A stretch of 64,000 bases of DNA from an uncultured bacterium (GTDB taxonomy: Bacteria; Auribacterota; Tritonobacteria; UBA1439), in the NCBI GenBank assembly GCA_964460305.1, contig CAYWRA010000002.1, positions 3,089 through 67,088 on the forward strand, given 5' to 3'. Position 1 is the first letter of the stretch. Each line of letters begins with the position of its first letter. Positions 1 to 64,000 of this stretch are shown in pieces. Under the pieces are notes generated by a model, which saw nothing but the letters and a program-made list of their open reading frames with translations, ran no database searches and was not told the origin of the DNA. Made by a program: the position numbers and the translations under genes.

Positions 1-132
1 CATATTTCTGAGATCCTCGCGATCAGGATTATGGATAGATCATACTCTTGGCCAGAATGTTACGCAATATGACAGCGATGTAGATTAAAGTGCCGAATTG
101 CGCAGAGTTTTCTTGGCTTAGCCCACTGGATA

Positions 133-219
133 GGCGGTGGCGCCTTTATACTGCTACACCCCCACCCTCTGCATGTCTCGGGAGTCATGCCCGGCCCCCC
201 GCGTATTGCCCCCGGTCCG
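133..219 (+). ncRNA. Conserved ~90-nt structured motif, copy 1 (candidate cis-regulatory RNA or repeat)
   Basis: The core ggcg..tggcgccttta..ccccaccc..tgcatgtctcggg.g.catgcc.ggcccccgcgt.ttgcc..ccgt recurs at 2886-2974 in the same orientation. Both copies lie in 5' regions of + strand genes. Confidence 0.3.
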
Positions 220-406
220 TGAGGATGGGGATTTGCTCCGTATCGGGTAACGATAGTGCCCCCGCTACCAAAATGAGGGCATTGGATTGATATCTCGGGC
301 CCTTTTTCTTTCATTTTAACCTGGTTCCGCTTCCATCCCTATTTCCATTTGCATATTTTGCGTGTCACCGGTATTCTTTTAGATGACATGGGCCGGGAGG
401 AGTTTT

Positions 407-1186
407 ATGAAAAAACTCGCAGGTGACAAAATGAATATAAGAATTTTAGTGGCAACTTTGGCGGGTATGCTGTTGGGGACGCACGCGTTTTGTGCCGGCG
501 ATGGACCGGCGGTCGGCGTCATCGAATGGCAACCGAATATACCCCGCGAACGCAAAACCGACTACGACAAAACCGACTTCTGGGCGGCAATCGCTTTTTC
601 ACCCTCCACGGGCAAGTACGGTCCCACCTGCTATCATACGAGCCAGGACAATGCGGTCCGCATCGCCCGCGAGAACTGCAATGCCAAAGACGCCCGCCCC
701 ATGGTGCTTTGCTGCAACGGCTGGTGCGCTCTGGCGCTTGGCCAGCCGGCAGGCAAGGGAGAATATGCCTGGGGAGTAGGATGGGGGCCCGACCAGGAGA
801 CAGCCGAGCAATACGCGCTTGAGAACGCGCGCCAGCGGATGAGCGGGGCAAAAGTCGTTTACAGCGTCTTCGCCCGCGACATACAGTCTACAGGAGTGAT
901 CGCCTACTCGCCCACGACGGGCAAATGGGGTTATTCATTCGGCTACGGCCGCGGTGATGTTACCCGGGCGCTTCAGTTCTGCGAAGACCCGCAGGCCAAG
1001 GTCATCGTTTCGCCGACGTCATGCTGCTGGATGGCGCTGGCGCTGGGCGACGACAAGAGCGCGTACGGCTACGGCTACGCCGGCAACCGCGCCGATGCCG
1101 AGCGCAACGCGCTGGATGAATGTCACAAACGGACCAAAAACGCGAAGGTCGCCGTCAGCTTCTGCACCAACGGCGTGGTGCATTGA
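407..1186 (+). CDS. Secreted DUF4189-like repeat protein with three Cys-rich repeats
   Basis: An N-terminal signal peptide, MKKLAGDKMNIRILVATLAGMLLGTHAFCAG, is present. There are three repeats of the pattern G(V/A)IAYSP(S/T)TGK(Y/W)G...C...(L/C)C(N/T)GWCALALG, ending in WMALALG. A GGAGGAG ribosome-binding site lies 5 nt upstream of the ATG at 407. Confidence 0.55.
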   Translation: MKKLAGDKMNIRILVATLAGMLLGTHAFCAGDGPAVGVIEWQPNIPRERKTDYDKTDFWAAIAFSPSTGKYGPTCYHTSQDNAVRIARENCNAKDARPMVLCCNGWCALALGQPAGKGEYAWGVGWGPDQETAEQYALENARQRMSGAKVVYSVFARDIQSTGVIAYSPTTGKWGYSFGYGRGDVTRALQFCEDPQAKVIVSPTSCCWMALALGDDKSAYGYGYAGNRADAERNALDECHKRTKNAKVAVSFCTNGVVH

Positions 1187-1340
1187 AGGGCTCTGGGAGC
1201 AATCCCGGGGCCCTTTTCTCTTCCTGCCAAAATGCAGGGCTCATATGCAAATCTGTCGGTGTATAATAACGGTCTGGCCGTTACCTAAATAGGCGCCCCA
1301 AGGCGGTTCAGGGTCATCCACCGATTAACTGCACAACCAT

Positions 1341-2675
1341 TTATAGTGACCTGGGTGTGATCGTTCTTCCACTCACGGTCCTGTAAGCCCATTCCATGGC
1401 AAAACATACGGGCATGAGCGCGAACATGGTGATAAAAGCAGGCTTGGAATTCTGGTAAATGTAATAGCTCAGGATCGCGGCCATGCCAAAACAGGCCAGG
1501 ATCGACAAAGAGACCAGAGTTTTGTCGGCGCCCGTCTCAGAAATGACCCGCAGATGAGCTATCCCCACGGCGCCATAGATGAGAAGGAAAGCGCCGCTCC
1601 CCATCATCGCCACGCCTGACAGATCAAAGAACAGTATGAAAGATAACACCATGATCGCCGTGATCATCAGTCCGCCGGATCCGCCCTGCCATATATTTCT
1701 TGAGAAAACAGGCGGAAGCTCGCCGTCCCTTGCCAGCATATAGCTCACATTCGCCGATCCGAACAATGTGGCGTTAATGGCGGAAGCCGTAGAGAAAAGC
1801 GCCCCCAGGGCGATCAAGCGGAACCCGAGAGTCCCGAGGAACGGTTTTGCCGCCTCCGCCAGGGCATAGTCTTTGGCGGCGACGATCGCGTTGATGTGCA
1901 GATTTCCGATCACGGCGACGGAAACCAGGATGTAAATGAGGACCACGCTAAAAACACTCAGGTAAAGAGCGCGGGGCAAGAGTTTCCGTGGATCGTCCAT
2001 ATCTTCGGCTGCGTTTGTGATCAGGCCGAACCCTTCATATCCGATAAAGAGGACTCCTGCGCCGAACAAAATCCCCGAGAACTGGGGCCAGCTCGAAGGG
2101 GATAAATAAGCCGGGTGGATAAAAAATAAACCGACGACCGAAAACACCAGGAGGATGGCGATCTTGATCGCCACAATGATGGACTCGGAACGCCCGACCA
2201 GGCCCGCGCCTATGAAATTGACTGCCGTGAAGAGAACGACAATGCCCGTCGCGACGACCTTTCCGAATACGGATGAACCATATTGCGGGAAAAAAGTTTT
2301 GAAGTAGCCGGCGAATCCATGCGCATAGAGCGCCAGGGCGATGATGTATCCGATCCACATGTAAATGTTGATTCCACCGCTTAAAACGCCATCTCCAAAA
2401 CCCTGAACGAGAAATTCGACTGGGCCGCCCGCGGAAGGATAACGCGCTCCCAGTTTGGCGTAAGAATAGGTGGCAAGCAGAGCAACCACGCCTCCGATAA
2501 TAAACGAAAACCACAGGGCCGTCCCCGATGTCTGGGCCACGACACCGAGGATCGAAAATATGCCGGCGCCGACCATGCCGCCTATGCCTATAGACATAGC
2601 GGCGAGTAGGCCGATCTGCCCGCGTTTGGGACTGCCCGGGGATTTTGGCGAAGGTATGGCTGTGGGTTCTGTCAT
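1341..2675 (-). CDS. APC-family amino acid permease
   Basis: The 444-aa product is predicted to have 12 TM helices. The N-terminal GLLAAMSIGIGGMVGAGIF segment is typical of amino-acid/polyamine/organocation transporters. Confidence 0.7.
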   Translation of the reverse strand: MTEPTAIPSPKSPGSPKRGQIGLLAAMSIGIGGMVGAGIFSILGVVAQTSGTALWFSFIIGGVVALLATYSYAKLGARYPSAGGPVEFLVQGFGDGVLSGGINIYMWIGYIIALALYAHGFAGYFKTFFPQYGSSVFGKVVATGIVVLFTAVNFIGAGLVGRSESIIVAIKIAILLVFSVVGLFFIHPAYLSPSSWPQFSGILFGAGVLFIGYEGFGLITNAAEDMDDPRKLLPRALYLSVFSVVLIYILVSVAVIGNLHINAIVAAKDYALAEAAKPFLGTLGFRLIALGALFSTASAINATLFGSANVSYMLARDGELPPVFSRNIWQGGSGGLMITAIMVLSFILFFDLSGVAMMGSGAFLLIYGAVGIAHLRVISETGADKTLVSLSILACFGMAAILSYYIYQNSKPAFITMFALMPVCFAMEWAYRTVSGRTITPRSL

Positions 2676-2766
2676 GTTATCTTTTTCCTCACGGATTCGT
2701 CAAATCAACCATCATACATGTAACAGTCCTAGCGGCGCCAGCATCAATTTCCTACATTATACCTCT

Positions 2767-2848
2767 AGCCCGATCTATTCATCAACTTTGATCGGTCGAT
2801 AAGTGCTTACTGTGGCGCAAATAGTTAATCAAAATTGTCACATTTGAC
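2767..2848 (+). repeat. REP/MITE-like repeat family A, copy A1
   Basis: The element agcccgatctattcatcaactttgatcggtcgataagtgcttactgtggcgcaaatagttaatcaaaattgtcacatttgac is shared with copies at 12551, 24774 (-), 38903, 47437 and 48648 (-). Confidence 0.85.
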
Positions 2849-2885
2849 TTTCCAACACCTGCCGGTAGTATCCCTCCGCATCCAT

Positions 2886-2974
2886 GGGGGCGGTTTGGGC
2901 ATAAGTGGCGCCTTTACCCCACCCGATGCATGTCTCGGGCGCCATGCCTGGCCCCCGCGTTGCCACTGGGCCGT
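2886..2974 (+). ncRNA. Conserved ~90-nt structured motif, copy 2 (candidate cis-regulatory RNA or repeat)
   Basis: This is homologous to 133-219. It lies in the divergent intergenic region upstream of rex. Confidence 0.3.
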
Positions 2975-2999
2975 TTCACTATGCATGGAAATATATTTA

Positions 3000-3017
3000 T
3001 TGTGAATGTTTTCACAA
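3000..3017. promoter_or_regulatory. Candidate Rex operator (TTGTGAATGTTTTCACAA)
   Basis: This is a perfect 18-bp palindrome matching the Rex consensus TTGTGAAnnnnTTCACAA. It lies 64 bp upstream of the rex start codon. Confidence 0.6.
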
Positions 3018-3042
3018 AATAATGTTGCCATTCATGGGGACA

Positions 3043-3058
3043 GTGATATACTTATCAC
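3043..3058. promoter_or_regulatory. Second palindrome GTGATATACTTATCAC with adjacent TTGTGAA half-site
   Basis: The palindrome lies just upstream of the rex ATG. A TTGTGAAAAAAGG half-site sits at 3062-3074. Confidence 0.35.
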
Positions 3059-3080
3059 TTATTGTGAAAAAAGGAACAAT

Positions 3081-3719
3081 ATGCTTGCCAAACGAAATTG
3101 TGTTATCCGGCTTTCTCGATATAAGAGCGTGCTTTATCGCTTGCGTGACCTGGGTTTTGTGCGGGTCTTTTCGGATAATCTGGGCGACGCCATAGGGGTT
3201 ACGGCATCGCAGGTGAGAAAGGATTTCTCCGTCTTCGGCATTACCGGCAACCGCAAAGGCGGTTATGAGGTATCTTATCTGATTGAAAGATTGAACGAGA
3301 TCCTGGGCAAAAACAGGGTCGAGAAGGTGATCATCGTTGGCGCCGGCCATCTCGCTTACGCGCTTATGCACTACGGCGGTTTCGAAAAGGAGGGAATAAA
3401 GATAGAGGCCGCTTTTGACATAGATCCCTCCAAATATGACCGGCAAGCTCCGATCCCCGTCCTGCCGGTGGAGGAGATGAAGGGATTTGTTTCCTCAAGG
3501 AACATAAAGGTGTGCGTCCTGGCCGTCCCCGAGGTTGCGGCCCAGCGCGCGGCCGACAGCATTTTCGCCGCCGGGATCAAGGGGATCCTGAATTTTGCGT
3601 CGATTATGCTGAAGGCGCCGGACGATTGCTCCGTCACCAACGTCAATCTTGAGATGGAGTTGGAGAACCTCATCTATTTCATGAATCTTCTAGGGCAGGA
3701 AAAGAAAAAGGAACAGTGA
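3081..3719 (+). CDS. rex: Redox-sensing transcriptional repressor Rex
   Basis: The product contains an N-terminal winged helix, VIRLSRYKSVLYRLRDLGF, and a Rossmann GxGxxG motif, VIIVGAGHLAYAL. The stop codon overlaps the hydB start. Confidence 0.8.
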   Translation: MLAKRNCVIRLSRYKSVLYRLRDLGFVRVFSDNLGDAIGVTASQVRKDFSVFGITGNRKGGYEVSYLIERLNEILGKNRVEKVIIVGAGHLAYALMHYGGFEKEGIKIEAAFDIDPSKYDRQAPIPVLPVEEMKGFVSSRNIKVCVLAVPEVAAQRAADSIFAAGIKGILNFASIMLKAPDDCSVTNVNLEMELENLIYFMNLLGQEKKKEQ

Positions 3720-5884
3720 TGACGACCCCACTCGACATCGTAAAGAGGAAACGCGCGGAGGCGGTTGACCGCATACACAGCAGGGGTTATCTCGCCCAGA
3801 GGCGCGTGCACGTCGGCATGGCAACGTGCGAGATAGCGGCGGGCTCGCAGGACGTGATGGACGTTTTTCAGGAAGCGATCAAGAAGGGGCTGACCGGCGT
3901 CCACATAAGCCAGAAAGGGTGCGCGGGCCGGTGTAATTACGAGCCGACCGTGGAGGTGATCGAGGACGGCAAGCTCCCGGTGAAATACGGACGGGTCACG
4001 AGCGAGATGGCCCGCCAGATCGTCGAGCGGCACCTGAAAAAGGGCGAGATCATCAAGGAATGGCTGATCGGCTGGACGGGAAAAAGAAAAAGGGCGGCGC
4101 GGGAATACGTCATTACCCTCTGTGAAGGACCTTCCTGCATTCGCCAGAAATTACGGTATTTAAGGACCGCCATCGAAAAAGAGATCGCCGGACTGGGTTT
4201 GTCGGATAAGGTACGCCTCAGCATATCCGGATGTTTGGGCATGTGCAAACATGGGCCGGCGATGATCATTAATCCGCCCCATACCGTCTACGGCAACGTT
4301 AAGGCGGAAGACGTCCCGGAACTCATAAGATCGCACATCCTGAATAAAAAGCCGCTCACCCGCCTTATGGTCGAAGAGGAGCACCTGTGCAACAAATTCC
4401 TGAGGGTATTCGGGGACGTCAATTTTTTCGGCAAGCAGATGCGCATTGTGCTTCGGAATTGCGGAATCATAGATCCGGAGAATATCGATGATTATTTATC
4501 GGTACGGGGATATGAGGCGCTTGCAAAGGTGTTGACAAGGATGTCTCCGCAGCAGGTCATCGCGGCGGTGAAGAAATCGTGCCTGCGCGGAAGGGGCGGG
4601 GCCGGCTATCCCACGGGGGCCAAATGGGAGCTCGCCGCCAGTGGAGAGAGCAAAGAGAGATTCGTCATCTGCAACGCCGATGAGGGCGATCCGGGGGCGT
4701 TCATGGACAGGAGCGCCATAGAAGGGGATCCCCACACGATTATAGAAGGGATGATCATAGGGGGCTATGCGGTGGGGGCATCCAGAGGAATCGTTTACAT
4801 CCGGGCGGAGTATCCGCTGGCGGTCAAGAGGCTGCAGATGGCCATCGCCGACGCGAAGCGCGAGGGCTTCCTCGGGGAAAACATCCTGGGCGCCAATTTT
4901 TCGTTCACCATCGAGATACGGTTGGGAGCGGGCGCTTTTGTATGCGGCGAGGAGACGGCGTTGATCCATTCGATCGAGGGGCATCGCGGCATGCCGCGGC
5001 CGCGCCCGCCTTACCCGTCGGTGCAGGGGCTGTTCGACAAGCCGACGCTGATCAACAACGTCGAGACCTGGGCGAACGTCCCGGTGATCATTATCGAGGG
5101 GGCTGAATGGTTCAGCTCCATCGGCACGCAAAAAAGCAAGGGCACAAAGGTATTCGCCCTGGCGGGCAAAATCAATAATACGGGGCTTGTGGAAGTGCCG
5201 ATGGGGACGACGCTTCGTGAAATCATCTACGATATCGGCGGCGGGATGCCGGATGGAAAGAAATTCAAGGCGGTTCAAACCGGAGGCCCTTCAGGGGGGT
5301 GCCTCTCGGAGGAATATCTGGATACCCCGATCGATTATGAATCGCTGGCCAAGGCGGGCTCGATCATGGGGTCGGGGGGGATGATCATCATCGATGAAGA
5401 TTCGTGCATGGTAAACATCGCAAAATTTTTTTTGGAGTTTACCCAAAATGAATCCTGCGGCAAATGCACCCCCTGCAGGGAGGGGACGAAAAGGATGCTT
5501 GAGATCCTCACCCGCATCACCGAGGGGAAGGGCGAGGAGGGAGACGTCGGGAAGCTGGAGCGGCTCGGCATGATGATCAAGAAGGCGTCCCTCTGCGGCT
5601 TGGGGCAATCGGCGCCGAACCCGGTCTTAAGCACCATCAAAAACTTCCGCGCGGAGTACGAGGAGCACATCAAGGACAAGAGGTGCCGGGCGCATTATTG
5701 CGATGCGCTTCTGGAATACGAAGTGAACGATTCATGCGTCGGATGCGGGGCATGCAGAAAGGCGTGCCCGTCCGGGGCCGTTTCGGGAGCCCCGAAGAGC
5801 AGGCATTCGATCGACAAGGCGAAATGCATCCGGTGCGGCGTTTGTTATAAAAAATGCAAATTCAAAGCGATCGACAGGCGGTAG
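3716..5884 (+). CDS. hydB: [FeFe]-hydrogenase NADH-binding flavoprotein subunit (NuoF-like HydB)
   Basis: The product has N-terminal thioredoxin-like 2Fe-2S domains, a NuoF 51-kDa core with the SLCGLGQ region, and C-terminal 2x[4Fe-4S] ferredoxin motifs, CVGCGACRKACP and CIRCGVCYKKC. Confidence 0.8.
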   Translation: MMTTPLDIVKRKRAEAVDRIHSRGYLAQRRVHVGMATCEIAAGSQDVMDVFQEAIKKGLTGVHISQKGCAGRCNYEPTVEVIEDGKLPVKYGRVTSEMARQIVERHLKKGEIIKEWLIGWTGKRKRAAREYVITLCEGPSCIRQKLRYLRTAIEKEIAGLGLSDKVRLSISGCLGMCKHGPAMIINPPHTVYGNVKAEDVPELIRSHILNKKPLTRLMVEEEHLCNKFLRVFGDVNFFGKQMRIVLRNCGIIDPENIDDYLSVRGYEALAKVLTRMSPQQVIAAVKKSCLRGRGGAGYPTGAKWELAASGESKERFVICNADEGDPGAFMDRSAIEGDPHTIIEGMIIGGYAVGASRGIVYIRAEYPLAVKRLQMAIADAKREGFLGENILGANFSFTIEIRLGAGAFVCGEETALIHSIEGHRGMPRPRPPYPSVQGLFDKPTLINNVETWANVPVIIIEGAEWFSSIGTQKSKGTKVFALAGKINNTGLVEVPMGTTLREIIYDIGGGMPDGKKFKAVQTGGPSGGCLSEEYLDTPIDYESLAKAGSIMGSGGMIIIDEDSCMVNIAKFFLEFTQNESCGKCTPCREGTKRMLEILTRITEGKGEEGDVGKLERLGMMIKKASLCGLGQSAPNPVLSTIKNFRAEYEEHIKDKRCRAHYCDALLEYEVNDSCVGCGACRKACPSGAVSGAPKSRHSIDKAKCIRCGVCYKKCKFKAIDRR

Positions 5885-5893
5885 GAGATCGAC

Positions 5894-7669
5894 ATGTCCA
5901 AGCAGATTACCATATATATAGATAAAAGGCCCTACGTGGTGGAGGACGGGCAAACCATCATGCAGGCCGCCGATAAGCTGGGGTATCACATCCCCAGGCT
6001 TTGTTATCATCCCAAGCTCTCTCTCGAAGGCGCCTGCCGCGTCTGCATCGTGGAAGTGGAGGGGATGAACAATTACGTGGCAAGTTGCGCCTATCCGGTA
6101 ATCGACGGGATGAAAATACGCACCCATACCAAAGAGCTCAGGACCGCGCGGCGCGACATCGTCGAGCTGATCCTCAACAATCATCCCGACGACTGCCATA
6201 CCTGCGAGCGGGACGGCATCTGCGAGCTTCAAAACCTGGCGTATGCCATGGGCCTTCGGCACAGGCATTTTGAGGGGGAGAAAAAGCATTATGACAGAGA
6301 CCTTTCATCGGAAGCGGTCATCAGGGACCCGAATAAATGCATTCTCTGCGGAAGATGCGTGCGCATCTGTTCCGAGATCCAAAAGGTGACCAATCTGGGA
6401 TATGCCTATCGCGGGTTCAAAACGGTGGTTATCCCGGCATATGACATGCCTTTCAGCGAGAGCGTATGCACGGCTTGCGGACAATGCATCAACGTTTGCC
6501 CCACCGCCGCCTTTGTGGAAAAAAACAACTCCCAGGAACTTTTCGAGAAACTGCAGGATGATAGTCTCCTCAAGGTCGTTCAGTTCGCCCCATCGGTGCG
6601 CGCGGCTATCGGCGAGGCTTTCGGCTTCGAGACGGGGACGGGTAAGGAGCGCGAAACAACGGCGGCCCTGCGCCGGTTGGGTTTCGACTACGTCTTTGAC
6701 ACGCAGCTCTCAGCCGACCTGACGATCATGGAAGAGGCGAGCGAATTCTTGGAGCGACTGAAGGGCAATGGGAAGCTGCCCATGCTCACCTCCTGCTCCA
6801 GCGCGTGGATGAAGTGCATGGAACAGTTTTACCCTGACCTCATTGAAAACGTCTCGACCTGTAAATCCCCCATGTCCATGATGGGAACCCTGTTTAAAAC
6901 GTATTTTGCCGACAAGGTCAAGACCGACCCGGCTAAGATTTTGAGCGCAGCGGTCATGTGCTGTACGGCAAAGAAGTTCGAGGCGGCGCGGCCGGAGCTT
7001 AAAGTGAACGGCATGCGAGCGGTGGATATCGTCATCACGACGAGGGAGCTTGCGTGGATGATCCGGTCCGCGGGGATCGATTTCGTCAATATCAAGGGGG
7101 AGGATTTCGATAAGCCGCTCGGTTTCTCGAGCGGCGGCGGCTCGATATTCGGGGCCACAGGCGGCGTTATGGAATCCGCGATACGGACCGCGTACGAGAT
7201 GTCGACGGGCGAGCCCCTGATGGAGATCGAGATCGGGGCGCTCCGCGGCTTCAGCGGGATCAAGGAGGGTGTGATCGATTTCGGCGGCACGGAGATACGC
7301 GTAGCGGTCGCGCACGGTCTAGGCAATGCCCATACGCTTCTCGAAAGGGTCCGCGCGAATCCGGGGCTTTATCACTTTATCGAAATCATGGGCTGCCCCG
7401 GCGGGTGCATCGGCGGGGGAGGACAGCCGTATGCGGATTCGAATTCCCTTCCGCTGGATGAGGAAGTGCTCAAAAAACGCGCACAGGCGCTTTACGATCT
7501 CGACAGGCACAAGACCATCCGCAGGGCCCACAATAATCCGGACATACGCAGGCTATACAAGACGTTTCTCGGAAAGCCGCTCGGAGAGAAAGCGCACGAG
7601 TTATTACATACACATTATAAACCCAGGCTGCCGCGGGGCATCGTGCCGCGTGAGTTGACCAGCCGATGA
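5894..7669 (+). CDS. hydA: [FeFe]-hydrogenase catalytic subunit HydA (M3 type) with a variant L1 motif
   Basis: The N-terminus has a 2Fe-2S ferredoxin, a His-ligated cluster HPDDCHTCERDGIC, and 2x[4Fe-4S] motifs CILCGRCVRIC and CTACGQCINVCP. The H-cluster motifs are L1 TSCSSAW (canonical TSCCPxW), L2 MCCTAKKFE, and L3 EIMGCPGGCIGGGGQP. A TAGGAGA ribosome-binding site is present. Confidence 0.85.
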   Translation: MSKQITIYIDKRPYVVEDGQTIMQAADKLGYHIPRLCYHPKLSLEGACRVCIVEVEGMNNYVASCAYPVIDGMKIRTHTKELRTARRDIVELILNNHPDDCHTCERDGICELQNLAYAMGLRHRHFEGEKKHYDRDLSSEAVIRDPNKCILCGRCVRICSEIQKVTNLGYAYRGFKTVVIPAYDMPFSESVCTACGQCINVCPTAAFVEKNNSQELFEKLQDDSLLKVVQFAPSVRAAIGEAFGFETGTGKERETTAALRRLGFDYVFDTQLSADLTIMEEASEFLERLKGNGKLPMLTSCSSAWMKCMEQFYPDLIENVSTCKSPMSMMGTLFKTYFADKVKTDPAKILSAAVMCCTAKKFEAARPELKVNGMRAVDIVITTRELAWMIRSAGIDFVNIKGEDFDKPLGFSSGGGSIFGATGGVMESAIRTAYEMSTGEPLMEIEIGALRGFSGIKEGVIDFGGTEIRVAVAHGLGNAHTLLERVRANPGLYHFIEIMGCPGGCIGGGGQPYADSNSLPLDEEVLKKRAQALYDLDRHKTIRRAHNNPDIRRLYKTFLGKPLGEKAHELLHTHYKPRLPRGIVPRELTSR

Positions 7670-7691
7670 TGAATTCGGGAGAGTCGTCGCC

Positions 7692-8201
7692 ATGCCATGC
7701 TCCATAAAAACCGAAGACACGCGCAAGACCGAATTAAGGGATTATCTTGGCGGCCTTAAAGGTGTTGAGCGGTCGGAGTCGAACCTGATCGCCGTTTTGC
7801 ATAGGGTCCAGGAGATCTATGGATATCTGAGCAGGGAAGCGCTGGATGAAGTGGCCCTGAACATGAACATTCCGACTGCGCACATCTGGGGGGTCGCCAC
7901 ATTTTACCATTATTTCAAACTCAAGAAGCCGGGGAGGCACGTTATCTCGATCTGCCTGGGGACCGCCTGCTACATCAAAGGTGTTAAAGAAATATTGGAG
8001 AAATTGCGGGAGGAGCTGAACGTCGATATCGGAGGGGTTAGTCCCGACGGTTTGTTCGGCCTGGAGGAGGCGCGCTGCCTCGGGGCATGCGGCCTAGCGC
8101 CGGTGATGATGATCGATGGCAAGATCTTCGGCACACTGACCGCGAAAAGGGTTTCCGAGATCCTTCAGGAATACCGAAAGCGCGCCGAAAAGCAACCATG
8201 A
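7692..8201 (+). CDS. hydC: [FeFe]-hydrogenase NuoE-like 2Fe-2S subunit (HydC)
   Basis: The product has the thioredoxin-like [2Fe-2S] motifs CLGTACYIKG...CLGACGLAPV. Its stop codon overlaps the hydG start (ATGA). Confidence 0.75.
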   Translation: MPCSIKTEDTRKTELRDYLGGLKGVERSESNLIAVLHRVQEIYGYLSREALDEVALNMNIPTAHIWGVATFYHYFKLKKPGRHVISICLGTACYIKGVKEILEKLREELNVDIGGVSPDGLFGLEEARCLGACGLAPVMMIDGKIFGTLTAKRVSEILQEYRKRAEKQP

Positions 8202-9571
8202 AGCACATCGATGAAGCAAGGATAAACGATCTGATTGAATGCGCCGGCAAGACGAGCGAAGCCGGGATCGATCGCATTCTTGCCAAGTCACGTTCGCTGA
8301 AGCGGCTGACGCTTGAAGAGGCGGCCGTTCTCCTTGCGACGGAGGACAGGGCGCTCTCGGCCCGGATTTTCGAAGCGGCGCGTTTTGTCAAAGAGGCGGT
8401 CTACGGAAGGCGCGTCGTGCTTTTCGCTCCGCTTTATATCAGCAACCACTGCGTCAATAAATGCCTTTACTGTGGATTCCGCTCGGACAATAAAGCAACC
8501 AGGCGGCGGAAGCTGGGTATCGAGCAGATACGGCAGCAGGCGCGTTGGCTCCTCGCGCGCGGCCACAAACGCATATTGATGGTCGCCGGAGAGGAGGGCG
8601 GGAGCGCGGACTACTACGTAGAGGCAATGAACGCCATCTATGAAGAACGCGTCGGCGCGCATCGGGTAAGACGAATCAACGTAAACTGCGCGCCGCTTGA
8701 AATAAGTGAATTCAGGAAGTTGAAAGCCGCCGGCATCGGCACGTATCAGGTATTCCAGGAAACGTATCATGAGGCGACATACCGCGCCGTGCATCCGGCG
8801 GGCCCCAAATCCGATCCGGACGGTCGTATTGACGCGATCGACCGCGCCTGCGAGGCGGGAATAGACGATATGGGCATGGGGGTTTTATACGGCCTTTATG
8901 ATTACCGCTTCGAGACGCTGGCGTTGCTTTCTCACGTCGAGTGCCTGGAAAAACGCCATGGTTTCGGCCCGCATACGATTTCTGTCCCGAGGATAGAACA
9001 TGCCGCAGGCACGGAATTCAGGGTTCCTCATCCGGTATCGGATTTTGATTTCAAGAAAATAGTCGCCACTCTCAGGCTCTCCGTTCCATATACGGGGATG
9101 ATACTATCCACTCGCGAGACGCCGGCTTTGCGGGATGAGCTATGTAACCTCGGCATATCGCAGATAAGCGCTGAATCCAGAACGTCTCCGGGAGGATATT
9201 CTTCGGACGACAACAATGCCGATAGCGACGTTCAGTTTTGCGTAGGCGACCAGCGCAGCCTGGATGAGATGGTCGGCATCCTTATAGGCAAGGGGTATAT
9301 ACCCAGTTTTTGCGCCGCATGTTACCGCCGGGAGCGCACCGGGCGCGCTTTCATGAACCTGGCAAAACCGGGATTGATCAAACACAAGTGCAGCTTCAAC
9401 GCGCTGGTGACTTTAAAAGAATACCTGGACGACTTCGCTTCCGCCGGCGTCAAAGAGGCCGGTTATGGCTTAATAGGGAAAGCGCGGGAAAGCCTGAACG
9501 CAGAGGCGCAGTTTGAATTAAGCGCGCTTTTCCGTGAGATTGACGAGGGGGCGAGGGATCGTTATGTCTGA
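8198..9571 (+). CDS. hydG: [FeFe]-hydrogenase maturase HydG (radical SAM)
   Basis: The product has the radical SAM motif CVNKCLYCGF and the C-terminal CxxCx22C motif CAACYRRERTGRAFMNLAKPGLIKHKC. Confidence 0.8.
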   Translation: MKHIDEARINDLIECAGKTSEAGIDRILAKSRSLKRLTLEEAAVLLATEDRALSARIFEAARFVKEAVYGRRVVLFAPLYISNHCVNKCLYCGFRSDNKATRRRKLGIEQIRQQARWLLARGHKRILMVAGEEGGSADYYVEAMNAIYEERVGAHRVRRINVNCAPLEISEFRKLKAAGIGTYQVFQETYHEATYRAVHPAGPKSDPDGRIDAIDRACEAGIDDMGMGVLYGLYDYRFETLALLSHVECLEKRHGFGPHTISVPRIEHAAGTEFRVPHPVSDFDFKKIVATLRLSVPYTGMILSTRETPALRDELCNLGISQISAESRTSPGGYSSDDNNADSDVQFCVGDQRSLDEMVGILIGKGYIPSFCAACYRRERTGRAFMNLAKPGLIKHKCSFNALVTLKEYLDDFASAGVKEAGYGLIGKARESLNAEAQFELSALFREIDEGARDRYV

Positions 9572-10655
9572 GGCGGTTGCGGTGCTTGACGACATAATGA
9601 AGAAGGTTTACGAATTTCCCGGCGAGAGCCGTGAAGAAATCGAGCAACTCCTTTTATTGGAGGATAACGCCAGGATAGAGCGCCTGTTTTCATTCGCCGA
9701 TAAAGTGCGGCGTAAATTCATGGGTGACGGGGTCCTCTTGAGGGGGATAGTGGAATTCTCCAACCGCTGCTCGAACACCTGTTTCTATTGCGGCCTGAAT
9801 GAGAGGAACTCCGGCATCGAGCGTTACGTAATGAGCATCGATGCAATACTCGGAGCCGTCGGCGTCTTGAGCTCGGTGAAAATAAAAACGGTGGTCTTGC
9901 AGTCGGGCGAGGATGAATGCCTCGATCCCCTCTGGCTCGCCCGCCTTATCGGAGAGATAAAGAAAAACCACGGCCTGGCCGTCACCCTTTCCGTCGGCGA
10001 GAAATCCCGCGATGAATATAAGCTATGGCGTGAAGCGGGAGCGGACAGGTATCTGTTGAAAATCGAGACGACAGACCCTCAAGTTTATTCCGCCGCCCAC
10101 GACGGCAGGCGGTTGGCGGCGCGATTAAAATGCCTCGATGACCTCATCGATCTTGGGTACCAGACTGGTTCGGGAATGTTGATCGGGTTAAGGGGGCAGA
10201 CCGTCGGTTCCATAGCCAGGGATATTTTATATCTCAAAGAGAAAGAATTCGACATGATCGGGATAGGCCCTTTCGTTCCTCATTCGGGCACCGTTTTCGC
10301 AAACGATCCCGCAGGGGACGTCAGGTTGACGCTAAAGGCCCTGGCAATAACCCGCCTGGTTACAAAGAATGCGCATATACCGGCGACGGCGGCGATGGGG
10401 AGCATCGGCGGGCACGATTACAGGGTGGACGGGCTTAAAGCCGGCGCTAACGTCCTGATGCCGAATTTCACTCCCATGAAGTATAGGAAATTGTATGAGA
10501 TATACCCGGGGAGGATTTGCATAAACGAAGCCCACGGGGCGTGTGTATCGTGTATGGGCGCAAAAGCGGCATCAGCCGGGCGGTTTATAGATTATTCGGC
10601 GGGCCATTCGCTTAAAAAACACCGGGCGCTGAACCCTGGAGGAGAAAATGAATAG
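9564..10655 (+). CDS. hydE: [FeFe]-hydrogenase maturase HydE (radical SAM)
   Basis: The product has the radical SAM motif CSNTCFYCGLN. The start overlaps the hydG stop (ATGTCTGA). Confidence 0.75.
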   Translation: MSEAVAVLDDIMKKVYEFPGESREEIEQLLLLEDNARIERLFSFADKVRRKFMGDGVLLRGIVEFSNRCSNTCFYCGLNERNSGIERYVMSIDAILGAVGVLSSVKIKTVVLQSGEDECLDPLWLARLIGEIKKNHGLAVTLSVGEKSRDEYKLWREAGADRYLLKIETTDPQVYSAAHDGRRLAARLKCLDDLIDLGYQTGSGMLIGLRGQTVGSIARDILYLKEKEFDMIGIGPFVPHSGTVFANDPAGDVRLTLKALAITRLVTKNAHIPATAAMGSIGGHDYRVDGLKAGANVLMPNFTPMKYRKLYEIYPGRICINEAHGACVSCMGAKAASAGRFIDYSAGHSLKKHRALNPGGENE

Positions 10656-11871
10656 CACACCTCTTAGCAACAGATTGCACATAGGCATTTTCGGCAGAAG
10701 GAACGTCGGCAAGTCTTCTCTCATAAACGCCCTCACCGGCCAGGCGGTGGCTATAGTTTCCGAACTCCCTGGTACTACGACGGACCCCGTTCATAAGGCC
10801 ATGGAGATACACGAGATAGGCCCGGTGGTGGTGATAGATACCGGCGGGCTTGACGACGCCGGCGCGGTCGGGGCAATGCGCGTCAAGAGCGCGTACAAGG
10901 TGCTTGCCAAAACGGACGTTGCGCTACTCGTCGCGGACAGGAGCGAGCCACTTGGGCCGTGCGAGCGCGATTTTATAAACGAAATTGAAGCGAGGCGGAT
11001 CCCGGTAATCATAGTCGTAAACAAAACGGACGAGGGAAGCCCCGATAACCGGCTGATGAGCGAAATTAGTTCGCTGAAGCTTCACCATGTATGTACAAGC
11101 GCGCTCACGGGTAAAGGCATGGCGGAGCTGCGCGGCAAGATAGTCGAGTGTACGCCCAATGATTACGAGAGGAAAACCATCTTAAGCGATCTTCTGTCTC
11201 CCGGGAGCCTTGTGCTTATGGTGGCGCCTCTCGACATGGAAGCCCCGAAAGGGCGTCTCAAGCTTCCACAGGTCCAGACCATCAGGGACATTCTCGACAA
11301 TAATTGCTCCGTCCTTATGACCAAAGAAACCGGGCTGGAAAGGGAGCTCAACACCCTCCGGAAACCGCCGGATCTCGTTATCACCGAGTCACAGGTTCTT
11401 AGCGCCGTCGGGGCGGTTCTTCCCCCCGACATTCCCCTTACGACATTTTCCATTTTATACGCCAGGTACAAATGCGAGTTGGATACGCTCCTCCGCGGGG
11501 CCGAGGTAATAGACGAGCTGACCCCGGCTTCGAAAGTTCTTGTCGCCGAAGCCTGCACGCATCACCCCATTGGGGATGATATCGGGAAAGTCGTTATCCC
11601 AGGGCTACTTAATTCCAGGTTCCCAGGGATCAGTATCGAGCATGTTTCCGGCTTTGATTTTCCGGCTTCTCTGGACGGTTATTCCCTCGTTATCCACTGC
11701 GGCGGTTGCATGATAAACCGGAGGGAGATGATGGGAAGGATGGCCGCCGCCGCGGGGGCTTCCGTCCCGATTACGAATTACGGGCTCTTTCTCGCCCATA
11801 TGCACGGCATGCTCGACCGGGTCACAGCGCCATTCGGTCGCTTAGCCGGCATGACGAAATCGATTGCATGA
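10648..11871 (+). CDS. hydF: [FeFe]-hydrogenase maturation GTPase HydF
   Basis: The product has a P-loop, GRRNVGKSSLINALTG, and the C-terminal cluster-binding motifs CTHHP and HCGGC. The start overlaps the hydE stop. Confidence 0.8.
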   Translation: MNSTPLSNRLHIGIFGRRNVGKSSLINALTGQAVAIVSELPGTTTDPVHKAMEIHEIGPVVVIDTGGLDDAGAVGAMRVKSAYKVLAKTDVALLVADRSEPLGPCERDFINEIEARRIPVIIVVNKTDEGSPDNRLMSEISSLKLHHVCTSALTGKGMAELRGKIVECTPNDYERKTILSDLLSPGSLVLMVAPLDMEAPKGRLKLPQVQTIRDILDNNCSVLMTKETGLERELNTLRKPPDLVITESQVLSAVGAVLPPDIPLTTFSILYARYKCELDTLLRGAEVIDELTPASKVLVAEACTHHPIGDDIGKVVIPGLLNSRFPGISIEHVSGFDFPASLDGYSLVIHCGGCMINRREMMGRMAAAAGASVPITNYGLFLAHMHGMLDRVTAPFGRLAGMTKSIA

Positions 11872-12295
11872 CTGCCTATCCGCCAGCCGCTGATGGTATA
11901 CCTGGCCTACAAGCAGGCAAGGTTTCTTATGCTTCGTTCATGAATGATCCAGGTTAAAAAGATCCCGGGGCCCGTCTTTTTCATCAAAATGTTCCGGGCT
12001 GTTCTTTGCGGAACAATAAATTGGGCTGGTCGAGTATGATGCGCCTGAATGCTACGGCGCATAGATCAGATATTCGTCGGGGGCCGTAATGAGGCTCCCG
12101 GCCACAGGGCCCTTGTCCCATTCGGCAAGTCTCCCGGCGGTTATGTGCGCGCCGGCGGCGGAACCCTGCGTGATGGAGTTGGAGGCCGACAGTCGCGGAT
12201 TTTTTGCTAAGTAGGGTGAGTTTTTTCGGACCCATGACGCCGGCGGTGTGAGTCCCCACTCGGTCGCAAGAAAATTCGATGGATCAGCCAGATAA

Positions 12296-12472
12296 GACTC
12301 TCCTAGGAGCCTGTCCGAGTAATGCCTAAAACAGCCTATTTTGGGTATTACTTAGACAGAGGCCAATTTTAGGCTTTGTAACCTATTGCATATGAGACAG
12401 TTGTAATGTTGATTTTTGTGTGTTGTCCAAGTAATAGGAAAAAATGTATTACTCAGACACTCTCCTAGAGAG
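12296..12472 (+). mobile_element. ~175-bp MITE-like element with two internal hairpins, copy 1
   Basis: The element begins with the palindromic CTCCTAGGAG. It contains the hairpins ctgtccgagtaat...attacttagacag and tgtccaagtaata...tattactcagaca. A reverse-complement copy lies at 60074-60245. Confidence 0.6.
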
Positions 12473-12550
12473 GCGAGCACTACACCGGTATTGTACGTCC
12501 ATTATCGATCGCCCTCCCCCTATTTCTCCCATCCGAACAATCGCTGATTT

Positions 12551-12652
12551 AGCCTGATCTATTCATCAACTTTGCTCGGTTGATGAATATCCTACCGTAG
12601 CGCAAATAGTCACGCAAAACTGCCACATTCCGCGCCAGACTAGTCGGTGCGG
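12551..12652 (+). repeat. Repeat family A, copy A2, with ccgcgccagactagtcggtgcgg palindromic extension
   Basis: agcctgatctattcatcaactttgctcggttgatgaatatcctaccgtagcgcaaatagtcacgcaaaactgccacattccgcgccagactagtcggtgcgg. Confidence 0.8.
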
Positions 12653-12690
12653 GGCTTAACTACAAGTCAAGACCGCCCCTGCCGTCATAC

Positions 12691-14088
12691 TTAATTACTT
12701 GCCTTCCAGGATGAAACGCAACTCACCCGGCGATCGTATTCCCTTGAAAGGAGGAGTGCGACGAAGAACCAGCAAACAAGAAGCACCCCGGAAAATACAC
12801 TTGCAAAAGTGACATACAGAGCAAAACCGACAGCCGCATCGCCGGCGCGCGTCTGAAAAACTTTAAGCAAAGCGTTGACGCCCGAGCCGCCCGCCTTGGC
12901 GCTGCGCGCGCCGAACATTTCAATCCACGCCTGGGTTTTGTACTTGGCGGCCGGAGAAGTGGGAATATAGAGTTGTTTTAAGGAGGGGGAGTTAAGGGCG
13001 TAATTGAGCGCTTTGCCGGCCACCATGATCCAGAAAAGCAGAACGAGCGAGGGAGTCAATTTGAAACCTATTACCATTATCCCGATCACGAATGGCATCG
13101 CGCACATGGCCGTTTTCATCCCGAGGCGGCGCTGCACGTTGCCGATACCCAGTGCAAGGCACAAAAACGTTACCGTATTCACCGCAGTGCCGTAGTCACC
13201 AAGCAATGACGCCGTAGCCTGATGACCGACGGCGTTTTGAAACACAAGCCGCTTGAAATTGAAATCAAATATTGTAACGATCACTTCGTAAAAAGCTATG
13301 ACCAGAAATATACCGAGCAGATAGCGGTCCCTGACCAACAGCCGCAGCCCTTCGGTAAGACCGGCTCCGCCCTCTCCGCTGGTTTGCGGCAAACGCGCCT
13401 CTTTTACGGGCGCTGGAACGGATTGCCGCGCTAATCTCATGGCGAACTGGCGAATTATCATCACTATGGCCAGCGTGCTGACTGCGCATATTGCCACCAG
13501 AGGCGCACAACTGTGGAAACCCAGCAGTGCCGGCAAATCAGTCGACTGCGGGCCCAAAATCCCGCCGACCTGGCCGAACATGACGATCAACGGGAAGGCT
13601 TTTTTCGCGCATTCGGCGTCGATTGAATCCGAGGCATATGCCCAGAACAACGCGATCATCAGCGACCCGTAAAGCTCAACAAAGACATACCACGCCCAGC
13701 CGATCCACCGGTCCGTAGCGGCCATCGTATTAGCCAGCCCCAGCGTCGGATGGACGAACAAAAAACTGAAAACAAGCAGACCGCATGCCAGAAATCCGCC
13801 GATCACGTTAAAAAGCGACTGCCTCTTGACCCGGTCCACCAGACGGCTATAAAGCATTATCATGGGAATCAATACGCAAACGGAGAGTATCTTTGCCCAT
13901 GCCAGCGGCGAAGCATCCTTATGCCGGCCGTCACCGATTATAAACGCCTTGAATAACGCGTCCTTTAACGGCCGCAACGTCCAGTAAGTGCCGATGATCA
14001 GGGCGAAGGCCGCTCCCAGCAGCAGGGCGCGGATGATTTCTTCGCGCGTAAAATCTCCATACCATTTTGCCAGTAATCGCTTAATCAA
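12691..14088 (-). CDS. TLC-family (ATP/ADP translocase, Npt-like) nucleotide transporter homologue
   Basis: The product has the TLC N-terminal motif YWTLRPLKDALF (compare Rickettsia Tlc YSTLRSIKDSLV). It also has IGWAWYVFVELYGSLMIALFWAYASDSIDAECAKKAFPLIVMFGQVGGILGP, matching the TLC FAELWGS...LFWxFAN...EAKRFY core. About 12 TM helices are predicted. Confidence 0.65.
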   Translation of the reverse strand: MIKRLLAKWYGDFTREEIIRALLLGAAFALIIGTYWTLRPLKDALFKAFIIGDGRHKDASPLAWAKILSVCVLIPMIMLYSRLVDRVKRQSLFNVIGGFLACGLLVFSFLFVHPTLGLANTMAATDRWIGWAWYVFVELYGSLMIALFWAYASDSIDAECAKKAFPLIVMFGQVGGILGPQSTDLPALLGFHSCAPLVAICAVSTLAIVMIIRQFAMRLARQSVPAPVKEARLPQTSGEGGAGLTEGLRLLVRDRYLLGIFLVIAFYEVIVTIFDFNFKRLVFQNAVGHQATASLLGDYGTAVNTVTFLCLALGIGNVQRRLGMKTAMCAMPFVIGIMVIGFKLTPSLVLLFWIMVAGKALNYALNSPSLKQLYIPTSPAAKYKTQAWIEMFGARSAKAGGSGVNALLKVFQTRAGDAAVGFALYVTFASVFSGVLLVCWFFVALLLSREYDRRVSCVSSWKASN

Positions 14089-15278
14089 GGCATCCTTCCT
14101 TTTTTAAATTTCCGTATCTCATTTTTGATTTCTTCCCATTTATAAACCAAAACCAGATACGAGCCTTGATCCGCGACCGCTATCAACGGTTGCGGATGCT
14201 CCGCGCTGCCGGGAAAGACCGCCACCGAGTCGGGAGACAAATAGGATCCGAACCATCCCACCAATCCATCCGAGATGCCATCAGTCAACCTTTTCCGGCA
14301 CTTCTCCGCATCCGTTTCATGCAAAACGGTACTGCGCAAATCGAAAATCAACAGGTGCCCATAACAATTTTCGGGCGGGGAATCTCCGCCTTCATCGACT
14401 GCAAGAAGATAGCCATCAATTATGGCAAGCCCCTCTACCGATGCCGAAAACACCGATTGCCCGATCGGTTTGCCTGTCATAGCATCCGTTCCCCTTCCGA
14501 TTGATTTGCCCGTCCATTTCCCTGTCGCAAGATTGAACGCCTGAATCATGCCGTCCCATTCGCTGGCCAGGAAAAGCACTCCTTTCGATTCGTCAATGGC
14601 AATTCCCTCGGCTCTATTCAAGATACGCCCATTGTCCGGGCGTGTTGATTGAAATTTCCAATTTAAATCCGGCCTGAAGTCCGGAAGGTATCGGCGTACT
14701 TCCCCTGAAAGACCGTCGACAACATATATGCGCTTCTTTGAGTCACAGGCCATTCCGCAGAGATGTTTGAACCCTTCTCTGTTCAAAATCGGCGGACCCA
14801 TCGCCTTGAACGTCGCCGGTGAATCCGCCGATCGTCCGAACCGGTAAATCTGATTGGCCTTTGCATCGCTTACCAGGAAGCATTTGTCCGACAGGGTAAC
14901 GATATCTACGACTTCACCATTCAAAAGGCCGGGATCACCCGCCGCCCCCAGGTGTTTGCCGGAATAGGGATCGAAAATCTGCACCCTGTGATTCATCGCA
15001 TCCGTGGCCAGCAGCAATCCATCCCCGGTAAACGCCAAACCGTCGGGGGGATTGATGGCGGATAAGGAAGCATCTGCCTTGCCTGTTCCAATCTTGCGGA
15101 AAGGGCGGACTTGCAGCTCACGCGCCGGGGGTTTGCATTGTTCCATCGATTGTGGGGCGGAACTTTTTTCTGACAGGCCGACGGATAGACCCATGATCAA
15201 AAAGGCCTGCATCAGTCCAAAACAAACCGCCGTTTTAACGCCGGCGTTACGCAGGGATCTGCGCATCAGTTTTTTCAT
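14085..15278 (-). CDS. Secreted NHL-repeat beta-propeller protein
   Basis: A signal peptide is present. The product has repeated NHL-type segments (HRVQIFD, GIAIDESKGVLFLAS). Its stop overlaps the start of the TLC gene. Confidence 0.55.
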   Translation of the reverse strand: MKKLMRRSLRNAGVKTAVCFGLMQAFLIMGLSVGLSEKSSAPQSMEQCKPPARELQVRPFRKIGTGKADASLSAINPPDGLAFTGDGLLLATDAMNHRVQIFDPYSGKHLGAAGDPGLLNGEVVDIVTLSDKCFLVSDAKANQIYRFGRSADSPATFKAMGPPILNREGFKHLCGMACDSKKRIYVVDGLSGEVRRYLPDFRPDLNWKFQSTRPDNGRILNRAEGIAIDESKGVLFLASEWDGMIQAFNLATGKWTGKSIGRGTDAMTGKPIGQSVFSASVEGLAIIDGYLLAVDEGGDSPPENCYGHLLIFDLRSTVLHETDAEKCRKRLTDGISDGLVGWFGSYLSPDSVAVFPGSAEHPQPLIAVADQGSYLVLVYKWEEIKNEIRKFKKGRMP

Positions 15279-15545
15279 TTTCCGAAATTCGCTATCTCAA
15301 TGCATGGGCAACAAGTAACATGCGAATTTACTTTTAACAGCCTTGCAATCTCATAGTTTAGCATGACGAGTTGCTTTATATTATTCCATTTTTGCATCAT
15401 CAATAAATGATCCCATCCAACGACATATCGCAGATCATCGCATGTTTTCAGCCGATTATAGTGCACGGGCGGGTCCTTATAGCGCCTTTATCATACTTCC
15501 AGGTTGCGACCCATTTATAACGCATCCTTGTGACTTTCCTAACCT

Positions 15546-15584
15546 GGATTATTCATCTCGTTTGAAATGCGAGATGAATAATCC
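15546..15584. terminator. Perfect 14-15 bp stem hairpin (ggattattcatctcg/cgagatgaataatcc)
   Basis: This inverted repeat lies between two minus-strand genes. Confidence 0.4.
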
Positions 15585-15696
15585 ACCCTACGGGCCGCAC
15601 CAGGCCCCGAGGGGGCCCCGTTGGGGCGTACCTGCTCGGTGGTCCACTCAGTGTATACTAACCCTGAACTACACCGGGTGAGCCAACACACATGAT

Positions 15697-16386
15697 TTAT
15701 TCGTCTTCATCTTCATCAAATACCCATTCTCCGAACAATGTACGATTCCACGCGTCGTCCCTCGCGGCCAAGCTAACCCTCGGCAACGACCACGCGCGCC
15801 AAATTGCCACAACTCGGATGACAATCGTAATGGTCATTCCAAGGAAAAAGCCGGTGAGCTCACCGAATCCCAGGAATTGTCTGGAGATCCACAAGGCGGC
15901 CGCACCAAAAGCCACAGCGGTAATATATATCTCCTTATAAAGAACAAGGGGCATCTCGCCCAACAGCACGTCACGCACTACCCCGCCGCCGGCCCCGCTT
16001 ATGCCCGCGACGAACATCGCCCATAGAAAGCCGAGGCCGCTCTGCAATGCTATTGTCGCACCGATGGCGGAGAATATGCCAAGGCCCAGAGCGTCAAAGT
16101 ATCTGAAAAAGGCCCCCTTTTCAGCCAGCTTCCTGGGAAATACGGCCGCGACCAGCGCGCTCGCGAGTATCACGACAGGGTAGCGCCAGTTGCGCAGCAT
16201 CGCCGTCCCGCCGCCGAGGAGCGCGTCACGGATCATCCCGCCGCCGATTGCTGTAGCCCCGGCCAGAATGGTGATGCCCACCAGGTCGAGCCGGCGGCGG
16301 ATCGCCCGTAGCGCCCCCGAAAATGCAAAACTGGCGATGCCTATAAGATCGAGCGCGCGAATTATGCCGTTTGGGGTTATGTACAT
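15697..16386 (-). CDS. UPF0126 (YicG/YadS-like) duplicated-domain membrane protein
   Basis: The product has two Gly-rich TM repeats, GITILAGATAIGGGMIRDALLG and GMFVAGISGAGGGVVRDVLLG. Confidence 0.5.
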   Translation of the reverse strand: MYITPNGIIRALDLIGIASFAFSGALRAIRRRLDLVGITILAGATAIGGGMIRDALLGGGTAMLRNWRYPVVILASALVAAVFPRKLAEKGAFFRYFDALGLGIFSAIGATIALQSGLGFLWAMFVAGISGAGGGVVRDVLLGEMPLVLYKEIYITAVAFGAAALWISRQFLGFGELTGFFLGMTITIVIRVVAIWRAWSLPRVSLAARDDAWNRTLFGEWVFDEDEDE

Positions 16387-16703
16387 AAAATAAGTGTCCT
16401 TTCCCGTTTATTGACCTGATCTATTCACTAACCACTTTATCCACGGATTGTAACCACAGCGAAAAGTTGAAAGCAAAAAGTTCAAAGCGCAGTTACATTT
16501 CCGGACTCTTGGCTTTAAACCTTAGGCTGTTTTTACATCCCCCCGAAGGGGCCCCCCGTTGGGGCGCACTATCCGCGGATCCCTCTCTTCGTTCGTGGAC
16601 CAACCGATTCACCAGCCGAGAACGGCACTGGCCATTTGTAAATCATCAGAACCGCACAAGCCAAATTTATAAGAAATCCATATGGAAATCTATAAGAAAA
16701 GCG

Positions 16704-16732
16704 TTGACATGGCTTGCCTAAGTGCTACTATT
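16704..16732 (+). promoter_or_regulatory. Sigma70-like promoter TTGACA-N17-TACTAT upstream of nikR
   Basis: The sequence is gcgTTGACAtggcttgcctaagtgcTACTATtatc. The -10 element is ~38 nt upstream of the nikR ATG. Confidence 0.4.
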
Positions 16733-16769
16733 ATCAAAATTGTACTACCGTTTAATCGTGGGGATTGCC

Positions 16770-17183
16770 ATGACGCACGTAGCGAGGGTCGGTGTTTCGT
16801 TGGAGGAAGATCTCCTGCGCAAATTCGACGAAAGCATAAAAAGAAAGAAGTATACCAATCGCTCGGAGGCCATCCGTGATTTGATCCGCGACGATCTGGT
16901 AAAGGCCGAATGGCGTGAAAATAAGGAGATCGCAGGCGCGATAACCCTTATCTACGATCATCATAAAAGAGAACTGGTGAACAAACTCATGGACATTCAG
17001 CACGATTTTGGGAGCGTGATAATCTCCGCCCAACACATCCATCTCGATCACGACAACTGCCTTGAGATTATCGCGGTGCGAGGCAACCCCAGGAAGGCCA
17101 AAGAGCTGGCCGATAATTTGAAATCGGCAAAGGGGGTAAAGCACGCAACCTTGAGCATGGCGACCGCGGGGAAGGATATCTAG
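16770..17183 (+). CDS. nikR: Nickel-responsive regulator NikR
   Basis: The N-terminus has a ribbon-helix-helix, VGVSLEEDLLRKFDESIKRKKYTNRSEAIRDLIR. The C-terminal metal-binding domain carries the high-affinity Ni-site residues HIHLDHDNC. Confidence 0.8.
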   Translation: MTHVARVGVSLEEDLLRKFDESIKRKKYTNRSEAIRDLIRDDLVKAEWRENKEIAGAITLIYDHHKRELVNKLMDIQHDFGSVIISAQHIHLDHDNCLEIIAVRGNPRKAKELADNLKSAKGVKHATLSMATAGKDI

Positions 17184-17209
17184 CCGGGATATATTTTTTG
17201 CCCGGCTAG
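17181..17209 (+). terminator. Hairpin tagccggg-atatattttttg-cccggcta after nikR
   Basis: An 8-bp perfect stem with a T-rich loop lies immediately downstream of the nikR stop. Confidence 0.4.
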
Positions 17210-17433
17210 TAACACTAAAATTACATTGGTAGCAACATTCAAGGATTTTCCGGATTAAGGCTATGAGGGGGCGGCATAAAGTCTGAAATAGTTATTATAA
17301 ACGGCGACCCCGCCGTCTCCTTTGAAAGAATGCGGCGGGGCGCCTGAACCTGGAGGCTGTTACATCCCCAAGTTCGGAGCCATTTTACCATATCCTCCGG
17401 CTTGCCGGGTGTAAAGATCGGAGGTATGGCGAG

Positions 17434-18342
17434 ATGTGGAAAAAAGTCATATGGATGTTGGCATTGTGCGTTGCAAGAGGATGGATTTTTCTCATACCTT
17501 CTCTTATGTATGCGCAGGAGTTTGATGCTGAGCCGCGCGAAGCGGAGGTCAAGGAGGAGATTGCGAAGGCCACAGAGCCCAAAGAACAATTATTTTGGAT
17601 GGATCAGATCCCTCCCCTTGAGCGGGCTAATCGCGGCCTTGACCGCATCGAGGAGGTGAGCCCCCTCAAATTCGGAGCCGAGAGTCAATTCCTGAGCAAC
17701 TGGCTGAATGAGGGTGGGGACTGGGCCAAGAACGGCGTCCAGATTGAGCAGGCATATTTTACGGAGTGGACTCACAAGCTGGGCGATTTCGAGGGCGGCG
17801 CGGGCTTTCAATATTTTCAGATCGACAGCACATGGAAGGGGATAAAGCCAAGCACCATGGAGCGGGACTTCGTTGCCTACTCGCCGCTTTCGTGGAAGAT
17901 ATTCTCGCTCCAGCCGTACTGGAAGTACATCTACATCGATGGCATGGGGAATCCCGACTACACCGAAATCGGGAGCGAGTTCACTCTCGATGTGCCGCTC
18001 AAACCAACATTTACATGGAACCATGATTTCAGCATTTATACGGGCACCTATTATGAATGGTCCATCTCCCACGACGTCAATATATCCGCAAACGGCGAAC
18101 GGATTGCCATCTTCACACCCTCCATGGCAATGGGTATGGATGCCCACAAATACCAGGCCCACACCACGCTGACACACATCGACTGGGGGCTTGAGTTGTC
18201 TGTGCCGCTTAACCGGCACTTTATTGTCACGGGGATGCTCCACTTCACTAAAAGCCTTGCTCATGGCGACTACTCGGAGGAAAACGATGTCTTCCACGAC
18301 ATCCTTCCCTGGGCGGGGCTTAAGTTATCGATGGAGTTTTAA
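17434..18342 (+). CDS. Secreted putative outer-membrane beta-barrel protein (candidate metal-uptake porin)
   Basis: A signal peptide, MWKKVIWMLALCVARGWIFLIPSLMYAQE, is present. The product shows alternating hydrophobic beta-strand periodicity and a C-terminal ...LKLSMEF ending in Phe. It lies between nikR and cbiM on the same strand. Confidence 0.45.
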   Translation: MWKKVIWMLALCVARGWIFLIPSLMYAQEFDAEPREAEVKEEIAKATEPKEQLFWMDQIPPLERANRGLDRIEEVSPLKFGAESQFLSNWLNEGGDWAKNGVQIEQAYFTEWTHKLGDFEGGAGFQYFQIDSTWKGIKPSTMERDFVAYSPLSWKIFSLQPYWKYIYIDGMGNPDYTEIGSEFTLDVPLKPTFTWNHDFSIYTGTYYEWSISHDVNISANGERIAIFTPSMAMGMDAHKYQAHTTLTHIDWGLELSVPLNRHFIVTGMLHFTKSLAHGDYSEENDVFHDILPWAGLKLSMEF

Positions 18343-18385
18343 ACTGTCCCAGGTAATAACGGAGCGCCTTAAGGAAGGAGAACAA

Positions 18386-19072
18386 ATGCACATACCGGAC
18401 GGTTATCTCGGCCCAGCGACATGCGGGATCTTTTACGTGGTAATGGCGCCGATATGGTTGGCGGCGTCGCGCATGGTTAAAAAGACACTCAAGGCAAAGC
18501 AGGCGCCTCTCCTCGGCATAGGCGCCGCATTCAGCTTTGTCATCATGATGTTCAACATCCCCATCCCCGGGGGAACGACGGGACACGCCGTTGGAGCGGT
18601 TTTAGTGGCGATATTGATCGGGCCGTGGGCGGCGTGCATTGCGGTCACCGTCGCTTTGGTCGTACAGGCCCTGCTCTTCGGAGACGGCGGCATCACGGCC
18701 ATCGGGGCGAATTGCTTCAATATGGCATTCATCGAAGTCTTCGCAGGCTATTACCTTTATAGACTTATCAGCGCAGGGTCCCCCGTTGCGTCGGGCAGGC
18801 GCGTAATCGCCGCAGGGGTCGCCGGCTACGCGGCTTTGAATATCGCCGCGCTATTCGCCGCGATAATGTTCGGCACCCAGCCGTTGTTATACAAAACGGC
18901 AAGCGGCCAATCGCTGTATTGCCCTTACGGCCTGGGGGTGGCGATCCCGGCGATGCTGGGCGAACATCTATTGGTATTCGGGTGGATTGAGGCAATCATC
19001 ACGGCGCTGGTCGTGAAATATCTACAGAAACAGGATCCATCCCTACTGGCAATCGGAGAGGAGGGTGCTTAA
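18386..19072 (+). CDS. cbiM: ECF transporter substrate-capture component CbiM/NikM
   Basis: The product has the diagnostic N-terminus MHIPDGYL. A strong AAGGAAGGAG ribosome-binding site is present. Confidence 0.8.
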   Translation: MHIPDGYLGPATCGIFYVVMAPIWLAASRMVKKTLKAKQAPLLGIGAAFSFVIMMFNIPIPGGTTGHAVGAVLVAILIGPWAACIAVTVALVVQALLFGDGGITAIGANCFNMAFIEVFAGYYLYRLISAGSPVASGRRVIAAGVAGYAALNIAALFAAIMFGTQPLLYKTASGQSLYCPYGLGVAIPAMLGEHLLVFGWIEAIITALVVKYLQKQDPSLLAIGEEGA

Positions 19073-19408
19073 GTGAAAACCGCTACGAAACTATGGCTGG
19101 GAATTTTAATTTTGGCGCTGATTTCTCCGCTGGGACTCTTGTTGCCGGAGTGTTTCAAGGCCGGAGACGCATGGGGCGAGTGGGGCGCTGACAGTTTCAA
19201 GGCAATGGTGGGATACGTCCCGCAAGGGCTTGAAAAACTCTCGACCCTCTGGAGCGCTCCGATCCCCGATTATGCCTTCAAGGGATGGGAGGAAAAGGGA
19301 TTGTCGCACTTGAGCATGGCGTACGTATTCTCCGCAATTCTCGGAATTACAGTGACCGCGTTGGTGGTAACCCTTATCGGAAAACTGTTGGCCGGAAGGA
19401 GTGATTGA
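19073..19408 (+). CDS. PDGLE-domain small membrane protein (CbiN-like accessory component)
   Basis: The product has VPQGLEKL, matching the PDGLE motif. It has two TM helices and is immediately adjacent to cbiM. Confidence 0.55.
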   Translation: MKTATKLWLGILILALISPLGLLLPECFKAGDAWGEWGADSFKAMVGYVPQGLEKLSTLWSAPIPDYAFKGWEEKGLSHLSMAYVFSAILGITVTALVVTLIGKLLAGRSD

Positions 19409-20255
19409 TTTGGGAAAAAAGAACGGCCGGTTTATAGCGCGCTCTACCCTGGGCGCTCTATCGTTTCTCAAGGAATCGATCTTCGCGGATGAATATGCCT
19501 CGCGGAGAGGCTTTCTGCAAGCCAGGGATCCGCGCATCAAGGCAATGGCGATCCTTGCGTTGCTCCTGTCCGTCCTTGTCGCTAAGAGCATTTTGTTCAT
19601 CGGGGGCATCTATTTGCTTTGCCTGTTTTTTGCGGCTGTTTCCTCGATCGATCCATGGTATTTTCTAAAGCGCACATGGCTCTTTATCCCCATATTCGCG
19701 CTCTTTATCGCCCTGCCCGCCCTCTTGAACGTATTCAATCCAGGAGAGCCCCTGTTGAGCTTCGGAATCGCCGGTTTCAACCTGAGCATAACCAGGCAAG
19801 GGGCGGCCGGCGCAGCCATTTTCTTCATGCGTGTCTTGACGTCGGTCTCTCTATGCGTGCTCCTGACTCTCACCACGAGACGTGACACATTACTGAAGGT
19901 CCTGCGCCTGTTCGGCATACCACAGGTTTTCGTAATGACCATGGGCATGTGCTATCGATACATCTTCCTTTTTATCGAAATAGTTCAAAATACGCATACC
20001 GCAATCAAAAGCCGGGCCGGCCATCTCATGTCTTCCGCAAAGGCGCGGAGGATGGTGGCATGGAACATCACAAGCTTGTGGCAACGTTCTTATGCCTTGC
20101 ACAATCAGGTGTATGGAGCGATGCTTTCCCGTGGATATGCCGGCGAACCGAAGGTCATGGAAGCATTCTCCATCACGGCCAAGGATATAGCGTGCCTGGG
20201 ATTTGCGGTTTTCTTACTCTTGGGGAGCATATGGCAAACCCATTATTTGAATTAA
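19401..20255 (+). CDS. cbiQ: ECF transporter transmembrane T component CbiQ
   Basis: This is a polytopic membrane protein positioned between cbiM/N and cbiO. A GGAAGGA ribosome-binding site is present. The start site is uncertain. Confidence 0.6.
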   Translation: MIDLGKKNGRFIARSTLGALSFLKESIFADEYASRRGFLQARDPRIKAMAILALLLSVLVAKSILFIGGIYLLCLFFAAVSSIDPWYFLKRTWLFIPIFALFIALPALLNVFNPGEPLLSFGIAGFNLSITRQGAAGAAIFFMRVLTSVSLCVLLTLTTRRDTLLKVLRLFGIPQVFVMTMGMCYRYIFLFIEIVQNTHTAIKSRAGHLMSSAKARRMVAWNITSLWQRSYALHNQVYGAMLSRGYAGEPKVMEAFSITAKDIACLGFAVFLLLGSIWQTHYLN

Positions 20256-21040
20256 GCCGGGTGCATTATTCATACCTCGGCAGAATTCCCGCGTTGTGCG
20301 GCGTGGACCTGACGATCGAAAAGGGATCCAAGGTCGCCGTGATCGGAGCAAACGGAACCGGCAAATCCACGCTTCTTGCGATGCTCGACGCCTTGATATT
20401 CCCCGATAAGGGCACGGTTAAAGCATTTGGAGAAGCGCTGACGGAAAAGGTCTTAAACGAGACCGGCCCTGCGAGGGTTTTTCGAAGCAGGGTAGGATTC
20501 GTATTTCAGAACCCGGACGTGCAGCTATTCTGTCCGACCGTTAGGGAAGACATTGTTTTCGGGCCTCTGCAACTAGGGGTATCGCCGGTGGAGGCGGAGA
20601 GTCGTCTCGACGTATTGGCGAGAGATTTCAAGATCGCCCACCTCCTGGACCGTTCTCCGCATCAGTTAAGCATCGGCGAAAAGAGAAAAGCGGCCATCGC
20701 TTCCGTCCTGGCGGCACGGCCCGAGGCGCTGCTCCTGGATGAGCCGACGGCCGGTCTCGATCCGCGGACGACAAGGGATATCATCGATATCATTCTCGCC
20801 GAGAACGCAGCCGGAAAAACGATCGTTACCGCAACGCATGACATGCACATCGTCGAAGAGATCGCCGACACGGTGCACGTTTTCAGCGCGGAGAGAAAGG
20901 TAATCCGCAGCGCCCATTCGGGAATGGTTTTATCGGATCAAGCCTTGCTGCAGGAGCATAACCTCGTGCATGTTCACAGCCACCGCCACAACGATAAGAT
21001 ACATACCCACATGCATAAGCATTCGCAGCATCATGCATGA
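20231..21040 (+). CDS. cbiO: ECF transporter ATPase CbiO/NikO with His-rich C-terminal tail
   Basis: The product has Walker A GANGTGKST, the ABC signature LSIGEKRK, and Walker B LLLDEPTAGLD. The C-terminus is HVHSHRHNDKIHTHMHKHSQHHA. Confidence 0.8.
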   Translation: MANPLFELSRVHYSYLGRIPALCGVDLTIEKGSKVAVIGANGTGKSTLLAMLDALIFPDKGTVKAFGEALTEKVLNETGPARVFRSRVGFVFQNPDVQLFCPTVREDIVFGPLQLGVSPVEAESRLDVLARDFKIAHLLDRSPHQLSIGEKRKAAIASVLAARPEALLLDEPTAGLDPRTTRDIIDIILAENAAGKTIVTATHDMHIVEEIADTVHVFSAERKVIRSAHSGMVLSDQALLQEHNLVHVHSHRHNDKIHTHMHKHSQHHA

Positions 21041-21215
21041 ATTTATCTTTTGCCTTTTATTCACCGATGATATACCCACCAGAAGATACTCACCCTAATT
21101 TTTCTAATCGCTTATAATAAGCGGTGACCGGCGACGATATAACCGTGCAATAGCGGCGCCGGTGGCAACCATCAGGCTTATCGCGAGGCGGATTGTTCGC
21201 AGAGGAGCAAGCTGG

Positions 21216-21965
21216 ATGAAGCGATTTTTCAACAATTGGCAGATGTCTTTTGCCTTGGCGCTGATCTCGCTGTCAGTGATCTTCTACCTCATTCACTATG
21301 CGATTTTCAGGGACGCGCACCATATATTCATATACCTTATTGGAGACATAGCCTTTCTGTTCCTGGACGTGTTGATAGTGATGCTGATCCTCCATCGCCT
21401 GCTTGTGTACAGAGAAAAGCAGTCGATGCTGAAAAAACTAAACATGGTGATAGGATCTTTTTTCAGCGAGGTAGGCACCACACTGCTAAAAGACTCTTCT
21501 CAATTCGATCCGGGGCTAGTCCGTATCGGCCGACAGTTGGTCATAACGAAGGATTGGTCTGACAGGGATTTCGCCCTAGCGCGCAAAAGCGTACGGGGAT
21601 ACGAAAGCGGCATTGATAGCCGTAGCGGCGATCTTGGAGAGATGAAGAAGTTATTGGCCGATAAAAAGCAGTTCCTGCTTAATTTATTGGGCAATCCCAA
21701 CCTGCTCGAACACGAATCATTCACGAATCTGCTATGGGCGGTCTTCCATCTTACGGATGAGTTGACGCACCGGGCCGATTTGAAAAGCCTGCCGGATGCG
21801 GACTATCGGCATTTATCCGGCGACATACAAAGAGCATATCAGCAACTGATTTTACAGTGGTTGGATTACATGCAGCACTTGCAGAAGGATTACCCATATC
21901 TTTTTTCTCTGGCAATCAGGACGAATCCCTTCGACGCCTCCGCCTCCGTCGAAATAAAGGCCTGA
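21216..21965 (+). CDS. Hypothetical membrane-anchored protein
   Basis: An N-terminal TM region is followed by a soluble domain. No motif was recognised. Confidence 0.35.
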   Translation: MKRFFNNWQMSFALALISLSVIFYLIHYAIFRDAHHIFIYLIGDIAFLFLDVLIVMLILHRLLVYREKQSMLKKLNMVIGSFFSEVGTTLLKDSSQFDPGLVRIGRQLVITKDWSDRDFALARKSVRGYESGIDSRSGDLGEMKKLLADKKQFLLNLLGNPNLLEHESFTNLLWAVFHLTDELTHRADLKSLPDADYRHLSGDIQRAYQQLILQWLDYMQHLQKDYPYLFSLAIRTNPFDASASVEIKA

Positions 21966-22063
21966 GGTGGGGCAAACCTTAAATCATCTGTCAATAGATG
22001 AGGTCTGACCCGAAGGGCGTTACAATCCGCGATTCTTTATTCTTCGTCCATGAATAATCCAGC

Positions 22064-22327
22064 TTAAGCCAAGCCTTCGACTTTTTGGTTAAGTCGGCGA
22101 AGCTCATCGTCAAAACGGAATTCTGCGCGCCGATCATAACCTATTTCACCTTTTCCCAAGCCATATTTTTCCAGCGTTTTCACATCCTCTTCTGGATTTA
22201 TCGGCTTTGTCCAGCATTCCCTGAGGGCTTTCACATATTTCTTTTGATACACGGCAATTTTTTCATGCAACTCATTATAAGCCCGCAATCGCGCAGCAGC
22301 CTTTTTTAATCTCTTCTGTTTACTCAC
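22064..22327 (-). CDS. Small hypothetical protein (87 aa)
   Basis: The ORF starts with GTG, and a GGAGAT ribosome-binding site lies upstream. Confidence 0.3.
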   Translation of the reverse strand: MSKQKRLKKAAARLRAYNELHEKIAVYQKKYVKALRECWTKPINPEEDVKTLEKYGLGKGEIGYDRRAEFRFDDELRRLNQKVEGLA

Positions 22328-22452
22328 TTTCTATATCTCCGTATCGTCGCTATTTCTTATAGTTGGGGGTGTCTGTCGCAATCCATCGGCGGGCACATTA
22401 TCATGTCCTCTGAGAGCGGGCGGGACCTCCGTTCATAAATAACCCAGGCCAA

Positions 22453-23094
22453 TCACACCCCACGTGTTCCCGGGGACCAGATGTATTTATGCGCCTGTAG
22501 TTGGAACCTGGCCTTCAAATTATCCCGAAGCATCCAGGTGATTATTTCCCTGGGCTCGATGCGGCCGAACGCCGCGCTCAGGAGGATTTCGCACCTTCCT
22601 TCAAGCCCTAGGCTCAAGATCCGGTCTTTTGCCCAGTCATAATCCCCGCGCGAACCGATGACGAACTTGACCTGATCCAGAGCGGTAAGATGACCGGCGT
22701 TGCCGAGCAACATCTTTTCGCTCTCGCCAGAAGAGGGGCATTTCAGGTCCATTATGCGCACAACCCTTTTATCCAAGACCGAAATGTCCAGAGAGCCGTT
22801 GGTCTCGACGAGCACGGTGTGCCCCCTCTCGCAAAGGAGCCTCGCCAGCTCCGGCGTCTCCCGCTGCAGAAGGGGCTCTCCGCCAGTGATCTCTATGAGA
22901 TGAGCGCGCATCTCCCCCACCCGCCCGAGAACGTCGCCGAGTTCCATGTCCCGGCCGTTCTCCCAGGCGTCAGGCGTGTCACAATAAGAGCAGCGCAGGT
23001 TACATCCCGCGAGCCGGATAAATACACAGGGGAGACCGACGTACGTCGATTCCCCCTGGATGCTCTTGAATATCTCTTTGATTTTGAGGCTCAT
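22453..23094 (-). CDS. queE: 7-carboxy-7-deazaguanine synthase QueE (radical SAM)
   Basis: The product has the QueE N-terminus IFKSIQGESTYVGLPCVFIRLAGCNLRCSYCDTP. Confidence 0.75.
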   Translation of the reverse strand: MSLKIKEIFKSIQGESTYVGLPCVFIRLAGCNLRCSYCDTPDAWENGRDMELGDVLGRVGEMRAHLIEITGGEPLLQRETPELARLLCERGHTVLVETNGSLDISVLDKRVVRIMDLKCPSSGESEKMLLGNAGHLTALDQVKFVIGSRGDYDWAKDRILSLGLEGRCEILLSAAFGRIEPREIITWMLRDNLKARFQLQAHKYIWSPGTRGV

Positions 23095-23283
23095 TAGCCC
23101 GATCTATTCACCAAGGGACGAAAGACCAAGTCGGCGAATGGGAGAGACGGTGAAGGGGCGATTTTGAATCTCCAGAGTCGCCCCCGAAGGGGTCCCTTCG
23201 GGACGACTCGCCCATTCCCCGATTCACCGGTTCGTATAGCGGTTAGGGAATCACCCGGCCCGCTATCCCGCGCCACGATTTCC

Positions 23284-24372
23284 CTACTCGCGGCTTCGTC
23301 GATAACCCGCCCGCTTCGCCTCTTCCTCCGTCGCGAAATAGCGGCGTGATCCCGGAGGGACCTTGTTGTAATACGCCCCGCCGGGGACGTGGTAGATCAT
23401 GCTCTTCTGGTCGCCGACGATCTTCCCACTCCGTCCGGGCTGGGCTGCGTAATCCGGATATGCATTCTGTCCGAGGGTTTTCACGGTATAGTCCTTACCG
23501 TCGCTCTCAACGAGAATCGTTCCATTGACGTCCGTCCTGTATACCTTCACCCCCTGCCTGCGGAGCTTACCCTCCGCATCGGGGGCATAGCCGGTCTCTT
23601 TGGTTCCACAGCTTATGACCGCCACCCTCGGCGCCACCGCGCGCAAGAACGTGGGTGAGGACGAGGTGCTGCTTCCGTGGTGACCAACTTTTAGTATCGT
23701 ACTCTTTATACTCAGATTCCTTCTCATGATCGCCTTTTCAACCTCGACCTCCGCGTCACCAGTGAGCATGAAGCTTACGTTTCCGTAGACCAGCCTGCTC
23801 ACAATCGAGCAATTATTGGGGTTCTTCGGGAGCGGATCCGTCGGACTGAGGATGGAAAGCGTCACGCCGTCATATCGGTACACCTGGCCGGCCCTCCCGA
23901 GCGCATATTTGATCTTCGGCCGCGACTTGACGGCCTCCAGGAACTTCTGGTACGTCACGCTGGTGTACGGCTTGCCCGAATCGAGCACCATCTTGACCGG
24001 GATGCGGGATATCACCGCAGCCAATCCCCCCACATGGTCGGAATGTGGGTGAGTCGCTATCACAAGGTCGATTTCCTTGACTCCCGCCTTTTTGATGTAG
24101 TCCACCACGTCGTCCGCGACGTCCCAGTATCCAGCATCGATGAGGATCGTGTGGCCGCCCGGCGTCTGGATGAGACACGAGTCGCCGTGCCCGACGTCGA
24201 TGAAATGCGCCCTCAGAAGATCGTTCGCCTTCGGCGTTTCCGCGGGGGTATGCACTGTCGCCGTTGCCACAGGTTGCGCGGGAGTGGCGCCGGGGGAGGG
24301 CTGTGGAGTAGCCGCAGATGAGGCGTTCAGTAGAAGCCCGATGAGCAAGAGGGGGGCGAGGAAAGACATCTT
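23284..24372 (-). CDS. Secreted MBL-fold (ComEC-like beta-lactamase domain) hydrolase with C-terminal extension
   Basis: A signal peptide, MSFLAPLLLIGLLLNASSAA, is present. The product has the MBL motifs HFIDVGHGDSCLI and ATHPHSDHVGGL. Confidence 0.6.
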   Translation of the reverse strand, partial: KMSFLAPLLLIGLLLNASSAATPQPSPGATPAQPVATATVHTPAETPKANDLLRAHFIDVGHGDSCLIQTPGGHTILIDAGYWDVADDVVDYIKKAGVKEIDLVIATHPHSDHVGGLAAVISRIPVKMVLDSGKPYTSVTYQKFLEAVKSRPKIKYALGRAGQVYRYDGVTLSILSPTDPLPKNPNNCSIVSRLVYGNVSFMLTGDAEVEVEKAIMRRNLSIKSTILKVGHHGSSTSSSPTFLRAVAPRVAVISCGTKETGYAPDAEGKLRRQGVKVYRTDVNGTILVESDGKDYTVKTLGQNAYPDYAAQPGRSGKIVGDQKSMIYHVPGGAYYNKVPPGSRRYFATEEEAKRAGYRRSRE

Positions 24373-24773
24373 TCTATAACATGCACTCATGACGGCAGTC
24401 GATCTCCGAAGGTGGGATTGTATCATAGCCTTCCACAACAGAGGAAGGCAGGATACGGGAATCCACCCGGAGAGTGGGAAAATAGTGATGTTTACCACAG
24501 ATTAACGCAGATGGATAAACGGACGACAGGGAGCACAGCGACACTGGTTCTCACGAAGAGTAAAAGAGGGAAAGAGAAGAGCATAAATTCTTGCCCTCTT
24601 TTACTCTGTGTGAAAAATTGCACGGAGGATCAGGACAATCAGGTGCTCAAGAACCTCCCCCGAAGGGGCCCCTTCGGGGTGCGCAAATCTCGTGTAATCT
24701 CGTGGTTTCAAATTGAACAGTCCCGATTTGTAGCTGAAAACCAGCGACAAGAAACTGTTGTTGCTGCTTTAAC

Positions 24774-24873
24774 CCCGCACCGACTAGTCTGGTGCGGAAT
24801 GTTGGCAGTTTTGCATAACTATTTACGCTACAGTAAGTATTTATCGGCCGATCAAAGTTGATGAATAGATCAG
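24774..24873 (-). repeat. Repeat family A, copy A3 (reverse orientation)
   Basis: This is the reverse complement of the A2 copy, including the ccgcaccgactagtctggtgcgg palindrome. Confidence 0.8.
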
Positions 24874-25177
24874 GTTAACAGCCTTTGTGGTGAGGCTCGG
24901 CGTGAGATGCTTCGTCGTCCCACACAACGGGACTCCTCGCAATGACATGTGCAACATCTTCTGCTCCCCGTGATGCCTTTTTTCTCTTTTACTCTTTGTA
25001 AAGACAGGGGGTTCTTATAATCTGCGTTCATCCTCGGCAAATAACTTCTTCTCTGTGAATTCTCTCCATGCTCTCCGTGCCTCCGTGGTGAAATATGGAA
25101 GCCACAGTTCCCGTCCGCAAGAAACCGTTTTTGCCGCCCCAGCGGCCTTTGTGTTACAATCGCCGACAGGCAATGGA

Positions 25178-26137
25178 ATGGTCATGACAACGCAAAAGAA
25201 ACGGAGGATGGTTTTCGGGCCGGTGCCATCGCGCAGGTTGGGTTTTTCCCTGGGCGTGGATCTGGTCCCTTTCAAAACCTGCCCGCTTGATTGCATCTAC
25301 TGCCAGCTCGGGCGGACGACCGACAGGACGGTCAGGCGGAAGAAATACGTTCCCTCCGGGGAGATACTGAGGCAGCTCAGGGCCGCGTTGAAACAAGGCG
25401 GGAGGATCGACTGGATCACCCTATCCGGATCGGGAGAGCCGACGTTGCATTCGGAGATAGGAAAGATCATCCGGGAAATAAAAAAAATGACCCCCATCCC
25501 CGTTGCCGTGCTCACGAGCGGCACGCTCCTGCATAACGCCTCCGTTAAGGCCGCGCTGAGCAACGCGGACCTGGTGGTCCCCGACCTCGACGCCGGCTCG
25601 GCGAGGGTATTCCGAAAGATCAACAGGCCCCATCCCTCACTTGCCTTCGCTGCGATGGTGTCAGGCATCAAGGACTTCGTCTCTCATTTTCAGGGGAGGG
25701 TATGGCTTGAAGTGGTGCTGGTGAAAGGCGTCAACGATACGCCGGCCGAGCTGAGGAGGATAGGCGCGCTCGCAAGCTCGATACGGCCCGAGCGCGTGCA
25801 GTTGAACACCGTCGTGCGCCCACCGGCGGAGAAAGAAGCGCAACCGCTCACCGCGAGTGAAATGCGGCATGCGCGGGCCTCCATGGCGAAAATCCTCGAC
25901 GGAATTCCGATCGATATCGTTTCCCAAGCCCAGGGCGCCAGGACGCGGCATCCCATCGGCGACATCGAGGAGAGAATCATTTCCTGGCTCAAGAGGCGGC
26001 CGGCAACCGTCCACGATCTCGCCGCCGGAACGGGCACGGCCAGGGGCGAGATCGCGAAGCGCATCGCGCGCTTGGTGCGGACGGGAAAGGCGAGAGAGAC
26101 TCGCTTCGGTGGAACAACCTACTACACAGCACCTTGA
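25178..26137 (+). CDS. Radical SAM protein (unassigned family) with C-terminal winged-helix-like tail
   Basis: The product has the CxxxCxxC motif CPLDCIYCQ, preceded by GPVPSRRLGFSLGVDLVPFK. The C-terminal ~70 aa, with TVHDLAAGTGTARGEIAKRIARLV, are HTH-like. Confidence 0.55.
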   Translation: MVMTTQKKRRMVFGPVPSRRLGFSLGVDLVPFKTCPLDCIYCQLGRTTDRTVRRKKYVPSGEILRQLRAALKQGGRIDWITLSGSGEPTLHSEIGKIIREIKKMTPIPVAVLTSGTLLHNASVKAALSNADLVVPDLDAGSARVFRKINRPHPSLAFAAMVSGIKDFVSHFQGRVWLEVVLVKGVNDTPAELRRIGALASSIRPERVQLNTVVRPPAEKEAQPLTASEMRHARASMAKILDGIPIDIVSQAQGARTRHPIGDIEERIISWLKRRPATVHDLAAGTGTARGEIAKRIARLVRTGKARETRFGGTTYYTAP

Positions 26138-26154
26138 ACCGCTTCGGGCAGCGG

Positions 26155-26832
26155 TTACTTCAGCACTTCCTCAAACGATGCGAAGGCCTCGATGACTCCC
26201 TTCTCGTCCTTCGCATTGCAGAGCGCGACCCGCATCTCAAGATTTCTCAGGAGACGGCTTAGGCGGGCGAGGAGCTGGAGATGCAGATCGAGTTTCGGCG
26301 TGCAAAGCAACACCACCACATGGGTAAGCTTACCGTCAAAAGACTCGAAGTCGATGCCCCTCCATGACAAACCCATCACGAGTCGGGGCTTCTTGATGAT
26401 TCCGGCGAGCGGTTCCCTCGGATGCGGGATGGCCACGCCATCCGCAAGGGCGGTGCTGCACATGCGCTCCCTCTCGATGATGTCGTTCCTGATCTTCTTC
26501 CTATAAGTGCGGTCCACTCCGCCATGCTCGATCAGGAGATCGATGAGCTCATCGATGACGGCCATTTTGCTCCTCCCGACGATCTTTTTCTTGATGCACT
26601 TCGGGTCGAGGAGCGGATGGATTGCGATGATGTGCTCGCCGTAGTCTTTCTCCAGTGTGTTCAATTGATTGAGGTTAAAATCTTTTATCCCGCGGTGTAG
26701 CCAATCCCTGATCTCCGAAGTCTTGACCAAAAGCCTTCCGTCCTTGTCCTCCTTTGCATACCCCTTTTCCACGAGAAGGCTCACCGCTTTCGGACTCATA
26801 TTGAGAAACTTCGCAGCTTCTTTAAGCGTCAT
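26155..26832 (-). CDS. HTH-domain protein fused to PTS EIIA (fructose/nitrogen type, PtsN-like) domain
   Basis: The N-terminus has MTLKEAAKFLNMSPKAVSLLVEKG, a MerR/excisionase-type HTH. The C-terminal EIIA-2 fold has the conserved His region ALADGVAIPHPR. Confidence 0.5.
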   Translation of the reverse strand: MTLKEAAKFLNMSPKAVSLLVEKGYAKEDKDGRLLVKTSEIRDWLHRGIKDFNLNQLNTLEKDYGEHIIAIHPLLDPKCIKKKIVGRSKMAVIDELIDLLIEHGGVDRTYRKKIRNDIIERERMCSTALADGVAIPHPREPLAGIIKKPRLVMGLSWRGIDFESFDGKLTHVVVLLCTPKLDLHLQLLARLSRLLRNLEMRVALCNAKDEKGVIEAFASFEEVLK

Positions 26833-26984
26833 GAATTCGCCAGGCATAAGCACTCCTTATAAATGACAAATCCCAAATTCCGGACCCCAAACGACAAACA
26901 ACAAAACGTCACTGATTACGACTGACACAGCTACCCCGGCGCTTTGTCATTTGAAATTTGGTATTTAGTATGTGTCATTTGGAA

Positions 26985-27350
26985 TCAGTGTTTTTCCTCC
27001 AACACCTCAACCCACGTCACCGTGGGAAATTCCTCCCCAGCCGCCAGGCGATGATCGATCTCCATCCGCATCCCCGGACGCAACTCTTCGATTCGCAACG
27101 GGCGCATACCCCGAAAAACCAGCGTCGCGTCATCATCGAGGTGAAACGCGCCGACGGCGCCCGACGACTTTTCGATCGTGCAGATCCGCTTTTCTCGATC
27201 GATCGAAAGAAGCGTGCCCGTGCACGTCTTCATTGCCGCCGATCGGCCTTGATCCTGGCCCGAGTAGAGAACAACTGCAGGAAAGGTCAGAAACAGCAAC
27301 GCACCCATCTCCACGGGGAGGCGCCAACGGCCGGGAATTATCCTCATGCC
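26985..27350 (-). CDS. Hypothetical signal-anchored small protein
   Basis: The ORF is downstream of the DksA-like gene, with a 7-bp overlap. Confidence 0.3.
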   Translation of the reverse strand, partial: GMRIIPGRWRLPVEMGALLFLTFPAVVLYSGQDQGRSAAMKTCTGTLLSIDREKRICTIEKSSGAVGAFHLDDDATLVFRGMRPLRIEELRPGMRMEIDHRLAAGEEFPTVTWVEVLEEKH

Positions 27351-27721
27351 TTGTTTTTTTCCTGGCGCTCCTTGCACAGCAGGCACAACTTCGCATAGGG
27401 AACCGCATCGAGGCGGGCTTCGTCTATCGGATGATCGCACTGCTCACAGTTACCATACTCGCCACTGTCTATTTTTGCAAGCGCTGCGTCGACGTCATTG
27501 AGCGCGCTTTGCTCGCGCGACGCGAGGGAGAGCGCGAATTCACGATCGTATGAATCGGATGCCAAGTCCGCAAGGTGGATTGCGTAACCGGAGAGATCCC
27601 CAGATTGGTCCTTGAGCGACTGGCTGAGCGTCCCCTTCTGCAGCGCGGTGACCTCGCCCACGATTTTTTCCCTGAGCGCCAGCAGTTGATGCCTCATCTC
27701 ACTAATCTTCTGAGCATCCAT
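27344..27721 (-). CDS. DksA/TraR-family C4 zinc-finger protein
   Basis: The product has an N-terminal coiled coil and the C4 finger CEQCDHPIDEARLDAVPYAKLCLLC. Confidence 0.65.
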   Translation of the reverse strand: MDAQKISEMRHQLLALREKIVGEVTALQKGTLSQSLKDQSGDLSGYAIHLADLASDSYDREFALSLASREQSALNDVDAALAKIDSGEYGNCEQCDHPIDEARLDAVPYAKLCLLCKERQEKNKA

Positions 27722-27957
27722 ATCAGCGTACCGCCCCCCCTACAATACGTGCACTCTTGTTTACATAATAGCACTACTTCCGGCTGAAAGCAAATTGTTT
27801 TCGGTCTTCGTTATGCACCTGATTCTTCTGATTTTATCCGATAGCCGGGGATAATCGGGTAAATCAGGCGCCGAAATGGAACCCCTTCCCGATTTTCTTC
27901 TTGCATCTATCCGATCGCAGAATATAATAGGCCTGTGAACGGCCGTGAGACCGCGTT

Positions 27958-28986
27958 ATGATTTCAATGAGCGAGAGAGAGAAACGGGTTGCGATCGTCT
28001 ATAACGCGTTTCACCCCCATAATCCGCACGGGGAATGCGACGACGACTCATCGGAGAACATCATCAACGACGTCCTGCGCGTCAGGGATATCCTCGTGAA
28101 ACTGGGATACCACGTCTCGTGCGTTCCCTTCCTCCGCAGCGCCGGCAACTTCCTCACCAGGCTCACCGCCTCACGCCCGGATTTGGCATTCAACCTGTGC
28201 GAGGGCGCGATGGGGGACAGCCGCCACGAGATGAGCGTTTGCTCTCTCATCCACCTGAGCGGTGTGCCCCATACCGGATGCGGACCGCTCACGCTGGGAA
28301 TCGCCCTCGATAAAGGCCTCACCAAAAAACTACTAATCGCCGACGGCATCCCCACGCCACCCTCATTCGTATGCGGCGAGAACGCCCCGAGGAACCTTCC
28401 CCGCGGTATGCGCTATCCCCTGTTCGTCAAACCGCTCAGAGAGGATGCGAGTCTCGGAATATCCAGGAATGCCTTCGTGACGGATAGGCCCGGGCTGGAG
28501 GAGCGCTGCGGGTTCATCGCCAGGCGGTACCGTCAGCCGGCCCTCGTCGAGGCGTACATCGATGGGCGGGAGCTCAACGTCTCGCTCATCGGCAATCAGA
28601 GACCGATCGTCCTGCCCATCTCCGAAATCGACATGAGCCGGATACCCGAAGGAATGCCGCGCGTGTGCGACTACCGCGCAAAGTGGGTGCCGGAGAGCGA
28701 GGAGTATGCCACAACCGTTCCCTTGTGCCCGGCCCCCCTGACGCGCGCGATCGAGCGCACGGTAAAAGAAACCGCCCTCGCATGCTATCGGCTCCTCTCC
28801 TGCCGCGGCTATGCGCGGGTAGACATCCGCCTGAGCCCGGAGAACGTGCCGTTCGTGCTCGAGGTCAACCCGAATCCATGCATCGGGCTCGACTCCGGCA
28901 TCGTGCGCTCCGCTGCGGCCGCCGGCATCTCCTATCCAGAACTCATCCAGAGGATCGCCGGCCTGGCGCTCGACGGCGAAGCATAA
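27958..28986 (+). CDS. ATP-grasp enzyme of the D-alanine--D-alanine ligase family
   Basis: The N-terminus has RVAIVYNAF. The ATP-grasp C-terminus has YARVDIRLSPENVPFVLEVNPNPC. Confidence 0.55.
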   Translation: MISMSEREKRVAIVYNAFHPHNPHGECDDDSSENIINDVLRVRDILVKLGYHVSCVPFLRSAGNFLTRLTASRPDLAFNLCEGAMGDSRHEMSVCSLIHLSGVPHTGCGPLTLGIALDKGLTKKLLIADGIPTPPSFVCGENAPRNLPRGMRYPLFVKPLREDASLGISRNAFVTDRPGLEERCGFIARRYRQPALVEAYIDGRELNVSLIGNQRPIVLPISEIDMSRIPEGMPRVCDYRAKWVPESEEYATTVPLCPAPLTRAIERTVKETALACYRLLSCRGYARVDIRLSPENVPFVLEVNPNPCIGLDSGIVRSAAAAGISYPELIQRIAGLALDGEA

Positions 28987-29248
28987 CCCGCCGCGGGGAG
29001 GCGAAAATCCCGGTGAAATCCCAAATCCCCCGCCCGCCTCGCAAGCGAGAGCGCTGCGGGCAGGCCCGACTACGCCAAGGCTCCGTCCGGCAGGCAAACC
29101 CCAAATCCCAAAGGCGTAGGGCGTGGGGCGCGACAACAGGTTTTCCATTCTCTTTTCCCCCCCGTGATGATATATTTACCGCTGAAATCCGCTCTTGCGC
29201 AACGTGCGGAGAGCGGCGAATCTTCCAACTTGTACTCGGTCAATACCC

Positions 29249-30520
29249 ATGAAGCTTATCGTCAATCCATCGTCATTACGCGGGGAGGCGGAGATCCCCG
29301 CCTCCAAATCGCACACCATCAGGGCGGTCGTCATCGCGAGCCTGGCAACCGGGAGGTCTCGGATCATCAAGCCGCTCGATTCGGCCGACACCAGATCCGC
29401 GCTCGACATGAGCCGGGCATTCGGCGCCGGCGTCGAAATGGGCGAGGACTGGTTCGTCTCAGGAACCGGCGGCGCTCCCCCCGTGCCCGAAAACGTGATT
29501 GACGTGGGCAACTCGGGGACGTCCCTGAGACTGGGAATGGGCATGGCGGCCCTGAGCCAGGGATACACCGTATTCACCGGCGACCACCAGATAAGACGCC
29601 GCCCCATCCAGGCGCTCATCGAGGCATACCGGTTGCTGGGCGCGGAGGGATTTACCACCAGGGCGAATGGATGCGCCCCCGCCGTGATACGCGGCAGAAT
29701 ACAGGGCGGGCGAACGGAAATAAAGGCTGTGACCTCGCAGTTTCTCTCAAGCCTCCTCATCTCGGCTCCGCTAGCCGAAAAGAACTCAGAGATCCGCGTG
29801 CTCCAGTTGAACGAGGCCCCCTACGTCGAGATGACACTCTCGTGGTTGGATTCGCAGGGCATCACGTACGAGCGCAAGGCATGGTCGCGCTTCTACGTGA
29901 AGGGTGGACAGCAATATGCCGCATTCGAGCGCCGCATCCCGGGGGATTTCTCCTCCGCGACCTTCTTTCTCTGCGCTGCGGCTGTGGCGAGGGGAGAACT
30001 TGTCCTAAAGGGGCTGGACATGAACGACGTCCAGGGAGACAAGGCGGTGGTGAGCATGCTGCAAGAAATGGGCGCCGAAATCGACGTCGTACCAGAGGGC
30101 CTTAAGGTGCGGGGCGGCGATCTGAAGGGCGCCGAGTTCGACCTCAACAGCACGCCGGATGCGCTGCCGGCGTTGGCGGCGACGGCGTGTTTCGCGTCCG
30201 GAGAGACAAAGCTACGGAATGTCCCTCAGGCCCGGCTTAAAGAAACGGACCGTATCGCGGTGATGGCGCAGGAGCTCAAGAAGATGGGTGGCGACTTGGA
30301 GGAGCTCAAAGACGGTTTGGTCATCAGGGGAAAGCAGTTGAAGGGCGCTGCGGTGTCCGGCCATCACGATCACCGCGTGGTGATGGCGCTCGCAGTCGCG
30401 GGCCTTGCGGCGGACGGAGAAACCGCCATAGACACCGCCGAAGCGATGAGCGTCACCTTTCCCAATTTTACTGAACTGATGTCGGGCTGTGGGGCGAGAA
30501 TGAAACTCGTGAACGAGTAA
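29249..30520 (+). CDS. aroA: 3-phosphoshikimate 1-carboxyvinyltransferase (EPSP synthase)
   Basis: The product has the motifs LRGEAEIPASKSHTIRAV and NSGTSLRL, and its length (423 aa) fits. Confidence 0.8.
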   Translation: MKLIVNPSSLRGEAEIPASKSHTIRAVVIASLATGRSRIIKPLDSADTRSALDMSRAFGAGVEMGEDWFVSGTGGAPPVPENVIDVGNSGTSLRLGMGMAALSQGYTVFTGDHQIRRRPIQALIEAYRLLGAEGFTTRANGCAPAVIRGRIQGGRTEIKAVTSQFLSSLLISAPLAEKNSEIRVLQLNEAPYVEMTLSWLDSQGITYERKAWSRFYVKGGQQYAAFERRIPGDFSSATFFLCAAAVARGELVLKGLDMNDVQGDKAVVSMLQEMGAEIDVVPEGLKVRGGDLKGAEFDLNSTPDALPALAATACFASGETKLRNVPQARLKETDRIAVMAQELKKMGGDLEELKDGLVIRGKQLKGAAVSGHHDHRVVMALAVAGLAADGETAIDTAEAMSVTFPNFTELMSGCGARMKLVNE

Positions 30521-30579
30521 ATCCCAAATCCCAAACAATGAACGTTGCTTATCTATTGGGATTTGGGATTTGGGATTTC
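30519..30579. repeat. Heptamer-arm hairpin of family C (AAATCCC/GGGATTT) between aroA and aroC
   Basis: aaatcccaaatcccaaacaatgaacgttgcttatctattgggatttgggatttgggattt. Confidence 0.8.
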
Positions 30580-30599
30580 TAAAAGGGGAGGCTCTACAC

Positions 30600-31739
30600 A
30601 TGCTAGGCAATACATTCGGTCGTATATTCAGGGTCACTACGTGCGGTGAATCGTATGGCGGGGGGCTCGCAACAATCGTGGATGGGGCGCCGGCGGGAAT
30701 AAAACTCACCAACGCCATGGTCCAGGAGGAGCTCGACAAGCGGAAGCCGGGTCAGAGCGAACTCGACTCGCCACGGAAAGAAACCGACATCGCCGAGATC
30801 TTCGCGGGGATCGGCCAGGAGGGGCTCACCACCGGCGCGCCGGTGGGGATCCTGGTGCGCAACGTCGATAAGCAGCCCATCCACGTCGAGCAGTACCGCC
30901 AAGCGAAACACCTATTCAGGCCCGGCCACGCGGAGTATACCTTCTTCGTGAAGTATGGCGAGTATTACGACTGGTGCGGGGCGGGCCGCGCGAGCGGGCG
31001 TGAGACCGTCGGAAGGGTCGCCGGGGGCGCGGTTGCGAAGCAGATCCTGGCGCGCGAGGACATCGAGGTGATCGCCTACGTCAAGGAGAGCTATGGCATC
31101 ACCGCGCGGGAGATGAGCTTCGAGGAGGTCAAAAAAAACTACCGTGTGAACCCTCTCAACTGCCCGGACCGCGATGCGGCGGAAAAAATGATCGCGAAAA
31201 TCCTTGAAATCAAGGACGCGGGGGACACCTGCGGCGGGGTGGTTGAGATCATCGCCCGTGGCGTTCCCGCGGGCCTCGGCGAGCCGGTGTTCGACAAGCT
31301 CTCCGCCACGATCGCCCACGGCCTCATGAGCATCGGGGCCGTGAAGGGCGTCGAGATCGGCGCCGGATTCGCCGTGGCGAAAATGAAAGGCTCCGAGTGC
31401 AACGATCCGCCCTACATGGAGAAGGACAGGGTGCGCTTTCGGACGAACAACGCCGGCGGTTTCATGGGGGGGATCGCCAACGGAGAGGATCTCGTCATCC
31501 GGATGGCAGTGAAGCCGACGCCCACGATATCGATAGAACAGGACTCGATAGACAAGCGCGTGATGAAACCGGCCAAGCTCGCCGCGATCACGCGGCGCGA
31601 CGCCACGATCTGCCCGCGGATTTACCCGGTCGCCGAGGCGATGGTCCGGATCGCCATCCTGGACGCGCTCTACATGTGGCGGGCATGGCAGGGAGTGCAG
31701 AATCTGGAATTGAGAAGACCAACGACGAATGACAAATGA
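30600..31739 (+). CDS. aroC: Chorismate synthase
   Basis: The product begins MLGNTFGRIFRVTTCGESYGG (compare [20 protein letters not shown]). Confidence 0.8.
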   Translation: MLGNTFGRIFRVTTCGESYGGGLATIVDGAPAGIKLTNAMVQEELDKRKPGQSELDSPRKETDIAEIFAGIGQEGLTTGAPVGILVRNVDKQPIHVEQYRQAKHLFRPGHAEYTFFVKYGEYYDWCGAGRASGRETVGRVAGGAVAKQILAREDIEVIAYVKESYGITAREMSFEEVKKNYRVNPLNCPDRDAAEKMIAKILEIKDAGDTCGGVVEIIARGVPAGLGEPVFDKLSATIAHGLMSIGAVKGVEIGAGFAVAKMKGSECNDPPYMEKDRVRFRTNNAGGFMGGIANGEDLVIRMAVKPTPTISIEQDSIDKRVMKPAKLAAITRRDATICPRIYPVAEAMVRIAILDALYMWRAWQGVQNLELRRPTTNDK

Positions 31740-31818
31740 CAAAATTCAAATGACAAAACACAATGAGGTTTTGTCATCTTGCCATTTGTAATTCATTTGT
31801 CATTTGGTATTTGTCATT
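31726..31818 (+). repeat. Repeat family B (AAATGAC/GTCATTT heptamer arms with a gacaaaacacaatgaggttttgtc core hairpin), copy B2
   Basis: Other copies lie at 41704-41790, 46918-46985 (-), 49330-49420 and 53600-53690. A degenerate copy lies at 26868-26975. Confidence 0.8.
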
Positions 31819-31842
31819 GGGGATATAGATCGGGACAACGTC

Positions 31843-32697
31843 ATGCAGGCGGAATATTCGGTCATAGGTTGGCCCCTGGGACATTCCCTGTCGCCCGCAA
31901 TCCACAACGCGTCGTTTGAAGTGCTCGCCCTCCCATGCCGCTTCACGGCGCGGGCGGTGTCCCCGGAACGCTTCGACCGGTTCATGAAATCAGTCCCTTC
32001 CTCGCCGCTCAAGGGACTCGCGGTAACGATCCCCTACAAAACCGAGGTCCTCAAGTATTGCACCGTGCGCGCGGCTGAGGTGGACACAATCGGCGCGGCA
32101 AACACTCTAACCGTTGTCGAGAGAGGCGCGTTGAAGGCCGATAACACGGATGCGGCCGCGGTGGGCCGAACATTGAGAGACGCCGGTATCTCTCCTAGTG
32201 GCAAGCGGGTTGTCGTACTCGGCGCCGGCGGGGCCGCGCGCGCGGCCTGCGCACAGATGCTCCTGGATGGGGCCGTCGCACTGACGATCGCCAATCGGAC
32301 CCTCTCCAGAGCGGAGAGTCTCGGGATAGGCCTGCGCAACGCCTTTCCATCGGCGGAGATAAACGCCATCCCCATCGAAGGCGAAGCGATCGCCCGCGCG
32401 CTGGAGGCATCCCGCATCCTCATCAATACCACGTCGGTTGGGATGTACCCCAACGTGGATGAGACACCCATCCCCGCCAAACTGCTCACGGACAAAATAG
32501 CGGTAATGGATGCCGTTTATAACCCCCTGGAAACGCTCTTGATAAGGCAGGCGAGGGAGAGGGGGGCCATAACGATCACGGGCATGGATATGCTCATCTA
32601 TCAGGCTGCCGAGCAGGAGCGGATCTGGCTGGGTGTGGAGGCGCCGCTGCCGGTGATGCGTGAAGCGCTCCTCAAGGCATTCGGGAGAGGTCTCTAA
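31843..32697 (+). CDS. aroE: Shikimate dehydrogenase
   Basis: The product has the AroE N-terminus YSVIGWPLGHSLSPAIHNASF and GAGGAARA in its Rossmann fold. Confidence 0.75.
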   Translation: MQAEYSVIGWPLGHSLSPAIHNASFEVLALPCRFTARAVSPERFDRFMKSVPSSPLKGLAVTIPYKTEVLKYCTVRAAEVDTIGAANTLTVVERGALKADNTDAAAVGRTLRDAGISPSGKRVVVLGAGGAARAACAQMLLDGAVALTIANRTLSRAESLGIGLRNAFPSAEINAIPIEGEAIARALEASRILINTTSVGMYPNVDETPIPAKLLTDKIAVMDAVYNPLETLLIRQARERGAITITGMDMLIYQAAEQERIWLGVEAPLPVMREALLKAFGRGL

Positions 32698-33784
32698 GAC
32701 GGCTGTCGCAGATGTCGGTCAGCGCCTGGGCTGTCCCCGCCTTCTTCCGGAACGACGGGTTCCACCTTCTTCGATACGCCCCGTAGAGTTTCTTCAGGAA
32801 CGTCTCGCTCAGCCCTTGCCACTGCTTCAATTTGGCCGCCTTGAACTCATCGAATGGCAGACGGTACTCATCCTCCGGCCAGCGTTCGCGCAGCGCATCC
32901 TCGAGGGTCCAGCCGTTCTCGGCCAGATGCCGGAGCTCCCTCCAGTAGGCCTCCAGTTTTCTCATGTAATCCTCGATGTCGAAGGCCCTCGTCCCGGCGT
33001 CGTAGATGACGCAGCGCTCCAGCGGATGGCAGATCGACTCGTATTGTGAGAGCTCGAACTCCGGCGTGAGGAGGGAGGGGTTCCTCATGAGATCGGTTCC
33101 CTGGAGCTTTATTCTAACCGCGGTCTTGGAATCGGCGAGGTGGAACTTGCCCTCGAGATACACCGCGCAGGTCCGCTCGTACTGGGGGAAGAGCCGGCGC
33201 AAGAGGGCATGGTATCCCCTGAGGAGTTTCTCCAGCTTGTGGCAGCCGACGGTAAAAAAGTATATCTGGCGGATCGGCGTCCCGCTGTTCTTGGCTAGAT
33301 TAACGATGATGTCCATGCCGTTGCTGATCGTGATACCCGTGGCGATGACGTCGGCGAAGAAAAGCGTGCCGTCATGGGGGAGGAGAATCTTGCGATATTG
33401 GTTGTCCTGGATGAACCATCGTCCGTACTTGTCTTTTTCCCGCTGGGAGGTGATGAAGGACGACGAGTGGGTGTTGAAGCCGTACGCCCGTGAAAGAGCG
33501 CGGCGCATGCCGAAGTTGAGGCTCCCCCTGAGGAAGTGGATGACCCCTATCGACCGGGGATCGAGCTTGCGGAGCGCAGACGCCAGAGGAAAATTAGTGA
33601 GGACCGAGACGATCGCGGATTCGAGGAGGTCGGTGTACCGGACGCCCACGACCTCCGGCCTGTTACAGACTTCGCGGCTCTCGGGTGTAGAGGCTACATA
33701 CCGCACCAGGCTGTCGCCATACTCACCCTTGAGCTCATAAATGACCGCCTTCGCATTCTTCTTTACAAGCTTGAGGTATTCCAC
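32672..33784 (-). CDS. Phosphoribosyltransferase (PRTase)-fold protein with ~140-aa C-terminal extension
   Basis: The product has the type I PRTase PRPP-binding motif TLFFADVIATGITI. An upstream UPRTase-like loop, VIHFLRGSLNFGMRRAL, is present. The start overlaps the stop of the upstream NTase-like gene. Confidence 0.45.
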   Translation of the reverse strand: MEYLKLVKKNAKAVIYELKGEYGDSLVRYVASTPESREVCNRPEVVGVRYTDLLESAIVSVLTNFPLASALRKLDPRSIGVIHFLRGSLNFGMRRALSRAYGFNTHSSSFITSQREKDKYGRWFIQDNQYRKILLPHDGTLFFADVIATGITISNGMDIIVNLAKNSGTPIRQIYFFTVGCHKLEKLLRGYHALLRRLFPQYERTCAVYLEGKFHLADSKTAVRIKLQGTDLMRNPSLLTPEFELSQYESICHPLERCVIYDAGTRAFDIEDYMRKLEAYWRELRHLAENGWTLEDALRERWPEDEYRLPFDEFKAAKLKQWQGLSETFLKKLYGAYRRRWNPSFRKKAGTAQALTDICDSRLRDLSRMP

Positions 33785-33787
33785 GCT

Positions 33788-34888
33788 TTATCCCTCGCCG
33801 CGGGCTATCTTCTCTATCTCTTGCGGCGCTGTCACGAGTAGCGCATCCCGCTCCTCGCGGTTCTTTACGACCCTGACCAGGCGGCTCACGATCCGCAGCG
33901 CGTCCCCCTTGAAATATTCACCGCGCTGCGCCCCATCGTAGATGATCAGGTCGATCGGCTGCTTCCGCCGCCGGCCGTCGATGGCGACCTGGTCGAGCTT
34001 GAATAGAGCGGGCAGGTATCCCGTGTGCCGGTCGTCGACCACCACACCGCCCGCCGAAACCGATTCCTTGACGACCTCCATGTGGAAATTTCTCAATGGG
34101 ATCTCATCAACGTCGGAATATTTGAAAAACGGACATACGACCGTCCCCAGGTGCTTGAATCGAAGAGGCCAGGTCTTCCCGAGTTCCACGCACTCGCGGT
34201 CCGGGCTTTCCTTCTTGAGCTGCCGGATGCGCTTGATGACCTCGAAATTCTGCTCCACGCTCCCGAAGAAAACGACGTCGACGTCCTCTTGGGGCTCTTC
34301 AAAATAGCCATAAGCGAGCGAGCCGTTGCAGCCGACCCGTTCCCTCGGCACGCCGAGGAGCTCATCGAGGGAGTCGACGACCTCCGCGAGGCGCGGCATG
34401 GATTCCATGAGGATTTTGAGAGATCGCTTGCCGTCAAAAAAACCCCGCATCTCGCTGAGGAGGAAATGATTGAAATGGTCCGCGTAGGGAGGGCAGGGGG
34501 GGCGCGTGGCAAGCTCCGGCAGCAACTCGACCTGGCGCCGCACCTGTTCCATGTAGGGGACGATCACCAGTTCTCCGTTTTCGTAACGCCTGTGGGTCCA
34601 ATTGAATTTCTTCCCGAAAATGATTATGTGGCCCTCGGGGTCGGGATATTTGATCAGGCAACCGAATAGCCCCCCCTCTGGATGGGCATACCCCTCGCTG
34701 TATACTACGCCCCCCCTCTTGTGCAGGAAATACATGGCGTCTGAAGGGCCGTCAGCAAGTTTTTCTATCGGAAGGAGATACTCCTGTATCGTCTTTTCAA
34801 AAAGATCGTCCATAACGCATTCTTCCATAAATTGCTCCACAACATGTTGTCCCCCATGGTCAAAAAGGATAGCATAGACCATCCCCAT
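33788..34888 (-). CDS. Pol-beta-superfamily nucleotidyltransferase-like protein (uncharacterised)
   Basis: The product has a GS-x10-DhD motif, GCNGSLAYGYFEEPQEDVDVVFFGS. It is the first gene of a two-gene minus-strand operon with the PRTase-fold gene. Confidence 0.35.
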   Translation of the reverse strand: MGMVYAILFDHGGQHVVEQFMEECVMDDLFEKTIQEYLLPIEKLADGPSDAMYFLHKRGGVVYSEGYAHPEGGLFGCLIKYPDPEGHIIIFGKKFNWTHRRYENGELVIVPYMEQVRRQVELLPELATRPPCPPYADHFNHFLLSEMRGFFDGKRSLKILMESMPRLAEVVDSLDELLGVPRERVGCNGSLAYGYFEEPQEDVDVVFFGSVEQNFEVIKRIRQLKKESPDRECVELGKTWPLRFKHLGTVVCPFFKYSDVDEIPLRNFHMEVVKESVSAGGVVVDDRHTGYLPALFKLDQVAIDGRRRKQPIDLIIYDGAQRGEYFKGDALRIVSRLVRVVKNREERDALLVTAPQEIEKIARGEG

Positions 34889-35112
34889 CCGGCAATATTC
34901 GAATGAGTCCCGAAAAGGCGGATAATGTAGGGGTTGCCCGCCTCAGGCGGGAATCCCGCCCCTCCAGGAATTACGCTCCTGATTTATATGCACCCAGTTG
35001 GTGAAGGTTTCAATCGCTTATCCACGATTTCGGGTAAGGACTGTGTATTCGAATGAGGACCGGAGTGAGGGGTTCATTCCAGGGACGGTGCGGAGCGCGC
35101 CACGGGTGGGCA

Positions 35113-36138
35113 TTACTCTTTGCGGATGTGGAAGTCGGCGTTGCCTATCTTTCGGCCACCCATGAAGTAAGCGGCGCAATACTTGCCGAGACCGCCCTTC
35201 GCAACGAGCGTGGCGATGTCCTCCTTGAAGGGGTGGATATCGTCGTCTTCCCCCCAGGTGTACCGCTCCTCGGAAACGCTTGCGCCCGTATCAGCCTTGT
35301 TTATCTTCATGAGGATCTCTTTCCCGGCGAATTCATTGCCGAGCTCGATGACGACGTAAAGCGAACCGTCCCTGGTGGTGTAGTTGGGACGGATGTCCAC
35401 CGCATGGTTAATGAACGCGCCGCATACAACGATGCTGCCCCGCGGCACCCTGACACGCTGCTCGTGCGGGATGAGGCCGAGGAGCAGTTTCCGTACGGCG
35501 CTGTCCGCCGCCCGGTCCAGGACCTCCGCCTCGCCCATGGCGGGGGGAGCGCCGTAGGATGAGGCGGTGCCGGTGCTCGAGTCGGACCAGATGACCTTCC
35601 CCGTGGAAACGTCGATAAGCCTTATGCCGGCCTCGACCACTGCGTCTACCTTGTACCAGTCAACGGGAACCTCGTCATAGTAGGCCTCATGCATCGATTC
35701 GTCAAAGTCGAATGGTTCTCCATAAAACCGCACCTCGTGATATCGGTCGCTTTTATAGTTCAGGACGGCGCCGGCGAGCAGCGCTTCCGCCCCCGATGAC
35801 CGGCCGAGTTCCATAGCGACGGCGGGTTTCATGCCATCATCAGGAGATAAATAACCCTTTTGGGCATCGACCTTGAGCGCCTTACCCGGAGCTATCTTAT
35901 AAGGGCCCCGCTGAAGGAGGAGGGCGGTGAGCTTATCCGAGACAACCTCCCCTGCGTCCGGAGAGGCCGATTTGTTCTCAAACGGCAATACGGCGATGGT
36001 ATGGATGTTTTGGTAATCGAACCGCGGTCTTACATTGACCCACACCCGCGGCCCGGCGCAGCCGATGGCCGCCGCCGCCATAAAAACGCCTGGAATGAAT
36101 CGTAATTTTGACATACGGCCTTTTGCCATTCTGTTCAT
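35113..36138 (-). CDS. Lipoprotein with CsgG/LpoB-like N-terminal segment
   Basis: A signal peptide plus lipobox-like AIGCAG is present. The N-terminus has IAVLPFENKSASPDAGEVVSDKLTALL. Confidence 0.4.
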   Translation of the reverse strand: MNRMAKGRMSKLRFIPGVFMAAAAIGCAGPRVWVNVRPRFDYQNIHTIAVLPFENKSASPDAGEVVSDKLTALLLQRGPYKIAPGKALKVDAQKGYLSPDDGMKPAVAMELGRSSGAEALLAGAVLNYKSDRYHEVRFYGEPFDFDESMHEAYYDEVPVDWYKVDAVVEAGIRLIDVSTGKVIWSDSSTGTASSYGAPPAMGEAEVLDRAADSAVRKLLLGLIPHEQRVRVPRGSIVVCGAFINHAVDIRPNYTTRDGSLYVVIELGNEFAGKEILMKINKADTGASVSEERYTWGEDDDIHPFKEDIATLVAKGGLGKYCAAYFMGGRKIGNADFHIRKE

Positions 36139-36496
36139 GGCGAGAATTATACACCGGCGGCGGAACTATTCCACCACTTTATCGGCCGAGTGGAAGGGGA
36201 ATGAACAGCCGCGAATTCTCACCGCGGAGATGACGTACCGTATCAAAGAGCACTTGCACCTGATTGCTCTGATTTTCTATGGTGGTGGAGGAATCAGGAT
36301 AATCAGGCGCTCAACTGGTTAAACTTTTTCGCCGCGATCTCGGGGATTGCGGGTGTTCATGCCCTTGTGATAGAGTATCGATGAAGCAGGACAAGGGGGT
36401 GACATGGTCTATTCACCACACCTTCCAGAAAATAGCAGCGGCGATCGTGATGCCGCCGGCTCCCGTGGGGAAGCGGCCCCGACATCGACTGGCGAG

Positions 36497-36862
36497 ATGC
36501 AGCTCGCCTCAGCCCCTGAGAAGAAAAGCGGCTGCGTCATCTACATCAACGGCGGCGCCATCGGCGACGGCAACCATCCCCAGGGGCGCAGCCTCATACA
36601 GAGCTTCCTCTATACCCTCACCGAAATAGCACCCCAGCCCAAGGCTATCGTTCTAGTCGGTTCGGCGGTAAGGCTGGCGTGCGCTGGCTCCGCCGCCCTG
36701 GAGAGCTTGTCGCTCATGCAAGAGCAGGACGTCCAGATTCTTATTGCGGAGAAATCCCTTGAGGAGATCGGAGGCGAGGTGAAGGCCGCGGTGGGGAACC
36801 CGGCGACGATGCACACGATCCTCAACACCCTTCTCCAGGCAGAGAAAGTAATAACCCTCTGA
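36497..36862 (+). CDS. DsrE/DsrF/TusD-like sulfur-relay family small protein
   Basis: The product has CVIYINGGAIGDG...KAIVLVGSAVRLACAGS...EKVITL. The start site is uncertain. Confidence 0.35.
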   Translation: MQLASAPEKKSGCVIYINGGAIGDGNHPQGRSLIQSFLYTLTEIAPQPKAIVLVGSAVRLACAGSAALESLSLMQEQDVQILIAEKSLEEIGGEVKAAVGNPATMHTILNTLLQAEKVITL

Positions 36863-36876
36863 GCAGACGCAGTAGG

Positions 36877-36965
36877 AAAATCCCAAATCCCAAACTCCAA
36901 AACCCAAAGAATCTGGCGCCCTATACGCATCGTTATTGGGTTTTGGAGTTTGGGATTTGGGATTT
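36877..36965. repeat. Family C long perfect hairpin (28-bp stems of AAATCCC-type heptamers)
   Basis: aaaatcccaaatcccaaactccaaaacccaa-N29-ttgggttttggagtttgggatttgggattt. It lies between convergent genes. Confidence 0.85.
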
Positions 36966-36991
36966 ATGCTGCGGTTGATGCATAAATCAGG

Positions 36992-37318
36992 CTAGAGGGA
37001 CAGCCAGTTGAACCAGCCTAGATCGAAGAGCTCGCTATAGGTCGCCAGGCCGAGGAGCGCCACGTACATTAGGATGCCCGCGAGGGAGAGCGCAGCTCCA
37101 TGCGTCCGGCAAAATCCGAGAATCGATTTCTCTTTCAGGAAGCAGAGGGTGATCAGCGCAAAACCGATGGCGCCGCCGAGAAGCACGCTCCCTCCCCCGG
37201 GGGGAATGACGGTCGCCACCCATGCTCCGGCCAGTGTGAACAGCGCCACCAGCAGGAGGCGAAGGGCGACGCCTAGCATTGTGTCGATGGGGCCGCGAGG
37301 CAATGGTGCGGTATTCAT
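36992..37318 (-). CDS. Small hypothetical membrane protein
   Basis: Three predicted TM helices. No motif was recognised. Confidence 0.3.
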   Translation of the reverse strand: MNTAPLPRGPIDTMLGVALRLLLVALFTLAGAWVATVIPPGGGSVLLGGAIGFALITLCFLKEKSILGFCRTHGAALSLAGILMYVALLGLATYSELFDLGWFNWLSL

Positions 37319-37329
37319 TCAGCTCACGC

Positions 37330-37545
37330 CTAGGCAGGCGCGGGGGCTTCCGCCTTCTTCTTTTCTTCTTCCTGCTTTTTTGTGAACTCTTTCCAGCAGC
37401 GCCTGGTGCAGTAATAACCGCCGTCCCGATAGTACCATTTGACGCGGCTCAACGCCTTGCTGCAATGTTCGCACTTATCGGGTTTTTCCTTTTTCGGGGG
37501 AGGGGCGTTCTTCTGTGCCCCCTCTTTTTTCACTTCATCAGTCAT
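37330..37545 (-). CDS. Small Lys-rich zinc-ribbon-like protein
   Basis: The product has CEHC...C...C in a 71-aa basic protein. Confidence 0.35.
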   Translation of the reverse strand: MTDEVKKEGAQKNAPPPKKEKPDKCEHCSKALSRVKWYYRDGGYYCTRRCWKEFTKKQEEEKKKAEAPAPA

Positions 37546-37817
37546 AAGCTTGCCGTTCCTCCATCTTGGACGATCTTAAAAACCTTGTCATGCGGCCGCA
37601 CCCTCTCCGCGACCCTGATGCCTATGGAATCCCCTGCCTTGGCCTGGGTGACGCTCTGGTGCTCGATTTGCATCGATCCTACCGTCTCCTGACAGTCCGT
37701 GGTGCGGCCGACGATACGGATCCGATCACCGACGCTGAGCGGGGCGCTCAGCTCAATGGCCGCAACCTGGACATGGCCGAAGTAATGCGTAATTTTCCCA
37801 ATCTCGATCTCGGGCAT
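37542..37817 (-). CDS. Small beta-barrel protein resembling EF-Tu domain 2
   Basis: The product has MPEIEIGKITHYFGHVQVAAIELSAPLSVGDRIRIVG. The longer upstream ORF extension runs across a family D repeat and was trimmed. Confidence 0.35.
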   Translation of the reverse strand: MPEIEIGKITHYFGHVQVAAIELSAPLSVGDRIRIVGRTTDCQETVGSMQIEHQSVTQAKAGDSIGIRVAERVRPHDKVFKIVQDGGTASL

Positions 37818-38145
37818 TATCACCACCTCCTCGAACGGATAAACCCGCAACCGGTAGTATTGTGGTACGCCTCCCCCGCGCCAACGGTTCAACTCCGTTC
37901 CAGCATTGTTATCATTGTACGGCAGGGACCTCCTTCCGCGCAAGAGCGAACTTCGGGGGGTGTAGCCCCATTTTGTCTCCAATGAAACCACATCCCGTCC
38001 CAAAGGGATCCCTTCGGGAAAGGGACCCCTTTGGAGGAGGCCACTGAGAAGGATAAATCCAAGATCAATTTCAACCACGCCCCACGCCTAACGCCGTCAC
38101 GCCCATTCGCCGCTTGGGATTTGGGATTTGCCTTACGCATTCAGG

Positions 38146-38358
38146 CTAATCCGCCGAGCCCTCTATCTGGCCCCAACTCAACTTCCGCACCCCCGCGACC
38201 TTGGAGAGGGTTTTCACCGTTTCGACGCCCAGCCCCTGCCCCTTGAACTTGACGATAAAATCCACAACGGTGCCGCCATCGGGGGAGCGGATCTCGATGC
38301 CGTAGTCCTTGATGTTCAAGCCTAGGGCCTCTATCTTCGATCGTACCCTCTCGTACAA
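38146..38358 (-). CDS. Small hypothetical protein (70 aa) co-oriented with the MgtC-like gene
   Basis: The ORF abuts the MgtC-family gene end to start. Confidence 0.3.
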   Translation of the reverse strand: MYERVRSKIEALGLNIKDYGIEIRSPDGGTVVDFIVKFKGQGLGVETVKTLSKVAGVRKLSWGQIEGSAD

Positions 38359-38862
38359 TCAGATTCCTCCCTCGCCCTCGATCCGTATCTCCCTGTAGCG
38401 ATCCGGATTGATGCGGTGGCTCAGACCCTCGAGCGCCATAAGCGTCAAAAGGGCAAGGGCGGTTACCTCCGTCGAGATAAGGTAATGCCCCAAGCCCAGC
38501 GTAATGCCTATGGCCGACACGATCCATATGGAAGCCGCCGTCGTCAGCCCCAGGACGAAATTCCTCCCCTTTATAATGGTGCCCGCGCCGAGGAACCCGA
38601 TGCCGGTGATGATGCCGGCGGCGGCCCGCGCGGGGTCCATCCGTATAGCGGATTCGGCCCCTGGTTGCATCGTCGCATAGAGCTTCTGGAATGCAAGGAT
38701 GATGGCCGCCGAACCCATGCATACCAGTATATTGGTCCTGGTGCCAGCGGCCCTCCCGTGAGCTTCCCGCTCGGTGCCGATAAGCCCGCCGAAAATCAGG
38801 GCAAGGACGAGTCTCAGCAGCGTTTCCCATTCGCTTATTATCATAGTGCTCACATTGGTCAT
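38359..38862 (-). CDS. MgtC/SapB-family membrane protein
   Basis: The product has the motif LIFGGLIGTEREAHGRAAGTRT. Confidence 0.6.
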   Translation of the reverse strand: MTNVSTMIISEWETLLRLVLALIFGGLIGTEREAHGRAAGTRTNILVCMGSAAIILAFQKLYATMQPGAESAIRMDPARAAAGIITGIGFLGAGTIIKGRNFVLGLTTAASIWIVSAIGITLGLGHYLISTEVTALALLTLMALEGLSHRINPDRYREIRIEGEGGI

Positions 38863-38902
38863 AATCTCACCTCCCAAATTCCAGTCCCTTCAGGGATAAC
38901 CT

Positions 38903-38978
38903 TAGCCCGATCTATTCATCAACTTTGATCGGCCGATAAATACTTACTGTAGCGCAAATAGTTAATCAAAATCGTCGC
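38903..38978 (+). repeat. Repeat family A, copy A4
   Basis: agcccgatctattcatcaactttgatcggccgataaatacttactgtagcgcaaatagttaatcaaaatcgtcgcatt. Confidence 0.8.
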
Positions 38979-38979
38979 A

Positions 38980-41556
38980 TTATCGCTCGGTCTGCACAGA
39001 GGGGTTTGACCGTTTTGACGACCTAACTCCCGCGAAAAATCTCTCCATCTCCGCGAGCGTTCCACGCGCGTCGAGGCGGCAGATGGAAGTGGCGGGGAGC
39101 GAGTCCAAAAAGAGTTTCCCATACCTCCTGCTGTGTACGCGGGAATCAAGGATGAGCACCGCGCCGATATCCTCCCGGTGCCGTATCAATCGACCGAATC
39201 CCTGCCTGAATTTAATCACCGCCTGGGGGACGCTGTATTCCAGGAACGGATCCCCGCCGGCAAGCTCTAGCGCCTCCACCCGCGCCTGCTGGATCGGTTC
39301 GTCCGGGACCCTGAACGGCAGCCGCGTCAGGATCACGCACTGCAACGCCTCTCCCCGCACGTCAACGCCCTCCCAGAAGCTGTCGGTGGCGAAAAGGACC
39401 GATCCCTTCTCCCTCCTGAAACGGTTGAGTAGCGCGGTGCGGTTATCGGTCCCCTGCTTGAGCACGGTGAGCCCCGCACCCTCAAGATCGTTCGCCAGCC
39501 GCGCATACAGCTTCTCGAGCAATCTGTAAGATGTGAAAAGCACAAACGCGCTCCCCCGGCTGATCGCCACCGCCTGCCCAACCAACTCCGCCAGCATGTC
39601 TTCATAGCCTTCACTACCCGGTTCGGCAATTCCCCTCGGGGCGGCTACAAACGCCTGGGCGCCGTAGTCGAAGGGTGAGGGAAGGATGCAGCACTCCAGC
39701 TTGTCCTTCTCCGCCTCGCCCAGCCCCACGCGCGAGCGAAAATAATCGAACGCGCCCCCCACGGTGAGCGTCGCCGAGGTCATGATCACCGTGTCAAACC
39801 GTTCGTAGATTGCCTCGCGCATTCCCGCCGAGACATCAAGGGGGGCGGCGCAGAAGTTCAGCCTCTCCCACGCACCTTTGCCTTTGAGCTCAAGCCAGCG
39901 GCAGACTCCATCCCCTCCCTTCATAAAAAAGGTGAGGCACTCGACGTAATGCTCGACCCGTTGCCGCATCGAGCCGATTTCGACCATGGCGGACTCGACC
40001 ATTTTCTTGCGGCGCTCGGGAAGCGCGCCGAGAAGTTTCAGGAGATCCGCGAGTTTTTCCGAGAACGATCTGATGACGCCGAGCAGCTCTTTGAGAACGG
40101 GGCAAAGCGCCCCTTGCCAGAACGGCGAAGCGGCGATGTCCGGCGTAATCCTGAGGCTTCGGCCGTTCTCCCCATCCGCACCCTTGCACGCCATCTTCAA
40201 TTCCGCCGTGAGCCGGTCCATGGCGGCGGCGATCTTTTTCTCCGCGGCGAGCCGCTCGGGGATTATCGTATCCGTGATCGAATCGAGCGCTCCCGATATC
40301 CGCCCGCGATCCTCGCCATCGATCTCGGCGTGCAGCTTCGCACAGAGGAACGGGAGCAGTCCCCTGCCGGTCTCCCTCACGCCCTGAAGGCGACGCAATA
40401 TCCTGAGCAGGCCGTATTTCGAAACCTGGAAGCCGAAATACTCCGTGGCGACGTCCTCGACGTGCTGGGCCTCGTCTATGATAATCCTTTGGAACCGCGG
40501 AAGCACCGCCGGCCGATCATGGCCCTCCATGCGGCTGCGCACCGCAAGATCCGCCATTAGCAAATGGTGGTTTACCACAAGGACGTGGGCGCTTGAGGAT
40601 TCCCTCCTCGCCTTGTAGAAAAAGCATTCCGCGTAATGGGGGCAGTGCAGGCGCGTGCACTGGTCCGCCTCTGAGCAGACGCGCTCCCAGTTCTCCCTGC
40701 GCGGGATGAAGCTCAGGTCGGAAAGGCTCCCGTCTTTGGTTTTCTCCGACCACTGAAAGAGCTCGCACAACTCCTCCTGCCCGCCGGCGGCGAGAAGTAG
40801 CCTGTTCTCTTCTCGCGCAACGGCGAGCTTCCGCAGGCAGAGGTAGTTGCTCCGCCCCTTCACCAACACCGCCTTGCACTGGAGCCCCTTCAGCTTCTGT
40901 AGGAGCGGCAAGTCTTTCCCGATGAGCTGCTCCTGGAGATTGATGGTTTTTGTCGATATCACCACCCGCTCGTCGTTGTTGAGGCTCCACGCTATCGCGG
41001 GGATGAGATAGGCGAGGGATTTGCCCGTACCCGTGCCAGCCTCGATCAAGGCGATGCGGTCCTCGTTGAAGGCCTTCGCCACTTTCGCCAACATCGTCTG
41101 CTGCTCTTCACGGCACTCGAAGTCGGGAAGCTCCCTGCTTACGGGGCCGCCGGGACGGATATACGCGGCGAGCGCCTCGACGTCAAGCGGGGTTAGCTCC
41201 TCCTCCCGTGAGGGTTCCACGACGGGGTATACCCGCTCGACGTCATTATCGACGATGTAAAAACCACAGCCCCCGCCCCCCAGCTCGGACGCGACCGCGA
41301 GGTCGGCATTGGAAGGGGAGAGCGGCCCATCGGGATGGTTATGGATGACAACGTCGCCTAGTTCGACGCTTCTCGTAATGGCGGGAACGCACTCGCGGTC
41401 GCCCCTCGCGAGCACGGAAACGGTCCTTACGATAAGCCGGTCATCCGTCTTACCGAGGAAAAACACCTCGTTGCCGTCAGCCGCCTCTATCGACGACCGC
41501 ATTTCATCGACCGCGTCTGGATGGATGTACTCCGTGACCTCGATTGATTTCTTCAT
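38980..41556 (-). CDS. JAB/MPN-domain protein fused to an Fe-S Rad3/DinG-family DNA helicase
   Basis: The N-terminus carries the JAMM motif HNHPDGPLSPSNAD. The helicase part has Walker A TGTGKSLAY, the DEAH box IIDEAQH, and an Fe-S Cys cluster (C...CTRLHCPHYAEC). A C-terminal helicase domain follows. Confidence 0.65.
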   Translation of the reverse strand: MKKSIEVTEYIHPDAVDEMRSSIEAADGNEVFFLGKTDDRLIVRTVSVLARGDRECVPAITRSVELGDVVIHNHPDGPLSPSNADLAVASELGGGGCGFYIVDNDVERVYPVVEPSREEELTPLDVEALAAYIRPGGPVSRELPDFECREEQQTMLAKVAKAFNEDRIALIEAGTGTGKSLAYLIPAIAWSLNNDERVVISTKTINLQEQLIGKDLPLLQKLKGLQCKAVLVKGRSNYLCLRKLAVAREENRLLLAAGGQEELCELFQWSEKTKDGSLSDLSFIPRRENWERVCSEADQCTRLHCPHYAECFFYKARRESSSAHVLVVNHHLLMADLAVRSRMEGHDRPAVLPRFQRIIIDEAQHVEDVATEYFGFQVSKYGLLRILRRLQGVRETGRGLLPFLCAKLHAEIDGEDRGRISGALDSITDTIIPERLAAEKKIAAAMDRLTAELKMACKGADGENGRSLRITPDIAASPFWQGALCPVLKELLGVIRSFSEKLADLLKLLGALPERRKKMVESAMVEIGSMRQRVEHYVECLTFFMKGGDGVCRWLELKGKGAWERLNFCAAPLDVSAGMREAIYERFDTVIMTSATLTVGGAFDYFRSRVGLGEAEKDKLECCILPSPFDYGAQAFVAAPRGIAEPGSEGYEDMLAELVGQAVAISRGSAFVLFTSYRLLEKLYARLANDLEGAGLTVLKQGTDNRTALLNRFRREKGSVLFATDSFWEGVDVRGEALQCVILTRLPFRVPDEPIQQARVEALELAGGDPFLEYSVPQAVIKFRQGFGRLIRHREDIGAVLILDSRVHSRRYGKLFLDSLPATSICRLDARGTLAEMERFFAGVRSSKRSNPSVQTER

Positions 41557-41739
41557 GTTGTGGGAGCATTATAACACAACGTGCGCATGCGCCCGCCCGC
41601 GTTGGGAATTTGAACCATCTCTGGAAATGACGAATACCCCGCCTAACAACCGGCCTCGTCCCAAAGGGATCCCTTCGGGAAAGAGGCCCCTTTGGGGCGG
41701 GCAGGCAAATGACAAATGTCAAAACACAATGAGGTTTTG

Positions 41740-43344
41740 TCATTTGGTCATTTGTAATTCATTTGTCATTTGCGCTTTGGTATTTGTCATTATTTTGCCC
41801 CTGCACGCATCGCGATGCTGGACGAGCAGCGAATCGTCCAGGTATACCGGGTTCAGGCGCGCGGCCTTCTCATACGCCTCGATCGCCCTGCCGTACTCCC
41901 CCCTGGCCTCATAGACCATGCCGATGCCTATATACACGTTGGCCGAGTAAACGGCGTCGCGGGTCAGGCCCATCGCCCGATTGAATTCCCGGAGCGCCTC
42001 GTCATACCTGCCGGTCATGCGGTAGACGTTTGCAAGATTGTTGCGGGCGGAGGGAAAATCAGATCTGAGATTCACCGCCTGCATCAGCATCTCCTCCGCC
42101 TCCTCGTAACGGCCCCGTCGCATGTATACGATCCCAAGATTGTTGTAGGCATCGGCGCTTTCAGGGCTGTGTGCGATGACCGCCTCCCACAGCGTCGCGC
42201 TGTCACGCCAAACGGTATTCCGCGCCATCGTAAGGACGGCAAAAAGTGTGACGACCGCGCAGACAGCGGCAGCCCCCAGGCGGAAGCGAGGCCGCAGGAG
42301 ACCCGCCGCCGCGGCGTGCCCGCAGAGGAGACAAAGGGCGGCGCTTGGGAGATAGAGATACCGGTCGGCCTTTATCATGTTCACCGGGATGATCTGGAGC
42401 ACGGGTATGAGCGATACCGCGCCCCAGAAAAAGCAGAATGAGAACAGTCCCTTGCCCCGGCGCCTCGCGACCGCCGCAATGCACAGAGTAATTATCGCAA
42501 CAAGCGGGAAAAGGCACCGGATCTCCGTCGCCCGGGAGGGTAACTCCACCAGATAGAGAGAGGAGAGGTCGACGGGAAGGACAAGCATCCTGATGTAATC
42601 GCCCAGCACGACGCACATCGCGCGCATCGTGCCGTAGATGCTCCCGCCATGGTAGACAAAGCGCAAGTCTCTATGCGGATCCAGGAATATGGTGGCGATT
42701 GCGATGGGCAGAAGTGGCAGCGCGTAGGGGAACTTGTGCGGTATACTCCGCCCCAGGCCGATCCGCCGGCCATTACCGAGAACGTCGTATAGGATGAGCG
42801 CCAGAGGGAGTGTGATCATCAACGGTTTGGAACAGATGGTACAGAGGTAGAAACAGACGCTCAGGGAGAATAGCCCTCCCCCCCGTCTCTCCCGGCTTCG
42901 GACGTATGCCAGGAACGAGAGGAGATAAAAGAGCATTCCCAGGCCGTCCTTTCTGCTCGAGAGCCAGGCGACCGATTCCGCGTGCAACGGGTGTACCGCA
43001 AAGAGCGCCGCTGCCGCAAGGGCCGCCTCCACCTTGCCTATCATCTCTCCGCAGAGGAGGAAAAAGACGAGCACGACGAGCGCATAGATGAGCAGATCGG
43101 TTATGTGATACCCCACCGGGTTGAGTCTCCAGAAGAGATAATCGAGGCTATGGGAGATCACCGGCAGGGGGGGATAGCTTAAGTGATAATTCTTGATGAC
43201 GTGGGGGATGTCGAGCGTGCGGATGGCCTTGTTCCTGACGATGAGATGCTCATCGTCCCAATTGGTAAAATGATTGCCGAGAATGTTGGCGTAGACCACC
43301 AGTACCAGGGCAATCAGGCATAAAATCGCTATCCATGTCCTCAC
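41740..43344 (-). CDS. Polytopic membrane protein (PMT/TMTC-like glycosyltransferase fold) with C-terminal TPR repeats
   Basis: About 11 TM helices are predicted. The product has the TPR segments AEAYNNLGIVYMRRGRYEEAEEM and RNNLANVYRMTGRYDEA. The last ~15 codons read through a family B repeat. Confidence 0.5.
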   Translation of the reverse strand: MRTWIAILCLIALVLVVYANILGNHFTNWDDEHLIVRNKAIRTLDIPHVIKNYHLSYPPLPVISHSLDYLFWRLNPVGYHITDLLIYALVVLVFFLLCGEMIGKVEAALAAAALFAVHPLHAESVAWLSSRKDGLGMLFYLLSFLAYVRSRERRGGGLFSLSVCFYLCTICSKPLMITLPLALILYDVLGNGRRIGLGRSIPHKFPYALPLLPIAIATIFLDPHRDLRFVYHGGSIYGTMRAMCVVLGDYIRMLVLPVDLSSLYLVELPSRATEIRCLFPLVAIITLCIAAVARRRGKGLFSFCFFWGAVSLIPVLQIIPVNMIKADRYLYLPSAALCLLCGHAAAAGLLRPRFRLGAAAVCAVVTLFAVLTMARNTVWRDSATLWEAVIAHSPESADAYNNLGIVYMRRGRYEEAEEMLMQAVNLRSDFPSARNNLANVYRMTGRYDEALREFNRAMGLTRDAVYSANVYIGIGMVYEARGEYGRAIEAYEKAARLNPVYLDDSLLVQHRDACRGKIMTNTKAQMTNELQMTK

Positions 43345-43401
43345 GGGCCTATGATCCTACCTGCTCTATGGTTGGCGTGACTTTGACAGGATAGCAAAAA
43401 G

Positions 43402-43445
43402 GGCCCCGCTATCATGACCAAATATTATGGCCACGATAGCGGGGG
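43402..43445. terminator. 10-bp stem hairpin gccccgctatc...gatagcggggg
   Basis: This inverted repeat lies downstream of the minus-strand beta-propeller gene. Confidence 0.35.
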
Positions 43446-43495
43446 AAGGCTTCACGCCGCAGTCGCTGAATACCTGATGCAGGCGTCGGCGGTTT

Positions 43496-44836
43496 CTACT
43501 CGATGGCTATTTCGATGGAATCAAGCGCGAGCGCATTCGCCGGCGAGGGAGCGGTCCCCTCCGGCATGAGGCCCGCATAGACCGTCCATGTCCCTGCCGG
43601 AACGTTCGCGGGCATGGACATATCGATAAGATCTTTCGTCACCGCCTGCTTCAAGCCGGGCACTCCCGCGACAAAAGCGCTGAGCCCCTTCACAAGCCCT
43701 TTCTGTGTGAGCGAGTAGACTACGCCAGGCCCCTTGAGTACGACGTAAGCGTCGAACGGCTGCGTGGTCGGCTGCACCGCAACAGAGAGGACGAACCTAT
43801 CGCCGGCGCCGAACGATGCGGCGTTTGCCACGATCCCGATCGCAGGCTGGACCGGGGCGATCTGGTATATGTCAGCCGGGGTCGGCCCTCCGAACTCATC
43901 TGCATAGGCCGCGGCGAGCTTCGCGGAAGTCCACGTGTCAGGCGCAAACGATTGCTCGCGCTTGTAGATCGCGAGGATGCTGAATCCGCCCGCGATGTCC
44001 GTGCTCAACGTGGCAAAACCCGTGAGGGGGGAGAGCCGGTATATCTTCCCGTGGTGATTGTCCGAGACATACAGGTCGCCGCTCGAATGCCAAGCCACGT
44101 CGACGCCCCCGTCAAGGATCGCGATCTGCTGGGCCTCTGAGGGAGTGAGCGCCGCGCCATGTGCGAGTGCGGACTCGAGATCCGTATGACCGAACTTGAA
44201 CAGCGTGAACGCGCCCGTATCGGGGATGGGCCACGTGTCGGTATTGCGCAGATAGTAGAGGTTCCCTTCGTCGTCAACGTCTATGCCGCCCGAATAGGTG
44301 TGATCGACCGATACCACCTCCGTGAGCGAGCGCGCCGCAACGTCGAGATAGTAGATCTTGTTGGTCGCGCCGGCCGGATTGGCGCTCACGTAGCAATGCG
44401 TCGAGTCGATGAACGCGAGGTCGTACGCGCCGTCGAAGCTGCCGGAAGCCGGGGTGAGCTCGGTTACGGCATACGGGCTGGAGAGATCCATGCGCCTCAC
44501 CTTGTAGGTGGAGCTCTCGCCGAAAAGCGCAAACGAGCCGTCGGGGCTCACCTTCACGAACGCCCCCCATACGTTCCCGCCGAAGTCATACTTTTTCTCC
44601 ACGCCGGCGGGGGCGCCGTCGTCATCGGCGTCGACTACTCCGATGTAGCTGTTCACGGCGCCGGTCGTATCCACGTACATCCCGATGATGTCGCCGTTCG
44701 GCAGATAATCGAAACCCCCGGCGAAATTCTGGCCGAGCGTCTCCGCCTCGTACCCCGAGGGCATCTGGATCGCCCCCTCGGTCATCGTCGCTGCCATTAC
44801 GCACGCTAGTGCGCCGCCAATCAAACATCTTCTCAT
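43496..44836 (-). CDS. Secreted beta-propeller-like hypothetical protein
   Basis: The product has the signal peptide MRRCLIGGALACVMAATMTEGA. Its beta-rich segments are repeated. Confidence 0.4.
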   Translation of the reverse strand: MRRCLIGGALACVMAATMTEGAIQMPSGYEAETLGQNFAGGFDYLPNGDIIGMYVDTTGAVNSYIGVVDADDDGAPAGVEKKYDFGGNVWGAFVKVSPDGSFALFGESSTYKVRRMDLSSPYAVTELTPASGSFDGAYDLAFIDSTHCYVSANPAGATNKIYYLDVAARSLTEVVSVDHTYSGGIDVDDEGNLYYLRNTDTWPIPDTGAFTLFKFGHTDLESALAHGAALTPSEAQQIAILDGGVDVAWHSSGDLYVSDNHHGKIYRLSPLTGFATLSTDIAGGFSILAIYKREQSFAPDTWTSAKLAAAYADEFGGPTPADIYQIAPVQPAIGIVANAASFGAGDRFVLSVAVQPTTQPFDAYVVLKGPGVVYSLTQKGLVKGLSAFVAGVPGLKQAVTKDLIDMSMPANVPAGTWTVYAGLMPEGTAPSPANALALDSIEIAIE

Positions 44837-45364
44837 TCCGTTCTCCTCTCTTTTCGTTTTTTCCAGGGTGTCTATGTGAACCCCGGAGCGGTCGGCCGCA
44901 GACAACAAAAAAGCCAGCTCCTCAAGGTTTAAGAAGAACTGGCTTCATCCATACCGGCTTCTCCCACCCCGAAGAAGATTCTCCCTGAGGTGTCCTGGCT
45001 TGTGGCATTAAATGATCAGCGGCCTTCCCAGAGCAGCGACCCTTCGATCCACTGATCCAGTGACCGGCTTACTACGGCAAAAAGTTTAAGGTATAAAGGA
45101 ACCGGCTTTAAACTTTAACTTTAAGCTGTTTTTTCCGCCACTTACAGTTGCGGGGGCAGCAGCGGTTTTTCACCGCTTTCCCTCATAAGACGTATTTCAA
45201 AGATCGGCGCTATTATACGCTCCCCCGGAGGGGTGTCAAATGAATTATGCATAAAACATCAAAGTACGCGATAAACCGTAACCCATAAGCCGTAAGTGCT
45301 TTGATCCTATAGCATAAGGCTTACAATTTAAGGCATTCAGCGCCCTCGATCTGCCCTCGCAACT

Positions 45365-45393
45365 TTGACAATCGTGTTCAATAATGCTATACT
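45365..45393 (+). promoter_or_regulatory. Near-consensus sigma70 promoter TTGACA-N17-TATACT
   Basis: The sequence is TTGACAatcgtgttcaataatgcTATACT, ~35 nt upstream of the peptidase ATG. The upstream region is AT-rich. Confidence 0.55.
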
Positions 45394-45427
45394 TAATACG
45401 GCGGAGGGAGACAATCGGAGACGGCGT

Positions 45428-46858
45428 ATGCGACGCCTATTGAAACGTGTTTTTTACATCGCTGGGGTTCTTGGCCTGACGTTGATTCTGACCGCCGCCA
45501 AGGCGGAGGAGCGCCAGATTCTCGAATTCAAGAGCGACGACTCGCTCGAGGCAGTCAGGGCGAAGATCGCGAATAACGGCTATAGTTTCGAAGTCGGGCA
45601 TAACTGGGTCTTTGATATGCCCACCGAGATGAAGCGCGAGTTCTTCAGCCGCCACCGGGGTCAATTCCCCACTATTGTGTCAGACGCTACCGGACCGCTT
45701 GAGGAACACCTTGGGAAAGTCGATCTCCCATCGAGTTTCGATTGGAGGAACTATAACGGCCATTCATATATCGGCCCAATCAGAAACCAGGGCAATTGCG
45801 GATCTTGCTACGCCTTCGGCGCCTGCGCCGCGGCGGAGGGTGTATACAATGTAGCATTCGGCCTATACGATTCGAGTTGTGTGGATTTCTCCGAATCGTT
45901 CATCATCTGGTGCCTGGCAAGGCTTCCCGGTTATGGCGACCATTTTTACGGCTGCGACGGCGCAGACTACGACTACATGGAGCTTCAAGCGCTCACCACG
46001 GACGGCGTGTGCACCGAGAGCAGTTTTCCCTATACCACAAGCGATCCACAAACATGCACGCACTGGGGTGCCCCCCGCGCCAGCTTCTCGTCCTGGTACA
46101 GGGTTCCGTGTGGCGACATCGACGCGATAAAGACGGCGATAATGACCTATGGCGCGGTGGATGCCGCGGTATATTCAAGTACTTCGGCCTTCACGGGGTA
46201 CATGAGCGGTATTTACAATGATTCAAACAACACGTGTCAAACGGATCCCTGTTACTACGCGGACACGGACCATGCGATAGCGCTCGTGGGCTGGAATGAC
46301 GCCGATGGCGGTTACTGGATACTGAGGAATTCCTGGGGCGCCAGCTGGGGCGAGAACGGTTATATGCGGATCCAGTACAACGCCGCTCACGTCGCGTGCG
46401 AAGTGGCATATCTCGCTGGGGCACAGCCTATGCCTACCCTCACACCAACGCCCATATCGACACCCACACCGACGCCGACGATGAATATAGAATCGAGCCC
46501 GCTGACGGCGGGTCAGTATTTCACGCTGGACTTTTTGCTGACACAGCAGATACTCCAGTCGTTCGACTTTTACATGCTTGCCGATACGCCGTACGGCATA
46601 TACACCATCTTCCCGAACGGATCGGTGAAAGCGGGAGTCAGACCGGTTTACTCCGGCGCCGACGGGTATCTGAACACGGTTACAATGCTAATACGACCCG
46701 CAGTCGCCATCCCGGATTCGATGTACGGAAGCACGGTGACATTTTATGCCGCGGTCGTGCAAGCCGGCAAGCAGCCGGTCGTGAGAAGCCTCTCGGAAGT
46801 CGGGCCCGCGACCCCATATGTGATCCTGCTCTCCAAGGATGCTGAGGTAGTTAATTAG
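45428..46858 (+). CDS. Secreted papain-family (C1A) cysteine peptidase with Thr/Pro linker and C-terminal domain
   Basis: A signal peptide is present. The catalytic-Cys motif is QGNCGSCYAFGA. The His motif HAIALVGW and the Asn-Trp motif ILRNSWGASWGENGY are present. The linker is PTLTPTPISTPTPTPT. Confidence 0.8.
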   Translation: MRRLLKRVFYIAGVLGLTLILTAAKAEERQILEFKSDDSLEAVRAKIANNGYSFEVGHNWVFDMPTEMKREFFSRHRGQFPTIVSDATGPLEEHLGKVDLPSSFDWRNYNGHSYIGPIRNQGNCGSCYAFGACAAAEGVYNVAFGLYDSSCVDFSESFIIWCLARLPGYGDHFYGCDGADYDYMELQALTTDGVCTESSFPYTTSDPQTCTHWGAPRASFSSWYRVPCGDIDAIKTAIMTYGAVDAAVYSSTSAFTGYMSGIYNDSNNTCQTDPCYYADTDHAIALVGWNDADGGYWILRNSWGASWGENGYMRIQYNAAHVACEVAYLAGAQPMPTLTPTPISTPTPTPTMNIESSPLTAGQYFTLDFLLTQQILQSFDFYMLADTPYGIYTIFPNGSVKAGVRPVYSGADGYLNTVTMLIRPAVAIPDSMYGSTVTFYAAVVQAGKQPVVRSLSEVGPATPYVILLSKDAEVVN

Positions 46859-46917
46859 CTGTAGGAAAATCCCAAATCCTCCGCCGAAGGCGGACAAACC
46901 CCCAATCCCAATATCGA

Positions 46918-46985
46918 GAATGCCAAATACCAAAATGACAAAACCTCATTGTGTTTTGCCATTTGACATTTGGTATTTGCCATTG
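46918..46985 (-). repeat. Repeat family B, copy B4 (reverse orientation)
   Basis: gacaaaacctcattgtgttttgcc is the reverse complement of the family B core. Confidence 0.7.
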
Positions 46986-47274
46986 CGGTCTTACCAACGC
47001 ACTACTTCGGTGAGCACATAGCGTTTGCAGTCGTCGAATTTTTGACGCACCGAGCTGCATCCGCTGACGGCAAGGAGGGATTGGATGAGGATCAAGATGA
47101 GCAGCAACGTCGGAACAGTTCTTCTCGTTTTCACGTTTTTAGCCTCTTGCCGAGAGTAGCAAAGGAGTTCCCTCAAGACAATCCCGAAATGGCGGACGAA
47201 TTTACCAGGAGTCGCGGAGAAGATTTTTTGCCGCGGATGGACGCTGATTATAGCTTACTGCTTACCACTGCTCT

Positions 47275-47395
47275 TGTTGGGATTTTGGATTTGGGGGTTG
47301 CCTGCCCGCCCCAAAGGGGCCTCTTTCCCAAAGGGATCCCTTTGGGAAAGAGGCCGGTTGTCAGGCGGGGGATTTGGGATTTTCCAATAATATTG
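47275..47395. repeat. Composite repeat: family C heptamers flanking a family D nested palindrome
   Basis: gggattttggatttggg...ccccaaaggggcctctttcccaaagggatccctttgggaaagaggcc...gggggatttgggatttt. This is the reverse complement of 41655-41700. Confidence 0.8.
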
Positions 47396-47436
47396 CTTGT
47401 CATACCGGGGTAGTATACAATAAATTATTGCATATT

Positions 47437-47510
47437 AGCCTGATCTATTCATCAACTTTGATCGGCCGATAAATACTTGCTGTAGCGCAAATAGTTAATC
47501 AAAATTGTCA
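47437..47510 (+). repeat. Repeat family A, copy A5
   Basis: agcctgatctattcatcaactttgatcggccgataaatacttgctgtagcgcaaatagttaatcaaaattgtca. Confidence 0.8.
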
Positions 47511-47521
47511 GAGCCGCCCCA

Positions 47522-48094
47522 ATGCAAACAGACAACCATACGATATTCCGTATTCTAAGTGAAGCAGCCGCGGTGGTAGTCATCGGTTTCCTCGTCGGTT
47601 TCGCCAACAACGCCCTTTCCTCGCGGAGTATCCCGATCGTCGGCAACTGGAACAAGGCCTACGGTGTGCCATCGCCGGGGGGGGCCAACGACGCCACGCG
47701 CGGAAACGTGGAGATCGGCGCGGAGGAGGCTCTGCGCTTCTTTCGGGAGAACGCCCTCTTTCTCGACGCCCGGCCGGCTGAAGCATACGCGGAGCGCCAC
47801 GTCCGCGGCGCATACGCGCTCCCCGAAAACGGGGCAGCGGCCCGAATGGAAGAGGTCTTTGCGATGGCCGAGAGACACAAAAAGATCGTGGTCTATTGCC
47901 AGAGCATGGACTGCGACGAGGCCCATCTCCTAGCGGGGACGTTGCATGGAGCCGGCATCAAAGAGGTTTTTGTTTTTGCCGGGGGCTTGAAGGAATGGGA
48001 GGCGGCGGGTTATCCCATGGAGAGTTCCGTCACGACCCCGGCGCCGCCCGATCAGCCGGCCGCGCCCTCCGAGCCGTCAAGGGGGCTGCCGTGA
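47522..48094 (+). CDS. Membrane-anchored rhodanese-domain sulfurtransferase
   Basis: The product has an N-terminal TM and a rhodanese fold with catalytic-loop Cys in VVYCQSMDCDEAH. Confidence 0.6.
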   Translation: MQTDNHTIFRILSEAAAVVVIGFLVGFANNALSSRSIPIVGNWNKAYGVPSPGGANDATRGNVEIGAEEALRFFRENALFLDARPAEAYAERHVRGAYALPENGAAARMEEVFAMAERHKKIVVYCQSMDCDEAHLLAGTLHGAGIKEVFVFAGGLKEWEAAGYPMESSVTTPAPPDQPAAPSEPSRGLP

Positions 48095-48106
48095 AACACG
48101 GAAGAA

Positions 48107-48576
48107 TGCAATTCATCCATCATTCGACGGTCCTGATCATGCGCCTGTTCCTCGGCGGGCTGTTCATCTACGCAAGCCTGCACAAGCTGGGCGACCCGGC
48201 GTCGTTCGGCAAGATCATCTACGGGTATAAGATACTTCCATCCTGGGCGATCAACCTCCTTGCAATTACTCTTCCGGGCGTGGAGCTTGTCTCGGGCACA
48301 CTTCTTGTCCTCGGCCTCTTCAGCAGGGGGGCGTCGTTTATCATCACGCTCAGCCTCGGCGTTTTTATCTGCGCGATCAGCTACAACCTTTGGAGAGGGC
48401 TTGAGTTCGACTGCGGCTGTTTCTCCTTCGCGCATTCATCGCAGGGGGCCGCCGCCGATCTCCTGATCCGCGATCTCGTCCTCATCGCACTGAGTCTCCG
48501 GGTATTGCTCGCCAAGCGCTATCCCTGCTCGCTGGACTGGCTCTTCGGCCTCGAACGCGGGGGGGGGGCCTCGTAG
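48107..48576 (+). CDS. DoxX/MauE-family membrane protein
   Basis: The product has 4 TM helices and the MauE-type DCGCFS motif. Confidence 0.6.
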
Positions 48577-48647
48577 AGAAACAGCCTAGCCTGCCATAGT
48601 CCCGGATTTTGCCTCGAAGAGATCGAGAAAAAAGGGACGGTTCTGGC

Positions 48648-48749
48648 CCCGCACCGACTAGTCTGGTGCGGAATGTTACAATGTTGATTAACTATTTGCG
48701 CTACAGTAAATATTTATCGGCCGATCAAAGTTGATGAATAGATCAGGCT
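48648..48749 (-). repeat. Repeat family A, copy A6 (reverse orientation, with the ccgcaccgactagtctggtgcgg palindrome)
   Basis: Together with A5, this is an inverted pair bracketing the rhodanese-DoxX pair. Confidence 0.8.
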
Positions 48750-49026
48750 GGAGAGCCGACAGTTGTTTCTTGTTCCGCTTTCCCTCTCTTTTACTCTTTG
48801 TGAAAAATTATTCCTCCCCCAAAGGGCCCCTTTCGGGGCGCGGCAAACAACTTTCTCTCTGTGAATTCCTCTCCCAAGGGGGTCCCTTCTCGATATTGGG
48901 ATTTCAGTTTGATCCCCTTGCCCATCACGTTGGAATAGTGTACAGTAGAATTATGGCGGGCACATTGATGCGCCGGGATAGCGTTATTAGGCAGAGGGCG
49001 AGGATTGCATCAAGGGAAGGAGGGTT

Positions 49027-49332
49027 ATGATGAAAGAGTTTTTGAAGAAGGGGTTGCTCGTGGGGCTCGGTGCGGCGGAGTTCACGCGGGAGACGCTCGC
49101 GAAAACCATTGTAGAGCTCGAGAAGAAAGGCGAGGTCAGCAAGGACGAGGCCAAGAAAATCATGGCTTCGTTCTCGAAGGTTGCCCGGAAGAGGCGCAAG
49201 GAGCTTGAGACGGGCCTGGAAAAGGCATTCGCGTCGCTCCTCGGGAAAACCCGCATCGCCACCGCCGACAGGCTCGAAGAGGTCGAGAAGCGGCTTAAGA
49301 ATCTGGAGAAAAAACTCAAGACCAAGAAATAA
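49027..49332 (+). CDS. Phasin-family (PHA granule-associated) small protein
   Basis: The product has MMKEFLKKGLLVGLGAAEFTRETLAKTIVELEKKGEVS and a Lys/Glu-rich coiled coil. A strong GGAAGGAGGG ribosome-binding site is present. Confidence 0.55.
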   Translation: MMKEFLKKGLLVGLGAAEFTRETLAKTIVELEKKGEVSKDEAKKIMASFSKVARKRRKELETGLEKAFASLLGKTRIATADRLEEVEKRLKNLEKKLKTKK

Positions 49333-49420
49333 TGACAATGTCAAATGACAGATGACAAAACACAATGAGTTTTTGTCATCGGGGCATTTGTAATTCATTT
49401 GTCATTGGGTATTTGTCATT
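49330..49420 (+). repeat. Repeat family B, copy B5
   Basis: aatgacaatgtcaaatgacagatgacaaaacacaatgagtttttgtcat...tttgtcattgggtatttgtcattt. Confidence 0.8.
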
Positions 49421-49429
49421 TATGCAACG

Positions 49430-51112
49430 GTGATGAGATACCTTTCCCTGATCAGACGGCGGGATGAGCTGGCCCGATTCCGGTACGCCATGGGCGTGCT
49501 CTTCCGCTACGGCTTCGGTTATCTCCTCTACGAGCTCAAGCTCGGCGAGCACCTCCCGGTCCTCAATCGTTTCATGAAGGAACGGGAGGCGATGAGGCCG
49601 CTTAGTGTGGGAGAACGCCTACGGCTGGTCTGTGAGGAGCTCGGCCCCACCTTCATCAAATTCGGCCAGTTACTCAGCACACGCATCGACATCATTCCAC
49701 CCGAGGTCATCCGCGAGCTCACGAAACTCCAGGACCACGCCCCGTCGTTCCCATCGGATACAGCCCGGAAGATCGTCGAAGAGGAGCTGGGCAAGCCAGT
49801 GAATGAGCTCTTCGCTCAATTCTCCACCGAGCCGATCGCCGCGGCCTCGATCGCGCAGGTCCACCAGGCTACGCTACCCTCGGGAGAGAAGGTGGTCGTC
49901 AAGGTGCAGCGCCCCAACATCCACGCGCAGGTGGCCGTAGATCTCAACATCCTGGATGCGCTCGCTGGAGGTCTCGAACGCTACGTCCCGGAAAGCCGGG
50001 CCTTCTATCCATCCGACCTGGTCACGTTTTTCCGCAAGTCGATTACGAGGGAGCTCGACTTCCTTTCCGAGGCGCGTAACACCGAGCGGTTCAGGCGCAA
50101 CTTCGCCGATTCCCCCGATATCTGCATCCCAAAGGTCCACTGGCCGCTCACCGCAAGCCGGGTGCTTGTGATGGACGATCTGGAGGGCATACGGGTGGAC
50201 GACGCGACGCGCCTAAAAGAAGCGGGGATCGACCTTAAGGAGACGGCTCTTAAAGGAGCGAAGGCGTTCTTAAAACAGGTTTTCGTCGACAGGTTTTTCC
50301 ATGCCGATCCCCATCCTGGAAATTTCAGCATTCTCCCCGACGGCCGCCTCGTCCTCATCGATTTCGGCATGGTGGGGAGGCTGGACAGCGATCTCCTCGA
50401 GGAGACGGCCAACGTGCTGCTTGCGGTGGCGGACTGGGATTCCGCACGCGCTGCCCGGCATCTCTTGAGGATGCGTGTATCGGAAGACGAAATCGACGAG
50501 GAGTCGTTCAAATCGGACCTCGCCTATCTCATCGAGGGATACGCGGGCCGGCCGCTGAAGGAGATCAGCCTCGGCCACGTGCTCAACGATACGATCCGCA
50601 TCGCGGCCCATTACAAGATGAGGATGCCTCACGACTGCCTGCTCCTGGGAAAAGCGATCGTCACCATCGAGGGGGTGGGCCGCCATCTCGATCCGGATTT
50701 CGACATGGTCAGCGTCGCACGCGAGTACGCCAAACAATACGTCCTATCCCAGTTCAAACCCGCCCACATCAAGGGGCGCATCGAGGACATTGCCAGCGAT
50801 ATGGCCTACCTGCTCAGGGATCTCCCGGGCGATCTCCAACTCATACTCAAAAAAGCGACCAAGGGCCGCCTCAAGCTGGAGTTTCAACACCGGGGGCTCG
50901 ACACGTTCATCGGCGAGATGGATAAGTCAAGCAACCGGCTCTCATTCGGCCTCATTGTAGCCGCGCTCATCATCGGCTCCTCCCTCATGACCCTGAGCGA
51001 CAGGGGGCCGCATCTGCTCGGCCTCCCCCTCTTCGGAATGGCCGGGTTCCTCCTCGCGGGGCTCCTCGGCCTCTGGCTCATCTTCGGCATCGTGCGCTCC
51101 GGGCGGCTCTAA
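49430..51112 (+). CDS. ubiB: UbiB/ABC1-family atypical kinase
   Basis: The product has the motifs AASIAQVHQATL...KVQRPNI and HADPHPGN, plus a C-terminal TM. Confidence 0.75.
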   Translation: MMRYLSLIRRRDELARFRYAMGVLFRYGFGYLLYELKLGEHLPVLNRFMKEREAMRPLSVGERLRLVCEELGPTFIKFGQLLSTRIDIIPPEVIRELTKLQDHAPSFPSDTARKIVEEELGKPVNELFAQFSTEPIAAASIAQVHQATLPSGEKVVVKVQRPNIHAQVAVDLNILDALAGGLERYVPESRAFYPSDLVTFFRKSITRELDFLSEARNTERFRRNFADSPDICIPKVHWPLTASRVLVMDDLEGIRVDDATRLKEAGIDLKETALKGAKAFLKQVFVDRFFHADPHPGNFSILPDGRLVLIDFGMVGRLDSDLLEETANVLLAVADWDSARAARHLLRMRVSEDEIDEESFKSDLAYLIEGYAGRPLKEISLGHVLNDTIRIAAHYKMRMPHDCLLLGKAIVTIEGVGRHLDPDFDMVSVAREYAKQYVLSQFKPAHIKGRIEDIASDMAYLLRDLPGDLQLILKKATKGRLKLEFQHRGLDTFIGEMDKSSNRLSFGLIVAALIIGSSLMTLSDRGPHLLGLPLFGMAGFLLAGLLGLWLIFGIVRSGRL

Positions 51113-51306
51113 CCACAGCCGAAATCTTTCAAACCACGGATTACACAAGATTAACACATGATTTATTTCGATCGAATTCTCGTGCGAATCTTGTGTATTC
51201 TCGTGGTTGCATTTCTTTTACTCTTTGTAACGACAATGTTACCTTTGGTACTCTTTGTGAACCTGTCAGACTTGACGTTTATGCTCGTGGCAAAGGGGGT
51301 GGTCTG

Positions 51307-52209
51307 ATGCGAACGATGGCGATAGGCGATTTATTTTTTCATGCCGCATGCGCCGCGCTCATCGCCTTCGGCATTGTCGCGTTCTCGATCGCTTCGCTCC
51401 ATCCAGCATGGGGGGTGCTCGCAGTGCCGGCGCTCGCCGTGTATGCCGCGTTGGCATTGCGGCGTCCCATGAGGCGGAAAAGACTCGCACAACAGCCCAT
51501 GCCCCTTCCGTGGAGGGATGTGTTGTTCAGGGAGGTGCGTTTCTACCGCGACCTCGATCTCAAGGGCCGCGAGCGCTTCGAACGGAACGCGCGCTATTTC
51601 CTCGCCGAGCATGAGATCGAAGGAGTGGCGGGGGTGGAGATTACCGATGAGATCCGCCTGCTGATTGCCGCCGGGGCCGCGGTGCTTCTTCATGGGCAGC
51701 CGGAGTGGGAGCTGCCGCGGCGGCACACAATTCTCGTGTATCCCGGCGGATTCGACGATAAATTCAGGTGCACGAAACGCGGACCGTTCCTCGGCCGCAC
51801 CTACGGGCAAGGGCCGGTCATCATTGCGCTGGACGCGCTACTCAATGGCTGGCGCGTTCCGGGCGGCGACAACGTCGCCCTGCATGAATTCGCCCATCTG
51901 CTGGACCTGCGGTGCGCCCGCGCCGATGGAGTGCCGCGGATGTTGAACCCGGCGGCCACTGGAGCATGGCTCGCGCTGATCCATCGCGAGATGATGAAGG
52001 TTGAGGCGCATCGCTCGGTGCTGCGCGCCTACGCCTCCGAGAACGAGGCCGAGTTCTTCGCGGTGGCGGTCGAGCATTTTTTCGAGCGGCCGGTCGAGCT
52101 GAAAGAACGCCACCCCGAGCTCTACGCGGCGCTGGCGCAGTTTTTCAATCAAGACCCCGCGGCAGGGCAGCAAATGGTCAGTCTCGGTAGGGTAGCCCCC
52201 CCTCCCTAA
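51307..52209 (+). CDS. M90-family (MtfA-like) zinc metallopeptidase with N-terminal TM segments
   Basis: The product has the HExxH motif NVALHEFAHLLD and an MtfA-like downstream region. An AAGGGGG ribosome-binding site is present. Confidence 0.6.
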   Translation: MRTMAIGDLFFHAACAALIAFGIVAFSIASLHPAWGVLAVPALAVYAALALRRPMRRKRLAQQPMPLPWRDVLFREVRFYRDLDLKGRERFERNARYFLAEHEIEGVAGVEITDEIRLLIAAGAAVLLHGQPEWELPRRHTILVYPGGFDDKFRCTKRGPFLGRTYGQGPVIIALDALLNGWRVPGGDNVALHEFAHLLDLRCARADGVPRMLNPAATGAWLALIHREMMKVEAHRSVLRAYASENEAEFFAVAVEHFFERPVELKERHPELYAALAQFFNQDPAAGQQMVSLGRVAPPP

Positions 52210-52257
52210 CCCTCCCCCACAAGGGGGGAGGAAAGTAACGAGGAGATAGCGATACCA

Positions 52258-53604
52258 ATGCGAAAGATCAAAATTCCAGCATGCATGCTAGTTTTTGTGA
52301 TGCTTCTTGTTGAGTCTCTACAGGCCGAGTGGGTCACGGACAAGAAGGTGGATGAGACGCTCAAACGCGTGGCGGCCTTCGCTCGCTGCGAGAAGGAACT
52401 CGCGACGTCAAAATCCGAAAGCCAGCGGCAGGCGCTCCGGGGACAGCTCGATCGGATGAAGAGAGATCTCACGCGCGAACGGATCGACTACGGGAGCTTC
52501 ATCGGCATCCGCGGCCAGGCTGAGGACATCCAGGGAGACTGGTTCTTCGATGGGCAGTGGATCGCGAACAGCGTCTACTGGAGGATATTCCGCCTCTTCA
52601 ACCTGCCGAGGAACCTGCGCCGCCTAGTGGGCCGTCCCGCTCGCGCGAGCGATCTGACGGCAAATGGCGGAATCCCCGACTCGGCGTTCTTCTTCAATAC
52701 CGACTTACGCGCCATCACGCCCGGCATCTTAAGGGAGCAGGACGAGGCCATACGCCCGCGCGGGAAAATCACGATCACACGCAAGAAGCAGGAGGGCCAG
52801 TCCAAGGGCTTCTATGGCATGGACAGCCGCGGCGTCGAGTACATCATTATCGTCGATCCGCCGGGGATGGAAGAGCAGGTCACGTCAGCGGAAGTGATCG
52901 GCTCCACGCTAATGCGGATGGCAGGCTATAACGTCGCCGGGAGCGCCATCGTCACGATAGAAGGGACTGCCAATCCCGAGTTCGACGGCCGGCGCGGAGT
53001 GGCCACGAAACTCGTCAAGGGGTATAAGGGCCACTGGACTTACCGCGCGTTCGAGGACCGGCGGGAGATGCGCGCGGGCATGGTCTTCGCCGCCTGGATC
53101 CACAACACCGACTGGCTGGACCACAACACCGGGATCAGCGTGATCGAGGTTGACGGAATCCCTCTCACCCGCTACTACGTCTTCGACTTCGGTGGATCGC
53201 TCGGTAGCTGGAACATACGCACCAAGGAGCCGCGGGACGGCTGGGAGCATTACGTCAGCTTCCACGAGTTTTTCCTCTGGCCGATTGCGCGTCCCCTCGA
53301 ACTTGCTGGGCTTGTCAGGAAACCGTACGCCGCCAGCGGCGCTCAGTACAGCGAGGCCGTGGGTTACTTCGACAGCAACTTCCGCCCTGACCGCTACAGG
53401 CCGAACTATCCTAACATGGCCTGGGCGGAGATGACGGCCGAGGACGGCCGCTGGGCCGCGGGCGTGATCGCCGGCTACAGCGAGGAGCAGATCCGGACCG
53501 CCGTGGATCTCGCCCGCTACACTCGCGCCGAGGACGCTGATTACGTATATAAGACGCTGCTCGCAAGACGGCAGAGGATACTGGATCATTATAACCCGAA
53601 ATGA
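52258..53604 (+). CDS. Secreted hypothetical protein with protein-kinase-like catalytic signature
   Basis: A signal peptide is present. The product has WIHNTDWLDHN (an HxD...N catalytic-loop-like motif), followed ~25 aa later by DFGGS (a DFG-like motif). Confidence 0.35.
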   Translation: MRKIKIPACMLVFVMLLVESLQAEWVTDKKVDETLKRVAAFARCEKELATSKSESQRQALRGQLDRMKRDLTRERIDYGSFIGIRGQAEDIQGDWFFDGQWIANSVYWRIFRLFNLPRNLRRLVGRPARASDLTANGGIPDSAFFFNTDLRAITPGILREQDEAIRPRGKITITRKKQEGQSKGFYGMDSRGVEYIIIVDPPGMEEQVTSAEVIGSTLMRMAGYNVAGSAIVTIEGTANPEFDGRRGVATKLVKGYKGHWTYRAFEDRREMRAGMVFAAWIHNTDWLDHNTGISVIEVDGIPLTRYYVFDFGGSLGSWNIRTKEPRDGWEHYVSFHEFFLWPIARPLELAGLVRKPYAASGAQYSEAVGYFDSNFRPDRYRPNYPNMAWAEMTAEDGRWAAGVIAGYSEEQIRTAVDLARYTRAEDADYVYKTLLARRQRILDHYNPK

Positions 53605-53690
53605 CAAATGACGAAACACTATGAGGTTTTGACATTTGGTCATTTGTAATTCATTTGTCATTTGTGCTTTGTCATTTGTCATTTGTCATT
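53600..53690 (+). repeat. Repeat family B, copy B6, with four tandem TGTCATT heptamers
   Basis: aatgacaaatgacgaaacactatgaggttttgacat...tttgtcatttgtgctttgtcatttgtcatttgtcatt. Confidence 0.8.
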
Positions 53691-53718
53691 CCTGCTGTGG
53701 TTCATTTATGGTGAAAAA

Positions 53719-56700
53719 GTGAGCCTTTCGCTGGAAAAGCTCCTCAAGGTGCGACGGGCGGAGCAGCCGCTGCTCATGCTCATGGTCGGGACCATCTGCC
53801 TCTTCCAGTTCTGCCAGATTATCAACGAGAACTTCTCGGAGACGGTGTTCCTCAAGCGCTATGGCGGCGTGCGCTACCTCCCCACCACGTTTTTTTTCAA
53901 CTCCATCGTCTTCCTGGCCATCCTCACCATGCTCAACCGGGTGGTCGACCGCACCGCGCGGACCAAGCTCGTGTCGAACCTCCTGCTCGTATTCGCGGGA
54001 CTGCTCATCTGCATGAGATTCCTCATCCTCGTGCGCGCGCCCCTCACCTACCCCATCATCTACATCATGGTCAAGCAGATGAAGTACGTCTTCTTCATCG
54101 TCTTCTGGACGCTCACCACCGACGTCTATTCGACCCGCAAGGCGCGAAGAATATTCCCCATCATCGGCGGCGGCGCGGTCATGGGTACCATCGCCGGGAG
54201 CCTCCTCAACCGCCGGATCGCCGCCCTCACAGGGACCGACAATCTGGTGCTCTTTTCGAGCGCCGGCATGATCGTCTCATACGCGCTTGTGGGGCTCGGG
54301 AGGCGCCAGGTGGGCAGGCTCTCGCCCATAAGCTTCGCGCCGGCGGAAAGCGTCACGATGGCCTCGCTCGGAAAATTCCTCAAGCGGGAACTCGTTCAAC
54401 TCCGCGGCTCTTCGTTGCTAGGCTATCTCATGGCCCTCGCATTTCTACCCGGTATCGTCGCGCCGATGTTCGACTATATATTCGATTATCTCGCCAACGA
54501 GACTTACGGGTCCGAGGCGTCGCTGCTCGGCTTCTTCGGTGTCTTCAAGGGATCGTTCAACATACTCATCCTCGCTTGTCAGGTCGTCCTGGTGGGCGGC
54601 GTGTTCCGCCGATTCGGGATCGTCAACGTGCTCTTTTCGTATCCCATCGGATATCTGTTCGCGTTCGGCGGGCTCTATTTCGGTTTCCGGATGCCGTCTG
54701 CGGTCATCGGGAGGTCGGCCCTCGAGGTGATCGACGCCGCCTTCTACAAACCGGGCTCGCAGATGCTCTACAGCATTATCCCCGTGGAACTCCGCGGCCG
54801 GGTGAGCGCCCTCGTCCAGGGGGCTGTCCGCAGGTTGGGAGAGCTCGCGGGGAGCGGGCTGCTGGTGGTGCTGAAGGCGTTCGTTTCGCCGCTGAACCTC
54901 AACCTGGTCGGCCCGTTCTTCGCCATTATATGGGCTTTCTGCGACTACCGGTTGAAGCGCTCCTACTCCACGATCCTCTACCGGAGCCTGAGCGAAAAAC
55001 ACGTGAACTTTGCGGAGCTCGAGGGCCACGACCTCCGCTCTCTCATGACGGCCCGGACGGCCGACGTTCTCGCGAAAAACCTCGCAAGCCGGAAGGCGGC
55101 GACCGCGCTCATGGCGGCGAGGTTGCTCAGCCAATCGGGGATCAGCGGCTGGCCCGAGATGGTGTGCGCAGAGTCGGCCCGCAGGGAGCCGGCCCTACAG
55201 ATCGAAATGCTTAGAATTGTGGGGACGGGTCCGCCAGCCGAGGTGGTGCCGGCGTTGCTAGGGGTGTGCGACAGGATCCATGAGTCTGCGCGCGTGGAAC
55301 TCGCGATGCTCGTGAGGCGCATGGCGCCCGAGAAGGGAGTCGAGCTGTTTAGGAAGGGCTTGAAGAGCGGTGACCGCCGCCTCGTCGCCGAGTCCGTGCT
55401 CGGCCTCATGGCGGCGGGGGAACGGATCGATGCGGGATGGGTTCATGAGAAGCTCGATTCGGAACAGCCGGAGGAAGTGTGCTGCGCCCTCTATCTCCTG
55501 GGAGGGATCGGAGACCGTTCCGGGCTCGATCGGGTACGCGCCTTCGCGCGCGCGGTCGACCCTGCCGTGAGAGCGGAGTGCGCCCTGGCCCTCGGTAAGC
55601 TGGGGCTCAACGCCTCTTCGGACCATTGGCCCGCCCTCCTCGCCGACGGCGACACACGAGTCCGGCTCAAAGCGGTCGAGGGGCTGTCCGCGCTCCGCGC
55701 TCCCCAGGCGGTCTCCCTCGCGATCCCGCTCCTCGGCGACGAGGACAGGGCTGTGCGTGAGGCGGCGCGCGCGCTCATCGACAGCCAGGGAGAAACCGCA
55801 ATCCCAGTCCTTACACACGCGCTCCCGGAGGCCGGGTTTTTCGCGAGGAGGGCGCTGATCGGAATCCTCGACAACCTTGGCGTAAAAGAGCAGACCCTCC
55901 TCACGTTCATCGATACGAAGGTTCGCGATGGGTACCAGGCAGTCGCGAGAATGCGCGCGGTGGAGGGGATGCCGCCGGGCCGCTCCCGGGATGCGCTATC
56001 GCTCCTTCTCCGGGACCGATTGAGCGAGGCAACCGACGCCATCCTCCGGTTGCTCGCCGTGCTACTGAAGGGGAGTCGGGTGCAGTTCATCCTCGATAGC
56101 TCACACGATCGCGAGGAAGCGGTGCGGGAGCAGGCGCTCGAGGCGTTGGAGAACGTGCTCACAGCCGATCTCGCCAGGAGGCTCCTGCCACTCCTCGAAG
56201 ACCTCCCCCTGGAACTCAAGCTCGCCGCCGGTTCGCGATTCTATCCGCTTGACGAAATCGACCCATGCGGCATTTTTGAGGAAATGTTGGATTCCGGCAG
56301 CCGCCCCGATGCGCTATGCGGCCTCATGTGCATCGCCGAAGCGCATGAGCGGGGACAACCGCCCATCACCCCCGCTCTTGGGGACCGGGCCGCCAGGGAG
56401 ACCGAGAAGAGGAATATACAAGGAGATACGTCCGTGGAAAACCTAATGGAAAAAGTGCTAACCTTAAAAGGCGTCCCCATCTTCTCTAATCTGCGATTCA
56501 AGGAACTGCTCGCGATCGCCTCGATATCGAAGGAGGAGACCTTCCATGCCGGCGACGCCATCATCAAGCAAGGGGAACGCGGTTATACAATGTATATTAT
56601 CACCGCAGGGAGCGTGCGCATCGTCTCCTATGCCGGGAAGGAAGAAGTGCCGCTTGCGAAACTTGGCGCCAATGATTATTTCGGCGAAATGGCGCTCTTC

Positions 56701-56871
56701 GACGATTCCCCCCGTTCCGCCACCGCCATCGCCGATGGGGACGTTCGGGTGCTCGCGATACACAAGCGCGAATTCAGGGACATGCTCCGCGAATACCCGG
56801 GGGTCGCTATCATGATGTGCGAGGAGTTCTGCCGCCGCCTCCGAGTTACAATTGAGAAAGTTGGGGCATAG
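53719..56871 (+). CDS. Multidomain membrane protein with an N-terminal TLC/Npt-like 12-TM transporter domain, central HEAT/PBS-lyase repeats and a C-terminal cyclic-nucleotide-binding domain
   Basis: The TLC-like core is VFFIVFWTLTTDVYSTRKARRIFPIIGGGAVMGTIAGS. HEAT-like repeats include VRLKAVEGLSALRAPQAVSLAIPLLGDEDRAVREAA. The cNMP-binding signature is FGEMALFDDSPRSATAIA. The start site is uncertain because the ORF begins inside a family B repeat. It could be the GTG at 53719 or the ATG at 53776. Confidence 0.6.
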   Translation: MSLSLEKLLKVRRAEQPLLMLMVGTICLFQFCQIINENFSETVFLKRYGGVRYLPTTFFFNSIVFLAILTMLNRVVDRTARTKLVSNLLLVFAGLLICMRFLILVRAPLTYPIIYIMVKQMKYVFFIVFWTLTTDVYSTRKARRIFPIIGGGAVMGTIAGSLLNRRIAALTGTDNLVLFSSAGMIVSYALVGLGRRQVGRLSPISFAPAESVTMASLGKFLKRELVQLRGSSLLGYLMALAFLPGIVAPMFDYIFDYLANETYGSEASLLGFFGVFKGSFNILILACQVVLVGGVFRRFGIVNVLFSYPIGYLFAFGGLYFGFRMPSAVIGRSALEVIDAAFYKPGSQMLYSIIPVELRGRVSALVQGAVRRLGELAGSGLLVVLKAFVSPLNLNLVGPFFAIIWAFCDYRLKRSYSTILYRSLSEKHVNFAELEGHDLRSLMTARTADVLAKNLASRKAATALMAARLLSQSGISGWPEMVCAESARREPALQIEMLRIVGTGPPAEVVPALLGVCDRIHESARVELAMLVRRMAPEKGVELFRKGLKSGDRRLVAESVLGLMAAGERIDAGWVHEKLDSEQPEEVCCALYLLGGIGDRSGLDRVRAFARAVDPAVRAECALALGKLGLNASSDHWPALLADGDTRVRLKAVEGLSALRAPQAVSLAIPLLGDEDRAVREAARALIDSQGETAIPVLTHALPEAGFFARRALIGILDNLGVKEQTLLTFIDTKVRDGYQAVARMRAVEGMPPGRSRDALSLLLRDRLSEATDAILRLLAVLLKGSRVQFILDSSHDREEAVREQALEALENVLTADLARRLLPLLEDLPLELKLAAGSRFYPLDEIDPCGIFEEMLDSGSRPDALCGLMCIAEAHERGQPPITPALGDRAARETEKRNIQGDTSVENLMEKVLTLKGVPIFSNLRFKELLAIASISKEETFHAGDAIIKQGERGYTMYIITAGSVRIVSYAGKEEVPLAKLGANDYFGEMALFDDSPRSATAIADGDVRVLAIHKREFRDMLREYPGVAIMMCEEFCRRLRVTIEKVGA

Positions 56872-56873
56872 TG

Positions 56874-57827
56874 CTACGGGGCGCCTAACAGAAAATAGGT
56901 CAGGCGGATGAGAGCGTCCCTGGAGGGAGAGTCCGGCAACTGCGCGAGATCATCCCTGGCCCGGCCGAGTAGCCGCCCGGCATCACCGCAGCATGCGGCG
57001 ATCGCTCCGGCCGCGGAGATGGTGCGCAGACACTCCTTCACGTCGCCTTCGTGGAAGGCGCGCACAAGCCCGTCACGTTCCTTGCCGGAGAGCGCGGCGA
57101 GCGCTTTGATGAGGAGGAGCGTGACCCGCCCGCCCTTGATATCCTTGAACTGGTCCTTTTCCTTGTTCTCGTCGCTGACATCGATACAGTCATCCACGAT
57201 CTGGTACGCCGTGCCGAAGCATCCACCGAAGCGCGAGAGCGCCTCCTGGACGGGCCGGGACGCCCCCGCAAGCAGCGCGCTCAACCGGCAGCAAGTGGAG
57301 AAGAGCGATGCGGTCTTCTTGGAAACGGCATTCCGGTACTCCTCTTCCGTCATGGAAGTATCGTGTCTCCGGCGCAGTTGATATATCTCCCCTTCGCACA
57401 CTTCTCTAGTCATCTGTATCATCTGGGGAAGAATGCCGTTATCATGGAAGCGGCAGAGTATCCCGAATGCCTGGGAGAGGAGATGGTCGCCAAGGATCAC
57501 GGCGACCTGATTCCCCCACAAGGCACTGACCGTTGCTTTCCCGCGCCGCACCGCGGCCTCGTCGAGCACGTCGTCGTGAATCATCGTCGCCATGTGGATA
57601 AGCTCTGACGCCGCGGCAAAATGGCAATGCGCCTCGCTGAGACGGCCGGCGGCGGCCCCTGAAAGGAGGGACACGATAGGCCTGATCCGTTTCCCCTTGC
57701 TTTCGAGAACGCAACGCGCCAACTCGCCTAGTCTCTCCTCGGTAGAAGAAAGGCTTGATAGGATGATCTCATCCACCGTCCTCAATTCTTTTTCTACGGG
57801 CCGCAAGATTTCAGAAAGGGATTCCAT
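56874..57827 (-). CDS. Polyprenyl diphosphate synthase
   Basis: The first DDxxD motif is MIHDDVLDE. The second is GTAYQIVDDCIDVS. Confidence 0.7.
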   Translation of the reverse strand: MESLSEILRPVEKELRTVDEIILSSLSSTEERLGELARCVLESKGKRIRPIVSLLSGAAAGRLSEAHCHFAAASELIHMATMIHDDVLDEAAVRRGKATVSALWGNQVAVILGDHLLSQAFGILCRFHDNGILPQMIQMTREVCEGEIYQLRRRHDTSMTEEEYRNAVSKKTASLFSTCCRLSALLAGASRPVQEALSRFGGCFGTAYQIVDDCIDVSDENKEKDQFKDIKGGRVTLLLIKALAALSGKERDGLVRAFHEGDVKECLRTISAAGAIAACCGDAGRLLGRARDDLAQLPDSPSRDALIRLTYFLLGAP

Positions 57828-58047
57828 AATGTTTATTGCTTAGCTTCCATTCTGCATGGATGAAGCGGGAGATTTACCTCCCCCCCTGATGCCTGTCCGC
57901 CTGTGGCGGAGGGGAGATACGGTGGGGGTGAACCACGGTTCGAAGTCGAAGGCCAAATGTTCAAAGAGAGCATACCTTACGCTTTCCGCTTTGAACTTCG
58001 GGCTGTATTTTCCCCTCACCCTGTCTTTCCCATGGGATAAAATCCCA

Positions 58048-59037
58048 TCATTCGATCAACTTCAGGTCGGTTTCCATCTTCATCTGCGTCGAGCTGGTGA
58101 ACGGCTCGACCTCTTCCCTCGCCACTTTCATGGTCATCGCCGCGTCCTGGGTGGTGGTAAGGTGAACGCTCAGTACCCGGCCCCGCTGCTGATCGAAATA
58201 GACGTTCCCCTCCAGGCGCTGCTTGAGATGGTCCATCATCACCGACATGGGAACGTCGGAACTCGCAGGCTCGCTGAGTTCCAAGTTCTTCGCCGCTATC
58301 TCGCCGCGCACGGCGATGTCAGCGCATTGCCGACCTCCCCGGTCGACCATGCCGGTGAGGGTGTATGTCGTGTCGAGCTTGAGGGCCTTCGTCCCAGGGA
58401 GCCTTTCCTCCATGCCTCCTCCCAGGACAATGTCTCTCTTCTCCGTCCATGAGCGTCCGACGGCAATCGGGCCGGCCGGGAGCACTATTTTATTCTGTTT
58501 AAGGAAATTGTAGACGTTCACATGGGGCAGGAGCCCGCCGACACCGCTCGGCGGCGTAACGGACAGAATGTTCCCCCGTTTGTCTACTTTTATTAGAGTC
58601 GGGGTTTTGCAGAGCGCCCGCAAGCCATCGAGGCCGGGGGCGTCGCTAAGCATCACCTCGCCCTGTGTCACCTTCGCTCCGCTCTCATCCGCTTCCGTCT
58701 GTATCTTCAACGACCCGCTCTGTGTCATCGATCTGAAGCGCTGGAAGCTATATTCCATGTCGGCGCTCCCGTTTGTATCGACGTCCCCGACCTTCATGGT
58801 ATAGGCAAGGTCCATCTGCAAATTCACCGCCGCCTTGGTCCCCGACTTCTGCCCCGGGAGGCCGGTGATGCTCATGGTCCCCTCTCCCTTCGTCGTCAGC
58901 AGATAGCGGAGCTCCTCGCCCTTTGTGAATCGGTTCTCAAGAACTATCGTTTTTTGCCCGCACGCGCCGAAGCCGAGCGTGAGGGCCGCGATGCAACAAT
59001 ATACGAGCGTTCTGGTTTTGCGCATAGCTACCTCCAT
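58048..59037 (-). CDS. Hypothetical lipoprotein
   Basis: A signal peptide with lipobox LGFGAC is present. The product is beta-rich and no motif was recognised. Confidence 0.4.
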   Translation of the reverse strand: MEVAMRKTRTLVYCCIAALTLGFGACGQKTIVLENRFTKGEELRYLLTTKGEGTMSITGLPGQKSGTKAAVNLQMDLAYTMKVGDVDTNGSADMEYSFQRFRSMTQSGSLKIQTEADESGAKVTQGEVMLSDAPGLDGLRALCKTPTLIKVDKRGNILSVTPPSGVGGLLPHVNVYNFLKQNKIVLPAGPIAVGRSWTEKRDIVLGGGMEERLPGTKALKLDTTYTLTGMVDRGGRQCADIAVRGEIAAKNLELSEPASSDVPMSVMMDHLKQRLEGNVYFDQQRGRVLSVHLTTTQDAAMTMKVAREEVEPFTSSTQMKMETDLKLIE

Positions 59038-60073
59038 GACTCACATTCTAACACATTCCGCCGCGGGCCTGGTCAGCGAGTAGGTCAAATTAGATTATTC
59101 AGTAATGGCTCTTGCCGGATTTTTGTGCATATGTTGATAGAGGGACAATGCGCAACATATTATCAGGGGAAGAAATATCACCGAGCATGCTCTCCACATC
59201 TCCTCTCCCCTCCGATGGGGAGAGGCTGGGTGAGGGGTGATTTGAAAAAGACTGCATCTACACCCTCACCCGATAATTGTGAAGGTGTGAAATATCAACA
59301 CACTGTCAATTGCGAGCGGGGCGAAGCAATCTCGCTTCCGAGCAGTTGCGCACCTGCCGATTGGAAAAGGGGGGCTTCCGGGACGGCTATGCAGTTTTAT
59401 CTTGCGCGCGTCAAGGAAGATGGGTTTGGCTTTTGATGTTTTATCCCGCCGCAGTTTTGCTTCGACTGCATTTCCTGCCTTCCGAGATTCGTAGAATGAT
59501 GCGGATAATAGTGCGTACTTTCGTGAATAGTGCCCCCCCGCTCCACCCTTAACCCGGATTATTCACCTGATGGTCAGGAACAAGTATTCATCTGATGCGT
59601 AAAGCATGTCATTCCGGCGCAAGCCGGAATACAGATCCATAAGCCTTGACGCTGGATCCCTGCTTCCGCAAGGATGACAGGTTGTGAGTTTGATAAATAG
59701 ATCAGTTTACGGATGCGCTATGCCCGTGGATAACTCAAACAAGCCCCTATAGGAACCAATCTCCGTTAGAAAGCCCTTCTTAAGGTCTAACCCACCGAAA
59801 GGCGTCTAATTCTTTGTTTTGCAAGCCATTACGCAGGTCCGCTCCCAATTTTAGGCATGCCCAACATCCATTTTATATGGATGAAATGTGGATGATTTTC
59901 GAGGGTTGTGAAAATCAGGTGGTTGTCGGATAATATTGGTTTTTCTGAACAAAGGGGGATTCGTCGTATCATTGGCACAACACTCCTTATCCTCAGTGCG
60001 GTAATCTTAAGAGAGGGTGTTATTTCGATTGTTGTTTTGCTTCACGATGCAATCCAAAGGTGTCGTACAGAAT

Positions 60074-60245
60074 CGCTAGGAGTGTGTCCGAGTAATACGT
60101 TTTTTTGCCATTACTCGGACAGCACACAAAAATGGCCCATGTAACAAACTGCCGTACAGCATATTGCAAACATCAAATTTTGACTCTGTCTGAGTAATAC
60201 CCAAAATAGGCTGGTTTTAGCATTTCTCGGACAGGCTCCTAGGGT
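60074..60245 (-). mobile_element. ~175-bp MITE-like element, copy 2 (reverse complement of 12296-12472)
   Basis: The arms gctaggagtgtgtccgagtaatacg...attactcggacag and gtctgagtaataccc...ctcggacaggctcctagg are shared with copy 1. Confidence 0.6.
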
Positions 60246-60363
60246 GACATAAAAGTTGTAAAGTAAACATCATCTACTGGGGCGAAAAGGCAAGGTTAAC
60301 TAAGTGGCCTCGCTGCCATTGTATTTGCAACTAACCACAACATCTATTGATGGAGGTTAAATC

Positions 60364-60945
60364 GTGAAAAAAAAAGAATGGATAAAACTAGAAAATAGAA
60401 AAGAAGTGGTTGACAAAGTTGCAGAAATGGTCAAAACCGCACAAAGTGAAGTATACATCATTGGCCATAGTGCAAGATGGTTGAAGGAAAAATCATTTCA
60501 GGAAGCTATGGAGAGTGCTCGGAATGTGGCTGATGCAAAATTTTTGATTACATGTCCCGAAGATATTACAGATGCTATCTTAATCTCTTTAAAAGAGTTA
60601 AAGCAAAAAGGCATTGTCGACAAAATATTAAAAAGATCTTATGGGCGTATGAGAATTTGTCTGGTCGACGGGCGCAAAATTTTATTAGCACACACCTTAG
60701 ATTATAAAGATAAGAAAGGCAACACTTCTTTTGGTTTATATTTTGAAGATGATAATTTTGGACATTGGTTGTCAACAAGATTCACCGAGCTAGCTCAGGA
60801 TGCATATGATATAGACGACAGCAAATTTATTATTATGATAAAAAGCATTTACTATTCCATTAGGGCTCATTGGCTCGAATGGATAATCATTGCGGCAATA
60901 GGTGCAGCATTATCAAGTGGTTTCTCCAGCTTATTCAAATTATGA
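60364..60945 (+). CDS. Low-GC island gene 1: uncharacterised protein with C-terminal TM anchor
   Basis: The ORF has a GTG start with a GGAGG ribosome-binding site. Its AT-rich codon usage contrasts with the rest of the window. The C-terminus is HWLEWIIIAAIGAALSSGFSSLF. It shares the pattern ...hIIxxSxxhL...GxxxhxLxxGRxxhL with island gene 2. Confidence 0.45.
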   Translation: MKKKEWIKLENRKEVVDKVAEMVKTAQSEVYIIGHSARWLKEKSFQEAMESARNVADAKFLITCPEDITDAILISLKELKQKGIVDKILKRSYGRMRICLVDGRKILLAHTLDYKDKKGNTSFGLYFEDDNFGHWLSTRFTELAQDAYDIDDSKFIIMIKSIYYSIRAHWLEWIIIAAIGAALSSGFSSLFKL

Positions 60946-60990
60946 AAAGTGAATAGATTATATCCAATGTGATAACCAGACGGTATTATC

Positions 60991-61554
60991 ATGAACTTAA
61001 AAATCATTAATAAAAAAAATACTATCTACTTGGATGCAATTGAAATCATAAAGAACAGCGAGAATAAACTTTTTATAATCGAAAGGAGTTCAAGCCTATT
61101 ATTAGGGGCGAGGAAAAATCCAATTGAAAAAAGCTATTTAACCTCACTAAGCAAATACATTCATGAATTACAAAATGGCTCCGGGAAGATGTTATTCTAC
61201 CTTTACAATTGCGTAGAAACGAAAGGCGAAATGTTCAAAAGAAACATTTCTTTTAACAAAGTCACTGATAATTTTTACAATCTTCAAAAAATACAGGAAA
61301 AGTGCGATGGAAGTTTCATAATAAAATCATTCAAAGAACCGGGTAATCCCTTGGTGATAGGAGACCGTGAGTTCAGCCTATGGTTATCCAATCCACTCGG
61401 CAATATTCTATGCATTAATATCGAAAATAAAAAATACACGGATGGTATTTTCGAATCATACAAACATTACGCGTTACATTTACCCACCAAGTCAATAGAA
61501 GCATTAACCTGTGAACTTAAACCTAAAGAAGCACATACGCATTTCTTTGATTAA
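60991..61554 (+). CDS. Low-GC island gene 2: uncharacterised soluble protein, distant paralogue of gene 1
   Basis: The ORF is AT-rich. The segments LFIIERSSSLLLG and PLVIGDREFSLWLSNP parallel gene 1. Confidence 0.45.
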   Translation: MNLKIINKKNTIYLDAIEIIKNSENKLFIIERSSSLLLGARKNPIEKSYLTSLSKYIHELQNGSGKMLFYLYNCVETKGEMFKRNISFNKVTDNFYNLQKIQEKCDGSFIIKSFKEPGNPLVIGDREFSLWLSNPLGNILCINIENKKYTDGIFESYKHYALHLPTKSIEALTCELKPKEAHTHFFD

Positions 61555-61605
61555 CTAAGAGCCATCCCTAAATGACGATAGTCCGCCTAAAAATAATCAA
61601 GGTAC

Positions 61606-62139
61606 ATGCCAACTCCAGAAAAAATGATCGACCTCAATGAACTAAACAGTGGTTTGCCTGCGATATCCCCTGCATTCGGAAGTTGTCTAGCTGAGGCGGG
61701 TGGCGTCTGCCTTGAATCTCAGGGCCATCAATTTGACAAGGAAATGTTGGTCCAAGGTACGCACCAGAAATCGTTCAGGCTCCGTTGGCCTCAGATCACG
61801 CAACAAGTGCTCAATTGTTGGAACGATCTTGAAAGCGCGACAGAACATGGCGCTATGGGCGTTGCTATTTTACTGATACGCAAACTCGCCGGTTATTCAG
61901 TAGTGCAACGTTCCCGCAAGGGGACGGGATTCGACTACTGGCTTGGACACGATGATGGCATTCCATTTCAAAATATGGCACGATTGGAGGTATCTGGCAT
62001 CCGTAAGGGAGACGAACGGACGATCAAGACAAGAGTCCGTCAAAAACTTAAGCAGGTCGCGAAGTCCGATGGCTCTCTTCCTGCATACATAGTGGTCGTC
62101 GAGTTCGGAACACCTATTTCAGAGGTAGCTGAGAAATGA
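61606..62139 (+). CDS. Island gene 3: uncharacterised protein with possible nuclease-like core
   Basis: The product has GFDYWLGHDDG...ARLEVSGIRKGDE, which loosely resembles a D...(D/E)xK-type signature. Its stop overlaps the gene 4 start (ATGA). Confidence 0.4.
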   Translation: MPTPEKMIDLNELNSGLPAISPAFGSCLAEAGGVCLESQGHQFDKEMLVQGTHQKSFRLRWPQITQQVLNCWNDLESATEHGAMGVAILLIRKLAGYSVVQRSRKGTGFDYWLGHDDGIPFQNMARLEVSGIRKGDERTIKTRVRQKLKQVAKSDGSLPAYIVVVEFGTPISEVAEK

Positions 62140-63251
62140 CCTTGCTCCAAGAACTACACAACGAGGCGATGAATTTTGCCGAGCTCGCCGTCTCTGAGCG
62201 CATCCGGGGGAAATATGACCATGCCGAAACCTTATTTCGCTCAGCACTTGAGAAGGAGCTCGCCGCAGTTAAAGCTTGCTCTGACCTTGGCAATCCCGAG
62301 CCGACGTTTTCAGTACTTCATCGCAGTGCTGCAACGCTGGCACTTGACTGTGGAAACCCGCGATTAGCAGAGCAATTGGCAACACGTGCTCTTTCCGCCA
62401 CTCCCCCACCAGAGATGGCCGACGAATTACGGGACCTTCTAGAAACGATCAACTTCCAAAGGCATTTGCAATTACGCGGCGTCTCACTCTCCGACGACGA
62501 ACTCCAAATGTCCATCGCTGGGAACGCGGTGGGATTCGGGATGGTTCACGGCAATGAATTTCTTGAGCGAATTAGCCATGCATCGAAGATCTTCTATCGC
62601 ATCGTGGAACGGAGGGAGCGAAAGCCGTTCCGGGAGAAGGGCCGATTGAAAAAAGGAGTGAAAGATGAGTACGAGCTTTACATGTCCGTACCGCGCGCAG
62701 CTAGCTTCGCTGTAACACTCAAAGTTGGAAGGCCAACTGGGCAGATGAAAAGCGCCGGACTCCTAGGGACGACGGACATCATTGACGAATTCATGAGCCT
62801 GATCGACTTGGTTAACCGTAAAAAGGAAGAGGAGATCCACAAGCGCATCGGGGATCAAGCTTACTACAGGAATTTTATCGCGCTCTCGCGCCTCCTAGCT
62901 CCTGACGGAGAGAATGTCAATCTTGTCGGCTTCACGACATTCCGGGGGAATAAAGAGGTTCGCATCTCGATGACGCGATCCCGAGATGAGATTCCTCCTC
63001 CAAAACCTCCTGCAACCGAGGAGTTGACCAATGTTGTCACAGTCGAAGGGCAGCTCCTCTTTGCTGACGCAACACATGGTAGAAGCGGAGAAATCAAAGT
63101 TGTAAACGAGGCAAGTAATGCATCCTACCTCGTCAAGGTCCCAGAAGGAATGATGGCGGACATTGTGAAGCCACTGTGGGGTTCAAAGGTGATAGTTTCG
63201 GGGGTGCAACACGGGCGCCATATCGAACTAGAAGATATCCGTGAAACATGA
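62136..63251 (+). CDS. Island gene 4: uncharacterised protein (helical N-terminal half, beta-rich C-terminal half)
   Basis: The ORF is translationally coupled to gene 3. No motif was recognised. Confidence 0.4.
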   Translation: MTLLQELHNEAMNFAELAVSERIRGKYDHAETLFRSALEKELAAVKACSDLGNPEPTFSVLHRSAATLALDCGNPRLAEQLATRALSATPPPEMADELRDLLETINFQRHLQLRGVSLSDDELQMSIAGNAVGFGMVHGNEFLERISHASKIFYRIVERRERKPFREKGRLKKGVKDEYELYMSVPRAASFAVTLKVGRPTGQMKSAGLLGTTDIIDEFMSLIDLVNRKKEEEIHKRIGDQAYYRNFIALSRLLAPDGENVNLVGFTTFRGNKEVRISMTRSRDEIPPPKPPATEELTNVVTVEGQLLFADATHGRSGEIKVVNEASNASYLVKVPEGMMADIVKPLWGSKVIVSGVQHGRHIELEDIRET

Positions 63252-63729
63252 GATCGATGATCCCCCATATAGACGACAATCAAGAGTAAAGATACGATAC
63301 CTGTCGGGCAACCCTCTCCATTCCCTTGTTTAGCATACTACGCTACGCATCTCACCAGCCGGGCTCAGTATTCCAAGAAGCACTGGATTTCAACCTACCA
63401 GCCATCGGTTGCCTTGACCTTGATATTCCATTCTGGAACATCAAGATGAGGCGGTACTCGCAAGGCACCGCGCGTATTTACTGCGAGCCTCTTTTACTCT
63501 TTGTAAAACAACCGGGAGCCTGTTGAAGGATATTAATGCCTACAATCATGAGATGGATAATTCCGGTTTGGAACAGCAAATTCCACAACTTGAGGTGCCG
63601 CATCGGATTCCATACGGAGCCATAAACTTCCGTCGTAAACAACCGCATCAAGTCAGACCGGCGTCTGGCAGAAGCGATAGAGTACGTAGCAACCAGAAAT
63701 TCGACCGGAAATTAATCGCAATCCTCTCT

Positions 63730-64000
63730 CTACCAAGCAGATATCGAGAACCGTCCCCTTGCCGAGATAGTTGCTTCGGAGGAGTAGATAGCTTTGGAGC
63801 GCCAGTTGGCGAGCGTGATCCGGTCGCTCGTATGGAAGACAGCCGCGGCAAACCAATAATCGCCACTGGCTAGGGAAGCGGCGATCTTTGTATCGAGAAC
63901 CGGCATGCGAAGAGAGGGGATCGTCGCCGAACTCACTGCGGGTTTTAACCCGCGCTTCATGACAAAGCCGCCGCGCTTCCATGCAAACGAGGACCACGCC
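63730..64000 (-). CDS. Partial ORF, open at the window edge, of unknown function
   Basis: There is an internal ATG at 63960, but the reading frame stays open upstream to the end of the window. Confidence 0.2.
   Translation of the reverse strand, partial: AWSSFAWKRGGFVMKRGLKPAVSSATIPSLRMPVLDTKIAASLASGDYWFAAAVFHTSDRITLANWRSKAIYSSEATISARGRFSISAW

Follow-up and report, generated by a model that had tools for sequence, protein, structure and literature searches.

MITE-like repeats around a rhodanese-MauE operon in Candidatus Auribacterota

The rhodanese-MauE operon and its flanking repeats

Two neighboring genes on the + strand form the center of the locus described here, which lies in a 64-kb stretch of DNA that was analyzed as a whole and is referred to below as the window. 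The first gene (47522..48094) encodes a 190-aa protein with a hydrophobic N-terminal stretch and a rhodanese domain (PF00581, E=4.3e-15). The second gene (48106..48576), which starts 12 nt past the rhodanese stop codon, with the same spacing in the relatives, encodes a membrane protein of the MauE/DoxX family that matched PF07291 (E=1.4e-27) and PF07681 (E=1.6e-8); as far as these domain matches indicate, the label DoxX is acceptable and MauE is the better match. Upstream of both genes, a promoter/operator block was identified at 47393..47434 (+ strand), which consists of TTGCTTGTCA followed by a 6-1-6 palindrome, CAATAA-A-TTATTG (47418-47430). This palindrome overlaps -10-like hexamers, and a promoter-like site is predicted at 47397-47426.

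Two copies of a short repeat, termed family A, flank this operon. Copy A5 (47439..47510, + strand) is a short form that begins with CCTGATC, is preceded by TTAG (47435-47438), and is devoid of a 3' hairpin. It lies just downstream of the promoter/operator block and thereby separates the predicted promoter from the rhodanese start codon. It can be aligned to the other family A copies up to 47506-47510, and its right limit is ambiguous because TCAG at 47507-47510 may be either part of the element or native or target-site duplication sequence. Copy A6 (48647..48747, - strand), which is 101 nt long, corresponds to the full-length form and ends in the hairpin CCGCACCAGACTAGTCGGTGCGG. CTGG is found on both sides of it (48643-48646 and 48748-48751), which represents a 4-bp direct duplication, CCAG/CCAG in the orientation of the element.

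The conserved tips of the two copies, at 47439 in A5 and 48747 in A6, both point outward. A repeat search of the window recovered the corresponding inverted arms at 47437-47508 and 48678-48749, which comprise 72 nt, are 96% complementary, and are spaced by 1169 nt, in agreement with the original prediction that inverted copies surround the rhodanese/DoxX pair. This bracket had been described as flanking the genes exactly, which holds only approximately, since the rhodanese ATG follows A5 at a distance of 11-15 nt and a spacer of 70 nt lies between the end of the MauE gene and A6. On the + strand, no convincing intrinsic terminator was found between the MauE stop codon and A6, and folding of a transcript covering 47433-48760 predicted the pairing of its two ends over approximately 72 bp. 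A second repeat family, with inverted copies at 46918-46977 and 49337-49396, brackets the same locus one step further out. Brackets are common in the source genome.

Copies, ends, and target sites of family A

Family A was found to have exactly six copies in the 64-kb window (nhmmer, E values of 3e-20 to 5e-36), and its terminal 15-mer occurs 10 times in the window when up to 2 mismatches are allowed, as compared with 0.35 expected occurrences. All six copies are intergenic and have mixed orientations relative to the adjoining genes. A1 (2769..2844, + strand), a short form with the left flank CTAG, lies between an amino-acid permease gene and the gene of a Rex-like regulator. A2 (12553..12654, + strand), a full-length copy of 102 nt, is located between hydF and a convergent gene for a TLC-type transporter. 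The equally long A3 (24773..24874, - strand) separates an MBL-fold hydrolase gene from a radical SAM gene, and A4 (38906..38981, + strand), with the left flank TTAG, directly follows the stop codon of a gene for a DinG-like helicase and represents either the short form or, with a degenerate 3' end that extends to about 39008, the full one. The neighbors of the family are unrelated housekeeping genes (Rex, HydF, TLC transporter, MBL hydrolase, and DinG-like helicase), and the copies themselves, at 68-102 nt, fall below the upper size of about 500 bp for MITEs and are too short to code for a transposase.

The full-length copies A2, A3, and A6 (101-102 nt) terminate in the hairpin CCGCACCAGACTAGTCGGTGCGG, which A1, A4, and A5 do not possess. 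Two of these three hairpin copies, A2 and A6, lie just 3' of a convergent gene and A3 does not, and with n=3 the idea that the hairpin end serves as a terminator was set aside. The idea of a promoter-carrying element was likewise dropped, as no sigma-70-like promoter site is present inside A5 or A6. Single copies gave z values of -0.05 to -3.2 relative to shuffled sequences, with no significant structure beyond the terminal hairpin or an internal palindrome of A2. No family A copy matched a family of Rfam 15, whose sole match in the window is a cobalamin riboswitch at 44970-45216, and a permissive Rfam scan of 47150-49050 returned only noise (E>=0.4). An identity as RNA gene or riboswitch was rejected, given that there is no Rfam match and that the copies fold no better than shuffled sequences apart from the hairpin and the palindrome.

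The flanks of the full-length copies are TTAA/TTAA for A3, CCAG/CCAG for A6, and TTAG/(C)TTAA for A2, and the probability of at least two perfect 4-mer flanks among three full-length copies by chance is about 5e-5. The short forms A1, A4, and A5 (left flanks CTAG, TTAG, and TTAG) show no convincing duplication and may therefore be truncated copies or have another origin. A potential duplication at A5, TTAG ... TCAG with three of four positions identical, was not counted because the family consensus there, TCAC, is matched by TCAG as well. In family A, the right end ...GTCGGTGCGGGG does not repeat the left tip CCTGATCTATTCATCAAC in inverted form; it consists of a GC hairpin that bears no relation to this tip. 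An internal inverted copy of the tip is retained in A2 alone, where it forms a perfect 11-bp stem. Because there is otherwise no inverted tip on the right-hand side, the family is referred to as MITE-like.

The tip itself was also encountered in other genomes. The invariant 19-mer was scanned against one genome per species, and among the matches listed the tip (TTAG)CCTGATCTATTCATCAACTTTG occurred in MAGs of Victivallales (at least 5 contigs), Kiritimatiellae, and Verrucomicrobiota. In these MAGs, the tip is followed by unrelated sequence and then by an inverted copy of the tip, giving rise to elements of 44-223 nt in which it constitutes terminal inverted repeats of 17-21 nt. These elements measure 47 nt in L002 (flanks TTAG/TTAG), 44 nt in L004 (CTAG/TTAG), 223 nt in L006/L018 (TTAG/TTAG), 110 nt in L008 (TTAA/CTAA), and 173 nt in L010 (TTAA/TTAA). 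Since the tip is found as inverted termini with matching 4-bp flanks, it would be the transposase-binding end of a PVC-wide group of MITEs. In metagenome contigs, at least 3 loci with the 21-mer tip were detected, of which two duplicate a coding-like site of Verrucomicrobiota and one duplicates L006; the family A-specific pattern GATCTATTCATCAACTTTGNTCGGNNGAT had no match among the matches listed for JGI metagenome contigs, and a blastn search of PLSDB plasmids with A6 gave no match. Three tip matches in viral contigs were without the flank or end features of the element and were judged to be due to chance.

No transposase was identified by Pfam among the approximately 45 ORFs of the window. 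These all have housekeeping functions and include an [FeFe] hydrogenase with HydE/F/G, Rex, NikR, CbiM, shikimate enzymes, a DinG-like helicase, and UbiB. One-ended tip copies in L007, L009, and L010 were considered as possible neighbors of a transposase, and only ordinary genes were found beside them. The PVC loci covered and the scanned viral contigs contained no autonomous element with family A termini, and the window, these loci, and the viral contigs yielded no transposase bounded by CCTGATCTATTCATCAAC, whether of the IS5 type or of another.

Small, repeated, hairpin-containing sequences in intergenic DNA are also a property of the REP, BIME, and REPIN families, which often occur in inverted pairs. 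It is very improbable that family A is an extragenic palindrome of the REP/BIME type spread by a RAYT-type enzyme, or else a multicopy small-RNA gene. Apart from the short, intergenic, and hairpin-containing nature of the copies, such an identity could be read from the - strand of A6, where the hairpin is followed by GGGGCCAGAACCGTCCC and a T-run and was scored as terminator-like; however, the T-run past A6 belongs to the flank and not to the element. REPs are linked to RAYT genes and are not known to create target duplications. Family A, in contrast, has copy-specific 4-bp duplications, and no RAYT or Y1 transposase domain was seen among the window ORFs. Further points against this alternative are that the homologous tips in other genomes are true terminal inverted repeats with duplications, and that the element has neither an Rfam match nor an internal promoter-like site.

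The locus in related genomes

The closest named relatives of the proteins encoded in the window belong to Candidatus Aureabacteria, now Candidatus Auribacterota, a phylum of the PVC group, and identical short contigs come from the trench metagenomes of the Little Forest Legacy Site (PRJEB14718). Orthologs of the rhodanese are 65-79% identical and always adjoin a MauE gene, a pairing that was seen in L020, L022, L027, and L028. One of these is L022, the Ca. Aureabacteria MAG GCA_026392035.1, with 67% protein identity and a gene order that is, gene for gene, that of the window: peptidase C1, small lipoprotein, rhodanese, MauE, 100-aa phasin-like protein, ABC1/UbiB, peptidase M90, 449-aa protein, and HEAT/cNMP protein. 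A sensitive blastn search detected no family A copy at the L022 locus. In L020 and L026, the rhodanese gene is found beside the same small lipoprotein gene and the promoter block, and L028 keeps the promoter block.

This block (AATAATATTGCTTGTCA ... ATAAATTATYGCAT) is conserved in L020 (75%), L022, L026 (79%), L027 (79%), L028 (74%), and L025. In all five of L020, L022, L026, L027, and L028, the promoter block leads to the start codon within 6-17 nt and A5 is missing, whereas the window and the 98%-identical strain L025 have about 70 nt of A5 at the junction between promoter and ATG. A comparable absence was noted for other copies: A6 is not present downstream of MauE in L022, L027, or L028, and A3 is not present at the orthologous intergenic region of L036, in which the flanking synteny is kept, nor does L037 have a family A copy. 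The relatives are 65-82% identical at the protein level, which precludes a base-by-base alignment of most intergenic DNA, and no nucleotide-exact empty site was pinpointed for A6 or A3 in these too diverged regions. A rearranged family A-like fragment occurs in L020 at a different locus, so the family is present in a relative of about 75% identity, but not at the sites occupied in the window.

Taken together, the classification of family A as MITE-like holds on sequence grounds: it is short, noncoding, multicopy, and intergenic, its full-length copies have 4-bp flank duplications, and copies are missing from the orthologous sites of relatives. To this extent, the MITE part of the original prediction stands, with the flank duplications, the empty sites of the relatives, and the match of the tip to the terminal inverted repeats of small PVC elements in its favor.

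The other part of that prediction, that the arrangement resembles a mobilizable cassette, is not borne out. In L022, the synteny around the gene pair is fully conserved and the repeats are missing, and, in the one window and the relatives covered, the repeat copies do no more than mark intergenic DNA; these are the two observations that had been named beforehand as refuting a cassette. It is highly unlikely that A5...A6 is a functional composite, that is, a MITE-bracketed transposon with a rhodanese-MauE cargo moved by a transposase acting in trans. With two outward-pointing CCTGATCTATTCATCAAC tips and 96% complementarity between its 72-nt arms, the pair has the geometry that a transposase would need, and gene-mobilizing pairs of MITEs are documented. 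The closest analog is found in Acinetobacter, where two copies of a 439-bp MITE flank class 1 integrons, a 5-bp duplication bounds the whole unit, and the unit occurs in varied contexts (PMC3934969). Both this unit and A5...A6 consist of two copies of one MITE around genes, but A5...A6 shows neither an outer duplication nor a variable context of the cargo, the two features that define a mobilized unit, and its cargo is syntenic in repeat-free relatives.

In addition to L022, the two genes are paired and free of repeats in L020, L027, and L028, and the upstream site of L026 is repeat-free. Duplications of 4 bp were found at full-length copies and not around the A5...A6 unit as a whole, of which the outer flanks are TTAG (47435-47438) and CTGG (48748-48751). 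The complete CTGG duplication that A6 has of its own implies that A6 inserted alone. The window is moreover without a transposase, and A5 is equally similar to A4 and A6: over the 68-nt core, the identity is 95.6% for A5-A6 (3 differences), 95.6% for A4-A5, and 94.1% for A4-A6, indicating no special match between A5 and A6. As a past event, composite transposition is already contradicted by these observations. The geometry would in principle permit it.

In a chance model, six copies were distributed at random and with random orientation over the intergenic regions of the window that measure 40 nt or more, of which there are 37. An outward-inverted pair around 1-2 genes resulted in 17% (length-weighted placement) to 23% (uniform placement) of the trials, and the bracket arrangement itself is therefore not beyond chance expectation; its appearance in about 20% of random placements also speaks against a composite.

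Origin and possible consequences of the arrangement

The explanation favored here, to which we assign a probability of about 0.8, is that family A is a lineage-specific, nonautonomous MITE-like element, and that A5 and A6 are separate insertions beside a native, vertically inherited operon. The element, of about 70-102 nt, would owe its dispersal in intergenic DNA to a transposase that is encoded elsewhere, presumably a DDE-type enzyme acting in trans, which would make 4-bp target duplications, usually at YTAR-like sites. One copy, A5, landed in the 5' leader of the rhodanese-MauE/DoxX operon and the other, A6, inserted as a complete 101-nt unit with its 4-bp duplication in the spacer downstream of the operon. 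The inverted bracket would then be a by-product of a high repeat density and not the boundary of a cassette.

As to the mobilizing enzyme, a 4-bp YTAR target (TTAG, TTAA, and CTAG) is the classic target of the IS5 family. The IS5 subgroup of this family, with its derivative MITEs, and family A would share both the 4-bp target duplication and the YTAR preference, but the A6 site, CCAG, is non-YTAR and departs from an IS5-type preference. The IS1380 and IS701 families generate duplications of 4-5 bp and have ends starting with CC, and either of them may equally well have mobilized family A.

The closest analogs of family A are bacterial MITEs such as the Correia elements (CREE) of Neisseria. Both are short (about 100-150 nt for Correia elements and 68-102 nt for family A), noncoding, and dense in intergenic DNA, and both have short target duplications (PMC2649163; PMC10969869). 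Both are also often located between a promoter and a gene or just past genes and are likely to be cotranscribed (PMC2649163; PMC10969869). They differ in their ends, in that Correia elements are bounded by clear terminal inverted repeats of 26 bp and duplicate TA, whereas family A has a conserved left tip, an unrelated right hairpin, and a 4-bp duplication.

The position of A5 suggests consequences for the operon mRNA. A5 probably lengthens its 5' leader, which would measure about 95-100 nt with A5 transcribed within it as compared with about 20-30 nt otherwise. Should transcription continue across A6, the two ends of the mRNA may form a 72-bp duplex. Such an end-to-end duplex would be a possible substrate of double-strand-specific RNases, as for Correia elements, which are cotranscribed and bound or cleaved by RNase III (PMC2649163).

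This leads to the alternative that the insertions have been co-opted, such that the A5 leader and A6 trailer as a pair, or each of them alone, control mRNA stability, processing, or translation in a Correia-like manner. Several observations are consistent with this idea, namely, the location of A5 between the conserved promoter block and the ATG, the lack of a convincing terminator between the MauE stop codon and A6 on the + strand, the end pairing of about 72 bp predicted for the 47433-48760 transcript, and the Correia precedent of cotranscription with RNase III binding or cleavage (PMC2649163). Furthermore, A5 and A6 are kept in every contig of the Little Forest lineage that covers the respective site, and A5 is also present in the strain with the 98%-identical rhodanese. 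However, the other four copies have neither a partner nor a consistent orientation to genes, and single copies have no significant structure beyond the terminal hairpin. The arrangement is limited to one lineage and gives no sign of selection, and co-option appears unlikely. Also unlikely is that the arrangement represents either an exaptation, in which the duplex of about 72 bp closes the ends of the mRNA, or a nascent composite transposon that awaits a PVC-wide transposase recognizing CCTGATCTATTCATCAAC. If exaptation were true, an operon with a sulfur/redox function in an uncultured member of the PVC group would be under the control of a double-strand-specific RNase or under translational control.

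With separate insertions as the preferred explanation, an inverted bracket, however eye-catching, is a by-product to be expected where small mobile repeats crowd the intergenic DNA. Annotation should treat the rhodanese-MauE pair as a native operon rather than mobile cargo, and the arrangement has little import beyond this annotation; the locus would be an ordinary one, with genome litter around a long-resident, sulfur-related gene pair. Family A itself adds an undescribed MITE-like family to Candidatus Auribacterota, and A5 offers a clean natural case in which a repeat has come to lie between a gene and its conserved promoter/operator. Finally, the 22-26-nt tip that family A has in common with small elements in MAGs of Victivallales, Kiritimatiellae, and Verrucomicrobiota hints at a transposase family that circulates in the PVC group.

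Promoter block and divergent gene of the rhodanese locus

The promoter block 5' of the rhodanese gene is conserved between the window (47393-47434) and the rhodanese loci of related genomes, namely, L020 (3838-3885), L022 (5056-5105), L026, L027, and L028. Inside this block, a 6-1-6 palindrome overlaps the -10 region, reading CAATAA-A-TTATTG in the window and L028 versus CGATAA-A-TTATCG in L020, and the between-genome changes are symmetric. This palindrome looks like an operator of a dimeric regulator. Runs of GGGATTT heptamers (TTTGGGA-type) sit 5' of promoters in the window (36878-36965, 47269-47290, and 47370-47385) and in relatives alike (L020, 3815-3850; L036, a locus orthologous to the surroundings of family A copy A3, about 3715-3750), and are therefore conserved as a type. 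At 36878-36965 the heptamers make a perfect 30-nt inverted repeat.

The divergent gene upstream of the rhodanese (46991-47176, -) encodes a small lipoprotein-like protein with the motif ...LLAVSGCSS..RQKFDDCKRY.LTEVVRW. This gene keeps its divergent position in those relatives whose contigs are long enough to reach there (L022, 4864-5007; L020, 3496-3666; L026, 2-106), its product measuring 47-61 aa across the window and these genomes, and it probably belongs with the rhodanese to one functional module.

Dispersed repeats, solo tips, and family A copies

The block of lipoprotein, rhodanese, MauE, and phasin genes is also flanked by two inverted copies of a second dispersed repeat family of about 85 nt (31741-31825, 41707-41791, 46918-46984 (-), 49343-49427, and 53599-53683), made up of runs of AAATGAC/TTTGTCA heptamers and the hairpin AAAACACAATGAGGTTTT. 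No copy of this family was found in the relatives' loci. A third repeat type, consisting of GC-rich hairpins with the general pattern CCCAAAGGGRYCCCTTYGGG (47304-47369, 48812-48842, 37996-38041, 41657-41702, 23170-23202, and 24646-24678), occupies many intergenic regions, frequently adjoining the other repeats.

The MITE tip, the conserved left end of family A, also stands alone or in variant form, without the remainder of the element (CCYGATCTATTCAYC, with TTAG/CTAG flanks), at 23094-23112, 16415-16429, 36977-36991 (-), and 59692-59706 (-). One of these copies, TTAGCCCGATCTATTCACC, directly adjoins the start codon of a radical SAM gene (22453-23094). These tips are probably either remnants or other families using the same transposase. 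At 38978-38982, the final bases of A4 that can be aligned to family A overlap with the TAA stop of a DinG-like helicase gene (38980-41556, -), whose C-terminus may have been reshaped by the A4 insertion. In L020, a relative at about 75% identity, a family-A-like 3' half with hairpin directly adjoins an inverted left-tip copy (1243-1312), making up a copy that is rearranged or nested and whose locus is not orthologous.

Cobalamin riboswitch and hydrogenase cluster

A 470-aa ORF (43496-44908, -) is preceded by a cobalamin riboswitch (44970-45216, -; Rfam RF00174, 57 bits). This ORF matches no Pfam family and may encode an uncharacterised B12-related transporter or receptor. In the cluster at 3006-11871, a Rex-like regulator precedes a NuoF-like subunit, an [FeFe] hydrogenase, a 2Fe-2S thioredoxin-like subunit, and HydG/E/F-type maturases. 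A fermentative, hydrogen-producing lifestyle has been proposed for Ca. Auribacterota (PMC9324843), and this cluster is consistent with an H2-producing fermentative lifestyle.

What the first reader, a model, noticed from the sequence alone, without database searches (positions are those of the whole stretch)
53719..56871. Giant TLC-like transporter fused to HEAT repeats and a cyclic-nucleotide-binding domain
One ORF of about 1050 aa combines a 12-TM Npt/TLC-like domain, a long HEAT/PBS-lyase-type repeat array, and a C-terminal cNMP-binding domain (FGEMALFDDSPRSATAIA). This architecture implies second-messenger control of nucleotide transport or a receptor role. The gene start lies inside a family B repeat. 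The repeat may therefore supply or disrupt its promoter or ribosome-binding site.
Basis: partly seen in the sequence, partly recalled or inferred. Interest (0 to 1): 0.6.

Follow-up and report, generated by a model that had tools for sequence, protein, structure and literature searches.

The report
NTT-like transporter fused to HEAT and cNMP domains
This is an intact 1050-residue membrane protein that joins a divergent ATP/ADP-translocase-like transporter domain to a HEAT-repeat arm and a cyclic-nucleotide sensor; the architecture was described in 2017 and is widespread in bacteria, but its function has never been tested.

Summary
One uninterrupted gene (GTG 53719 to 56871, + strand, 1050 aa) is collinear with about 1050-aa homologues from Candidatus Auribacterota MAGs.

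**Domains**
- The cNMP-binding domain (80.6 bits, intact phosphate-binding cassette) and the HEAT repeats are clear.
- The N-terminal 12-helix domain misses Pfam's TLC cutoff on its own (13.6 bits against 21).
- It is still tied to the NTT/TLC family. Profiles built from it and its relatives hit only the two solved NTT1 ATP/ADP translocators in the PDB. The AlphaFold model's best membrane matches are those same structures.

**Novelty.** The NTT-HEAT-cNBD fusion was described by Major, Embley and Williams (2017). I found 4967 cluster representatives related to the N-terminal domain, most about 1000-1100 aa long. This is a divergent new member of a known but uncharacterised kind.

**The repeat claim is only partly right.** The about 95-nt heptamer-built palindromic element ends about 28 nt before the start codon. 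It is absent from the closest relative.

**Side finding.** Across the clade the gene sits in a conserved string after a membrane-anchored M90 peptidase and a signal-peptide-bearing protein. That protein has no Pfam family, and its model folds like atypical kinases (CtkA, Fam20, HipA, CotH).

The parts
53719..56871 (+). Complete gene (GTG start, 1050 codons plus stop) for the NTT-like/HEAT/cNBD fusion protein
   Evidence: ORF list. The start agrees with 12 homologue N-termini. Homologues are 59-85% identical over 100% of the length.
53719..54963 (+). N-terminal membrane domain (residues 1-415): about 12 TM helices, MFS fold, divergent NTT/TLC-type
   Evidence: Hydropathy and AF2 helices. K+R count 23 inside and 5 outside. 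Pfam TLC 13.6 bits, below cutoff. A clade HMM matches TLC-positive fusion proteins at 63-94 bits. Profiles A4 and A8 hit only PDB NTT1 entries 9j3n and 9j3j. Foldseek: AtNTT1 TM-score 0.72 on the target.
55036..56418 (+). Cytoplasmic HEAT/ARM-like alpha-solenoid (residues about 440-900, about 27 helices)
   Evidence: Pfam HEAT_2 E 4.4e-14 and HEAT E 3.7e-6. AF2 secondary structure is all-helical, pLDDT mostly 80-90. PDB sequence hits to alphaRep designed HEAT proteins.
56431..56868 (+). C-terminal cyclic-nucleotide-binding domain (residues about 905-1050)
   Evidence: Pfam cNMP_binding 80.6 bits. PDB hits to PKG, PKA-R and CRP. AF2 shows a beta-roll plus C-helices.
56680..56733 (+). Phosphate-binding cassette FGEMALFDDSPRSATAIA, with G989-E990 and R999-S1000
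   Evidence: Translation. These residues are invariant in 13 clade members. They align with CRP's G-E and R-S cAMP contacts (the contact roles are from established knowledge of CRP).
53710..53714 (+). SD-like GGTGA, 4 nt upstream of the GTG start
   Evidence: Read directly from the sequence. Function is inferred.
53599..53691 (+). About 95-nt imperfect palindromic element built of GACAAAT/ATTTGTC heptamers ('family B'). It fills the spacer between the upstream gene's stop (53602-53604) and this gene.
   Evidence: TRF. Inverted repeats. Four copies aligned with 58 invariant columns. RNA hairpin -37.5 kcal/mol, z -3.3. Absent at the same site in L004.
52258..53604 (+). Conserved upstream partner gene: 448-aa protein with a signal-peptide-like N-terminus and an atypical protein-kinase-like fold. 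It has no Pfam or NCBIfam family.
51193..52209 (+). Conserved upstream gene: Peptidase_M90 (MtfA-like) with two N-terminal hydrophobic helices
   Evidence: Pfam 208 bits. Synteny. The helices are read from the translation.

Best explanation
The gene encodes an inner-membrane protein of the published NTT-HEAT-cNBD fusion family.

Shown:
- A 12-helix MFS-fold domain, distantly but specifically related to ATP/ADP translocases (NTT/TLC, TC 2.A.12).
- This is followed in one polypeptide by an about 460-residue HEAT solenoid and a complete cyclic-nucleotide-binding domain with an intact phosphate-binding cassette.
- The predicted topology places both termini, and therefore the HEAT arm and the sensor, in the cytoplasm.

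Inferred:
- The membrane domain is a transporter, most likely for a nucleotide or a related phosphorylated or anionic metabolite.
- cAMP binds the C-terminal domain. cAMP is favoured over cGMP only by the CRP-like R-S pair.
- Binding repositions the domain's C-helix. Through the HEAT arm, which acts as a rigid or elastic connector or a docking platform, this releases or imposes a block on the alternating-access cycle.
- In short, it is a second-messenger-gated transporter, comparable in logic to CNBD-regulated channels and to SLC9C1.
For: - Intact and collinear with homologues.
- cNMP_binding 80.6 bits, HEAT_2 E 4.4e-14.
- PBC residues G989, E990, R999 and S1000 are invariant in the clade and align with CRP's G-E and R-S.
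- An HMM of the N-terminal domain built from the Auribacterota clade alone matches, end to end, the membrane domains of P0025, P0023 and P0024 at 94, 72 and 63 bits. Those proteins pass Pfam TLC at 50-57 bits.
- A profile of the clade plus only relatives that are themselves below the TLC cutoff hits C. pneumoniae NTT1 (9j3n, E 1.5e-12, profile positions 8-432) and AtNTT1 (9j3j, E 7.4e-7). It hits no other transporter in the PDB. The broader profile gives E 5.8e-28 and 4.3e-16.
- AF2 model pLDDT 81. Foldseek's only transporter-domain hits in the top 50 are AtNTT1 (TM-score 0.72 on the target, 478 columns) and CpNTT1 (0.64).
- K+R 23 inside and 5 outside gives an N-in/C-in topology.
- The same three-domain architecture dominates the relatives: 94 of 147 representatives have the CNB domain. 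Of 45 long representatives, 45 carry cNMP_binding, 35 HEAT_2 and 23 TLC.
- The architecture and the regulatory hypothesis are already published (PMC5381601).
- CNB domains also occur fused to other transporter families among the hits (Na+/H+ exchanger, MMPL, anion symporters). This makes cNMP control of transport a recurrent design.
Against: - No transport, substrate or ligand-binding data exist for any member of the fusion family in the literature I could search.
- This sequence alone fails Pfam TLC (13.6 bits against 21) and finds nothing in the PDB. A five-sequence profile of the clade alone also finds nothing. The link to NTTs is therefore transitive and at superfamily level, and substrate cannot be transferred with confidence.
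- I could not check the ATP-contacting residues of the solved NTTs, because the paper is not in the library.
- Model pTM is 0.46, so the inter-domain arrangement, and with it the coupling path, is not predicted.
- No nucleotide cyclase appeared among the 25 other ORFs of the window that I scanned.
- There is no conserved gene neighbourhood across phyla.
Confidence: 0.55

Rival explanations
1. cNMP-regulated MFS transporter for a substrate that is not a nucleotide. The NTT similarity reflects common ancestry only, and the fusion clade has changed specificity.
For: The protein and most clade members score as well or better against the generic MFS_1 model as against TLC: MFS_1 best E 2e-7 against TLC best E 0.0038 among 13 members. 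18 of 45 relatives match MFS_1. Identity to solved NTTs is only 12-15%. Canonical NTTs are much longer in the loops (chain residues 16-509 against profile positions 8-432).
Against: Profile searches of the whole PDB return only NTT1 proteins and none of the many other solved MFS transporters. Foldseek ranks the NTTs first among transporter folds.
Confidence: 0.2
2. Membrane-anchored cNMP receptor or scaffold (a 'transceptor'). The membrane domain no longer transports. It anchors or senses, and the HEAT solenoid recruits partner proteins in a cNMP-dependent way.
For: The HEAT region is long (about 460 residues) and well conserved. HEAT repeats are classic protein-protein interaction modules (established knowledge; also argued in PMC5381601). 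The gene sits in a conserved operon with two other proteins in this clade.
Against: The membrane domain is the most conserved part of the protein within the clade. Charged and polar intramembrane and loop motifs are invariant (E15, NENF, KQMKY, FW..D, RKARR, RRFG, IIP..RGR), as expected for a working transporter. All 12 helices are retained.
Confidence: 0.15
3. ATP exporter for an extracytoplasmic kinase. The NTT-like domain runs as an ATP(out)/ADP(in) exchanger under cAMP control, and supplies ATP to the exported atypical kinase encoded immediately upstream.
Against: The linkage is confined to one clade. More distant homologues of the kinase-like protein (P0210, P0212, P0225) have no NTT-like neighbour. 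Distant NTT-HEAT-cNBD genes have no such kinase neighbour. Export of the 448-aa protein is judged by eye only; no signal-peptide predictor was run. The kinase activity and its substrate are unknown.
Confidence: 0.1
4. Artefact: two or three separate genes joined by a sequencing or assembly error or a frameshift.
For: None found. Major et al. do report lineages where the cNBD is a separate downstream gene.
Against: A single frame with no stops. At least 12 independent assemblies from ENA, JGI, NCBI and Logan give the same 1046-1055-aa protein, aligned end to end.
Confidence: 0.01

Closest known systems
NTT-HEAT-cNBD fusion proteins (Major, Embley & Williams 2017, Genome Biol Evol 9:480; PMC5381601)
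   Same: Same order of three domains in one polypeptide (NTT-like membrane domain, HEAT repeats PF13646/PF02985, cNMP-binding PF00027). The length is also the same, about 1000-1100 aa. The membrane domain is homologous end to end to members that pass Pfam TLC. Function is equally unknown.
   Different: This Auribacterota clade is divergent: about 20-23% identity to TLC-positive members, and individually below the Pfam TLC cutoff. The phylum is not in the taxon table quoted from that paper. It has a clade-specific operon with an M90 peptidase and an exported kinase-like protein.
Canonical nucleotide transporters NTT1/Npt1 (AtNTT1, PDB 9j3j/9j3l; Chlamydia pneumoniae NTT1, PDB 9j3n; Pfam TLC PF03219, TIGR00769)
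   Same: 12-TM MFS fold. Motifs are shared across the alignment, such as FW..A....AK/RR, RK/RFG and IPL/IIP. They are the best structural matches among transporters.
   Different: Only 12-15% identity. Canonical NTTs are single-domain, with longer loops (about 490 aligned residues against about 425). They act as ATP/ADP or nucleotide exchangers in plastids and obligate intracellular bacteria, whereas the host here appears to be a free-living anaerobe lineage. They carry no regulatory tail.
CNBD-regulated membrane transport proteins (SLC9C1 sperm Na+/H+ exchanger; HCN, SthK and MloK1 channels)
   Same: A C-terminal cytoplasmic CNB domain is attached to a membrane transport module. The query's CNB domain matches theirs structurally. 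The phosphate-binding cassette is intact.
   Different: The membrane modules are unrelated. Here a long HEAT solenoid, rather than a short C-linker, separates the sensor from the membrane domain.
For the upstream partner: atypical protein-kinase-like enzymes CtkA (H. pylori, secreted), Fam20 secretory-pathway kinases, CotH, HipA, PI4K type II
   Different: There is no detectable sequence similarity: no Pfam or NCBIfam family, and no PDB hit with a 41-sequence profile. It has an extra N-terminal helical hairpin and a C-terminal helical region.

Membership tests
NTT/TLC nucleotide transporters (Pfam PF03219, TIGR00769, TC 2.A.12) | The sequence reaches the curated profile threshold (PF03219 gathering score, 21 bits) | tested here: not met
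   13.6 bits, E 0.03, over residues 99-163 only. 10 of 13 clade members give sub-threshold hits, best E 0.0038. There is no TIGR00769 hit for the window protein.
NTT/TLC nucleotide transporters (Pfam PF03219, TIGR00769, TC 2.A.12) | Homology of the whole membrane domain to bona fide NTTs, specific among MFS families | tested here: met
   The link is transitive. A clade-only HMM matches TLC-positive P0025, P0023 and P0024 at 63-94 bits, end to end. Profile A8, which has no TLC-positive member, hits 9j3n at E 1.5e-12 and 9j3j at E 7.4e-7, and no other transporter. Profile A4 gives E 5.8e-28. The single sequence and the five-sequence clade profile find nothing.
NTT/TLC nucleotide transporters (Pfam PF03219, TIGR00769, TC 2.A.12) | 12-TM MFS fold resembling solved NTT structures | tested here: met
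   AF2 model (pLDDT 81). Foldseek: 9j3l_A TM-score 0.72 on the target and 9j3n_A 0.64, the only transporter-domain hits in the top 50. About 12 hydrophobic helices with an N-in/C-in charge bias.
NTT/TLC nucleotide transporters (Pfam PF03219, TIGR00769, TC 2.A.12) | Conservation of the nucleotide-contacting residues seen in the ATP/ADP-bound NTT1 structures | not tested
   The structure paper is not in the searchable library. The fold search returns no residue alignment.
NTT/TLC nucleotide transporters (Pfam PF03219, TIGR00769, TC 2.A.12) | Nucleotide counter-exchange activity | not testable with these tools
   Needs proteoliposome or E. coli uptake assays.
NTT-HEAT-cNBD fusion clade (Major et al. 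2017) | NTT-like domain, HEAT repeats (PF13646/PF02985) and cNBD (PF00027), in this order, in one polypeptide | tested here: met
NTT-HEAT-cNBD fusion clade (Major et al. 2017) | Full-length homology to fusion proteins whose N-terminal domain passes Pfam TLC | tested here: met
   P0024 and P0025 align over 93-99% of the query. They carry TLC at 50-57 bits plus HEAT_2 plus cNMP_binding.
NTT-HEAT-cNBD fusion clade (Major et al. 2017) | Monophyly with the fusion clade in an NTT-domain phylogeny | not tested
   No tree was built. Canonical NTT sequences were available only as PDB alignment fragments.
Cyclic-nucleotide-binding domain (PF00027) | Profile match above threshold, and a beta-roll plus hinge/lid helices | tested here: met
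   80.6 bits against a 27.5-bit cutoff. AF2 shows strands 938-1015 and helices 1016-1049. Foldseek TM-score 0.80-0.87 on isolated CNB domains.
Cyclic-nucleotide-binding domain (PF00027) | Phosphate-binding-cassette residues that contact the ribose 2'-OH and the cyclic phosphate (G-E ... R-[ST/A]) | tested here: met
   G989, E990, R999 and S1000 are invariant in 13 clade members. They align with CRP's G-E and R-S.
Cyclic-nucleotide-binding domain (PF00027) | Actual cAMP/cGMP binding and selectivity | not testable with these tools
   Needs ITC, DRaCALA or fluorescence assays on residues 905-1050.
HEAT-repeat proteins (PF13646, PF02985) | Tandem helical-hairpin repeats that form an alpha-solenoid | tested here: met
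   HEAT_2 53 bits in 2 stretches and HEAT 27.1 bits. About 27 consecutive helices over residues 445-917. The PBS-lyase subtype (PF03130) is not supported (E 0.49).
Protein-kinase-like atypical kinases (for the 448-aa neighbour) | PKL fold with catalytic Lys, D-x4-N catalytic loop and DFG-type metal-binding Asp | tested here: met
   [not shown]

The most novel reading that the evidence does not exclude
In Candidatus Auribacterota the NTT-like/HEAT/cNBD protein is part of a conserved module with an exported atypical kinase that belongs to no described family, and with a membrane-anchored M90 peptidase. The most novel reading not excluded is that the NTT-like domain works in the export direction, as a cAMP-gated ATP(out)/ADP(in) exchanger that energises phosphorylation in the periplasm or on the cell surface. 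That would be a bacterial counterpart of ATP import into the ER/Golgi feeding Fam20-type secretory kinases. It would also give the first functional handle on the large, uncharacterised NTT-HEAT-cNBD family.
Probability: 0.1. Interest if true: 0.8.

Novelty: new member of a known kind. Interest (0 to 1): 0.35.

Why it matters
NTT transporters are best known as the 'energy-parasitism' ATP importers of chlamydiae, rickettsiae, microsporidia and plastids. The fused NTT-HEAT-cNBD branch is far larger: thousands of 50%-identity clusters, found in free-living bacteria. It has no assigned function.

This locus adds a divergent, well-conserved member from a candidate phylum. More usefully, it adds a conserved operon context, an exported kinase-like protein and an M90 peptidase, which suggests a concrete and testable role. 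By itself the architecture is already published, so the finding confirms and extends earlier work rather than opening a new category.

Tried and rejected
- Single-sequence phmmer of the N-terminal 440 aa against the PDB found no hits. A five-sequence profile of the clade alone also found none. Similarity to NTTs appears only once intermediates are added.
The clade alignment found only Auribacterota-type MAGs, one of them labelled Chlamydiota.
- The afdb50 fold library was unavailable.
- I searched for the NTT1 cryo-EM paper to obtain the substrate-contact residues. It is not in the library, so residue-level substrate inference was dropped.
- I looked for a conserved neighbourhood in distant fusion-family members (Latescibacterota, Myxococcota and others) and found none. 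The 272-aa gene that overlaps the start in L021 is unrelated to the 448-aa protein.
- I tested whether distant homologues of the kinase-like protein sit next to an NTT-like gene. They do not.
- An Rfam scan of 53000-54200 for a known RNA element in the repeat or leader found nothing.
- Promoter and terminator scan: the TTGTCA-18-TATGGT match at 53683-53712 is at chance frequency. There is no T-tract terminator after the repeat hairpin.
- I considered that GGTGA after the repeat is a shared SD supplied by the element. This is rejected: in the 49.3-kb copy the GGTGA contains the start codon itself.
- The frameshift or fusion artefact is rejected.
Full report
**1. The observation**

The six-frame ORF list shows one long + strand ORF, 53662(TTG)..56871 (1069 aa), with no competing long ORF that looks like a gene. 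Twelve full-length homologues of 1046-1055 aa, 59-85% identical and covering 100% of the query, all begin at the residue encoded by GTG 53719. An SD-like GGTGA lies 4 nt upstream. The alignment is gap-free apart from 1-3-residue indels, so there is no hidden frameshift.

**2. Domains**

Pfam gives these results:
- cNMP_binding at residues 940-1026: 80.6 bits, E 8.3e-23.
- HEAT_2: E 4.4e-14, two stretches.
- HEAT: E 3.7e-6.
- HEAT_PBS: not significant (E 0.49).
- TLC: 13.6 bits against a 21-bit cutoff, over residues 99-163.
- MFS_1: E 0.06.

Across 13 clade members, 10 give sub-threshold TLC hits and 8 give MFS_1 hits.

**3. Is the membrane domain NTT-like?**

Three independent lines say yes, at the superfamily level.

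(a) An HMM built only from the N-terminal 440 residues of the Auribacterota clade matches, end to end, the membrane domains of distant fusion proteins P0025, P0023 and P0024 at 94, 72 and 63 bits. Those proteins pass Pfam TLC at 50-57 bits and hit TIGR00769.

(b) I built a profile from the clade plus only relatives that are themselves below the TLC cutoff. It hits exactly two kinds of solved transporter in the whole PDB: Chlamydia pneumoniae NTT1 (9j3n, E 1.5e-12, profile positions 8-432 against chain residues 16-509) and Arabidopsis NTT1 (9j3j, E 7.4e-7). It hits no other MFS transporter. Adding TLC-positive members raises this to E 5.8e-28 and 4.3e-16.

(c) An AlphaFold2 model of the full protein (mean pLDDT 81) was searched with Foldseek against the PDB. 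Apart from CNB domains, it returns AtNTT1 (9j3l_A, TM-score 0.72 on the target, 478 columns) and CpNTT1 (9j3n_A, 0.64). These are the only transporter-domain matches in the top 50.

The caveat is that the single sequence and a five-sequence clade profile find nothing in the PDB. Identity to the solved NTTs is 12-15%.

Hydropathy and the model's helices give about 12 TM segments in residues 14-414. Loops assigned to the inside carry 23 K+R and loops on the outside carry 5, so both termini, and hence the HEAT and CNB parts, are cytoplasmic.

**4. The tail**

Residues about 440-900 form about 27 consecutive helices, an alpha-solenoid. The CNB domain has the beta-roll and C-terminal helices. Its phosphate-binding cassette, FGEMALFDDSPRSATAIA (56680-56733), is invariant in the clade. 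The binding site looks functional. The R-S pair resembles cAMP binders such as CRP, but sequence alone does not settle selectivity.

**5. How common, and is it known?**

An exhaustive phmmer search of 1.84 billion cluster representatives with the N-terminal 445 residues found 4967 relatives at E<=1e-3 and 1722 at E<=1e-10. Most of the top 150 are 1000-1100 aa long.
- Of 147 of these representatives, 94 carry the CNB domain by a clade-derived HMM.
- Of 45 long representatives scanned with Pfam, 45 have cNMP_binding, 35 HEAT_2, 23 TLC and 18 MFS_1.

Major, Embley and Williams (2017) already described NTT-HEAT and NTT-HEAT-cNBD fusions as a monophyletic family that is widely distributed in bacteria and also present in oomycetes. 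They proposed cAMP control of ATP transport and noted that none had been characterised (PMC5381601). Full-text searches found only two later papers that mention the fusion, both phylogenetic or review work.

The architecture is therefore known. This protein is a divergent member from Candidatus Auribacterota, also called Aureabacteria (source names; phylum background).

**6. The repeat**

The spacer between the upstream gene's stop (53602-53604) and this gene is filled by an about 95-nt imperfect palindrome. It is built of GACAAAT heptamers on the left and ATTTGTC heptamers on the right.
- Four copies occur in the window, at about 31.72, 41.70, 49.33 and 53.60 kb, with 58 invariant columns. 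A 15-mer probe gave 13 matches against 0.07 expected.
- As RNA it folds into a long hairpin (-37.5 kcal/mol, z -3.3) with no T-tract after it. It matches no Rfam family.
- The last clean heptamer ends at about 53691. The start codon is 28 nt further on.
- The 85%-identical relative L004 has a different 151-nt spacer without the element, and none of the nine loci fetched by then carries the probe.
- In L001-L003 the upstream gene overlaps this gene by 4 nt.

The element is therefore a lineage-specific, MITE- or REP-like insertion at an operon junction. It is not a conserved regulatory part. Its heptamers contain TTGTCA, and one promoter-like match (53683-53712) uses it, but promoter-like matches in the region are at chance frequency (3 found against 1.3 +/- 1.4 expected).

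**7. Surroundings**

In every Auribacterota-clade locus with enough sequence, the gene is preceded by the same two genes: a Peptidase_M90 (window 51193-52209, 208 bits) and an about 450-aa protein (52258-53604). UbiB usually lies before them.

The 448-aa protein has no Pfam, NCBIfam or PDB sequence match.
- Its AlphaFold model is confident (pLDDT 89, pTM 0.88).
- A Lys (K177), a [H/N]-x-D-x4-N loop (283-290) and a D-F-G (310-312) are conserved in 37-39 of 41 homologues.
- Nearly all homologues start with a signal-peptide-like or lipobox-like segment. One distant homologue overlaps an Omp85 gene.

This suggests an exported kinase.

The linkage to the NTT-like gene is confined to this clade. One distant fusion gene does have a Hanks-type kinase gene directly upstream.

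**8. Mechanism**

Best supported is a cNMP-gated NTT-type transporter.
- Shown: the architecture, the topology, and an intact ligand site.
- Inferred: the substrate class, the identity of the ligand, and coupling through the HEAT arm.

Model pTM is 0.46, so the inter-domain geometry is not predicted.

The rivals are a non-nucleotide MFS transporter, a non-transporting receptor or scaffold, and the more novel ATP-export-for-an-exported-kinase reading. The operon suggests this last one but does not establish it.

**9. Verdict**

The repeat detail is inexact. The gene is a new, divergent member of a known and functionally uncharacterised kind. The most interesting new element is the conserved pairing with an exported kinase-like protein that belongs to no described family.

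Noticed in passing
[not shown]
   Followed up: yes
window 51193-52209 (+): Peptidase_M90 (MtfA-like, 208 bits) preceded by two hydrophobic helices and an RRPMRRKR stretch, which suggests a membrane-anchored, cytoplasm-facing M90 peptidase. The true start is probably the internal Met near residue 39, since homologues are 286-301 aa. It always lies upstream of the kinase-like gene in this clade.
   Followed up: partly
window 31724-31818, 41705-41791, 49331-49421, 53599-53691: Four copies of an about 95-nt palindromic element made of GACAAAT/ATTTGTC heptamers. All are in the same orientation and in short intergenic spacers, for example between chorismate synthase and shikimate dehydrogenase, and within about 10 nt of the UbiB start. 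The element is absent from the orthologous spacer of an 85%-identical relative, so it is mobile or recently spread.
   Followed up: partly
window 30519-30578, 36878-36965, 38075-38130: A second heptamer-based inverted-repeat family, (AAATCCC)n ... (TTGGGAT)n, also in intergenic spacers. One copy lies between EPSP synthase and chorismate synthase.
   Followed up: no
window 60001-62000 (ORFs 60364-63251): G+C drops to 38% against 51-64% elsewhere in the window. The four consecutive + strand ORFs here have no Pfam match, apart from a sub-threshold TrmB-like hit. This may be a horizontally acquired island.
   Followed up: no
L006 4011-5984 and 6001-9243: In a distant, TLC-positive NTT-HEAT-cNBD locus (P0025), a 657-aa Hanks-type Ser/Thr kinase gene ends 17 nt before the fusion gene. 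This is a second, independent kinase adjacency.
   Followed up: no
L019 4216-5427 and 5414-7129: A 571-aa distant homologue of the kinase-like protein (P0225) overlaps an upstream Omp85-family gene by 14 nt. This fits an envelope location for the family.
   Followed up: no
proteins P0031, P0033, P0034, P0035, P0036: cNMP-binding domains closely related to this one are also fused to other transporter families: MMPL/RND-like, Na+/H+ exchanger, and Na-sulphate/citrate-type symporters. cNMP-gated transport appears to be a recurrent bacterial design.
   Followed up: no
L011 (JBAXOY010000102.1): A MAG labelled Chlamydiota carries the same M90, kinase-like, fusion-gene string at 64-66% identity to the window. 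Either the bin is mislabelled or the clade reaches beyond Auribacterota.
   Followed up: no
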